Shown piece after piece: positions 1-47,512 of a stretch of DNA of 47,512 bases (positions within the stretch are counted from its first letter, which is position 1; each line of letters starts with the position of its first letter). Under the pieces are notes generated by a model. That model was not told the DNA's origin. It worked only from the letters and a program-made list of their open reading frames with translations, and ran no database searches. This stretch comes from a virus (taxonomy: Duplodnaviria; Caudoviricetes), in IMG/VR virus record IMGVR_UViG_3300032328_000467, positions 1-47,512 of that record. One strand, written 5' to 3'. The translations under genes and the position numbers were made by a program.

Positions 1-103
1 CTCATTGGTGGTGCTGGTGGATACCAGCCACACACCCACACCCCAAAGGTCTGGGCGACTGTCGTCTCAACTATTTACAACGATATCGAAAAGTAAGGAA
101 CAG

Positions 104-289
104 GTGACTGATTTGATTTCCGAAACAACAGTGGTATTGTTAGTATTACTTATTCTGGTTGGGACAGCACTGGTCTACCTGATTACTGTCCTGTCCCAAA
201 TGGTGGTACCAAAAGAAGACTACGAAGAGACGGTTCGCCCGCTTGTCGGAGTAGTAATGCCAAACGAAAAAAAGAAAGGAAGAAAGTAG
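104..289 (+). CDS. small single-pass membrane protein (~61 aa)
   Basis: Lies within track ORF 5..289. The in-frame GTG at 104 follows AAGGAA (95-100). Hydrophobic stretch VVLLVLLILVGTALVYLITVL and a basic C-terminus. Confidence 0.6.
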   Translation: MTDLISETTVVLLVLLILVGTALVYLITVLSQMVVPKEDYEETVRPLVGVVMPNEKKKGRK

Positions 290-291
290 TG

Positions 292-459
292 ATGAACATC
301 CTGTACAGACTTAGAGATATAGTTTGGTCTGCCGTATTAGCATTCGCATTCGCCGTTCTTACGCCGATTGTTGCAATTTTTTCACCCGAAAATATCGTAC
401 TGGTAGTCGGACTTGGACTCTCTTCCATATCACTCGCAATCCTCTCGCATCGAGTCTAA
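292..459 (+). CDS. small two-TM membrane protein (55 aa; not in ORF track)
   Basis: Manual translation: MNILYRLRDIVWSAVLAFAFAVLTPIVAIFSPENIVLVVGLGLSSISLAILSHRV*. It abuts the upstream stop (TAGTGATG), has AAGGAAG upstream and two hydrophobic segments. Confidence 0.65.
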   Translation: MNILYRLRDIVWSAVLAFAFAVLTPIVAIFSPENIVLVVGLGLSSISLAILSHRV

Positions 460-514
460 AAAGGTTCGTTGTTTTCCCTAACGAGAACTAAATAATAGAA
501 AGAAATAAATACAC

Positions 515-1054
515 ATGTCAGACCTTCAAAAACGAAATATCCAACTTCCACTACCTATGGTGCGGAGATTGTTGGATGCGCCAGTGGCGTTGCGTGACGA
601 CCTCATCAAAGGCTTACGCCGAGTAGGTTGGACTTACGCAAGCATCGCTGACCCGCTTGGGTTGAGCCGTGAAAGAGTGCGACAAATTTCCTCACAGCGG
701 GGAACTGGTTCATACGAAGCATCGTTACCGCTTCCACCCAGAAAGCCCGTAAAAGCAGAGCGCGTGTTCATCGAGCCGAGTGCTGAAACGTTGGCACGAC
801 TCAAGGAACTCCAGCCCAAAGCACAGCAGGTGCGTTCGACTTCCCCACGCTACCGACAAGAAGCAGAAGAATACACTGCCCTTCTCAACAAGGCGCACGT
901 CGAAGAAGGCGTAAGTGTCTACCGCCTCGCAAAGCGATTGGGAATTACCCACTCGTCCATTCGATTCCGCTTGGCACGATACGGGTACAAGCCATCACCT
1001 ATTGGTAGCGACAGCCCCGCCTATCGACCACTCAAGTACAGAATTATTTCTTAG
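515..1054 (+). CDS. tandem helix-turn-helix DNA-binding protein
   Basis: Sigma-region-4-like HTH (GWTYASIADPLGLSRERVRQI) plus a second HTH (GVSVYRLAKRLGITHSSIRFRL). Paralog of 4876..5379. Confidence 0.8.
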   Translation: MSDLQKRNIQLPLPMVRRLLDAPVALRDDLIKGLRRVGWTYASIADPLGLSRERVRQISSQRGTGSYEASLPLPPRKPVKAERVFIEPSAETLARLKELQPKAQQVRSTSPRYRQEAEEYTALLNKAHVEEGVSVYRLAKRLGITHSSIRFRLARYGYKPSPIGSDSPAYRPLKYRIIS

Positions 1055-1068
1055 GCAATACGCCGACA

Positions 1069-1104
1069 TAAAGACCCCTCAGTTCCGCTGGGGGGTCTTT
1101 TATT
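1069..1104 (+). terminator. intrinsic terminator
   Basis: AAAGACCCCTCAG-TTCCG-CTGGGGGGTCTTT hairpin followed by T residues, directly after the HTH gene. Confidence 0.75.
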
Positions 1105-1121
1105 GTAATACAATGGAACCT

Positions 1122-2513
1122 ATGGCAAAAAGCATTATGGAAACCTTGGCACTTCTTCCCGACGACGAGCGTGCTAGGGTCTTGGCTGGCATGAACGCAG
1201 ACACATTGCTATGGGACTGGTCTGTTTGGGGTCGCCCCGAACAACAAGCACCCGCTGGCGACTGGGCTATCTGGCTATACATGGCTGGGCGTGGCGCTGG
1301 GAAAACAAGGACTGCTGCCGAATGGGTACGCGAACAAGCACGATACACAAACACTGGTCAACGCCGATTTGCCCTCGTCGCACGTACAGCCGCTGACGTG
1401 CGTGACGTCATCGTTGAGGGCGAGAGCGGAATTATGAACGTCTCACCCCCCAGCGAACGCCCACTGTATGAGCCGTCGAAGCGACGACTGACGTGGCCGA
1501 ATGGAAACACTGCCACCTGCTTCACAGCAGACGAGCCAGACTCATTGCGTGGTCCCCAATTCACACACGCTTGGGGTGACGAAGTTGCGGCGTGGAGACA
1601 GAACCCCGACGCTGCTGGCATGACCGCATTCGACAACCTACGAGTTGGCACACGACTTGGGGCGCACCCAAAGATTCTGGTAACGACCACCCCCAAGCGT
1701 GTATCGCTACTCTACAAACTACTTGATGAGGCAGAGAAAACTGGTCGCGTAGTGGTCACGCGAGGTTCCACACTCGACAACGCAGGCAACCTATCAGGCG
1801 CATACCTTGATGCCATTACTGGCGTCTATGCTGGCACACGACTGGCACAACAAGAACTCTATGGTGAAATGCTGGACGCCGTTGAAGGCGCGTTGTGGAC
1901 AGACGAACTGATTGAACGAAGCAGACAATCGTCAATGCCACCAAACATTCCCCTACGAGTAATCGGTGTCGACCCTTCCGTAGCCGAGAACCCGCGTGAC
2001 GAATGTGGCATTGTCGTCGTTGCCTCGACAGGCGAACGAGACTTATACAAGCGACAGTCGTGGGTATTGGAAGACGCCTCCATTCTTGGGTCACCCGAAG
2101 TCTGGGCTAACCGCGTCGTTGCTATGGCACGCAAATGGGGATGCCCCGTTGTTGCTGAAGTCAACCAAGGTGGGGCACTTGTCAAGAACGCCATTCACAC
2201 TATCGACCCCAACATCAAGGTATTGGAAGTCCATTCCAAATACGGAAAAGCATTGCGAGCCGAGCCAGTCACACTCGCATACGAACAAGGACGTGTCCAC
2301 CACTTGGGATATATGGGTGACTTGGAATCACAAATGCTATCGTGGATACCCGGTGAAGGGAAGTCACCAGACCGAGTCGATGCGCTAGTCCACGCACTTA
2401 CAGCGCTACTAATCAAACCACCCGCTGGGTTCACAGGTGGAAAGATTACCGCCAAGTCAATGGCTGGCAGAAGACTTCCCGATTCGCGTGGAAGTTTATT
2501 CAGACTTAGGTAA
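1122..2513 (+). CDS. terL: terminase large subunit
   Basis: Q motif (RPEQ), Walker A AGRGAGKT, SLRGPQF, Walker B AWGDE, coupling motif TTTP, RNase H-like VIGVDP and C-terminal SPDRVDALV. Start moved from 915 to ATG 1122 (or 1113) because the terminator lies at 1069-1104. Confidence 0.95.
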   Translation: MAKSIMETLALLPDDERARVLAGMNADTLLWDWSVWGRPEQQAPAGDWAIWLYMAGRGAGKTRTAAEWVREQARYTNTGQRRFALVARTAADVRDVIVEGESGIMNVSPPSERPLYEPSKRRLTWPNGNTATCFTADEPDSLRGPQFTHAWGDEVAAWRQNPDAAGMTAFDNLRVGTRLGAHPKILVTTTPKRVSLLYKLLDEAEKTGRVVVTRGSTLDNAGNLSGAYLDAITGVYAGTRLAQQELYGEMLDAVEGALWTDELIERSRQSSMPPNIPLRVIGVDPSVAENPRDECGIVVVASTGERDLYKRQSWVLEDASILGSPEVWANRVVAMARKWGCPVVAEVNQGGALVKNAIHTIDPNIKVLEVHSKYGKALRAEPVTLAYEQGRVHHLGYMGDLESQMLSWIPGEGKSPDRVDALVHALTALLIKPPAGFTGGKITAKSMAGRRLPDSRGSLFRLR

Positions 2514-2537
2514 CGCCGACCATCTGAAATTCAAGGC

Positions 2538-2575
2538 AAAAAGAAAGCCCGTTTTTCAGCGGGCTTCCTTCCTTT
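2538..2575. terminator. bidirectional intrinsic terminator
   Basis: A-run, then AAGCCCG-N8-CGGGCTT, then a pyrimidine tail, between the converging terL and minus-strand genes. Confidence 0.7.
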
Positions 2576-2585
2576 CGTTCGGCGT

Positions 2586-2864
2586 TTACCAGTCGCCATT
2601 CGCTTCTTGGATTGTGTCGTAAGGCGATTCGTCGTATTCGATTGTGCCCTCGTATTCGCCTTGCGTTCCGCAGGTCAGACAGTCGAATGTCCCCCACTCG
2701 TCGCTTCCGTAGGACGCGAGACTAACCATTGCGTCTTGCGCTTCATCGTACTTGGCACAGTCCTCGTTGGCGCAGTGGACAACGCGGGTGTCCTCCCATT
2801 CCTTGTCAGCGCCAGCAATGGCAAACTCGTTGCCAGTCACGCCTTCTGGATAGTATCCACTCAT
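2586..2864 (-). CDS. small acidic zinc-ribbon-like protein
   Basis: CANEDC...CLTC cysteine pairs, N-terminal YYPEGVTGNE motif and a purine-rich RBS (GGAAAGGGAA) upstream. Confidence 0.75.
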   Translation of the reverse strand: MSGYYPEGVTGNEFAIAGADKEWEDTRVVHCANEDCAKYDEAQDAMVSLASYGSDEWGTFDCLTCGTQGEYEGTIEYDESPYDTIQEANGDW

Positions 2865-2938
2865 TTCATTTCCCTTTCCGTTGGGCGAGTGTTGCTTTTA
2901 ATAATTACTTTACGCTCTTTCGTCGTAAAGCCAATTGT

Positions 2939-3436
2939 TTATTTACGCCAGAAATCAACGTCAACGTTCCGCAACCATTCAGCGAATATCTCATTCGATA
3001 ACGCCTTACCCGAACGCTTCTTCCTAATCAGTCTGATTGCTTCTTCAGGTGAATAGCCGTCACGGATTAGAATGAGCGCAGTCAGTAGCCCAGAGCGATT
3101 CCACCCTGCCTGACAACGAACCAGTGTCTTCCGACCAGACTTCCATTCACTGTATGCCAGAATGACGAACGGGTATAAGTCACGTTCTGGATTGAAGTCA
3201 CCCATACTACTGTCCAAGATTCCAAGCCTAAACTCACGAACCCCATTACCGACTGGGTTGGAACGCGACGCTAACGTGAATACGCTTTCGAACTGTAGTT
3301 TGTTGATACGCCGTAAGTTCCCGCGATTCACCATATCTTCTTTATCAGTTCCGCCCTGCCATAGACCGGGAAGAATCTCAGACCAGATAGGACCACGTTC
3401 TTTACGTTCTACTGATTCTGTAATTGTCATTGTCAT
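2939..3436 (-). CDS. dual-specificity (cysteine-dependent, CX5R) protein phosphatase, copy 1
   Basis: EILPGLWQGG N-terminal motif, P-loop LVRCQAGWNRSG and EEAIRLIRKKR. RBS AGGAGGT at 3447-3441 favours ATG 3436 or 3430. Confidence 0.9.
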   Translation of the reverse strand: MTMTITESVERKERGPIWSEILPGLWQGGTDKEDMVNRGNLRRINKLQFESVFTLASRSNPVGNGVREFRLGILDSSMGDFNPERDLYPFVILAYSEWKSGRKTLVRCQAGWNRSGLLTALILIRDGYSPEEAIRLIRKKRSGKALSNEIFAEWLRNVDVDFWRK

Positions 3437-3460
3437 TTTCACCTCCTAAGTGATACCTAA

Positions 3461-3490
3461 ATAATACTATACAAACATACCGTATGTCAA
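3461..3490 (-). promoter_or_regulatory. sigma70/SigA-type promoter with overlapping palindrome
   Basis: Minus strand TTGACA (3490-3485)-N18-TATTAT (3466-3461). Palindrome ACATAC-C-GTATGT at 3475-3487 overlaps the -35. Confidence 0.65.
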
Positions 3491-3493
3491 ATC

Positions 3494-3524
3494 AAAAAGA
3501 AGCCCCCCATTTCTGAGGGGCTTC
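3494..3524 (-). terminator. intrinsic terminator after phosphatase copy 2
   Basis: GAAGCCCC/GGGGCTTC stem with an A5 run on the + strand, which is the U-tail on the minus strand. Confidence 0.75.
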
Positions 3525-3534
3525 CCGTTTACGA

Positions 3535-4050
3535 CTACTTACGCCAGAACTCGACGTTCGTCTCAAGCAACCAATTAGCGAATGTGAAATTGCTAAGGGC
3601 GTGCCGTGAACGCTTCTTACGAATAAGGTCGATTGCGTCTGCCGCCGTATGCCCGTCACGAATCAAGACGAGTGCCATAAGCAAACCCGAACGATTCCAA
3701 CCAGCCTGACAGCGAATGAGTACGCGCTTGCCGTCTTTCCAATCAGCGTGAGCCATAACGACCAGCCGATACAAGTCACCCTCTGGTGAGAAGTCTGACA
3801 TATCACCATCGCGGATAGTCTTGCGAACCTCTAGTACGCCGTTCATCACCGGGTTAGACATCGAACACATCGTGTAGACAGAATCGAAATCCCTGTTTGT
3901 CACACGATTCCGATTGTTACCCCTACCGACTTCATCAAATGCGTCAGTACCGCCCTGCCACAGATTGGGCAGAACCTCATTCCATAAGGCTTGGGCGTTG
4001 TAGTCTGCCAGCATACTGCCGTGACTGTAAGTGTTTTCCGTTGTAGTCAT
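3535..4050 (-). CDS. dual-specificity (CX5R) protein phosphatase, copy 2
   Basis: EVLPNLWQGG, LIRCQAGWNRSG and DAIDLIRKKR. Ends in FWRK like copy 1. AGGAA upstream on the minus strand. Confidence 0.9.
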   Translation of the reverse strand: MTTTENTYSHGSMLADYNAQALWNEVLPNLWQGGTDAFDEVGRGNNRNRVTNRDFDSVYTMCSMSNPVMNGVLEVRKTIRDGDMSDFSPEGDLYRLVVMAHADWKDGKRVLIRCQAGWNRSGLLMALVLIRDGHTAADAIDLIRKKRSRHALSNFTFANWLLETNVEFWRK

Positions 4051-4065
4051 TACATTATTCCTAAC

Positions 4066-4272
4066 TGCCGATACTGTCTGTACCGACTACCGCAATCATA
4101 CCGATATCATTACCGAATGTCAACTGTACGCCGTCAATTCCCGACAGGTGTAGCCCCAGAAGATTGCCGATAGGTGTGGCAATGCCGTTGCCGATAGGCG
4201 TTGCGCTTAGACATTTCATTAGGTAGCCAATGAATGTGGGCAATGCCGTCAATGCCGTTAATACCGATTGCC
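4066..4272. repeat. degenerate short direct-repeat array (TRCCG / CAATGCCGT)
   Basis: More than 10 copies of T(A/G)CCG, CAATGCCGT three times (4180, 4241, 4250) and TGCCGATAGG twice. Confidence 0.6.
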
Positions 4273-4558
4273 ACTACCTAACCCAACCCATTAGCCAGTG
4301 GCGAGCAACCGCACCGTTCCCGAATTTACCGACTAACCTAATGTTTTTAAATTAATTACTAATCTGCCATAATCCCCCCACCTAGGCATAACCAACCTCA
4401 GTGCACACATAACCTAGACCACCAACCAATACGCCCGCCAAACCAGCCCGCCAATGGGAAAACAACGAACCTTTTACTGGGGAAGCCCCGCCCGCACTTG
4501 GGCGATACCCAACAGGTGACTTGGATACACTCAAGCCGCCCCTTTAGTTGTCAAAATG

Positions 4559-4725
4559 TGCTACTTTTGGCTAATTTTGGCTACTTTTGGGCTGCTTTTA
4601 GGCTAGTTGTAGACTAGTTTTTAGACACTTTTGATAAATTTAAGCACATTATCAAACATTAAGACCTATTTTTACGCCAAAAATGACCTCTCGACGGCAG
4701 TTTTGACGGCATTTTGACGGCATTT
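4559..4725. repeat. phased T-tract tandem repeats and GACGGCA repeats
   Basis: CTA(C/A)TTTTGG three times at 4561-4590, then degenerate copies. Inverted repeat TTTGATAA/TTATCAAA at 4630-4656. GACGGCA three times (4693, 4705, 4716). Confidence 0.7.
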
Positions 4726-4875
4726 AGGAAACAATCCGGGCGCAGCCAAAATACCAACGTTCCCGTCTCGGTGACCAAAGCCATTTTTCGTCAATGTACG
4801 ATTATTCGTAGACAGTACAAGACACTTCGCCCTTTGTAGCATAAGAACGTTCGTACATTCGTGCTAAAATGTACT

Positions 4876-5379
4876 ATGACCGAAGAACGTCGCTCCGCTC
4901 GTGATTTAGACCTGCCCGAAGAGGAAAGACTAACTCTGACCACCGATTGCGACACTAAAGCCAAGCGCAACTGTCGTGCTCGTCAACTATATGAAGCGGG
5001 GTGGACGCTCCGTGCTATCGGAGAGGCGTTCACGCCCTCGTACAGACGCTCAACCGTCAAGTATTGGGTCGAACAGGGCGATTACGTCCACCGCATCAAC
5101 GTCCCTATCCCCGTCCCGAACGTCAGACCCACTGGGTATCAGCGTAAGAAGCCGATTAGCCCCGGTATTCCTGCCAACACTCAAAAACGTCTAGCCCACT
5201 TAGCCCCTCTAGCCCGATACTTCCGTAGCGGTATGGCGTCGACGTCCATCAACGCACAAGCGAACCAAGAGTTCAATGCTCTTGTTCACGAACTCTTCTC
5301 CAGTAACGTCACTATTGCTGAAATCGCCAAAGCAAGCAACGTCACGTTCCGCGCAATCGCTCGCAGACTAGGAAGATAG
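4876..5379 (+). CDS. tandem HTH DNA-binding protein (paralog of 515..1054)
   Basis: GWTLRAIGEAF...RRSTVKYW and NVTIAEIAKASNVTFRAIARRL. ATG 4876 lies 5 nt after TAAAAT (4865-4870), suggesting a leaderless start. Confidence 0.8.
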   Translation: MTEERRSARDLDLPEEERLTLTTDCDTKAKRNCRARQLYEAGWTLRAIGEAFTPSYRRSTVKYWVEQGDYVHRINVPIPVPNVRPTGYQRKKPISPGIPANTQKRLAHLAPLARYFRSGMASTSINAQANQEFNALVHELFSSNVTIAEIAKASNVTFRAIARRLGR

Positions 5380-5753
5380 TGTCCACCTACAAAATTCTGC
5401 TCGACGTTTTTCCTGCCAACGTCATTGTTGCTCCAGAGAGTTCAGATTTCACTGCTGACACTTTGAACATTGTTCCTGACGTCCCCAGTACTTTGTATCA
5501 AGAGGTGACGAGGATTATTGTGACGGAGGAGCGAGTTATTGTTGCTCAAGATACGCCTACGGGTGCACAGATTATTGGTAACGAACTTTACGACCCCGCA
5601 ACACTAATAAAAGGTACGCGCCCTGACTATCGGACGTATCTCACTACCCAAAGCGGTAAGAAAATCGCGTTCTTCAAGGACAACGGTTGCGGGTGTGCGT
5701 CTAGGCTAAGAAGTTGGAACCCCTATAACGTTATTATGTCGAGCAAAGGATAA
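5379..5753 (+). CDS. hypothetical phage protein with C-terminal GCGCxSRLR motif
   Basis: Start overlaps the upstream stop. C-terminal DNGCGCASRLRSWNP. Confidence 0.7.
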   Translation: MSTYKILLDVFPANVIVAPESSDFTADTLNIVPDVPSTLYQEVTRIIVTEERVIVAQDTPTGAQIIGNELYDPATLIKGTRPDYRTYLTTQSGKKIAFFKDNGCGCASRLRSWNPYNVIMSSKG

Positions 5754-5755
5754 GT

Positions 5756-6058
5756 GTGCCCCTAATTCCTACAGACCCAGTTTGGTTTTTCACTCTTTTT
5801 ATTATATTTTCTTTAGCGACGTTTAGGTTGGCTCGTCTTGTGACGACTGACCAAATATTCAGCCCACTGCGAAATAAAATCTGGGAGCGGTTTCCGCCGA
5901 ACACACAGTTTGGTTATTTGTTTACGTGCGTGTGGTGTACGTCGATATGGACGGCATCGCTTCTTGTTGCGTGTTATACAATATTTAGTACGGCGACGTT
6001 GGTTTTTGCAATCATTCTTGCGCTGTCGACAATTGCTGGTTTGATAGGAGACCGTTAG
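5756..6058 (+). CDS. DUF1360-like membrane protein
   Basis: LATFRLARLVTTDQIFSPLR and LFTCVWCTSIW motifs with TM segments, directly upstream of the portal. Confidence 0.8.
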   Translation: MPLIPTDPVWFFTLFIIFSLATFRLARLVTTDQIFSPLRNKIWERFPPNTQFGYLFTCVWCTSIWTASLLVACYTIFSTATLVFAIILALSTIAGLIGDR

Positions 6059-7833
6059 TGGGAATCTTTAGTCGCGAGACCCCTTCAGGGGGAAACTCGA
6101 ACCGTGCTAACCGTCGTATTCGTGCTTCTGCCCCAAGTACTACTGCTCTCCCTTCGGCAAGTAGCAGTTCTATCTTTTTGTCTCCCGTAAACGTGGCGCA
6201 ACCTTTGCCGTTTAACGCTCCGCGTCCTTTGACCGCAGCGGCGTCGCAGGTGAAACTTGGTGACCGTAACGAAGCAGAAGTTTTCAAAGAACGTCGAGCG
6301 TCTGGCTCTAGTACGTGGCAAACCGAAGCGTGGGAATACTACGACGCTATTGGTGAAGTGAAGTATGCGTTTAATCTTGTTGCTTCTGTTATTTCGCGTA
6401 TTCGTTTGTACCCAGCAGTTATTGGTAATCCTTCGGAAAGTCCTAGCCCGATTCGTAACGTTGAGGATTTCGACCAGCGGGTTGTTGCGGCGTCGGAGCG
6501 TGCGCTTCAGCGTTTGGACAGTGCGTATGGCGGAACTGCGGGGCTTCTTCGTGACGCGGCTCTTAATCTTCAGGTGACAGGCGAGTGTTATCTCACCCAA
6601 GTTCCAGAGAAAGTCGGGTCTGGTGTTCCAGAGAGTTGGGACGTCCGTTCTATTGACGAGGTGAACACCGACGTCAAGGGTAACTATTTTATTACGCCTC
6701 GTCGTGAACTTCGTAATGCGACGGGTGGCTCGAAGCGGGGGGTTATTCCTCTTCCTAAGGGCGCTTTTATTGGACGTATTTGGAAGTCTCACCCTCGTTA
6801 TTCGGACGAAGCGGATTCCTCATTGCGCGGTGTTCTTGACCTCTGCGCCGAACTGCTTCTTTTGAACCGTACGTTCCGTGCCACCGCACGTTCACGTCTC
6901 AACGCTGGTGCTCTTTACTTGCCTGACGGTCTTTCTATGGCAGCGACGCCTGACCCTAACTATCCTTATGATGACGCCGACGGTATTTATTCCGAGCCGA
7001 CCACAGAAGAACTCGAAGACGAATTTGAGGACCAACTGATGGACGCTATGACTACGCCTATCAAGGACGAAGACAGCGCCAGCGCCGTTGTTCCTCTTAT
7101 TATCCGTGGACCTGCCGAGTTGGGCGACAAAATCAAGCAGTTCAAGTTTGAGCGTTCGTTTGACCCCGCACTGGCTGCGCGTTCTGACCGCGTGCTTGAG
7201 CGTATTCTTCAGGGCCTCGACGTCCCTAAGGACGTCGTTACGGGACTTGCTAACGTCAAGTATTCGAATGCGCTACAGATTGACGAGGCACTCTATAAGG
7301 CTCACATTGAGCCTCTTATGCTTTTGATTTCTGACGCGTTGACGGTTGTCTACTTGCGTCCGTTCTTGCTTGCTAATGGTTTTAGCCAGACTGAAGCCGA
7401 GCGCATTGTTGTGTGGTACGACCCAAGTCAGGTTGCTACTCGTAACGATAAGGCGCAGGACGCCGATATGGGCTTCGACAAGATGGCTGTTTCGTATGAG
7501 ACGTGGCGACGTGCCCACGGTTTCTCGGAGTCGGAAGCACCTAGCCCTGACGAACTTGCGCTACGACTTATTATTGAAAAGGGAATGATTACGCCAGAAC
7601 TTACGGAAGCGATGATTGGCGCGGTTGCCCCCGAAATTATGACAAAGATGCGTGGCGCGTCTCAGGCAGCAGGTCCTACTCCTGCGGTTCCAGCGCTAGA
7701 CGCAATTCTCCAAGGTCAGGCGCCGCCAGCCACGGCAGCGCCTGTAGAGGAAGCACCGCCAGCATTGGCAGAGCCAGAAGCAGCACCCGCACCCGAACAA
7801 GCCATTCCGCCTCTTGCGGAACCAGAAGTATAA
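6058..7833 (+). CDS. portal protein
   Basis: WQTEAWEYYDAIGEVKYA, NLQVTGECY, RIWKSHP, RSRLNAG, SASAVVPLII and VWYDPS motifs typical of actinophage portals. Pro/Ala/Glu-rich tail and position in the head module. Confidence 0.88.
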   Translation: MGIFSRETPSGGNSNRANRRIRASAPSTTALPSASSSSIFLSPVNVAQPLPFNAPRPLTAAASQVKLGDRNEAEVFKERRASGSSTWQTEAWEYYDAIGEVKYAFNLVASVISRIRLYPAVIGNPSESPSPIRNVEDFDQRVVAASERALQRLDSAYGGTAGLLRDAALNLQVTGECYLTQVPEKVGSGVPESWDVRSIDEVNTDVKGNYFITPRRELRNATGGSKRGVIPLPKGAFIGRIWKSHPRYSDEADSSLRGVLDLCAELLLLNRTFRATARSRLNAGALYLPDGLSMAATPDPNYPYDDADGIYSEPTTEELEDEFEDQLMDAMTTPIKDEDSASAVVPLIIRGPAELGDKIKQFKFERSFDPALAARSDRVLERILQGLDVPKDVVTGLANVKYSNALQIDEALYKAHIEPLMLLISDALTVVYLRPFLLANGFSQTEAERIVVWYDPSQVATRNDKAQDADMGFDKMAVSYETWRRAHGFSESEAPSPDELALRLIIEKGMITPELTEAMIGAVAPEIMTKMRGASQAAGPTPAVPALDAILQGQAPPATAAPVEEAPPALAEPEAAPAPEQAIPPLAEPEV

Positions 7834-7843
7834 GGAATAAAAC

Positions 7844-8317
7844 ATGCAATTTTCAAACGCTGACCTAGCGAAGCACTTGTCGGTTATTCTTTCCGACTTG
7901 GTTGTCTACAAGCACACGGCTCAGGGATATCACTGGAATGTCAAGGGACCTTTGTTTCCCCAGTTCCACGATTTCTTTGAAGAGTTGTACGAGGACGCCG
8001 AAAGCGCAATTGACCCGACGGGTGAGAGCATTCGTAAACTTGGGTTTGACGCTCCCTACATGCTGGGCGACTTTCTTACGTTGTCAAGTGGCGAGCCTCG
8101 CGTTGCTATTAGTGACCCGATTGAAATGTCTCGCGTTCTGTACGAACTCAACGAGAACCTTGTTGCCCACCTAACTGTTGCGTTTGAGATTGCGAGCGCT
8201 TTGAATCGTCAGGGTGTTGCTGATTTCTTGGCGGGACGTATTGACGTTCACCGCAAGTTTGTGTGGCAACTGGGAACTATTTGTGGAAATGATTCCACTT
8301 CGCTGAGCAGTTTCTAA
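7844..8317 (+). CDS. dps: Dps / ferritin-like DNA-protection protein
   Basis: HWNVKGPLFPQFHDFFEELY...ID..GE.IRKLG signature with ferroxidase H/D/E residues. RBS AAGGA. Confidence 0.92.
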   Translation: MQFSNADLAKHLSVILSDLVVYKHTAQGYHWNVKGPLFPQFHDFFEELYEDAESAIDPTGESIRKLGFDAPYMLGDFLTLSSGEPRVAISDPIEMSRVLYELNENLVAHLTVAFEIASALNRQGVADFLAGRIDVHRKFVWQLGTICGNDSTSLSSF

Positions 8318-8336
8318 AGTTATTGAGGAGTTCCTT

Positions 8337-8873
8337 GTGGACGAAGAACAAACAGTAATAGAGTCTATTTACGTTATAAAGCCACTTTTGATTGTGGAAG
8401 ATAATGTACTTGCGCTTGTTGCTTCTGCTAATGAGCAGGTACCTGACGCACGCAAACTTGAGCGTCTTTATGCTTATCAGGCTCTTGAGCGTGCTATGGA
8501 TAGAACGGCGCTTCTTTTTACTCAGCCCGCTGTCCGTGAGATTACGGTTATGCGTGAGGTTTCTGATTTTATCAAGGTAGCAACGTTTGGTTCGGAGCCA
8601 AAGTATTGTCACGAGTATCTAGACTTGCTTCCTGTTGGACACCCAATGTCCACTCGTTCGGTGGAAACGTTGTCGACGGAGGACGTTGGGGAGCACGGGG
8701 TTTTGTGGCGTGCTGGTGACCCCCGCGTTTCTGACGAGAATCGCCCACTTGTTGCTTCAGCGTTTCGTTCTGAACCTAATTCTGTTGAGAGAAAGTTTTT
8801 GTTAGCCCGTCTTGAGAGTATGCCGAACGCAGAAATTCCTAGGGATTTGCTAGTTCACCTTATCGAAGAATAA
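8337..8873 (+). CDS. head-module hypothetical protein (DLLPxGHP motif)
   Basis: Strong RBS GAGGAG before GTG. Motif YLDLLPVGHPMS and two LVASA motifs. Confidence 0.75.
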   Translation: MDEEQTVIESIYVIKPLLIVEDNVLALVASANEQVPDARKLERLYAYQALERAMDRTALLFTQPAVREITVMREVSDFIKVATFGSEPKYCHEYLDLLPVGHPMSTRSVETLSTEDVGEHGVLWRAGDPRVSDENRPLVASAFRSEPNSVERKFLLARLESMPNAEIPRDLLVHLIEE

Positions 8874-8922
8874 TTTCTTTGTTACACTTGTTTTATATAA
8901 ATTCCGCTTACAGGAGAGATTT

Positions 8923-11900
8923 ATGACCAACGCCTTCGGTCTTCCAGAAGATTTTGATAGTGAGTATCTAGGACCGCTAACGGCGGCGCTTTTCAACGAC
9001 AAGTGGAACTCTGGCGGTAACTCGGAAATCAACCGTCGTAAGAACGTTGCTATGCAGCGTCGTGACAAGCGTGGTCGTTGGGCGTGGCAGGGTGGTCGTG
9101 GTTTTTGGAAGGCCCTCCTAAACGGTAAAGTCACTAACTTTGTTGGTCGTTACCTAAGGGCGGATGACGACCCGAACTACATGATTTTTATTGTCGAGGA
9201 TGACAATGCTGAGGGTATTCCCGGTGGACTTTATCGTGTCAACCGACGTACCGTTACTATGGCTAAGGCTCTCCTTAGTGAAGAGACTTTGGAAGAGTCT
9301 GGCGTTGACCTAGACGTTAACGGTAACCGTGTTGGTGAGGTTCTTGATAGGGACCTTGAGGACGTTACGGCTAACTATCTCGGTCCTGCAACTCCTGAAG
9401 ATATTGCGTCTCTTGACAAGCCTACTGATGAAGAAAAAGCGGTTGTTAAGGCTAACCGTAAGGCTGCTAAGAATGCTAAGCCTTATAAGAGTTATAACGT
9501 TGTTGACGAAGACGGTAACCGTGTTGATTCTGACTCAGACCACGAAGACCCTTTCCCTGGTGAAGTAAACGCAACTGACGCGTTTACTCCTGAGCAACTT
9601 GCTTGGGCTAAGAGAAACTTTGCTGATTACTTTTTTGCTCAGGGACTATTCCCAGAGGCAAGCGACCAAGACCTGAGAAGGGCAATTGGTGGTCTAAAGA
9701 GTCGCATTGCTATTGCTGAACGTGGTGCCGATGACGAGGGTGGTCTTAGTCTTGACGACCTTAAGAAGAGACTTGACCTTGCTCAGACTGAAGAGTACAA
9801 CCGAGGCATGCTCAATCCAAAAGCGTCAAAAAGGTTTTTGGAAGATAAATTCCGCGCACGACTTGGGTTCCCGGCTAGAGGAGAGGCGGTTGCCCCCGCA
9901 GAGGAAGTAGTTGCCGAGCAACCAGCAAGCATTGGCGGTAAGTATGCTATCCGTCGTGTTGCGGATATGCTCGACGAGGCTCGTGCTGGCGGGGAAGAGT
10001 ACCGTCAGAAACTTGAGAATGGTGAGGACGTTCTTCCTAGGGGCGTTGACCAAGCGGCTGATGCTGAGAACCTTTTTGACCCTGAGGGTGTTGTTAACTA
10101 TGAGGAGAACTTCCGTGAGTGGGCTGGAAGCAAGATTGACAGCGACATTGCCACGGTTCAAGAACTTATTGATGTACTCGCAGAATTTCCTGAAGACGAC
10201 CCTAGAAAAGCAGATGCTCCAGAACTAACTTCTCTGCTAGAGACTCTTCTTGACGATAAAAAACTTTATACTACCCCTCAAGCCAGAATGGGCGAGCGGG
10301 GAAGAATTGCTAACTACCCAGAGTTTGCTATTGATGACAGTTTTATTGAAGATAGTTCTTTCACTCAGAATCAAAAACTTAGCCTTTACAACTTGGCTGG
10401 CTACATGGATAAAACTCTGGAGTCTCTTACGCAAGCAGGTTTGGTTGGGGACCAAGAAAAGTATGAGTTTCAGTACGCTGTAGCGTCACAAATTAGGGAC
10501 ACTCTTGAAGCGGCTAAGAGGGCCAATGATGAGGGAAGAGCGAGAAGTTTCTCCGTTTTTAGTGGTTCTGAGGAGGCGCGTTTCCAAAACATGCGTTTTA
10601 TTCAGTCCAGTATTGAAACGGAAGCGTCTCAAGACCCGAAACTTAAGGGACAACCTGTTGTTGTGCGGGCGCAGGCTATTGCTGTGAATAAGCACGGCAG
10701 ACCTATGGTTCTTAATTTTAATGGGTTCAGAATTGTTGCCAGTACTTTAGATGGTGGGACACTTGGGTATATCAATGATGTAGATACGAGAAATGGTGCT
10801 AACTATCACGATAATTCTAACGAACGAGATAAGCCAAGGCCTGTAAGCGTTGGAATGATTGCTGTCCACAATGCTGTGGGTCGCTATAACATGATGGCTG
10901 GACCTTCGGTACGAAACGAGGGTGTCGGTGGGTTCATGGTTAATATGGCCCGCTGGGTCTCTGTGCAGTCTGGGCGCCCATTTGAGCACAGTTACAATCT
11001 TTTGAACGCGGGAAACTTTTATTCCAAGTTGGTTTCTTTACGCACCGATTACCATTCACGTGAGCAACGTGACAAGTTCCTGTTTGAGCGTTTTGGTGGG
11101 TTGGACAACCCACTGTTTAAGGCACTGGATTCGTTGGGCTGGTTGACTGCAGATTTTAAGAAACCGCTTGGTATTAAAACTCAGACTTCTAGCGCCAACG
11201 TTGGCCCCTTGAATAAAAGATTTGTTATTCCGCTTTTTGGTGATAAAACTGCGTATTCTCCTGATGGTGGGATGGCTGGAATTCTTAGGGATGCGTACCA
11301 CAATGACCCTAATGCTCGCCCCGGTGTTGATTACCCAGCAATTATGGAAGACCACATTAAGGGTGAAAATGAAGACTGGTCTAAGTTTGATATTCAGCAA
11401 CTAATTCTTCGGAGTATTTATCGTGGTCAACTAAACAAAGAGCAATTGGTTGCCAGACTTAAAGAAATATCAACACAGTTTCGTGAGTTTGTAGATAGAA
11501 ACGAAAATGACCCGCCTGATTCAATGCGGATTATGAAAGCAGTTAAGCATGCTAAGGACGTTGTTAAGGCTCTCGAAGACGATAGGCTGATTGCTGCTCT
11601 CCGTCGTGCTGAAGACTTTACTGGAAAATTTGACGAGCAGCCTAAGTTTGACATTTTCAATGCTCAGTTCTTCCAGTCACCGTTCCCCGGTGCAAATTCT
11701 AATTTTGTAAACTTTAAGATTCCAGAGGGTGCCACTAAAGTTGATGTTCGCCCGACGTTTGTCCCTAGGGCGGTACGACCTGAAGGCTCCCCTGAGGGTT
11801 GGACTGAGAACCCCACAACTCTTGCTGGAATGTTTGGTTATGACGAACTTGTATTTTCACTTCAATCTGCCGTAAATTCCAACGACCAAGACGCCACCCT

Positions 11901-14900
11901 TTATTTCAATGGTGCAGAAGGCAAGGTTAACGTAGCAGCCGTTTACCGCGCAATTTCCGAGCAAGGCAGAAGAGCCGACGAAGTTCTGGCAACTATTTAT
12001 GACCAAATTGCTGGCAACGAAGATAACAAGAACGCACTTGCCGACCACGATGCTCAAATTCGTGGAATCAACGAAGAGATTGAGCGCGTTGCTGACGAAG
12101 TAAACCCGAATATGAAGGCACCAGTTGTTTTTGACGAAATCGGGGGCGTTTATGCGCCAAGACAAAATATTATTTTTGCGGGCCAGTATGTTCGTAGGGA
12201 TGTCCCCGACGAGTCTGGTCCTTTAAGAATTTCTCCTCTTCTTTCCAGAAACACTGACGTTGCTTTTGCTGGAAATAGAGGTAACGGAATTTATCCTGCC
12301 GCTTATGAACCGTCTTTGAGTTCAGACGACTGGTTACAAAGAGGAGTAACTGATAATCCAAGAATTATTGCACGAAACTTTAGCCCTTCTGCGTTAGAGG
12401 AAGCATTAAGAGCATATATTAATACTGACGGCAGAAACCGTCCTACCCTAGTCTTCCCTAATGGTAAGCAGGTTCAAGTTAAAATTGAGGCTATTAGAGA
12501 CGCTCTACAACATCAGGGTGTCGACACTGAGGCGATTATTAATGACCCCATCTACGCAGACATTGTTGTTGTAAGCAGGAAAGGGACAATTCCTCTTGGG
12601 ACGCTACGCACTGAGCGAGACGGTGTAGCGTATGAATCAGATTCCTATGAAATTGTTGGTGATGGGGCCCAGATTGCTGTCCTTACTGCTTCGGATGAAG
12701 TCGCAGTCGGTACTCCACAACTTATCGTTGAGGCCAAGCCCAATGGCGCCGCTGACCGAATTGTTCAGGCTACTGTCACAAAACTTCCAAGTGGAGATTT
12801 TGCTCTTAGTTATAACAGACCGTATGAACTTGGGGACGGTCAAGAGTTTGCGTATGTCGAAGAGTTTATGGATTTTGATTCGGCAGTTTTTGCTCTAAAT
12901 AAAGCAATTACTGATGATTACCACCTTAGACCTAATACTCTTCACAGAATTTATAGGTTGGTGAATGCTCCTGCTGCCAGTGATAACCCCCATCTTTATG
13001 GAGATGTCACTATTGAAGAGGGCTTAGAGGGTGGCATTGTTCGAAGAGTTTCGTACCGAAACAAAGGCGCTGCGGGTAACAGCGCCATCAACATTGAAGA
13101 AAGTTTGGGTGGGGGGCTTTACGCGTACTCCACACGGGTTGATTCTGCTGGTCAAATTAAGCGGGAAAGAATTGGAAAATTTGAGACTTCTGTTGATGAT
13201 GATGGAAACAGAACGTATGCTCTGACATCTTTCCCTGGCAATATTGGTAACTTTCTTTTGGGGTATAAGACTACTTCTAAAGAGAGCGCGACTGAGGTTC
13301 TTAAGTATATTGCTAGCATTCAAAATGCTTTGCCAGTTTTTATGGGGACAAGGGAAGACTTGTCTTTAGTACGCGAACGCTTGCTTAATAATCCTGAAAT
13401 TACAAAAATCTCTAACCTTAAGACTGAAACTGACGCCAGCGGAGTTACTAAATCTACGGCAGACTTAGTTATGGGGGACGGCAGGGCCGCAAAACTAACG
13501 GTTACTTATAACACTGTCAAGCAGGGGGTGTACCGTGTTAATGACCGTAATTATATTTATGCCACTGTTTCTATCGATAATGTCGATGGTGACTACATCT
13601 ATAGGGGTGCTATCTCTAGGACTTCTAAGTCTGGTTGGCTTGCTGATATTAGTGCGCCTGGTCAACAGTTTAGAGAACGTCCTTTAAGAAAGAGTGTTGA
13701 CCGTATTCCACCAGAAGAGGCTAAGAACATTCTGGTTGACGAATTTAAGCGGGTTTTGAGCGAAAAGTTTAAGATTTCTCCAGATAAAGTCCAGCAGATG
13801 ATTCCTGCTGGAACTCCCGTGGAGGGTATAACTGAAATTCCTGCGGGGCGTGTAGTTGACCCAATTACTGACCCCAATCTTCTTAGGCAGGGCGATGACG
13901 TTGCCGTTGGTTCTATGGAGCGTGCGAAGAATATTGTAGCCCGTATTGGTTCGGAGCAGATTGTTTTGCCTGCACGGTTCCTTGCAGAAGTTACTGCACG
14001 TAGCGAAGAAGTTAGGGGAAACAGACTTAAGACATTGCTCAAAAAACTCGGTCTTAACTCTATGGAAGAGCGGGGTGTAGTAAGCAGAATTACGGATGGG
14101 CAAGTGTTATTGGGTGCGAGTGGTCCTTGGAAGTTTGAGACGCTCAATGGTCTAGTTCTTAAGGTTAAGAACTATGCAAGAAACTGGAACGCGTCAAGAA
14201 GAAAAGACGGTCCGATTGACCCCGATGCTCAGTCGCGGGCGGTTAGAGGGGAGGTTGCGGCCCACGCGCTCTTTGATTTGCTCGGTATTCGTGCTTCTCC
14301 AGGCGGTATCGGTGTAACTGAAAGGGTTGCTGACAAGCCTACTAGAGAGGTTCTGGCTGAACTTTTTGAGCCGAATGTTGTCTCTGGTGAGGTCGGCGTG
14401 GCAGTAAACCAAGACGGTCAGCCTGTTGATGGCAATGCCCTTAAGTGGTTCAATACTCCAGCAGATAATCCTGATTTTGCTCAGGCTCAGCGGGATATTA
14501 TCGATATGCACGTCGGCGCTGCTCTTATTGGTACTTCTGACGTGAGGGATGATAACGCTCTTCTTAGCCGTGACCAGAATGGTGTTTTGAGAGTTACTAA
14601 TATTGATTTGGGTGGAAGCCTAGGTCAAGATATTGGTGGATACGCTTACGATAAGCGACAAGATGACAGTCTTTTTTCGAACAACATTTTTTCTTATTTT
14701 GAAAAAATGTTTGTTGATGATGGCAAGGAGGGTGAGTTACTTCAGGCTATTACCGAGGGTAATATGGATTATAGAATCTATCCAAGGGGTACTCGCCACT
14801 TGGGTGGAATTACGCTTGGGCAATTTAAGAAGAGTGTTGAGGAAAAGATTGCCCCTCTCTCGCCTAACGCGCTGAGAAAACTTTTTTCTGGTATTTATTC

Positions 14901-17900
14901 GGATGAGGAAGATAAGCAAAATGCTCTTAAGGGTGTGCTTCGTCGTCGGACTGACCTTTTGAGTCTTTTGAGCATTGAAGACCCGCACCGTGACGAGCAG
15001 ACGTTCGAGACTAGCGATGTCAGTTCTACTCCCTCTGTTGGTGGGGATGGTGGCGGAAGCGATGGCGGCGGAGGCGGCGGCGGAGGCGGCGGAGGCGGAG
15101 ACGATTCCGAAATTCCTGAGCCAGACTACACTCCAGCGGGCGTCAACCCACCATACAAAGTTCTTAGAAGGCGTTTTGTTAACGCTAATGGTATAAGCGT
15201 TGCTATCGATGTTGTGGAAAGAATTCCAGGAACAATCGACTACTATCTTCCAAAAACTGGCGAAAGAATTGGTGGCATTCGTCCAAGAGCCAACGGTGAC
15301 TACATTGTTACGTTTAGGGGTATGCGTACTGTCGTAAGACAAGACTTTATGGCGAATGAGCCTACGTTTAGGCAAGCACCCGCTCTTAGAGACGCTAAGC
15401 ATATTGCTTCTATGGAAGCGTTCTTTGGCAACACAATGGATGTGAATAGCACGGCAGAAGTTGAGTTCCCTGCTATTCTTTCTACTGAAGATGTGCCGGG
15501 ACAAATACTTCTTAGTGGCGGTATCAAGGGTTATTTGGACTCTCTTAAAGCCATAGTTACCCCAGAGGACAGACGTTTTGAGAATGAACCTGTAAAAATT
15601 ATTGGTCGTGAACATGGGTTGGCTGAAGCCGCGTGGGGTGGACGTGACAGTATTTACGCAGCACTGAAAACTAGACGAGTTCCACCCCAAGACACCGAGT
15701 ATTTCCTTTCTGTTGCAGACCTTGGCGTCGGGAGCCTTACTCAGCGTGAGGTTTTTGAAATTGTGGAGGAAATTCTAAGCCGCTATCCCGCGAATGATGG
15801 GAGCGATACTACAACTACTTCCCCGTCCACTGAAACCACTACTAAGAAGAGCGACAACGAGACTCCCGTTCCGCCTCAAGTTGAAACCGCAAAGAACGTT
15901 GCTGAACTTAAAGTAGGCGACTACATTGTCGGTATTGGTCGCGTTGCTTACGTAGTAGATGATGGTGGCAACGCAATAAATGTCGGTATTATCGATAACG
16001 CAGGAAAGTTCCGAAACAATCCTTATACGCGGAACGTTATGCTATTTATTAACAATCAGGCTGACCCGCGCCGTAACGTCACAAACATTGAGGGTGGACG
16101 TAACGCTGTTGACAACTTTGCTCAAGAGGGTAACAGAACTCTTGATGACGTAAAGGCTGCTTACCCGAACCACAGGATTCTTCCTAATGGCGACTTGCTA
16201 CTTGCGACCAAGGACGAGCGAGAGAAGTCTGGCGAAAAAAGAACTTTCCGCCACGAAGTAATTGTCCACCGTACTGGTACCGAAGAGTTTGTTTCGTATA
16301 TTCGTCGTTATCAGATTGACCCTAGAACTGGTCAGCGTATTGGTAACTTTACGGAGGCAGCGTTCCTCAGCGAACCAGCGCACTCTTCGCAAGCACTTCT
16401 CAACAGAATTCCCGGTCGACTTGCAATTCTCAGAGGTGAGGAGGGTAGGCTCGTTGCGAAGTTCCCGCAGCAGGGCGATTTCCAAGTTGAGGTTCGTGAC
16501 CCTCGTACGGGTATGCGTATTCCGCCACGACTTCTCCCAATTAGAAACGAAGATTTTATTGGTGATACTGGAATTGCCAAGACTGGCGACCCTGTAAAGG
16601 ACGCAGTTATTGGCTATATCTCTAACATGATTGACCGTGGATACTTGAATAACGCAGTTCTCAGCAGAATGCGCGATAACGGTATTCTTAATGAGCAACA
16701 GATTATGGACGTCATTGAGCGTGTTGAGGCGCGTCGACGGGCACCAGTTAACGCTGTTCCTTACGTTGGTCGTGACCGTCAGACTATTATTCGTGTTGGC
16801 GACGAGGTTGACCATTTTGATGCTCACGGTAACTTCTTGAAGAAGGGTAAGGTCACTGGACGCGTACCTCTTAAGGTTTACGTCAAACCTCCGTTCGGTG
16901 TTTACGAGTATCAAGACCTTGTTACTGTCCGTTGGGAGGATGGCACTACTGGACCTGCTATTTCTTCCAGACGTCTACAGCCTACGAAGCGTGCGAACGG
17001 GGAGGCACCAGTTCCTCTTGGCGGAGAAATTCTGAACCCGTTCATTGAGCAGGAGGGTCCTGAAATTGATGACATGGACAACCCGAACTTTAGGGGGGCA
17101 GTTGCTCAGCGTAACAGAATTCAGCCTATTCCTGTTCCTAATGGTTATGAACTTCGCGGTCCAGACCCGACGACTAGTTATTCGTTTGTCTCTGTTGACA
17201 ACCCTAGCGGTCCTATGGCTCAGGTTCAGATTATTGATGGTATGTGGGTTGCTAGGTTCCAAGCATCTCAAGGTGCCCCAGTAGAAGAGAAGCGGTATGT
17301 AAACGAAATCCAAGCACGCAACTGGGCTATCAACCAAATCAATAAGGCTAATGCTACGGAGACTGAGCGTTCTAGCACGAGTACTCCCCCCGGCGGCGGC
17401 GGCGGCGGAGGCGGCGGCGGCGGAGGCGGCGGAGGCGGCGGAGGCGGCGGAGGCGGCGGTTCGCCAAGTTCGTCGGATTCGGAAGTTTCCGACCAACTTG
17501 ACACTGAAGTTTGGGTGGACAACCAAGATAAGGCAGAAGACTTTGAGGACAGCCAAAACACTGGCGGATTCCCATTCGGTATCATTACAAACCTAAACGG
17601 CCGAGGAAACGTCATTCAATACGGTGAAGTTCCAGACGAGCCGGGCGAATTCTTTGTCCAAATGGAAGATGAAAACGAGGAAGAAATATTCAGAGCAGAC
17701 GGGTATAAGGGTATTGAAGAAGTTCGTAGACTCGCTTACCAGTTAACTAACACTTTCCCCAATAACTACCACGAACTGGTTATGGAAGACGGGAAGATTA
17801 GAACTGTCCACGTTGATAACGAAGATAAACCGATGCCGTTCGCATCAAGAGACGGTCAAACGATTGAGTTTTATGACGCCCAAGGTAGAAGAATTTCTAG

Positions 17901-20900
17901 ACATGAGCAAGTTGAGGACTTTATTGCTGTCCGTAAGTTTGTCAAGGACAAACTTGATGAGATAAACAGGCAGGCTCCAAGTACCAGTACCAGTGACAGT
18001 GCCATCGGAAGCGAAGTTCCTCAAGAGTTTATTGACGCTGGCGTTCGAAACCCAGACGCAGACTTGCCAGAAGGCTGGGAACACTATGCTATGACTATTG
18101 GTGGACGCCCGTTCGGTGTTTACCGTAGAGGTGACAACAACATTCAGTATTTGGAGAACGAGGACGGCAACTATATAGCGCGTGTTCAAGACAGTGCTGG
18201 GTTGGAAGTAATTAGTTACGAATTTTATAATTTTGTTGAGGCTAGGAAGTACGCGTTAGGTCTTGCTAAGAATCTTCCAGAGGGGTACCACATTGAAGCG
18301 CCAGAAGGATTTGGTGCTCAAGAGTACAGACTTGTGAAGGACAACATTGAGGGCGATAACATTGTTGGAATCATGGGGCAGAATCAACCTGGGGGTAGAA
18401 GGGTTCTCGTTACCAACGGTGGCAACATCGTTTTTGAAGAACGTTTTGATGACTATGAGGAAAATCTTTCTGAAGCGCAGGACATTTTAAGACGAGTACT
18501 TGAACGTCAGAACTTTGCTGCTCCCGTTGTCGATGACGCTATTGACAACGGTGAAGTGAACGTTCGACTTCCTGAGGGCTATCAGCGTAGAGAAGACGCT
18601 AGAAGATTTATTATCTTTGAGCGTGGTCTTGGCGACCCTGAGGTCACTATTGACCGTCTGCGTGACGCCGACGGAAAAATTAAGGTTATTGCTGAAAAAC
18701 TAAAGAACGGTCTTGGCGGCAACTTAGAGAAGAGAACGTTTACGGTTGACAACGCTGAAGAAGCAGCGTTGTTGGCGCAAAGAATTCTTCAGTCTTCTGT
18801 TCTCCCTGAGGGGTACCGAGTTAAGCCCAACTCGGCTGACCCAACAATTTACCTTATTGGTAAATTTAATGAAGATGGCAACATCAACATTGTTAATGGT
18901 CCTCAGGCTTCGATTGTCCCGATTGGTGACCGAAACAACCCCAGTGGTTACAGTATTCGTATCCACAGAAGAGGCGAAAACGGTCAACTTCAAATGTTTG
19001 CCGAGTACGATGTAGACATTTCTGGTGGTGACCGTGCTTCACTTGAAAGAGCAATCCGTATGGGCACCGCCCTACTCAATGAGCGTATGGACGCCGAAAA
19101 CAATAACCAAGAAGACGCCAAACCTCCTCAGGATTGGGTGGTACAGGAAATTGGCGACGGATATAAAGTTATTGTCGGTGGTCGCCCGCAGGGTGTGGAG
19201 TACAACGTTCGTGGAGACGGCTACGTTACTGTCGATGGTGGACAAGACAGGGAAGCACCAATTCGTGTTATGGCTGTCAAGTTTAGTGAAAGAGGCGAAG
19301 ACCGCGCAGACAATAAGCGTCGCGTTTTGAATGGTATTGCTCGTATTGAGCAAGCCGCTGACGTCGACGCGAGACTTCGAGGTCAAGGTGCCCAAAACCA
19401 AGACCCAATGGTGCTCGCTGCTGACAGAATTGACATGGCGGATGTTCCGTTTGGTCAAGGATTGCCTGACGGTTTTGAGGAAAAAATTAACCCCAGTGGT
19501 CAAATGGTTACGATTAGCGGCGAGGTCAACGGTAAAGAGGCGCGTATTTACTATGCGACAAAGACTGGCGACAACGGTAAGTTCGAGGCGCGAGTATTTT
19601 TTGATGGTCGTGAGGTTGGAAACTTCAATGAAGACAACATGAAGGATGCTAGAGAACGTGCGCTCAATGTGTTGACCGAAATAATTCGCGCACAGCAGGG
19701 CGGCGGCGGCGCTGGAGCAGACGTCGGCATTGAAGGTTATGTCGAAGAGTTTAGGGAAGACTGGGGAAACTTTATTTCTCCCCCCGGATTCAAAGATATG
19801 CCTCCGCTACGACGAAACCGTTTAAGAAAGCCGTTCGGTTGGTACAGGTTAGAGCCTGACGAAAGGGGCAGGTTTGGGACTAACTTTTTCAACTATGACT
19901 CCAATGGCCGAATGACACAAGAGCAAGAAAAATTTGCTACTAAAGAAGAAGCGCGACAGCATCTTATTGACAAAATCAAAGCAGAACTCCCTATCCGTCA
20001 AGCCGAAGAAGCACTAAGAGCCGAAGGAATTGCTCTTGGTAGAGGTCTTCCTCAAATTCAAGGTCCCGAACAACTTAAAGAAGAAATCACTCCTCTCGGA
20101 AAAATGGTCCGAATTATGGGTAAGCATAACGATGTCGAAATTGCTGCCTATTACGGTGTTGCTCCGACTGATAGTGGTCAATTCGAGTACAAGATTTACT
20201 CAAACGGAACAATCGTTTCGCAGGGATTTGAGCCAGATATTCCCGGCGTACGTGAGGCTGCTCTAGACGGGCTTCGGGGAGTAATCGATAGGCTCGATGC
20301 TCTTGGAAACGGTGGCGGTGGTGGCTTCCTTGGAAGACTTCCAGCGGGATATAAAGTTAGAAATCTCGACGCCGTTGGCCTCAAAATTATTCACGGGGAC
20401 GACCCTCGACAGCCCGCCATTGTTTGGAACATGGCTGACGGAGAGGTTTACTATTTCAAGAGTTATCAGCGTTATGTTGACCGTGGTTTTGACGGCGCTG
20501 AGGATGCTGAAACGGATGTTTTTGACCAAGTAGATTTCCAAGAAAAGGCCGTTGACCACATTGTTAATGAACAGATACAGAACCTTGCAAATCTCCAGTT
20601 CAATGAGGCATATAAGCGCGAACTGAACGATAGAGAACTTGTTGCCCAACTTCCTGCTGGATACCAGTATGAAGTGAGGGGAATGGATGATTTTTATTTC
20701 CCCCCCACTGTTTACTATAACCCCGATGACCCGAACGCTAAAGCAGTTGTGATTGGTGCGGATGATGGGATAGTACGCATATATAACAATTATCAAGAAG
20801 TTGTCGATGAGGAGGGGGCGCGTGAGACGTATGACGACATGCAAGACCCAATTCGTGCTCAAGTAAAAGCCATTAAACTTCTTAATCCTGACGCGCTGAA

Positions 20901-22899
20901 CCCGATTCCTGCTGGCGTCGACAGCATTGACAACCGCGAATTCAGCAATGACGAAATTGTTGCTCGACTTCCTCAGGGTTACCGACACAGAATGATGGCT
21001 AACAAATTAGTGTTTATGGGGGACGACCCCGACCAGCCTGCCGTAATTTTTGATGATGTTGGGCAGTTATACTTCTTCAAAAAATGGCGTGACTATTTAG
21101 ACAATGATTTGCGTGGAGCCGAGCGAAAAACTGAAGGCAATATGCGTGGACCCGCCACTCAGAAAGCAATTATTGATTATATCAAGGACAACCAGCCCGG
21201 TGCTGGCGGGCAGGGAGTAGTTTTCAACGTCGTTCCTCTTGGTAACGACGGTGTTGTAGCGCAACTTCCTGCTGGCTATCGACACCGACCCTACCGAGGA
21301 AACGAAGTTTTCCGAAGGGAAAACGCTGACCGATACGCTTGGATTACTCCGAACAACCGAGTGCAGTATTGGGAAACCAGAAGCGGATATGTTCGTGGAG
21401 ATGAGCCTGCATTTGACCAAACTTTTGCTGACCGCGTAGAGGCAGAGCAAGCGCTGATTAAACTTATCAACACTGGAAGTTTTGCACAACAGCCAGCAAC
21501 ACCAGCAGTCAGAGACATTCCTGAGGGTTATGTTCGTAATGAGGCACTTGGTGGTCAACTGATTGATATTGATGTTGACTCCAACGACCCAGATGCACCA
21601 AATAAGCCTTCTGGTTTTGTTCAGTTTGATGTCGATACTGGAACGTGGAAGGCTCGTTATTGGGAGACTCAGCAGTCGCGTTCTGACCTTAATAGGGCAG
21701 ATAATATTACGGAGCACGCTAACGCAGAAGATGCCTTAAATGACTTGATTGACCAAATCAATGCTCGTGTTGAGGCTATGCGTGGACGCCAACCTGGTGA
21801 ACTTCCTGAAGGTTACATTATGGAAAATGTTGCTAGTGGCGACAATGCGTATGAAGTTAAGAACGCTAACGACCCAGACAACAATCTGTTTGTTCTTGTG
21901 GAGAAGGGTGCTGACGGAAAGTGGACTGCCTCTAAGTGGGCTACTGGACAAGCAGCCGCAGCCGCACGTTATCGTAGACCTGATTCTGCACAGACGTTTG
22001 ATACGCGTGAAGAAGCCCAAGTGTGGGCGGCAGACCAAGTTGCTGACCCTCTTGCTGAATTTGCTGACCTCACACTTACCGCTGGTGAATTGGCTATCAT
22101 TGCCGCCGACGGTGGTCAAATTTCTCCAAGAATGAGAGCGTCTTTGGAGATGAAGAGAGCGTTCTTGGCTGGGCATACCGTAGACAGAAGCGCATACCTA
22201 GACGGTAGCGGAAAGACTAAAAAAGTTATTTTGTCTGACGGAACCGTTGCGTACTTAAAAAAGGCAGGAAGGCTTGATGCTGACGATGTTGGACAGGCTG
22301 CTAGAGAGATGGCATCCGCAAGATTATTTGAGGCAGTGGGAATTCCACAAGACTTAGTAATGTGTGAAATTGAGGACATACAAACTGGAAAAATTCACGT
22401 TCTTTTTAAGGATGTCGAGGCTGAAGGCAAAGGCCGTGATTTTAGAAATGATGTTCGTTCCTATGATGGTGCTAGAGAAGTGGCACTTGTAGACGTATTA
22501 ATTGACAACGTCGACAGACACACTGGTAACTGGTACTACAGAAACTCTGACAGAATGATTTTGCCTATTGACAACGGTTATAGTCACTATGATTTTGACC
22601 GACAAAGAGGTGACAGAAGTAGAGCAAACATGACCCGCAACCGCATGGGACGTGACCTAGGGTTCGAAGCGCGTGACGGACTGCCTCCCGGATACGTAGA
22701 CAAATTTAGACCTCTAATTGCAGAATGGGCAGGGGGGCAGAGGGAACTTTTCTCTCAAGATGAAATGGAGAGGATTGCCGAAAGAGTTCGTGGACTTCGC
22801 GCAATGTATGAAGGGATGGGTTCCGATATGTTAGCATATTACGAGAACCGTATTTTGCCACGTTTAGATATATTACTAGGAATTTCGAGAGGAAACTAA
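8923..22899 (+). CDS. giant (4658 aa) multidomain head-associated protein: GNAT-like domain, two PI3K/PI4K-HipA-like kinase domains, repeats, poly-Gly linkers
   Basis: Uninterrupted 14-kb ORF with RBS AGGAGA. C-terminal DVLIDNVDRHTGN...IDNG. Internal GEVAAH...DVRDDN...IDLG. RNEGVG...HSYNLLNAG motif, LP(E/A)GY repeats, and position between portal and protease. Confidence 0.9.
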   Translation: MTNAFGLPEDFDSEYLGPLTAALFNDKWNSGGNSEINRRKNVAMQRRDKRGRWAWQGGRGFWKALLNGKVTNFVGRYLRADDDPNYMIFIVEDDNAEGIPGGLYRVNRRTVTMAKALLSEETLEESGVDLDVNGNRVGEVLDRDLEDVTANYLGPATPEDIASLDKPTDEEKAVVKANRKAAKNAKPYKSYNVVDEDGNRVDSDSDHEDPFPGEVNATDAFTPEQLAWAKRNFADYFFAQGLFPEASDQDLRRAIGGLKSRIAIAERGADDEGGLSLDDLKKRLDLAQTEEYNRGMLNPKASKRFLEDKFRARLGFPARGEAVAPAEEVVAEQPASIGGKYAIRRVADMLDEARAGGEEYRQKLENGEDVLPRGVDQAADAENLFDPEGVVNYEENFREWAGSKIDSDIATVQELIDVLAEFPEDDPRKADAPELTSLLETLLDDKKLYTTPQARMGERGRIANYPEFAIDDSFIEDSSFTQNQKLSLYNLAGYMDKTLESLTQAGLVGDQEKYEFQYAVASQIRDTLEAAKRANDEGRARSFSVFSGSEEARFQNMRFIQSSIETEASQDPKLKGQPVVVRAQAIAVNKHGRPMVLNFNGFRIVASTLDGGTLGYINDVDTRNGANYHDNSNERDKPRPVSVGMIAVHNAVGRYNMMAGPSVRNEGVGGFMVNMARWVSVQSGRPFEHSYNLLNAGNFYSKLVSLRTDYHSREQRDKFLFERFGGLDNPLFKALDSLGWLTADFKKPLGIKTQTSSANVGPLNKRFVIPLFGDKTAYSPDGGMAGILRDAYHNDPNARPGVDYPAIMEDHIKGENEDWSKFDIQQLILRSIYRGQLNKEQLVARLKEISTQFREFVDRNENDPPDSMRIMKAVKHAKDVVKALEDDRLIAALRRAEDFTGKFDEQPKFDIFNAQFFQSPFPGANSNFVNFKIPEGATKVDVRPTFVPRAVRPEGSPEGWTENPTTLAGMFGYDELVFSLQSAVNSNDQDATLYFNGAEGKVNVAAVYRAISEQGRRADEVLATIYDQIAGNEDNKNALADHDAQIRGINEEIERVADEVNPNMKAPVVFDEIGGVYAPRQNIIFAGQYVRRDVPDESGPLRISPLLSRNTDVAFAGNRGNGIYPAAYEPSLSSDDWLQRGVTDNPRIIARNFSPSALEEALRAYINTDGRNRPTLVFPNGKQVQVKIEAIRDALQHQGVDTEAIINDPIYADIVVVSRKGTIPLGTLRTERDGVAYESDSYEIVGDGAQIAVLTASDEVAVGTPQLIVEAKPNGAADRIVQATVTKLPSGDFALSYNRPYELGDGQEFAYVEEFMDFDSAVFALNKAITDDYHLRPNTLHRIYRLVNAPAASDNPHLYGDVTIEEGLEGGIVRRVSYRNKGAAGNSAINIEESLGGGLYAYSTRVDSAGQIKRERIGKFETSVDDDGNRTYALTSFPGNIGNFLLGYKTTSKESATEVLKYIASIQNALPVFMGTREDLSLVRERLLNNPEITKISNLKTETDASGVTKSTADLVMGDGRAAKLTVTYNTVKQGVYRVNDRNYIYATVSIDNVDGDYIYRGAISRTSKSGWLADISAPGQQFRERPLRKSVDRIPPEEAKNILVDEFKRVLSEKFKISPDKVQQMIPAGTPVEGITEIPAGRVVDPITDPNLLRQGDDVAVGSMERAKNIVARIGSEQIVLPARFLAEVTARSEEVRGNRLKTLLKKLGLNSMEERGVVSRITDGQVLLGASGPWKFETLNGLVLKVKNYARNWNASRRKDGPIDPDAQSRAVRGEVAAHALFDLLGIRASPGGIGVTERVADKPTREVLAELFEPNVVSGEVGVAVNQDGQPVDGNALKWFNTPADNPDFAQAQRDIIDMHVGAALIGTSDVRDDNALLSRDQNGVLRVTNIDLGGSLGQDIGGYAYDKRQDDSLFSNNIFSYFEKMFVDDGKEGELLQAITEGNMDYRIYPRGTRHLGGITLGQFKKSVEEKIAPLSPNALRKLFSGIYSDEEDKQNALKGVLRRRTDLLSLLSIEDPHRDEQTFETSDVSSTPSVGGDGGGSDGGGGGGGGGGGGDDSEIPEPDYTPAGVNPPYKVLRRRFVNANGISVAIDVVERIPGTIDYYLPKTGERIGGIRPRANGDYIVTFRGMRTVVRQDFMANEPTFRQAPALRDAKHIASMEAFFGNTMDVNSTAEVEFPAILSTEDVPGQILLSGGIKGYLDSLKAIVTPEDRRFENEPVKIIGREHGLAEAAWGGRDSIYAALKTRRVPPQDTEYFLSVADLGVGSLTQREVFEIVEEILSRYPANDGSDTTTTSPSTETTTKKSDNETPVPPQVETAKNVAELKVGDYIVGIGRVAYVVDDGGNAINVGIIDNAGKFRNNPYTRNVMLFINNQADPRRNVTNIEGGRNAVDNFAQEGNRTLDDVKAAYPNHRILPNGDLLLATKDEREKSGEKRTFRHEVIVHRTGTEEFVSYIRRYQIDPRTGQRIGNFTEAAFLSEPAHSSQALLNRIPGRLAILRGEEGRLVAKFPQQGDFQVEVRDPRTGMRIPPRLLPIRNEDFIGDTGIAKTGDPVKDAVIGYISNMIDRGYLNNAVLSRMRDNGILNEQQIMDVIERVEARRRAPVNAVPYVGRDRQTIIRVGDEVDHFDAHGNFLKKGKVTGRVPLKVYVKPPFGVYEYQDLVTVRWEDGTTGPAISSRRLQPTKRANGEAPVPLGGEILNPFIEQEGPEIDDMDNPNFRGAVAQRNRIQPIPVPNGYELRGPDPTTSYSFVSVDNPSGPMAQVQIIDGMWVARFQASQGAPVEEKRYVNEIQARNWAINQINKANATETERSSTSTPPGGGGGGGGGGGGGGGGGGGGGGGSPSSSDSEVSDQLDTEVWVDNQDKAEDFEDSQNTGGFPFGIITNLNGRGNVIQYGEVPDEPGEFFVQMEDENEEEIFRADGYKGIEEVRRLAYQLTNTFPNNYHELVMEDGKIRTVHVDNEDKPMPFASRDGQTIEFYDAQGRRISRHEQVEDFIAVRKFVKDKLDEINRQAPSTSTSDSAIGSEVPQEFIDAGVRNPDADLPEGWEHYAMTIGGRPFGVYRRGDNNIQYLENEDGNYIARVQDSAGLEVISYEFYNFVEARKYALGLAKNLPEGYHIEAPEGFGAQEYRLVKDNIEGDNIVGIMGQNQPGGRRVLVTNGGNIVFEERFDDYEENLSEAQDILRRVLERQNFAAPVVDDAIDNGEVNVRLPEGYQRREDARRFIIFERGLGDPEVTIDRLRDADGKIKVIAEKLKNGLGGNLEKRTFTVDNAEEAALLAQRILQSSVLPEGYRVKPNSADPTIYLIGKFNEDGNINIVNGPQASIVPIGDRNNPSGYSIRIHRRGENGQLQMFAEYDVDISGGDRASLERAIRMGTALLNERMDAENNNQEDAKPPQDWVVQEIGDGYKVIVGGRPQGVEYNVRGDGYVTVDGGQDREAPIRVMAVKFSERGEDRADNKRRVLNGIARIEQAADVDARLRGQGAQNQDPMVLAADRIDMADVPFGQGLPDGFEEKINPSGQMVTISGEVNGKEARIYYATKTGDNGKFEARVFFDGREVGNFNEDNMKDARERALNVLTEIIRAQQGGGGAGADVGIEGYVEEFREDWGNFISPPGFKDMPPLRRNRLRKPFGWYRLEPDERGRFGTNFFNYDSNGRMTQEQEKFATKEEARQHLIDKIKAELPIRQAEEALRAEGIALGRGLPQIQGPEQLKEEITPLGKMVRIMGKHNDVEIAAYYGVAPTDSGQFEYKIYSNGTIVSQGFEPDIPGVREAALDGLRGVIDRLDALGNGGGGGFLGRLPAGYKVRNLDAVGLKIIHGDDPRQPAIVWNMADGEVYYFKSYQRYVDRGFDGAEDAETDVFDQVDFQEKAVDHIVNEQIQNLANLQFNEAYKRELNDRELVAQLPAGYQYEVRGMDDFYFPPTVYYNPDDPNAKAVVIGADDGIVRIYNNYQEVVDEEGARETYDDMQDPIRAQVKAIKLLNPDALNPIPAGVDSIDNREFSNDEIVARLPQGYRHRMMANKLVFMGDDPDQPAVIFDDVGQLYFFKKWRDYLDNDLRGAERKTEGNMRGPATQKAIIDYIKDNQPGAGGQGVVFNVVPLGNDGVVAQLPAGYRHRPYRGNEVFRRENADRYAWITPNNRVQYWETRSGYVRGDEPAFDQTFADRVEAEQALIKLINTGSFAQQPATPAVRDIPEGYVRNEALGGQLIDIDVDSNDPDAPNKPSGFVQFDVDTGTWKARYWETQQSRSDLNRADNITEHANAEDALNDLIDQINARVEAMRGRQPGELPEGYIMENVASGDNAYEVKNANDPDNNLFVLVEKGADGKWTASKWATGQAAAAARYRRPDSAQTFDTREEAQVWAADQVADPLAEFADLTLTAGELAIIAADGGQISPRMRASLEMKRAFLAGHTVDRSAYLDGSGKTKKVILSDGTVAYLKKAGRLDADDVGQAAREMASARLFEAVGIPQDLVMCEIEDIQTGKIHVLFKDVEAEGKGRDFRNDVRSYDGAREVALVDVLIDNVDRHTGNWYYRNSDRMILPIDNGYSHYDFDRQRGDRSRANMTRNRMGRDLGFEARDGLPPGYVDKFRPLIAEWAGGQRELFSQDEMERIAERVRGLRAMYEGMGSDMLAYYENRILPRLDILLGISRGN
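15064..15099 (+). repeat. GGC/GGA microsatellite encoding Gly12 linker
   Basis: Direct reading; follows the first kinase-like domain. Confidence 0.9.
17392..17460 (+). repeat. GGC/GGA microsatellite encoding Gly23 linker
   Basis: Direct reading; (GGAGGCGGC)n units. Confidence 0.9.
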
Positions 22900-23192
22900 T
22901 GCTTGCTTTTTATGATTCAGACACCAATAAACTTATTGGAACAGTAAAACTTGTTGACGGTAAAAAGGTTATTGAGGCTAAAGCAGAATTAGATTATAAT
23001 TTTTTAGAAAGTATATCGGGCAATACGGAGCAGGGTACTCAAATGTTTTTTGAGCAGTTTACTGACTACGGTAGTATGTCAATGTACACCGCAGAATTTG
23101 CAGATGACGAAGTAGCACCCGACCCCGCCCCATTATCTGAAGAGCCTCCTGAAGTTTGGACTGCAGAAGAGATAAAAAAGAAATGGAGATGA
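22899..23192 (+). CDS. small acidic protein, candidate immunity/partner of the C-terminal kinase
   Basis: TAATG stop/start overlap with the giant ORF; acidic, 97 aa. Function inferred from position only. Confidence 0.7.
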   Translation: MLAFYDSDTNKLIGTVKLVDGKKVIEAKAELDYNFLESISGNTEQGTQMFFEQFTDYGSMSMYTAEFADDEVAPDPAPLSEEPPEVWTAEEIKKKWR

Positions 23193-23198
23193 GGCTAA

Positions 23199-23882
23199 GT
23201 GCCTACAAAAAATTCGACGTTTAATATCAAGTCCACAACCATAAAGCCCGTTTTTCCTACGGTTGGTGTTCTTATGTCTGCTCAGGGAACTGACGAACAG
23301 GCGGAGGTTTCAACGTTTGTTGGTGCTTACTACGACACAAACGAGGAGTTTCAGGGGCTTTACATTGCCAAGCCAGATGGTTCATTGGACTATTTTGATA
23401 TTGAAATTGAGGACATTGTTGCTCAGGGGAGTGACCAACTTATTCGTTTTGATGCTGAGGGAAAAAACTATCTTCTAAGGCCTTTGTATACAGAAGACGG
23501 AGAGTTTATTTCTAAGTACAAGATTGACTTACCAAAGTTGGTTTTGGAAAATAAAATTATTTTGGAGTCGAAGCCAGCAATTGAAAAGTTTACTGGCGTA
23601 GAACTTGACGATGACGAAGTTCCATTTTTTGAAGGTTTGTATTGTTACTACTTGGTAGATAGCCCAATCATTATGAGCATTATCTATATGTCTTCTGCTG
23701 GAATTTTTGCTAGAAGAAACGGTGAGTGGAAGTTAGAAAACCTTATTCCTGATATTTATGAGGGCATTCCAGCGTTTGAAATAAGCGTTGATGGAGCAAA
23801 ACAACTTCTCGACCAGTTTGATAAAAACAACAACAAATTCTCTACGGAAGACGCTAAAAAATTATCGGTTGACCCCGAATAA
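23199..23882 (+). CDS. acidic hypothetical protein
   Basis: 227-aa ORF with GAGG RBS before GTG, in operon context. Confidence 0.75.
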   Translation: MPTKNSTFNIKSTTIKPVFPTVGVLMSAQGTDEQAEVSTFVGAYYDTNEEFQGLYIAKPDGSLDYFDIEIEDIVAQGSDQLIRFDAEGKNYLLRPLYTEDGEFISKYKIDLPKLVLENKIILESKPAIEKFTGVELDDDEVPFFEGLYCYYLVDSPIIMSIIYMSSAGIFARRNGEWKLENLIPDIYEGIPAFEISVDGAKQLLDQFDKNNNKFSTEDAKKLSVDPE

Positions 23883-23927
23883 TCTATAATTACTTATAGA
23901 AGCCGTTCTACCTAACAAGGATTATTA

Positions 23928-26900
23928 ATGTCGCAGTTTATCGGAAGGCGCAATGACTTAGCAGTCTACGCCAACGACACCAACTACGTTGAGATTGACA
24001 CCAATCTAAATGTTGTTGTTGCTTCTGGATACACCAGCGATATTGAGTCTTCTGAAATTACAAAAACTTTTGAGTCCCACGACGGTTCGACTGTAGAACT
24101 AGCCGCAAGTGCTTTGTCAGTTTTAGGACCTAAGGCACTAACCGCAGCAGCGCGTCTCTACACTATTCCAGAGGGCGTCAAGAAAGAGGCAAAGAAGTCT
24201 CTTGAATGGCGCAAGGAGCACAAGCGCGGTGGCACTCCTGTTGGACTAAACACTGCCCGCACTCTTTCTAAGGGTGGACAGATTGGTATTGAAAAAGTAC
24301 GCCACATCGCTAAGTATTTCCCTCGTCACGAAGTTGACAAAAAGGGTAAAGGCTGGGAGCCAAGTGAAGACAACTTCCCTAGCAACGGGCGTATCGCGTG
24401 GGCACTGTGGGGTGGCGACGCGGGGTGGCGTTGGGCTAAAGCAATTGTCGAGCGTGAGGAAAAGAAAGCACTCAAGGCTGACGGCTATATGCAGGATATT
24501 GGTGCTGACCTAAGCCCATTCAATATGGCTGAAATTTATGATGAAAGCGTTGCCCCAGAATTTCTAGCCCGCGTCCATATGGACGGCTCAGGAATTGACA
24601 GAGTTTACAAGGTCGATTTAGACGGTTCTGTTTATGTTTGGGACGACGGCGCTTGGGACAATGCTGGTATCCGAGGTGGTGACATTTGGGTTTATGACGA
24701 TTCACTCGATGAACTTCGAGGAGACGATAGCCAGTCGCACATTATTATTGACCCAGATTCAGCAATTGTTGTTTGCGCGAAACTACAGAACAATCCTTTC
24801 AAAAAAGTTCTTATTAGTGAAATTGACCCAGAAGAGTACGCACTATTCGAGGGTTATGAAGATGATGACGACAATGAACTGGAGTTTATTGATGATGTCA
24901 TTATCGCTGCTCTCCCGCCACAAGCGCCAGCAGATGGATATACGTCTGCGGAACGTTCTGAGAATGTTCAAAAGCAACCACGTGACGCTCGCGGTCTTTT
25001 TGTCCAAGTTGGTAAAAACGTCGTTGTTGGTGGAGATTCGCAAAATGGTCGTGGTGAAATTAAATCAATCAATGACGATGGGACGGTAAGTGTCCGTTTA
25101 CTTGATGGTCGAGTGATTAACGTTGACTCTAAACTAACTGAAACGTACACTGCTCCTAGAGGTGGAGAAACTCAAGTTGCGAAAGAACAATCTTCTCCAT
25201 CATCAGATGAGCCACTTGACCTTTCTGGAATTATTGGTGAGCCACGCACCCCGCAGAACATGCCTAAAGCGCGACTACCTGGCACCCTTCCCCCTATTAG
25301 CGCCAGTGACTTACATTCTGTTCTTACGGACTGGGACGGTTGGGTAAAGTCTCAGCGCGGTCAGTTTAAAAAACCAAAACCTTCAGAGGGTGACCACCCA
25401 CTTATTCAGAGACTGGCTAATCGTGGCGGTGGAAACAGCAAGCGTGCTCCTTTGTCTGACACCGCTGATGCGTGGGCGCGTCCAGTAACTTCAGCAGCGG
25501 AACCAAAAACTTCTGACGTTCAGCCTCTTTACCTAGCAATTGTTTCTCCTGAAGACCCTCGTGCGGTTATGGATTTAGTTGCTGTTGTTCCTGCCAGCGC
25601 CACTTCTAATTCTCCTATGACGTATGTTCGTAAGGAAGAGGAGTGGGTGCGTGACCCGCAGTTCTTGGAAGACTTGAAATCTGCTACGCCACCCCCCGTT
25701 GTCCCACTTAAGCCAGAAGTACTTCAAGACGTTCTTCAGCAAGTTGATTCGATTACTGCTAGTGCTTACAACCATTCGCTTATGGTTTTGTGGGGTCCAC
25801 GAAAAGATGTAATGGAAGCCAAAGAAGCAGAGTTCGTGGCTGACCTAGAATCACTTTTCGCTGTCGGTGGTGCAGACAAAAATCGTGGCAATGCTGAAAA
25901 TCTACGTAGGTACTGGACTCGTGGCAAGGGCGCTGCGAAGATTCGTTGGGGCACTCCCGGTGACTGGACGCGTTGCGTAAAGTATCTCAGTAAGTATCTT
26001 GGTATTCGCGCAAAGGGTTACTGCCAATTGCGTCACAAGGACGCCACTGGTATGTACACTGGCTCGCGTAACAACCCTGGTAACGAAAACGCTATGGAAG
26101 AGCCTATGTATGGTTTCCCCGGCGTGGACACGATTGACATTACTGAAGAAGATTTGCTTATCCCTCTTGATGAAATTATGAAGGAAAGCGACGACCTTTA
26201 CGAAGCCAACTGGGAGCCAGAAGAGGAAATTGTTGCCGCGCTCAAGGAACTCAACGAGTGCGCCGACGAAGAATTTGAAGCACTAGTTGCTGCTGCTTGG
26301 TGGGAGGGAAGTGGGCGTAAGGCTCGAAGACTGAAACGCTACTGGACTCGCGGTAAGGGCGGTAGAGCCAAAATTCGTTGGAACAGTGGTGGCGACTGGT
26401 ACCGCTGCGTTCGAAATCTAACTAAGTATCTTGGACCTAGAGCCAAAGGTTATTGCGCCTTACGCCACAAAGAAGTTACAGGTATGTGGACTGGAGACAG
26501 AGCACACCTAATCAAGTACGGTGGTCGTGTGGGGGGCAGAGCAAACTTTGCTAACGATACTCTAAAGTCGAGCGAGCAGATTATTTCGGAGTTCCAACTT
26601 AGGGCTAAAGCACAAGAAATTAAAGAATCTGCTGGTCTAGTTGCGTCTGGTGTTTACGACGATTCAGTCGGACCACGTTTCTCTATTCCGCTTGTAATTC
26701 CTGAAGAGCACGAATCTGGCGACGGAAGAAGTTTCCAGAAAGAGGCTATTTCTTGGAGAGAATTCCCCCTACCTCTTATGTGGCAGATTCAGACTTCTGA
26801 CGGCCACAACGGTTCTGTTGTAGTTGGTCGCATCGACCATATGGAACGGGTGGAAAATGGAATTGGAAACTGTTACGGCGTTTTCGATACTAGCGCACAC

Positions 26901-28961
26901 GCTCAAGAAGTTGTGCGACTTATCAAGAATGGCTTTATCAAGGGTGTCTCAGCCGATATGGATAAATTTGAGGCTACCGAAATAAAGGAAGAAAAGTCCG
27001 AGAACGCTGATGACAAAAAGCGTATCGGCAAAGACAAAATTGTTATCACTAAGGCAAGAGTGATGGGAGTCACGATTGTCCCCAAACCAGCCTTCCAAGA
27101 GTGCAAAATCGTACTTGCGGAAGAACCCAACTCACAGGAGGAGCCAGTCATTATGGACGACGGCATTTATGTGGGTGACGTCGATTTCAGTGACGCCCAA
27201 AGCCTAGTTGCTTGTGGTGTAGTTGCTGGTGCAATCCCCGTCAACCCACCGACAGAGTGGTTTGACAATCCAAAACTGGATAAAGCCACACCACTAACCG
27301 TTGACGACACTGGTCGCGTCTTCGGTCACATCGCTGCGTGGCACGTAGACCACATTGGTCTATCGTTTGGGACAAAGCCACCACGCTCAAAGAGTAACTA
27401 TGGTTACTTCCACACGGGTGTTGTACGCACTGATTCGGGTAAGGATGTTCCAGTTGGACAACTTACTCTTGCTGGTGGGCACGCTTCTCTCGAAGCAAGT
27501 GCTTCGGAAGCAATCAAGCACTATGACGATACTGCGAGTGCTATTGCTGACGTTCACGCTGGCGAGGACCAATACGGTATTTGGGTGTCTGGTGCTCTTC
27601 GCCCCGGTGTCCAGCCTGAGCAGATTCGCGCACTTCGTGCTTCAGCACCTTCTGGTGACTGGCGACCAATTCGTGGTTCGCTGGAACTTGTTGCTGTTTG
27701 TCAGGTAAACGTTCCAGGCTTCCCAATTGCTCGCGCCCGCGTTGCGTCTGGTGCTGTTATGGCGCTCGTTGCGGCTGGTGCTATGTCACTTGCCAAGATG
27801 AAGTCAGACCCGTTTGGTGAACTTACGGAACTGCAAGAGCGAGTTATGAAACTTGAAAAGGGGACTAGCCAAGAACTATCCGCCAAAGTAGAGTCTGCCC
27901 GCGAATTGTTCAATCAAGTTAGAGAAGAGCGTAATGCTGAACTTAGTGTTAAAGCACAGGAACTTTCAGCAAAACTAGACGCAGTTTTCTCATACGAGGA
28001 TGACTTTGCCTACATTTCTCGCAGAGAGCGAACTGGCCTTGCTGAAGAAGGTAAGGCTATGCCAGACGGTTCTTTCCCAATTCGAAACATTTCAGATTTG
28101 AAAAATGCGGTTCAGTCTTATGGTCGCACTAGCGAATCTAAGAGGGCTTCGGTTAAACGTTTTATTGAGAAACGTGCTCGTTCGCTTAAGCGCCCAGACC
28201 TTATTCCTGACGAGTGGAAGGAAGCGTCTAACGCTGAGTTCTCGCAGAAGATTGAGGCTATGCGTTCACGTATTTCTGAGGCTTCGACGTTCGCAGTGCC
28301 GGGTGAACTTCCAGTAGGGGAAGATGTTGCCCCCGCAGAAGAAAGCATTCCAGCACCTGCAGGAGACGTGACGCCGGGAAAATCTAGTGCGGTTGAGCCT
28401 GCGGTAGAGGACGTAAATGCCCCTACCGTTGAGAGTGGACTTAAAGTTGATGGTGTCTACACTCCTAAGACTCAACCGCGTGACGCTAAAGGTAAGTTCC
28501 GCCAGGTTCTTGCCCGCCTAAAGTCGGACATTGGAACTTCTGGTCTTCAGAATGCTGTCGAGGAAGCCCGCGCAGTTGGTGCTTACTATGAAATTGGTGA
28601 TTACGTCAACTCCGCTGGGGCAGCCGTAAAACTTCTCGATATCGTAGACCGACTTGACGCGGGAGCACTCAACTCTACATCCATTGAAAATGTGCGTTCT
28701 TCAGCAGCAGAACTTGGAAAAGTTATTGCTAACCTTCCGCTTGGTTTTAATGACCAAACGGAAAAGGTTCGCTATAGCGATTTGCCACCTTCGCTTCAAA
28801 ACCTCATGGACGACATGATGGAGCGGGTGGAAAAAAAGATTGGTAAGGATGACGCAGAAATTGCTACCGCAGAACTAGAAGCGTTCAGGTCTGGTTCTGA
28901 TGTTTACAGTCAGGGAGAAATCTCTGGCCAAATGTCAAAAATGCTAAGACTTCTTACCTAA
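23928..28961 (+). CDS. modular capsid maturation (prohead) protease polyprotein
   Basis: Protease-like core ESGDGR...LPLMWQ...GHNGSVVVGRID...GVSAD...GVTIVPKPAF (~26680-27120). Following domain GHIAAWH...PPRS...YFHTG, plus accessory domains. Directly upstream of the capsid gene. Confidence 0.85.
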   Translation: MSQFIGRRNDLAVYANDTNYVEIDTNLNVVVASGYTSDIESSEITKTFESHDGSTVELAASALSVLGPKALTAAARLYTIPEGVKKEAKKSLEWRKEHKRGGTPVGLNTARTLSKGGQIGIEKVRHIAKYFPRHEVDKKGKGWEPSEDNFPSNGRIAWALWGGDAGWRWAKAIVEREEKKALKADGYMQDIGADLSPFNMAEIYDESVAPEFLARVHMDGSGIDRVYKVDLDGSVYVWDDGAWDNAGIRGGDIWVYDDSLDELRGDDSQSHIIIDPDSAIVVCAKLQNNPFKKVLISEIDPEEYALFEGYEDDDDNELEFIDDVIIAALPPQAPADGYTSAERSENVQKQPRDARGLFVQVGKNVVVGGDSQNGRGEIKSINDDGTVSVRLLDGRVINVDSKLTETYTAPRGGETQVAKEQSSPSSDEPLDLSGIIGEPRTPQNMPKARLPGTLPPISASDLHSVLTDWDGWVKSQRGQFKKPKPSEGDHPLIQRLANRGGGNSKRAPLSDTADAWARPVTSAAEPKTSDVQPLYLAIVSPEDPRAVMDLVAVVPASATSNSPMTYVRKEEEWVRDPQFLEDLKSATPPPVVPLKPEVLQDVLQQVDSITASAYNHSLMVLWGPRKDVMEAKEAEFVADLESLFAVGGADKNRGNAENLRRYWTRGKGAAKIRWGTPGDWTRCVKYLSKYLGIRAKGYCQLRHKDATGMYTGSRNNPGNENAMEEPMYGFPGVDTIDITEEDLLIPLDEIMKESDDLYEANWEPEEEIVAALKELNECADEEFEALVAAAWWEGSGRKARRLKRYWTRGKGGRAKIRWNSGGDWYRCVRNLTKYLGPRAKGYCALRHKEVTGMWTGDRAHLIKYGGRVGGRANFANDTLKSSEQIISEFQLRAKAQEIKESAGLVASGVYDDSVGPRFSIPLVIPEEHESGDGRSFQKEAISWREFPLPLMWQIQTSDGHNGSVVVGRIDHMERVENGIGNCYGVFDTSAHAQEVVRLIKNGFIKGVSADMDKFEATEIKEEKSENADDKKRIGKDKIVITKARVMGVTIVPKPAFQECKIVLAEEPNSQEEPVIMDDGIYVGDVDFSDAQSLVACGVVAGAIPVNPPTEWFDNPKLDKATPLTVDDTGRVFGHIAAWHVDHIGLSFGTKPPRSKSNYGYFHTGVVRTDSGKDVPVGQLTLAGGHASLEASASEAIKHYDDTASAIADVHAGEDQYGIWVSGALRPGVQPEQIRALRASAPSGDWRPIRGSLELVAVCQVNVPGFPIARARVASGAVMALVAAGAMSLAKMKSDPFGELTELQERVMKLEKGTSQELSAKVESARELFNQVREERNAELSVKAQELSAKLDAVFSYEDDFAYISRRERTGLAEEGKAMPDGSFPIRNISDLKNAVQSYGRTSESKRASVKRFIEKRARSLKRPDLIPDEWKEASNAEFSQKIEAMRSRISEASTFAVPGELPVGEDVAPAEESIPAPAGDVTPGKSSAVEPAVEDVNAPTVESGLKVDGVYTPKTQPRDAKGKFRQVLARLKSDIGTSGLQNAVEEARAVGAYYEIGDYVNSAGAAVKLLDIVDRLDAGALNSTSIENVRSSAAELGKVIANLPLGFNDQTEKVRYSDLPPSLQNLMDDMMERVEKKIGKDDAEIATAELEAFRSGSDVYSQGEISGQMSKMLRLLT

Positions 28962-29105
28962 ACCCATAACTAAATAATAAACAGTGTAAAACCATTGTAA
29001 AATATTCATAGGTGGAGTGCCGAGCGTGTTAGTACGCATAGTCCCTTTACCTTGTACCTAACCAAGTGAGTGAAGTACGCTCACCAACTGTCCTTAGGAG
29101 GACCA

Positions 29106-31025
29106 GTGGACCAAATCAAGTCGCAGGTTGATAACCTAGCAGAACTCGGTGACGAACAAGTCTCCGAACTTCAGCAGGCTATTGTAAGCGAATTTGAGTC
29201 GGTTGAATCTCAGGATATTTCTCCAGAAACAGTTGACGCTATGACAGCCCTTGCCGATATGTTGGAAACCGTTCGCGGAGACCTTCAGCGTCGCGAGGCC
29301 GCAGCAGAGGAACTTGCCGCTAAGGCAGCCGAAGCAGCGAGCCGCGTGATGGGTATGGGCGAGGACGACATGGAAGAGGACATGGCACCCGAAGAGGAAG
29401 TAGTTCCTGCTGAAGACATGCCCGAAGCCCCTGTTGCCCCGATGGAAGAGGACGAGGAAATGAAAACCTACGCCGCAGAATCCACCGAAGCGTCTGCTAT
29501 CACTGAAGAAGTTGCTGAATTCTCAGCCGACCCAGAGGACCCCGCAGTAGAGACGTCGGAAGACGCCCCTGCTGAAGAAGTAGAGGCTCTTGAAGCCTCA
29601 ACCGAAGCCGTCGAAGAGTTCGCGGCCGAAGAAATTATTGAAACCACTATTGCGCCAGAGGCGCAGGAAGAGCAGGCACCCGTGACCGCCGCAGCAGAAG
29701 GGTCTTTCGAGGCCCCAGCGTCGCACCAGCCTGTAATTAAGGTTTCGGAAGTGGCACCCGTGGCAATCACGGCTGGCGCTGACATTCCTGGTTACACCGC
29801 TGGTAGCACAATTGCCAACATGCACGAAGTTGCTTCGGCAATGGAGAAACGTCTCCACTCGCTTCGTCGTGTTAACGGTGGAGATGGCGAGCAGCACATT
29901 GTTGCTTCATTCTCTACCTCATACCCAGAAGCACGTACCCTTTCGACTAGTGCGGAAGAAAACGCGTCCAAGATTGACGCCGTTGTCGGACCAGAAGCGC
30001 TTGTCGCTTCGGGTGGACACTCGGCTCCTTTCGAGGTCAAGTACGACATCTTTGGGTTCGGAACCACCGAGCGCCCCGTGCGCGACGCACTGCCGAAGTT
30101 CCAGGCAGACCGTGGCGGTATCCGTTACATCACTCCCCCGTCGCTTGTTTCCTACTCAGGCGGAACTGTCTACAACTATGACAGTGCCGTTGGCGTTTGG
30201 ACTGCAGCGAACGACTCGGCTCAGACACCAAACCCCGCAACCAAAGGCAGCCTGACTGTCGCGTCTGCTGCTGAGGAGACGGTTGCTACTGACGCTGTTA
30301 CGCTTCAGTTGCAGTTTGGTAACCTGATGACCCGTGCGTACCCTGAGTTGATTTCTCGCCACAACGAACTTGCTCTTATCCAGCACGCTCGTGAAGCAGA
30401 ACTCTACCTTATCTCCAAGATTGCTTCTGGCTCGACGGCTGTCAACGCTCACGTTGCCACCACCGAGGCTGCAAACCTTATCGGTGTCGCTCGCGACTTC
30501 TTGGTTCAGGTTCGCAAGGCGGCAGCGGCTTACCGCTCGCGTCACCGTCTTTCGGTTGACCTTCGACTCAAGGCTATTGTTCCTTCGTGGCTCTACGATG
30601 CAATGTCGGCAGACCTCGCACTGAACATGCCTGGTGACGGAAACCTTGCTGTTGGCCGTTCCGAAATCGAGGGTTACCTCTCGTCCGTCGGTGTCGACCT
30701 CGTTCCTTCGCCTGACCTCGCATCGTTTGGTGCTCAGCAGGGTTCGGCAGCGAAACTCCTTGAGTTCACGGACTCGTTTACGTGGTACCTGTTCTCCGAA
30801 GGAACGTTCCTGTTCCTTGACGGTGGAACGCTGGACCTCGGAATCATCCGCGACTCGACGCTCGTCGGAACCAACGACTACAAGATGTTCATTGAAACAT
30901 TTGAAGGCGTTGCCAAGGTCGGTATCGAATCACTCGCCATCACCACGGCCATTTCGGTCAACGGTGTGGCTGCTGCTCTCCGCGACACCACTGGTGGCGC
31001 AACCGCAGCCGCTATCGAAGAGTAA
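29106..31025 (+). CDS. major capsid (hexamer) protein with N-terminal acidic scaffold-like region
   Basis: C-terminal GTLDLGIIRDSTLVGTNDYKMFIETFEG, DALPKFQADRGGI and GN.MTRAYPEL. RBS AGGAGG favours GTG 29106. Codons visibly skewed to C-ending. Confidence 0.9.
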   Translation: MDQIKSQVDNLAELGDEQVSELQQAIVSEFESVESQDISPETVDAMTALADMLETVRGDLQRREAAAEELAAKAAEAASRVMGMGEDDMEEDMAPEEEVVPAEDMPEAPVAPMEEDEEMKTYAAESTEASAITEEVAEFSADPEDPAVETSEDAPAEEVEALEASTEAVEEFAAEEIIETTIAPEAQEEQAPVTAAAEGSFEAPASHQPVIKVSEVAPVAITAGADIPGYTAGSTIANMHEVASAMEKRLHSLRRVNGGDGEQHIVASFSTSYPEARTLSTSAEENASKIDAVVGPEALVASGGHSAPFEVKYDIFGFGTTERPVRDALPKFQADRGGIRYITPPSLVSYSGGTVYNYDSAVGVWTAANDSAQTPNPATKGSLTVASAAEETVATDAVTLQLQFGNLMTRAYPELISRHNELALIQHAREAELYLISKIASGSTAVNAHVATTEAANLIGVARDFLVQVRKAAAAYRSRHRLSVDLRLKAIVPSWLYDAMSADLALNMPGDGNLAVGRSEIEGYLSSVGVDLVPSPDLASFGAQQGSAAKLLEFTDSFTWYLFSEGTFLFLDGGTLDLGIIRDSTLVGTNDYKMFIETFEGVAKVGIESLAITTAISVNGVAAALRDTTGGATAAAIEE

Positions 31026-31052
31026 ATCGACAGATAGCACCCCACGTAGGCG

Positions 31053-31080
31053 GTGGGTGGCCCTTTCGGGGGTCACCCAC
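31053..31080 (+). terminator. 12-bp GC-rich hairpin with UUCG loop after capsid gene
   Basis: GTGGGTGGCCCT-TTCG-GGGGTCACCCAC. No U-tail, so it may be a stabilising hairpin or weak terminator. Confidence 0.6.
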
Positions 31081-31119
31081 TCCCCACAAAAAATCTGACA
31101 AAGATAAAGGATTTCAAAC

Positions 31120-32001
31120 ATGGTCTTCCCCAAGAATGGCGTTGTAGAGGCACCAATTATTGTGCCCTCCGCTTTTGGACTACTTGCTGTCGTCAAGCCC
31201 GAAAACTCGGCTGACGAAGACCGCTGGATTAGAGGATTTTCTCAGGAATATGAGACAACCGTTGACACCCTTACTAACTGGGACGACACAGATACCAATA
31301 GTTATGTTCTTGTAAATAACGCCACTGTCAACTATTACGACGAAATTAAGCCGTTCTTCATTGAAATCGACGAAGTTCGCTCTGGACTTGGTTTCTTGGG
31401 ACTTGACAGAATTGCTCGTCTCAAGCGTCAACTTGAAGGGGTTACGCAGAAAGCAATGGAGCGTGAGTTGTGGAACGGCGATGTTCGTATTGCCCAATCT
31501 GAAGATAACAAAGCACTTATTGGTTCCACCGCTGTGGTACTAAACTCTGGCACTGCGCTTAGCGCAAGACGTGCTCTTGCTCTTTTGGAGCACACTATTG
31601 CGACGACTTCGCATGCTGGTGAGCAGGGGATTATTCACGCCACTCGCGACGTTGTTGCTCTTCTTTCTAGTAACTCAAGCATGCTCTTTCACGAAAAGGA
31701 AAAAGACCACCTACAGACTATGGGCGGAACTCCCGTCATTGCTGGCAGTGGCTACTCTGGTCAAGGACCAGCCAGCGTGTCTGACGGTAGTCAGACTGCC
31801 TCGGCTACCAACAAATGGATGTACGCCACTGGCACTGTCAAGGTTTACCTTGGCGATGTTGACGTGGTGAACGATAACTTGGCACAGGCGTTTGATGTGT
31901 CGGGAAATGCGAATGACATGCGTCTCAAGGCAATTCGCCCCGTGGCGGTTTATTTTGATACGTCAATCCACCTTGCTGTTCGGGTCGACCTAACAGCCTA
32001 A
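31120..32001 (+). CDS. major capsid pentamer / minor capsid protein
   Basis: KPF...ERELWNG...GIIHA...LQTMGGTPVIAGSGY...WMYATG motifs, recalled from pentamer proteins of two-capsid-protein actinophages. Follows the hexamer gene. Confidence 0.7.
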   Translation: MVFPKNGVVEAPIIVPSAFGLLAVVKPENSADEDRWIRGFSQEYETTVDTLTNWDDTDTNSYVLVNNATVNYYDEIKPFFIEIDEVRSGLGFLGLDRIARLKRQLEGVTQKAMERELWNGDVRIAQSEDNKALIGSTAVVLNSGTALSARRALALLEHTIATTSHAGEQGIIHATRDVVALLSSNSSMLFHEKEKDHLQTMGGTPVIAGSGYSGQGPASVSDGSQTASATNKWMYATGTVKVYLGDVDVVNDNLAQAFDVSGNANDMRLKAIRPVAVYFDTSIHLAVRVDLTA

Positions 32002-32021
32002 AAATAAGGAGAATAGTCCTA

Positions 32022-33173
32022 ATGGCTACTCAAGACTACGCAGCCAGCATTCAGGGCGTGTCAATTCGCGTGACCCGCCTCGACGCCGCTGGTAACTTGC
32101 TGAACGGTCCTGGTGACTCGTACACCACTTCCGCATTCATGCGAGTATCCTTCACCCCTGAATATGAAGAGGGCGAAGAAATCACTGAAAAGGGCGCGAA
32201 CGGTGTCGTATGTGTTTCATACAAGGCTCCTGACACGCTCAAGCGAATCACAATGGAACTTGCCATCTGTGAGCCAGACCCAGAACTATCGGCTCTTCTT
32301 TCGGGCGGTCTCTTGCTTCGCAAGACGGTAAACGGTCAGGTTCAGTCTGTTGGTTGGGCACTTCCTGCTGTTGGAGACGACCCTGCTGGTAACGGTGTTG
32401 CTGTTGAATGTTGGTCGCACGCTGTGAAGAATGGCAAGCGAGCCTCGGCACTTCCTTACTTCCACTGGATTTTCCCCTACGCCAAGTTCCGTCAGTCTGG
32501 TGACCGCGTTATTGAAAACGGTCTCCTTGCTAACACTTTCGAAGGCTACGCTCTCGGAAACCCCAACTTTGGTGCTGGTCTCGATGGTCGTTGGGAATTC
32601 CCCGTCGCCGCCGAGCGTCCCTACGCTTACGCACGTTCTGCGTATGCACCTCAGGGTCTTCAGGGCTTCTACACGTGGTCTGACGAACAGCCTGTTGAAC
32701 CTATCTTCTTCACGAAGACTGGAATTCAGGGCGCTACTAACGTCACAATTTCTAGCATCTCCGCTACCAACGAAATTGCCACTGTCACCCTCAGTAACGT
32801 CGCTGCCGCAGCGATTGCTAACACAGACGTCATTATTGTTAGTGGCGCTGGTGATGCATTCAACACTGGAAGTGCTGGAGCCGCAATTGCCAACGTCAAC
32901 TCGGCTGCCAACACCTTCACCTACGCGGTGGCTAACGTTGGTGCTTCGGCAGTTACTTCGGGTCTCGACAAGTTTATCCGAATCACTCTTGCCGACAGCA
33001 TCGGCGAAGAAGCAACCGCCGCAACCTACACGGCTGTTACTTCGGCTCAGATTGACACGCTATACGCTGGCTCAAACGTGGGTAGCATTTCTTCCTACAA
33101 CGTTCCCGGTAACGTTGACTACAACCCCGACACCAACGTCGACTTCATCATCAAGTCGAACGAGGACGCCTAA
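32022..33173 (+). CDS. major tail (tube) protein with C-terminal beta-rich extension
   Basis: IRVTRLDAAG, VSFTPEYEEGEEI, CVSYK, LAICEPDP and YFHWIFP motifs. RBS AAGGAG. Followed by a hairpin. Confidence 0.85.
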   Translation: MATQDYAASIQGVSIRVTRLDAAGNLLNGPGDSYTTSAFMRVSFTPEYEEGEEITEKGANGVVCVSYKAPDTLKRITMELAICEPDPELSALLSGGLLLRKTVNGQVQSVGWALPAVGDDPAGNGVAVECWSHAVKNGKRASALPYFHWIFPYAKFRQSGDRVIENGLLANTFEGYALGNPNFGAGLDGRWEFPVAAERPYAYARSAYAPQGLQGFYTWSDEQPVEPIFFTKTGIQGATNVTISSISATNEIATVTLSNVAAAAIANTDVIIVSGAGDAFNTGSAGAAIANVNSAANTFTYAVANVGASAVTSGLDKFIRITLADSIGEEATAATYTAVTSAQIDTLYAGSNVGSISSYNVPGNVDYNPDTNVDFIIKSNEDA

Positions 33174-33186
33174 CCACAAAGTAGCG

Positions 33187-33229
33187 AGGCGGTGCGTTTT
33201 GGTTACACACAGGCCAAGGCGCACCGCCT
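33187..33229 (+). terminator. long hairpin after major tail gene
   Basis: AGGCGGTGCGTTTTGGTT-N7-GGCCAAGGCGCACCGCCT, an 18-bp stem with G-U pairs. Confidence 0.65.
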
Positions 33230-33252
33230 TACTCAATAAATAAGGAACAGAC

Positions 33253-34356
33253 ATGGTTGCTCTATGGGTACAACCCTCAGAACTGGGTGATTACGCTAAC
33301 ACTGAGTATGCTCAAGAGGCTGCTCAGACTGCTTCGTACCTTATGTGGGCTATGTCTGGTCGCAAATTTTCTGGTGTAACCACCGTCACGGAACGCTACA
33401 CTTGCGTACTTAGACGTTCCAGAATGGGCGAATCCAGTAAAACAACTAATGCTGTTCTTTTTGGTGGAACTGTTTACAACATTCCTAGTGGCGAGTTCGA
33501 CTTTGACGAACAATCATCGCTGACTGTTGACGGTATTTCACCAGAATCTCGTATCAAACTTCGTGGCGGTCCAGTAACAAGAATTATTTCGATTAGAAAT
33601 CGAACTGGTGCCGTCCTAGACCCGTCTTACTACTACTTAGTTGACCACTCCACCGTCCAAATTTCTGCTGGGGCAGCGTGGACGCCGTGTAACACTGAGA
33701 TTACTTACCAATACGGAAGCGAGCCACCCATCGCGGGAAAGATGGCTGCTCGCACTCTCGGTATTGAGTTTGCTAAGTTGTGGGCAGACGATGAAACCTG
33801 CGCTCTCCCACAGCGTATTACGTCGATTTCCCGTCAGGGCGTAAACTACACAATCCTTGACCAGCAAGACTTTATTCAAGAATCTCGCACTGGTCTTTAT
33901 GCGGTTGACCTATTTCTAAAATCAGCAAACCCTGATGGTGCTCGTCGTCGCTCGCGAGTGTTTTCTGTTGACACTCCGAAGGCTCGTCGTTATACGCCAA
34001 AACCTTCCGTGTATACGGCTAATACTCAAGTTGACATTACTCTGTCGGGAAATACGACGGCTAACCTAACTATGTCTTTGGCAAATATCAACGCTACGTT
34101 TTTGACAAACACTGTGGCGTGGACACCGAGCGTCATCCTTAGAAGTTCTTCGGGGCTTCGTACGGACACTCTTTCGGCAACTTATTCAACAGTAAATGTT
34201 GCTGCTAGCACGATTACGGTGTCAGTTCCTTACGCAAATGCTATGCCTGTTTTGGGTCTGATTGACCCCGGTTATTATGACCTTTACGGAAACCACTCGA
34301 ACGGGAGCACTGTTCTTATCAAGTCAGCCAATCTCAAAATCAACATGGCTTCGTAG
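33253..34356 (+). CDS. head-to-tail adaptor with C-terminal beta-sandwich extension
   Basis: LMWAMSGRKF, CALPQRITSISRQGV and TGLYAVDLF...NP motifs. Confidence 0.75.
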   Translation: MVALWVQPSELGDYANTEYAQEAAQTASYLMWAMSGRKFSGVTTVTERYTCVLRRSRMGESSKTTNAVLFGGTVYNIPSGEFDFDEQSSLTVDGISPESRIKLRGGPVTRIISIRNRTGAVLDPSYYYLVDHSTVQISAGAAWTPCNTEITYQYGSEPPIAGKMAARTLGIEFAKLWADDETCALPQRITSISRQGVNYTILDQQDFIQESRTGLYAVDLFLKSANPDGARRRSRVFSVDTPKARRYTPKPSVYTANTQVDITLSGNTTANLTMSLANINATFLTNTVAWTPSVILRSSSGLRTDTLSATYSTVNVAASTITVSVPYANAMPVLGLIDPGYYDLYGNHSNGSTVLIKSANLKINMAS

Positions 34357-34398
34357 TTGTACAATAGAACTATAATCCTAAACAGATAAGGCAAGAAA

Positions 34399-34569
34399 AT
34401 GACTGAAAGCCAGACCAACTTCCGCGCAACAGACATGCCCAGTGCTTCTAGAGTGACCGCAACCCCAGCAACAATTGCTAGGTTTGTTGCCCCTAAGCAA
34501 CCAGTTGGTCCTACGCCAACAGTTGAGGACGCCCCTGTTGCGGATGTCGAGGTTGCTGAGGAAGCCTAA
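34399..34569 (+). CDS. small Pro/Ala/Thr-rich protein (56 aa; not in ORF track)
   Basis: MTESQTNFRATDMPSASRVTATPATIARFVAPKQPVGPTPTVEDAPVADVEVAEEA*. AAGG RBS; stop abuts the next start. Confidence 0.65.
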   Translation: MTESQTNFRATDMPSASRVTATPATIARFVAPKQPVGPTPTVEDAPVADVEVAEEA

Positions 34570-34571
34570 TA

Positions 34572-35078
34572 ATGGCTATTCCTCTCAACATCAACGAGTT
34601 CTCCGAGGACTCCCTCAATCTCAAAGAGATGATGGACGGTATTCTGGAAAAAATCCAGACTACTTTTCAGTCTTACAACATTCCACTGCCACAACGTTGC
34701 TATTGGATTATGGGTCAACCCGCAATTGATTGCGAGCAACTTGTTGTGTCATTTGCTCAAATGTATTTGGGTGCCCCCGGTGACCAAGCCTCTGACCCTC
34801 AACGTTGTCACGTTCCTCGCACAGCGGTTGTGAACATTATGCTGTCCCGTCAGGTTCCTGTTGTTGGGCAGAACGGGCGTCCACCAAGCGGAAACAAAAT
34901 TGAAGAGGGTTCTTATATTGCCGCTGTTGATTCGTGGGTTCTTATGCAGTCCATCAACCTTCTTGACCAGTGGGACCCGACTGGTTATGGTTTAGGCGTT
35001 ATCGCCACTCTTGACGTTATCGGTCCCGAAGGTGGATACCAGACAAGTAATCTCCAACTTACGCTGGCAGTTCCCTAA
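34572..35078 (+). CDS. tail terminator/completion-like protein
   Basis: AIDCEQLVV and IGPEGG motifs; neck-module position. Confidence 0.6.
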   Translation: MAIPLNINEFSEDSLNLKEMMDGILEKIQTTFQSYNIPLPQRCYWIMGQPAIDCEQLVVSFAQMYLGAPGDQASDPQRCHVPRTAVVNIMLSRQVPVVGQNGRPPSGNKIEEGSYIAAVDSWVLMQSINLLDQWDPTGYGLGVIATLDVIGPEGGYQTSNLQLTLAVP

Positions 35079-35614
35079 TGTATGGGTTGCCAGACAGTTG
35101 GGCTGGATGGGCGGCAAAGCGCGTTGTCAGAAACTCCATCGGTAGGAGTAGGTCGGCAGTTAGACGTTCACTTACTGCTAGGCAGGGCAAGTCCTACTAC
35201 TTTGACAAACTCATTATTTATAAGCCCGTACTAGAAGAATTTTTGAATGGTCCGAACGGTCCCGTTTGGAGTGATTTAGAAAGAAGAACTAGAAAGACAG
35301 TTGCTGAAGCAAGACGGCAAGTTGGCTACAAGACTGGGCGACTTAGGCGTTCTATTTACTACAATCACGATAGAAATTCTCTTGGGCACGTGATAAAAAT
35401 AGGTTCTGACGTTGAGTATGCCTATATGCACCACCAAGGAACAAGACCGCACGTTATTCTTCCAAAAGGTGACCACGAGTTTTTACGTTTTTCAGTGGGA
35501 ACAAGAATTGTTTACACAAGAATAGTCAACCACCCTGGAACAAAACCAAATAAGTTCTTGTCCCAGCCACTAAGAAATAACTTCTCTGAACTAGCAACTA
35601 TCCGCGAGTTCTAA
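35078..35614 (+). CDS. HK97 gp10-like neck protein
   Basis: KTGRLRRSI...YAYMHHQGTRPHVI...VNHPGTKPNKFL; basic protein. Confidence 0.8.
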   Translation: MYGLPDSWAGWAAKRVVRNSIGRSRSAVRRSLTARQGKSYYFDKLIIYKPVLEEFLNGPNGPVWSDLERRTRKTVAEARRQVGYKTGRLRRSIYYNHDRNSLGHVIKIGSDVEYAYMHHQGTRPHVILPKGDHEFLRFSVGTRIVYTRIVNHPGTKPNKFLSQPLRNNFSELATIREF

Positions 35615-35698
35615 AGTCACCAGTGTTTTGTTGCGATAAACTTGTTCTATAACTGAATACCCATTTATTTAATAGATATGTAAAGGAAACTACAAATA

Positions 35699-36046
35699 AT
35701 GTCTCGATTTAAAGACTTTGGCTCTAAGGTTGTTGAAAACTTAGAACCAATATCATTCAAGATTTGGGATGAAGAATTTAGTTGCGTCCCACAACTTCAG
35801 GGAAAAGTTCTTCTCGATATGGTCTCTAGTGTAAACACCGATAGTGACTCGTCAGACGCCTCCTCCCAAGCAAAAGCAATCAATGATTTCTTTAGCAGCG
35901 TCCTCACTGACGAAAGCGAGAAGCGTTTCAATGCTCTTCTCACCGACAAAGAGAGAATTGTCTCAGTTGACACTCTTGGTGAAATTGTCGGCTGGTTGGT
36001 GGAGCAATATACTAACCGCCCTACGGAGCGGTCACAGGACTCCTAG
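35699..36046 (+). CDS. tail assembly chaperone (gpG-like)
   Basis: Two genes upstream of the tape measure; ends LVEQYTNRPT; RBS AAGGAA. Confidence 0.8.
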   Translation: MSRFKDFGSKVVENLEPISFKIWDEEFSCVPQLQGKVLLDMVSSVNTDSDSSDASSQAKAINDFFSSVLTDESEKRFNALLTDKERIVSVDTLGEIVGWLVEQYTNRPTERSQDS

Positions 36047-36414
36047 AGTGGGGGATTGACCTTTGGCCGTATGTAAATGGGAAGGCACTAATGAGTGGAC
36101 TACACCTTGCGAGCATGGAAGCATCCGATATGCTCGACGTCCTTCATTTCCTCTTTGAAGAGGACTTGAGAGTATCTTCCGCAGAAGAAATGAAATCAGT
36201 AGAAGAGTCTAGAAAACTTATCTACAGCACCCTCTATAACCGCACGTACAAGTACAGTTCTAATAAATCTAGAGGGTCAACAACTTCTTCTGATATGGAC
36301 GATTTCGGTCCCGTGAGTCCTTTCACACCGAGTAGTCCTAAACCGTATATTCCACCGACAGATTTTGACCCAAGTTCTGGCATTCCGGGCATTATCGAAC
36401 CGACTTTAGGTTAG
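36016..36414 (+). CDS. tail assembly chaperone second frame (gpT-like), probably reached by -1 frameshift
   Basis: The frame is open from 36016 (after TAA 36013-15), overlapping gpG in the -1 frame, and reads LLEWGIDLWPYVNGKAL before ATG 36091. Confidence 0.65.
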   Translation, partial: PPYGAVTGLLEWGIDLWPYVNGKALMSGLHLASMEASDMLDVLHFLFEEDLRVSSAEEMKSVEESRKLIYSTLYNRTYKYSSNKSRGSTTSSDMDDFGPVSPFTPSSPKPYIPPTDFDPSSGIPGIIEPTLG

Positions 36415-36427
36415 GGGGTGAGTCCCA

Positions 36428-39406
36428 GTGGCAGTAGTAGGTGAAGCCCACGTCATAGTACGTGCTCTGACCAATAAAGTCAGTGACGATATTCGTAAAG
36501 GTTTTGACGGAGTTCGTGGTGACATTGCTGCTCGCACTGGGGCTGACCTCGGTGATAAGTTTACTGCTGGATTCAATAAAAACGTTGGCGTTAACATTTT
36601 TACAAGAATTTCTGATGGCATTGCGTCTATGGCTCCATCAGCGCAGGCTGCCAGACTGCAACTAAACTCTCTCATTAAAACTGGTTACAAAATGACCGTA
36701 GGTTTTAGTCTTATTGCTGGCACTATCGGCGTTGTTGTTGGTGGTCTTGGCGCATTAATTGGCGCTGCTGGTGGCGCTGCCGCTTCTTTGACTGCCTTGA
36801 TTGGGACTATGGTTTCCCTCAAAGTGGGGAGCGGTCTCGCTGGCTTTGCTATGAAGGGTGTTGGGGAGGCAGTATCTTCCGCTGGACAGGCTAGTGGTGT
36901 GAGTGCAAAAAGCGTCAAAGAACTTCGCGAAGAAATGCAACAATTGCGTTTTGAGGCTGAAGAAGCCGCCCTTGCCGAAGAAGAGTTTGGTTTACGTCTA
37001 GAGCAGGCTAGGGAGAGCCTAGCCAGAACTGCCGATTTACCAGTCAACTCAATGGCGCGACGCGAAGCAGAACTAAACTTCAAGCAGGCGGAACTTGCGT
37101 ATCGTCAGGCTAAAGATAGAACCAAAGACCTAAATGCCGAAGTAAAAAAAGGCGTTCAAAGTGGGACAGCGGCTGGTGGTGCTGACCCCTTTGCCCAATT
37201 GACCGCAAGCCAAAAGAAATTTGCCCAGTTTTTAATTACCTTAAGACCAATTATTAGCGACTTGAGAGAGCGGGTTGCTAGTGGGTTCCTTCCAGTTTTG
37301 GAAAAACAACTTAAAAGAATTGTTGACTCCGACCTGCTTGGTGTTGTTGAAAAAGGTTACAGCGGAATAGGTGACGCTCTAGGAAAAGCAGTCAAAGGTT
37401 TCACTGGACAAATACTGAAGCCAGAAACACTTGAAGATTTGGGTGGAGTTTTTTCTGACATTGAGTATGTTGTCGGTAAGTTTGGAAAAACTTTTGGTAA
37501 GTTTTTTAGAATATTTTTGAAACTGCTCGACGCTTCTGGACCTTTAATTAGGGATTTTTCTGACTACCTAGACGGTTTAGCAACTAGGCTCCTAAAATTC
37601 CTAGACGGTTTTAGTAACACTGAACTTGAAGATTTCTTTACCCGCGCCGGGGATATTGCTGGAAAGTTTGGTCAAATTTTTAGAAATGTTTTTGACGGTC
37701 TAAAAGCAATTATTATGGCTAACTTTGGACCTGGCAGCGGTGGGGATATGCTCCTCGACTTCCTTATTGAGTCGACAGAGGGGTTTGCAAAACTGGGAGA
37801 CGACGCCGAGGGACTTGAAACTTACTTTAAAAAGGTTTCTGACAACCTTATTATAATTCTTGATGGCGTTGGAGGAATGTTTTCTGGCCTCTCTGCTTTG
37901 GGAGAAAACGAAGGAATTGGACAGTTCTTTGACAGAATTAAAGACGCTGGGCCGTCTATCGGAAATATTGCTACAAAGGGTTTAGAAGCACTTCCCGCTG
38001 TTGCCGATTTGGTTGTCGAATTTGCTGATTTAGTTGACAAATTGACAGACAGCGGAGCAATTAAAATTTTCTTTGGAATTATAGAAGACGCAATTAATGT
38101 AATTGGTGACCTACTTCAAAATAAATGGGTTGCTAATATTCTTATTTTCTTTGGACAGATTAAGGCCATCACTCTCGCTTTGGGCGTTTTAAAAAGTGCA
38201 TTTGATTTAGTCGGGCTAAGCATTTTGGGAAACACTGGTCTTGCTACTGGCTCTATTGGTACCGTTATTGACGGAACTAAACTTTTGGCTGTCGGCGCGG
38301 GGGACGTCAGCAGAGTTTTTAAAGACTCATTCAAGCAAGCAGGAAAAAGTGGTACTGGATTTTTTACAACCTTAAGGGGCGGGCTTGGTGCACTTTCTTT
38401 CAGCACCTCTGGCTTTGCTAGGTCCATTGGCTCTATTGGGGGGGCACTCCTACGTGGTGTGGGGGCACTACTTAGTCCCGTCGGACTGGTAGTAACTGCA
38501 GTTGCTCTTTTAATTGGGTATTTTGTCAACCTGTACAACACAAATAAACAATTTAGGGATTCTTTTATACCTGTATTTGAAGCAATAGGGAACGCTATAG
38601 GTGCAATTGAGATTGCTCTACAACCCATAATGACTGCTTTTGATGAACTATATAACAACCACATCAAGCCACTTCTTTTTGGTCCAAACGGAAATGACGG
38701 TCTAATCTCAGGACTTTCTGATTTTGTCGCAAACGTACTCCCCTTAGTAATTAATGCAATTACTGGACTACTCGTACCAGCAATTGAGTTTTTGGTTGGG
38801 GTGACAGTGAATGCAATGCAATTTTTTGGTGACTTCTTTGAAGGAGTCAAGGGAATGTTTGCTGGAATTCTTCAAATGTTCACAGGTGATTTTATTGGCG
38901 GGCTAAGAACTGCACTGGTTTCTTTCGTGTCAATTATTTTGTCAATTATGGATTTTGTTGCAAACTCAATTGTCAATGTTGCAAATTTTATGATTCAAAA
39001 AATTAATGAAGCATTGCAATCTATTGATGGCACACCGCTCGGTGACTTCATACGAGACACTTTTGGATTTGACGTTGGCGTTGGAATTCCGTTGCTTCCT
39101 CAATCTAATATGGCTTCCGCAGCCATTGCTTCACTCGGTCTCGCAGAGGGTGGAATTGTCAGCCCCCGTGGTGGTGGCACTATGGCATTGATTGCTGAGG
39201 CTGGACGTCCAGAGCGTGTTGAGCCTCTTGACCCCGACGGTCTATCGAAGCGTGACAAGGCTATGATTCAATTTTTGACAAACGGCACTGCTGGTGGTGG
39301 AGTCAATATCACTGTCAACCCGTCTGCTGGCATGGACGAGACGGAACTTGCTGCTGTTATTTCCCGACGACTTGCTTACGAACTACGTAGAGGTTCTACC
39401 GCATAA
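36428..39406 (+). CDS. tape measure protein
   Basis: N-terminal VVGEAHVIVRA, coiled-coil and amphipathic Gly/Ala/Phe-rich helices, C-terminal LAEGGIV...IAEAGRPERVEPL. Confidence 0.92.
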   Translation: MAVVGEAHVIVRALTNKVSDDIRKGFDGVRGDIAARTGADLGDKFTAGFNKNVGVNIFTRISDGIASMAPSAQAARLQLNSLIKTGYKMTVGFSLIAGTIGVVVGGLGALIGAAGGAAASLTALIGTMVSLKVGSGLAGFAMKGVGEAVSSAGQASGVSAKSVKELREEMQQLRFEAEEAALAEEEFGLRLEQARESLARTADLPVNSMARREAELNFKQAELAYRQAKDRTKDLNAEVKKGVQSGTAAGGADPFAQLTASQKKFAQFLITLRPIISDLRERVASGFLPVLEKQLKRIVDSDLLGVVEKGYSGIGDALGKAVKGFTGQILKPETLEDLGGVFSDIEYVVGKFGKTFGKFFRIFLKLLDASGPLIRDFSDYLDGLATRLLKFLDGFSNTELEDFFTRAGDIAGKFGQIFRNVFDGLKAIIMANFGPGSGGDMLLDFLIESTEGFAKLGDDAEGLETYFKKVSDNLIIILDGVGGMFSGLSALGENEGIGQFFDRIKDAGPSIGNIATKGLEALPAVADLVVEFADLVDKLTDSGAIKIFFGIIEDAINVIGDLLQNKWVANILIFFGQIKAITLALGVLKSAFDLVGLSILGNTGLATGSIGTVIDGTKLLAVGAGDVSRVFKDSFKQAGKSGTGFFTTLRGGLGALSFSTSGFARSIGSIGGALLRGVGALLSPVGLVVTAVALLIGYFVNLYNTNKQFRDSFIPVFEAIGNAIGAIEIALQPIMTAFDELYNNHIKPLLFGPNGNDGLISGLSDFVANVLPLVINAITGLLVPAIEFLVGVTVNAMQFFGDFFEGVKGMFAGILQMFTGDFIGGLRTALVSFVSIILSIMDFVANSIVNVANFMIQKINEALQSIDGTPLGDFIRDTFGFDVGVGIPLLPQSNMASAAIASLGLAEGGIVSPRGGGTMALIAEAGRPERVEPLDPDGLSKRDKAMIQFLTNGTAGGGVNITVNPSAGMDETELAAVISRRLAYELRRGSTA

Positions 39407-42400
39407 TGGCAACTAATCTTATTCTCAACCCGTCTTTCACTCAAGGCACTACTAACTGGACGTTTACGAACTGCACCACTGCGGGCACTACGGCACAGTT
39501 TTTGTTCAATAACATTGCCCGTGAAATTACCGCAAACTCGGCTGCCACTGCGCCTACGATTGATAGCGCAATTGTCAATATTGCTGCGTCCACTACTCAC
39601 ACGGCGTCTTTGTATGTGAAACTTAGTGCCGACCAGCCAAGTACTTCATTTTCTTTTAGCCTAAAAACTTATCAGTCTGACGGAACAACACTTGTCAATA
39701 CTTTTACGGCTGATACTAAAGAACTGACAGTTTCTGATAGTTGGTACAGATTTACTGTGACAGGAACTTCTGGCGGTGCCGCTGTAAAGGCACGAATTAG
39801 TTTGACAACAACGTCAATTGTGAACGGACGCAAGTTTGTTATTGACGGTGCACAACTTGTCACTGGTTACACCGCTGTCGAGTTTGATTACATTGAAACT
39901 GTTGACCAAGCGCAAGAAAACAAAATTATCAACAAGGCACTGTCCAAAGTGCCATTCCCCCACCTCAGTGGTGTAGAACTAAATGCTGACGTCAAACTTG
40001 GCGATTTCACGTTCAACACTATCGACGCTAACAATGTCGCATATATTCTTACCGATATTGTTGGGCTTTACGGTCAGCCCGAAACAGAGTATTCGGACAT
40101 TAGTCGCGGTTTTTACGCAGACGGTGACTACGACGTTCGTGGTCGCTACCAAGCAAGACAAATTTCGTTGGTCGGTTCTATTCTCGTACAAGATAAAACT
40201 TCTGTTGCTTCTGCTAGAGAAAAACTGGTTCGCGCAACTGAACTTGTAAAACGCGGAACGTGGCTAAAGGTTTACCCCCCGAACGCTACACCACACGCAA
40301 TTTGGGTTCGACTGAGCGGTGCGTTAGAAATCAATGTTGTCAATCCTCGTGGTCGTATGGATTTCAGTGTTGGGCTTCGCGCAGCAGACCCACTTATTTA
40401 TGCGTGGAACGAAGACCGTGAAGACGGTTATTACGTTGCCAACGTCGCTGCTTCTAACTATGAGGGTACGCAGACTGGTGAAGTTTCTATTACAAATAAT
40501 GGTAACTATCAGGCACCAGCAATCTTTGAGGTTCGTGGACCAATTAATGGTTCTGTGGCTACGTTGTTCAACTATTCGAACGCTCAACTGACAAGAATTA
40601 TTGAGCCTGTTCGTGGTGAACGTTATTACCTTATTGGTCAGAAGTCTTTGAAAGATTTTGAGGCGACACTAAAGTTCCCGACACCTCACGACCTTATCCC
40701 CGGTGATTCTATTACGGTTAGTATCCCAGTGACTACTTCTATCACGGATGTCACATTTGTTGACTCAACAGATACTGCCACAATCAATGTTGCCTCGACT
40801 GCGGGTTATTCAATAGGTGATTTGGTTTCTATTTCTGGTCTGCCTAGCCCAATTGACGTATTCAATGGAAATCAAACAATTTTTTCCGTAACTTCTACAA
40901 CTCAATTCACTATCAAAAACACTACGCTTGTGGGCAATATTTCTCTCACTTCTGGCGACTCAGATTCCATTGTCTATAACATTACTAATTCCCGTTTTGA
41001 CGGAGAGCAGGTTGTTTCATCTATTCCTGACGCAAAAAGTGTTTCGTTTTTGACGACGTACCGAGAGACGTACTCGTTGAGAAATCTTTTGGGTGCTGAC
41101 GTTGCTAATAGCCGTTGCGTTGTCTATAAAGACGCCGACTATTTGGAGATTGATTCGAAAGACCAGAACGTTGCTCTCAATGGTGATGGTAGCCAGTATC
41201 GTGGAAAAATTGATGCTCTTTCTGACTGGATTCGTCTTGAACCTGGCGTCAACAAGATTTTGTTGGATGACGCCCAGCAGGTTCCGTATTACGTGGAGAG
41301 AAGAGAAATTACTGCTGCTGGTGTTGCCACGCTTCAGTTGACGGAGCCTCATACTTTTGCTGTGGGTGACAATATCAACGTTGTTGATGTTGGCGCAGAA
41401 TATGACACTGCGGGCAGAGCAAAAATTACTAGTTATTCGCGTGCTGGAAATGTTGTTACCGCGTTTGCTAGTGGCTACGGTATGACGACTGGTACAAGTG
41501 TTGTGATTGGTGGGGTTGACTTTGCTATTGATGGTCAGTACGCAATTACTAACGTCAACGCTAGCGCTTTTACGTTTGTGACAAATTCAAGCGGAACTAT
41601 TTACTCAACTAACACCAACGCAACGGTGAAAAAGGTTGTTGCGGTTAGTCAGTATTCCAGAACGAGCAACGTTGCTACTTTGACAACGACAACAGCGCAC
41701 GGTCTGTCTGCTGGTCAGGCTATGTATGTTGTTGGTGTCCACCCTGAGTTTGACGGTCAGTGGTATGTTGCCACAGCAGCAGACAACACTACCCTCACCT
41801 ATGACACGGATATTAAGTTCACCGAGAATTTCCCGACAACTAACGCCACCACTGGTGCTACTGTTTATCTCCGATACCCAATTATTTCGTACACTGACTA
41901 CTCGGTTACGTATACGACTGACGGTTCGGCTACGTTAGAAGGTTCTACCCAGTTTGGGTTGTTGTCTTCTATTGACTCGCAACGTTTTGCGTCAATCAAT
42001 AATGTTTCGAGAACTAATAACATTGCTACGCTCACTACAACTAAGAAACACAATTATCAGGTTGGCGAGTATGTTTCTGTTGAGGGACCTAGTTCTCTTC
42101 ACCCGACGTATCAAGTTTCTACGGGTAACGCAAAAGTAATCAGCAGTTGGACTCTTGCGTCTAACTTGGTGACGGTTACTAGTACCGCTCATGGTCTTGT
42201 TACTAATGACAAGGCAAACATTTTTGGGGTGCGTACTGGCTCATTTATTGATATCAACGGACAATTCACTGTTGAGAGAACTGGTGCTGATACCTTTAGG
42301 TATAACATTGCTGGACCGATTGTTTTGACGTATGGGGTGGACAAGTACTCTATTTCTAACAACATTGTCAGATTAGAACTGAACGCTAAACCAGAGTTTG

Positions 42401-43311
42401 ACCTTACTTACGACAACCTAAACAACGGTTACCCTATCAGTACTCAGATTGATTTTGCGAGTTCGGGTACAGCAACAGCAATTGTGGGGAGACACGACGT
42501 TATCGGTAGGGACACCGAAAATAACGTTATTTGGTTTGCTACCACCGCTGCTGACGTTACGTTGACAAGTCTTACAAACACCACGAACACAGTCGCTATT
42601 GTTTACGACAATACCCCTGAACGTGGTCGTGTTCAGCGAGTAATTGAGGCTGTCTACTACACAATTAATAATGATTCGGCTGGGACTACTGAAGCCGCTA
42701 ACGCCCTGAGCAACACAGCAGTAGCGGGGAACACAGTCTGGGTTCGAACAAACACTGCACACAGCCTCTCCACTGGCGCAACGGTTGACATTTCTGGACT
42801 CTCCTCGCTGTTTAACGGCGTGCAAACCGTTACAAGTGTCGATTCGACAATGTTCAAATTTACTATCGACAACACCACTAACGTCAAACATGCGAACGCA
42901 ACAATAACTCGTGCTGGCACTACTGCCACAGTTACTTTTACCGAAGACCACGGTTACGTTGTCGGGGACAAAGTGTGGATTTACTCTCCCCGCGCAAACG
43001 TTGCGGTGGGGGTTTACGAAGTGCTTACGTCAGCCACTGCTAAAGAATTTCAAATTACTACGGTAGCGAGCGGGGCAATAGCATCGGGGGACCGAGCGGG
43101 CTATAAAGTTCTTCCGTATAGAGAAGACGCCGAAGTTATTCGTGTTTACCCAATTCTAGAAGACCCTGCGCCAACAGACTTTACTTTTAGTTATAAAAAC
43201 AGTGGCGACGCAGGAAGTTCGGCTATTGTCGCCGCAGACACTGCTGGCGAAGTTGTGGCAAGTAGTGACGCGAGTATGAAGATTTACTATAGGTCTGCCT
43301 CAATCGGCTAA
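39406..43311 (+). CDS. distal tail (Dit-like) minor tail protein with N-terminal CBM-like domain and inserted beta repeats
   Basis: NLILNPSF...IDGAQL CBM-like domain. Dit core RQISLVG...LRAADPLIY...ITNNGNYQAP...WIRLEPGVNKI...IYYRSA. About 9 H-x-x-x-x-G-D repeats. Confidence 0.8.
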   Translation: MATNLILNPSFTQGTTNWTFTNCTTAGTTAQFLFNNIAREITANSAATAPTIDSAIVNIAASTTHTASLYVKLSADQPSTSFSFSLKTYQSDGTTLVNTFTADTKELTVSDSWYRFTVTGTSGGAAVKARISLTTTSIVNGRKFVIDGAQLVTGYTAVEFDYIETVDQAQENKIINKALSKVPFPHLSGVELNADVKLGDFTFNTIDANNVAYILTDIVGLYGQPETEYSDISRGFYADGDYDVRGRYQARQISLVGSILVQDKTSVASAREKLVRATELVKRGTWLKVYPPNATPHAIWVRLSGALEINVVNPRGRMDFSVGLRAADPLIYAWNEDREDGYYVANVAASNYEGTQTGEVSITNNGNYQAPAIFEVRGPINGSVATLFNYSNAQLTRIIEPVRGERYYLIGQKSLKDFEATLKFPTPHDLIPGDSITVSIPVTTSITDVTFVDSTDTATINVASTAGYSIGDLVSISGLPSPIDVFNGNQTIFSVTSTTQFTIKNTTLVGNISLTSGDSDSIVYNITNSRFDGEQVVSSIPDAKSVSFLTTYRETYSLRNLLGADVANSRCVVYKDADYLEIDSKDQNVALNGDGSQYRGKIDALSDWIRLEPGVNKILLDDAQQVPYYVERREITAAGVATLQLTEPHTFAVGDNINVVDVGAEYDTAGRAKITSYSRAGNVVTAFASGYGMTTGTSVVIGGVDFAIDGQYAITNVNASAFTFVTNSSGTIYSTNTNATVKKVVAVSQYSRTSNVATLTTTTAHGLSAGQAMYVVGVHPEFDGQWYVATAADNTTLTYDTDIKFTENFPTTNATTGATVYLRYPIISYTDYSVTYTTDGSATLEGSTQFGLLSSIDSQRFASINNVSRTNNIATLTTTKKHNYQVGEYVSVEGPSSLHPTYQVSTGNAKVISSWTLASNLVTVTSTAHGLVTNDKANIFGVRTGSFIDINGQFTVERTGADTFRYNIAGPIVLTYGVDKYSISNNIVRLELNAKPEFDLTYDNLNNGYPISTQIDFASSGTATAIVGRHDVIGRDTENNVIWFATTAADVTLTSLTNTTNTVAIVYDNTPERGRVQRVIEAVYYTINNDSAGTTEAANALSNTAVAGNTVWVRTNTAHSLSTGATVDISGLSSLFNGVQTVTSVDSTMFKFTIDNTTNVKHANATITRAGTTATVTFTEDHGYVVGDKVWIYSPRANVAVGVYEVLTSATAKEFQITTVASGAIASGDRAGYKVLPYREDAEVIRVYPILEDPAPTDFTFSYKNSGDAGSSAIVAADTAGEVVASSDASMKIYYRSASIG

Positions 43312-43336
43312 TAAATAGTAGAATAAAAAGACATTT

Positions 43337-45649
43337 ATGGTAAACGCAGACTCACTAACCCCTGAGTACAGGTTTTTTACAACCGACCTATTGACTAACA
43401 AAATTTTGTCAGAGGTGCCGTTCAGTGGCGTCAACTATCAACTTTCACTTATCAACTCTGGAAGTTTTTCAGGAACCGTTCCCGTTGATTCAGAGTCGAG
43501 AAAATACGACTTATACAACAGCACTATGCCGGGCAAAACGGGTTTGTATATTCTGCGAAACGGTATTTGTGTGTGGGGCGGAATTATTTGGTCGAGAGAG
43601 TATGACCTAGAATCCCGCAGGCTTTCAGTAAACGCAAATGAGTTTACAAGTTACCTGTACCACAGAACCATTTGGAAAACTTTTACCACGGCTTTTTCCG
43701 GGGAACTAAAAGTTTCTACTGACCCCGGTGCTGAAGCAACTATCTCTATTGCTACTGGCGTCCCTTATGACATTCTTGAAGGTCAGGCTGTACGAATTGT
43801 TTTTGCTTCTGAACTTTCAAATCTCAACGGTTACTTCTCGGTGCTAAAAAACTCTACTGACGATGAAATTTACATAAACCCAGCAGACAGGTTCTACAAA
43901 CTAACGTCAAAGCGTGTCACTGGATACAAAAAAGGTAAGCAGATTGCTACCGTAAGACTGTGGACCGAATCCGCAAATGAACTAAAAATTGGTGACAGTT
44001 TTACAATCAGTGGCGCAAACATTGAAAGACTAAACGGGACGCACAGCGTTGTCACCGTAAACGATAAGTATTCGGTAACTATTCGCACCACTGGTGGTTA
44101 CAAAGGTCTAAAAGCAGTAGACGATAAGAAAAAATCTTTAGGTTCAAAGGCTCGTTTGACAATCAACGGCTCGGTTCCACCTGGAAGTTATTCCGTATCG
44201 GTTTATTTGAGAACCACCATTTTTGATTTTGTCAAAGGCCTTATTGATTCTATGGGTAAAGATTTTACAGGCATTGAATTTCCTAACGCTTTTATTGAAG
44301 CGGGGCAGACTTTTGGCTACGACGTCGATTCATACAAAGTCAATGGGGGTCTGGCTACTCTCACTACGTCCACACCACACGGACTGACCGCTAGCCAAAA
44401 AATCAACGTGTTGAACGTTGTCCCAGAGATAAACGGCGAGCGGGAAATTTTAGAAATTATTGACGAGAACACTTTTACTTTTAGAACAAACACAAACTTT
44501 ATTGCGTACGCAACGATTACTCCACGTCAGTACGCAATTTCTAAGAGGGTTACTTCTCGATTGGTGACCACCTACACGACGTCCACTAACCACAATCTCA
44601 AAGTTGGTGACACAATTACGATTGAAAACGTCCCCGACATTACGAGAAGAATTGACAGAAACACCAACAGAACTGACGTTTATACGGGTAACTACATTGT
44701 TACTGCGGTTACTGCTCAAAACCAGTTCTCACATAAAACTTCTGTCCCCGCTGACGACTCTATTACTTACACAACGTTGGCAAAGAACCCGAACCCGTAC
44801 GTAATCTCTTACCCGACAGTTACGCTGGGAACTTACGGTCCTTACCCTCAGTTTGCTGACCTTGGTTTCACATTTGACCGTGCCGACGAAGAATTTTTTG
44901 ACGTTGATATTTCTACTACTGGTGTTCGCGGGTTCAATCTAACTTCTGTTGGCGAGTTCCTTGATACTTTTGCTAGTTCTTCTGCTGGCGGTACTGGTTT
45001 TGATTACCGTATCGAGTGTCGGTATGACGGAACTTTGAACAGGTTTTCACGGGTGTTCAAGTTTGTCCCCAACATAACAGGGTTTACAGACGAAGAGGCC
45101 GAAGCGGGACTTAAATATTTAGGTGCTGATAAAACAATCTTTGAGTATCCCGGCAACATTTCTTCGTTCTCAATCAGCGAGTCGGCTGAAGATGCTATGA
45201 CCAGAATGTTTGTTGTGGGAAATAAGGAGGGTCTGAGCGAAGAGGCTTCCCAACCGTATTCTGCTGCTTCGTCTATTGCTCTTCAGTATGGGTGGCCGAT
45301 ATTAGACGCGACAGAAGACGCTTCTGATATCGAAGACGAAGACATGCTTGCTTTAGTGGCAAGTCGTCAGGTGGGGGAATCTATTCCGCCAATTATGGAT
45401 TTCAGCATTAGTATCAACGGCTCACTTGACCCTGTGGTTGGCTCCTACTACCCGGGGCAATGGTGCTCTATAATTGTAGATGACGAGTTTGTGCGAATGA
45501 GATTAGAAAGTGACTTTGAGCCACGTAAGGACGCCCTGTTGAGAAGAATTATGTCTATCAAAGTTTCAGTTCCTGATTCATCAACTTTCCCTGAAAAGGT
45601 CAGTCTTGACTTGGTTCCCGAATTGGAGGTGAACGGTTTTGCCCAGTAG
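43337..45649 (+). CDS. baseplate hub / Tal-like minor tail protein with inserted beta repeats
   Basis: YRFFTTDLLT, YILRNGICVWGGIIW, GFDYRIE and FEYPGNI motifs; follows Dit. Confidence 0.8.
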   Translation: MVNADSLTPEYRFFTTDLLTNKILSEVPFSGVNYQLSLINSGSFSGTVPVDSESRKYDLYNSTMPGKTGLYILRNGICVWGGIIWSREYDLESRRLSVNANEFTSYLYHRTIWKTFTTAFSGELKVSTDPGAEATISIATGVPYDILEGQAVRIVFASELSNLNGYFSVLKNSTDDEIYINPADRFYKLTSKRVTGYKKGKQIATVRLWTESANELKIGDSFTISGANIERLNGTHSVVTVNDKYSVTIRTTGGYKGLKAVDDKKKSLGSKARLTINGSVPPGSYSVSVYLRTTIFDFVKGLIDSMGKDFTGIEFPNAFIEAGQTFGYDVDSYKVNGGLATLTTSTPHGLTASQKINVLNVVPEINGEREILEIIDENTFTFRTNTNFIAYATITPRQYAISKRVTSRLVTTYTTSTNHNLKVGDTITIENVPDITRRIDRNTNRTDVYTGNYIVTAVTAQNQFSHKTSVPADDSITYTTLAKNPNPYVISYPTVTLGTYGPYPQFADLGFTFDRADEEFFDVDISTTGVRGFNLTSVGEFLDTFASSSAGGTGFDYRIECRYDGTLNRFSRVFKFVPNITGFTDEEAEAGLKYLGADKTIFEYPGNISSFSISESAEDAMTRMFVVGNKEGLSEEASQPYSAASSIALQYGWPILDATEDASDIEDEDMLALVASRQVGESIPPIMDFSISINGSLDPVVGSYYPGQWCSIIVDDEFVRMRLESDFEPRKDALLRRIMSIKVSVPDSSTFPEKVSLDLVPELEVNGFAQ

Positions 45650-47512
45650 ACGGTATCGCTCACGTAAGAGTCTTGGGACGAGACTAAATAAGATTCGCTA
45701 TTCGGTTAGCAAGACTGAAAACACAAGTATTCCTACCGTTGTCGGTAATAATTCAATCAACACATATTCGTTTACTAAAAATGCTGTCAGCACTGACTAT
45801 ATGACTAGTGGGTCTGTTGACTCAACAACGTATTCTCTTTCAGCATATTTGCCGGGCGGTGAGACTAATCAACGTGTGCCAGCGCCACTAAATGATGTCA
45901 CGTATTGGACGCAAGTGGTTGAGGGAAGAGTCGAACTACACCAATCTGGAATTCACGGTGACGGGGAACTAGAAGACATTCAAAACGTTTCTGCTGGACT
46001 TGATGGTCTTATTTTTGACCCTACGGACGGCGATGCCAGAATTTATTTGACTGGTCGTTTAGAAGTTCCTAAAAGTAGAAAAGTTTACGGAACGTGGAAC
46101 TCTGTCGGCAACGTTCCCATAAAACTTATTTACTGGGAGCAAACCCCAGAATACTTTGTAGAGTCTGCATATAGGTCTGATGGGATTACACACTTAGACC
46201 TTAGTGATATCACTCACACACTAGGCGTTGGCGACCTCATTACTGTCACTAAAACTACTGATGATTTTGATGGACTTTATCGAGTAGTTGAAGTCAAGGC
46301 TGACTATGTTTCTGGAGTTACATATGAGCAAAGATACACGCTCACTGTTGACGATTCAGCATATGACGTCGACACTAATACTGTTACCTTTACTTTGAGT
46401 GGCGAGAACCCAACTACAACAGTTATCAAGCCGAACGACCTTGTAGTTCTCTCTAGTGTTGCAGGCTACGAGTCTCTTGCTGGTCCCCACAGAATTCTTA
46501 CGGTTGATGACACTACTACGGCAAACACTATTGTTTTTACTTTTTCTGGTTCGTATACTGCTGACGTCGACAACTTTTATAATACGGTTAGCGCCACTGT
46601 TTACACTGGTGTCCCCACTGACACTGTAAACCAGCAGAACTTTAATCCTCTAGGGGTTGCTTCCGAAGACATTTACCACTACATAGAACTAGACAATGGC
46701 TCCGTTTGGGGGGCAGACGGCTACACATTCCCGATTACGTCAGCGGTGCTTGTCGACGATGTTGCCACTATTACTACCGCTTTCCCCCACTATGCCAGCG
46801 TAGGAGACACCATTACGGTGGGCGGTTTAGATGAGTCCACTAATCAATTTGCGACGACTACCGTTGTCGACGTATTTGATGTATTTGATGCGCCAATTAT
46901 TGCTGTCAACCAAGCAAACAAAACTATTTCTTACTATCAAGCCTCTACTCCAACCGACATACCACCGCCTGAATATGAGGCTAAAAACTTTGGTCCATCA
47001 ACAGCAACAGTAAAATCGTTTGCCGTAACTACTAACGCCAAAACCCCGCAACAATATGCTGTGTATGCAGAAGTTCTTCAAGGGGCAAACGTTGCCTATT
47101 TAACTGAAGCAAAAGTTTTTGAAGTTGTCGGTGAACCCCCCTTTGTTTTGGATGATTACGTTGTTACCGCAATTAATCTAAATGTTGTTGTTCTACCAGG
47201 AGATTTAGCAAATGCTTACGCGACTCTTACTTCACCTCTACCGTCAAGCGTAAAAAAATTTATTTTGAGGTTTGCCGACCCGACGTTCTCTTTTTTGAAC
47301 GGCTCCTACATTGTCCGAGGAGTTAGTGGCAACGACGTTTACTTTACCGACCCCTCTAGTAGTACATACTCAGGGGCAGCAATTGGTGTTTTGACAGCGC
47401 AAATACCATCTAAAAATTATGAAATGTCACCTAATGGGCTTGTTTTTTATGCTGAAAATGACACTGTTCAGACAAGACTTGGGTCAGTTGATTTAGATGA
47501 AATTACTCTGGC
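45639..47512 (+). CDS. minor tail protein, truncated by window end (not in ORF track)
   Basis: TTG 45639 with RBS GGAGGT (45625-30). Reads MPSRRYRSRKSLGTRLNKI... No stop in the segments I spot-checked, including the last line. Contains the ATITTAFPHYASVGDTITV repeat. Confidence 0.8.
   Translation, partial: MPSRRYRSRKSLGTRLNKIRYSVSKTENTSIPTVVGNNSINTYSFTKNAVSTDYMTSGSVDSTTYSLSAYLPGGETNQRVPAPLNDVTYWTQVVEGRVELHQSGIHGDGELEDIQNVSAGLDGLIFDPTDGDARIYLTGRLEVPKSRKVYGTWNSVGNVPIKLIYWEQTPEYFVESAYRSDGITHLDLSDITHTLGVGDLITVTKTTDDFDGLYRVVEVKADYVSGVTYEQRYTLTVDDSAYDVDTNTVTFTLSGENPTTTVIKPNDLVVLSSVAGYESLAGPHRILTVDDTTTANTIVFTFSGSYTADVDNFYNTVSATVYTGVPTDTVNQQNFNPLGVASEDIYHYIELDNGSVWGADGYTFPITSAVLVDDVATITTAFPHYASVGDTITVGGLDESTNQFATTTVVDVFDVFDAPIIAVNQANKTISYYQASTPTDIPPPEYEAKNFGPSTATVKSFAVTTNAKTPQQYAVYAEVLQGANVAYLTEAKVFEVVGEPPFVLDDYVVTAINLNVVVLPGDLANAYATLTSPLPSSVKKFILRFADPTFSFLNGSYIVRGVSGNDVYFTDPSSSTYSGAAIGVLTAQIPSKNYEMSPNGLVFYAENDTVQTRLGSVDLDEITL

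Follow-up and report, generated by a model that had tools for sequence, protein, structure and literature searches.

An atypical kinase fold group unites the HipA/HipT toxins, CtkA, actin-fragmin kinase, type II PI4K, Fam20, CotH and MavQ. Within phages, work on polyvalent proteins described a kinase family of Verrucomicrobia-Chlamydia and Bacteroidetes phages in which the C-terminal subdomain is missing (Iyer et al. 2017, PMC5512222), and head-packaged, swappable effector domains are already known as an overall strategy. For MuF polymorphic toxins, the word “kinase” is absent from the main text of Jamet et al. (2017, PMC5576092), and Zhang et al. (2012, PMC3482391) include a Tox-Peptide Kinase of the lantibiotic type, with the term “HipA” occurring 0 times in the passages searched. 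The best-studied phage kinases, T7 kinase and JSS1_004, disable host defences (PMC13645617). Here, we analyzed a window of 47,512 nucleotides of viral DNA, consisting entirely of late region, in which a giant polyvalent-type protein (4,658 aa) ends in a domain with a predicted HipA/PI4K2/CtkA-type kinase fold. Similar phage domains already carry automatic UniProt labels; this kinase is not listed among MuF or polyvalent effectors in the literature searched, and with its family a HipA/PI4K-fold kinase joins the effector tips known from both groups.

The giant gene and its predicted kinase fold

All features given with coordinates lie on the plus strand. The gene order is portal (6058..7833; phrog_776, E = 2.3e-102), Dps, a 178-aa ORF (8337..8873), the giant gene (8923..22899) and a prohead-protease polyprotein (23928..28961), which places the giant gene downstream of the portal and among the virion (head) genes of an actinobacterial-type phage. 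Head genes and one orphan ORF flank it, with no adjacent HipB/HipS antitoxin operon. In most relatives, the 178-aa ORF has its counterpart in the N-terminal part of a giant protein, and it is likely what is left of a first giant gene that was lost; L015 and L027 have two giant genes each. The same DNA was recovered in other runs: as a contig in X3, from the study to which the possible source run belongs (22559-22845 with 2 differences), and as 151-nt records in a freshwater metagenome from another study (X5; 22051-22201 with 2 differences and 22378-22528 with 0). No RNA data set was listed among those carrying it.

An N-terminal module with a QxRDxxGRW motif (9010..9330; iterated profile of 98 proteins) is common to the giant proteins of relatives and to residues 335-427 of the prohead-protease polyprotein (protease E = 4.7e-12); it is a candidate head-targeting module. 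Mid-protein, an internal kinase-like domain (14086..14961; LVLKVK, RGEVAAH, SDVRDDNA, IDLGG) belongs to a different, divergent family that matched the tip family in profile-profile comparison (88%, E = 3.1e-6) and gave no match in Pfam or PDB sequence searches. The giant protein thus holds two distinct kinase-like domains by profile, along with a GNAT-like motif seen by eye. Diverged repeats of ~75-100 aa (17470..22062) precede the tip, and similarity to kinase-less orthologues stops at approximately residue 4378. No MuF domain was detected in Pfam and PHROG searches.

The original prediction of a complete, ordered set of kinase motifs at the C-terminus was borne out. The domain occupies the predicted interval (22190..22896), with its real start slightly earlier, near 22150 (22150..22896). 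GSGKT (22204-22218), AYLKK (22249-22263; K4446), REMASARL (22303-22326; E4462), DRHTGN (22513-22530; D4531-R-H to N4536) and IDNG (22567-22578; D4550) are all in frame with the ORF at 8923-22899, and D4524 completes the set of key residues. The ordered pattern K..E..DxHxxN..[ILV]Dx[GSE], composed after the motifs had been seen, occurs once in the giant protein, whereas none of 2000 shuffles contained it. The beta3 Lys, alphaC Glu, catalytic DxHxxN and Mg-binding Asp are invariant in all 19 rows of the tip alignment. GSGKT itself is not conserved as such: the first Gly is kept in 17/19 homologues and the second in only 2/19 (Asn in 13), so that this segment is a variable Gly-loop and a Walker A motif was ruled out.

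Profile searches against the families named alongside the original prediction gave a weak result for one and none for the other. As a single sequence, the tip matched PF00454 (PI3_PI4_kinase) at E = 0.0033 and 17.8 bits, below the gathering cut-off of 27.1 and over only a 34-residue catalytic stretch, and neither the tip nor the 97-aa ORF behind it matched HipA_C or Couple_hipA in Pfam at E ≤ 1. Among tip-family members, 17/18 matched PF00454 at E ≤ 0.05, two related ORFs in L101 exceeded the cut-off, and HipA_2 was weakly matched in 2/18 relatives. Single-sequence searches with the tip found nothing in IMG/VR, PDB, GenBank phages or a set of long proteins (2,561-8,152 aa); two metagenome scans and further viral scans confirmed no tip relatives, a GTDB scan returned 2 weak short matches, and the DNA pattern for PIDNGYSH gave 2 matches, both unrelated. 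The kinases closest to the tip are P0029-P0032. A model from the single sequence in AlphaFold was unusable (pLDDT 34.8). The predicted tip model is bilobal with a helical C-lobe, and its structural matches to kinases of the HipA/PI4K2/CtkA group have an identity of 9-14%. Together with the intact catalytic residues, this model supports a HipA/PI4K/CtkA-type kinase fold. Lipid and protein kinases tie as top matches in both sequence and fold searches, so the data do not choose between PI3K/PI4K-like and HipA/CtkA-like specificity, which the original prediction had joined in one label.

Tip exchange and the genes behind the tip

Comparison of relatives at the sequence level indicates that the kinase domain is an exchangeable C-terminal tip. 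It is missing from the end of the giant protein in the four closest orthologues; orthologues in the closest relatives measure 3,924-4,242 aa. Other relatives' giant proteins end in peptidase-like or ADP-ribosyltransferase (ART)-like tips, relatives bear ART, GNAT, metallopeptidase and helicase domains, and in other phages (L109 and L105) this kinase is found as a fusion with MuF2 minor capsid proteins. In cultured phages, gp82 of Microbacterium phage Pumpernickel (OK040790, “hypothetical protein”; E = 8.7e-13) shares the locus, the N-terminal module and the C-terminal kinase. It differs from the 4,658-aa protein in its length (2,235 aa) and in having neither the internal kinase nor a dedicated small downstream gene. 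Its near relative Cece gp68 is without the kinase tip, and the role of the kinase is therefore directly testable in this pair. The placement of the domain at a “typical toxin position” held insofar as the tip varies among relatives; “toxin” proved too narrow, since the context is a head-associated polyvalent protein and no dedicated small partner gene lies behind gp82 in the cultured Pumpernickel.

Directly behind the tip, the start of a 97-aa acidic orphan ORF (22899..23192) overlaps the stop of the giant gene (TAATG). This gene is missing jointly with the kinase in the four closest orthologous loci; its product is a candidate inhibitor or chaperone. A resemblance to HipS had been suspected by eye and is unsupported: neither the 97-aa protein nor the clade-A partner introduced below matched anything in Pfam, Atlas or PDB. 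Co-folding of kinase and 97-aa protein, run without folded controls, scored 0.04 against a mark of 0.32, which speaks neither for nor against an interaction. The following 227-aa gene (23199..23882; family of 23 ORFs) is not kinase-specific, as its family also follows giant genes that carry other tips or lack one, and a generic member is the only such gene behind Pumpernickel gp82. At clade-A kinase loci, a 187-199-aa gene follows the kinase in 11/11 cases (8 distinct contigs) and is found at no other locus, and no 227-aa-family gene was found there. Clade A is a single clade in the portal tree, which included L017 and L028 and left out L024, L068, L058, L094, L097 and GMA2.

Possible roles of the kinase

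The best reading, to which we give about an even chance, is that the kinase is the exchangeable tip of a polyvalent/MuF-type head protein that is packaged, injected and phosphorylates host proteins early in infection. The giant protein would be packaged via the N-terminal module common to the prohead protease, which may also release the tip, and would enter the host along with the phage DNA. There, the tip would phosphorylate host proteins, putatively on Ser/Thr, and thereby blunt defence or redirect translation. During late synthesis the 97-aa protein may restrain the tip, a step weakened by Pumpernickel, which has the tip and no dedicated small gene. Packaging or injection of such a protein has a sole and indirect pointer, mass spectrometry of GMA2 Orf10, a positional equivalent in which homology to the giant protein was not detected. 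Other observations count against this reading, namely that no MuF domain was detected, that lipid and protein kinases are tied, that the 97-aa protein is unlike the clade-A partner (no similarity; hhalign 0.2%), and that passage of a 4,658-aa protein through a siphovirus tail has no explanation without processing.

A late-acting kinase made with the head genes could instead phosphorylate host or virion proteins during assembly without being injected, much as CotH phosphorylates spore-coat proteins. We consider this rather unlikely, because the closest relatives are without the kinase and assembly therefore does not require it; the swapping of the tip with peptidase-like and ART-like tips and its fusion to MuF2 elsewhere also argue against such a role. 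A MuF-style toxin-immunity pair is unlikely as well, if slightly less so. Here the kinase would poison non-immune cells (competitors or those superinfected by rival phages), with the 97-aa protein as the immunity factor of the lysogen. Joint gain or loss of tip and 97-aa gene in the closest lineage, the exclusive clade-A partner and the small ORF reported behind 89.4% of MuF toxin genes (PMC5576092) fit this pairing. However, Pumpernickel gp82 is followed by the generic gene only, and the clade-A partner, at loci where no 227-aa-family gene was found, is confounded with ancestry because clade A is one portal clade.

A true lipid kinase, acting at the membrane on the phosphatidylinositol of the host while the DNA enters, is improbable: the fold is matched in haloviruses and other phages, which infect hosts with very different lipids, and the PF00454 match is limited to the catalytic stretch. 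Microbacterium-type hosts are not known to be phosphatidylinositol-rich. We are equally doubtful of an elaborated version, in which a virion-delivered lipid kinase would create a phage-made phosphoinositide signal at the entry site in the bacterium, alongside the second kinase and checked by the 97-aa inhibitor. The HipA/PI4K2/CtkA fold group has mixed substrates, which would allow a small-molecule kinase (of a sugar, nucleotide or cell-wall precursor) as effector. Zeta-toxin-like kinases fused to MuF offer a functional precedent (PMC5512222), but no small-molecule kinase is among the 50 fold matches listed, and we regard this as highly improbable.

Comparison with known systems

Like the polyvalent proteins (PMC5512222), the protein that ends in the tip is of great size, combines several domains and is encoded among virion genes. 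It differs from the kinase clade of that paper, as described there, in that its model retains the full helical C-lobe and that it occurs in actinophage-like viruses. The post-portal position, variable C-terminal enzyme and small ORF behind are shared with MuF polymorphic toxins (PMC5576092, PMC3482391), whereas a MuF domain was not detected with Pfam or PHROG. Compared with HipA/HipT and related kinases, the tip ends a 4,658-aa phage protein, and no HipB/HipS-like or DNA-binding antitoxin context was found. T7 kinase and JSS1_004 are encoded by early-expressed genes and made after entry. If our reading is correct, a head-carried kinase would be active ahead of all phage transcription. The likeness to T7 kinase and JSS1_004, phage-encoded kinases acting against host defence, is a functional analogy only; their family, which has a DPV motif, is not that of the tip (PMC13645617), and the tip is a domain of a head-gene product.

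A kinase domain at the end of a giant protein

The kinase tip forms the final ~250 residues (22150-22896) of a 4,658-aa giant protein encoded by a single ORF (8923-22899, + strand). All five predicted kinase motifs were found in frame, with DRHTGN at 22513-22530 and IDNG at 22567-22578, and the ordered kinase pattern, composed after these motifs had been seen, had a single occurrence in the giant protein, whereas none of 2000 shuffles contained it. Tip DNA was also found in further sequencing runs, including the freshwater metagenome of a second study. When the tip alone was searched against Pfam, PF00454 matched under the cut-off (E = 0.0033) and HipA_C gave no match to the domain as a single sequence. 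The kinase call itself was correct: the observation is real, and the tip belongs to the HipA/PI4K2/CtkA fold group.

A second, internal kinase-like domain (14086-14961) represents a family with the consensus GSN.GG..YVK..HA.NE..NWDV..DN..R.D.GG, which had no Pfam or PDB sequence match and is also present in Gordonia phages, phage DSL-LC01 and proteins of Pseudomonas, Yersinia and Aeromonas phages labelled ADP-ribosyltransferase. A region at ~10700-11050, common to the window and the related loci L015 and L017, had no Pfam match and contains RNEGVGG (10912), which we read by eye as a GNAT acetyltransferase-like motif. Two poly-glycine tracts of the giant gene (15053-15110 and 17379-17462) fall at contig breaks in one sequencing run, and their lengths are therefore uncertain.

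Exchange of the tip among relatives

Of 28 database homologues, 27 carry the whole kinase domain at the C-terminus and the remaining one is partial. The closest relatives (five loci, four distinct giant proteins of 3,924-4,242 aa) all end without the kinase; up to about aa 4378 their proteins match that of the window, with a shared N-terminus, repeat region and internal kinase-like domain. We compared the ends of 49 large ORFs whose C-termini are complete, counting duplicated contigs and two rows that are protease halves: 13 (10 distinct contigs) had this kinase, 12 an HExxH domain, 7 an ART-like domain (assigned by a motif of our own making rather than by Pfam) and 17 something else; only the window's protein held both kinases. 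On a portal tree of 19 rows, the kinase label requires at least three gains or losses. Kinase carriers as a single clade were rejected on this tree (p-AU 9.4e-6). A Phage_min_cap2 (MuF2)-kinase fusion adjoins the portal gene in L109 and L105. Microbacterium phage Pumpernickel gp82 has the kinase at its C-terminal end (E = 8.7e-13), whereas the sister protein, Cece gp68, ends without it; this cultured pair of carrier and non-carrier makes the finding testable. Judged from these sequence comparisons, the kinase domain is an exchangeable tip of the giant protein.

Other arrangements were also observed. Two ORFs of 522 and 574 aa at L101:1565-4862 both end in a tip-family kinase above the PF00454 cut-off, and giant proteins of more distant relatives (L081-L100, L117) carry UvrD or PIF1 helicase, NUDIX, ADPrib_exo_Tox and GNAT domains. 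In the closest relatives L119 and L121-L123, a pair of giant genes lies in tandem. The first of these comprises a 178-aa module, a DRAT-like ART and an HExxH tip and has 76-aa and ~100-aa genes behind it; the window (8337-8873) and L017 have the 178-aa module alone, likely a remnant of this first gene.

Gene order, likely host and genes behind the tip

The window is a phage late region that encodes, in order, terminase, portal, Dps, the 178-aa ORF, the giant gene, a 97-aa ORF, a 227-aa ORF, a prohead-protease polyprotein, the major head protein and tail genes. The Dps/ferritin gene (7844-8317, Pfam E = 2.5e-15) directly follows the portal; in several relatives it is part of longer fused ORFs, and in L081 and L098 it is joined to the protease region. 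The nearest GenBank matches to the portal were Actinomycetia phage DSL-LC01 (69%), described in the accessible text of PMC10611076 as metagenome-assembled with a predicted host, and Pumpernickel (62.5%). As the genera listed among 877 matching records are also actinobacterial, and two of the kinase homologues come under Micrococcales MAG names, the host is likely actinobacterial.

The start of the 97-aa ORF (22899-23192) overlaps the stop of the giant gene, and no homologue was detected among the ORFs of 123 loci and the window. The gene is missing from all the closest kinase-less relatives (five loci, four distinct proteins), three of four of which have the 227-aa orthologue directly behind the giant gene; in L119, 202-aa and 71-aa ORFs intervene. 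A different gene, of 187-199 aa, follows the kinase in 11 of 11 loci of another kinase clade, clade A (8 distinct contigs), and occurs at no other locus among the 123 and the window, although clade A is one portal lineage. It has no similarity to the 97-aa ORF and no match anywhere in the Pumpernickel genome, where only a generic gene of the 227-aa family lies behind gp82. The 97-aa protein is a plausible candidate inhibitor.

The intervening ORFs of L119 (16746-17571) occupy the position of the window's kinase and 97-aa gene. No Pfam match was obtained here, and the 202-aa ORF looks, on inspection, like the DUF3626-like tip seen in L007; the pair is possibly a detached tip cassette.

Proposed action and relation to known systems

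An N-terminal module (aa 30-136) is common to the giant proteins and the prohead-protease polyprotein; this sharing hints at recruitment of the two to the prohead. By analogy with polyvalent and MuF models, which are themselves predictions in the accessible text of their source papers (PMC5512222, PMC9503650, PMC5576092), the giant protein would likely be packaged in the head, perhaps cleaved, and likely injected. The T7 kinase phosphorylates host proteins, acting against defence systems (PMC13645617), and the injected tip would likely phosphorylate host proteins by analogy. We give the whole chain, from packaging through possible cleavage and injection to phosphorylation, roughly even chances. 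Competing explanations place the kinase in toxin-immunity competition or have it act late, without injection; others replace the host proteins with a lipid or a small molecule as substrate of the tip.

In Gordonia phage GMA2, the protein encoded after the portal was detected in virions according to a supplementary table of PMC4524720; it is equivalent to the window's giant protein in position only. This protein, Orf10 (L118:7981-10632), has a weak C-terminal Acb1/2H-phosphoesterase match (E = 0.0008) and is a candidate packaged anti-CBASS enzyme.

Searches of the open literature, covering the MuF and polyvalent papers through their own texts, turned up no description of a HipA/PI4K-type kinase as the tip of a phage head protein, though the supplements to those papers may include domains of this kind. 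In the accessible texts, the word "kinase" is absent from the main text of the MuF paper PMC5576092 and "HipA" from PMC3482391, and PMC9503650 and PMC7911831 add no such tip. The polyvalent-protein kinase clade, as described in the accessible part of PMC5512222, is a different one that lacks the C-terminal subdomain. We do not place the tip in the PI4K or HipA families proper; the most fitting label is that of a new effector variant within the head-associated polyvalent/MuF strategy, which is already known.
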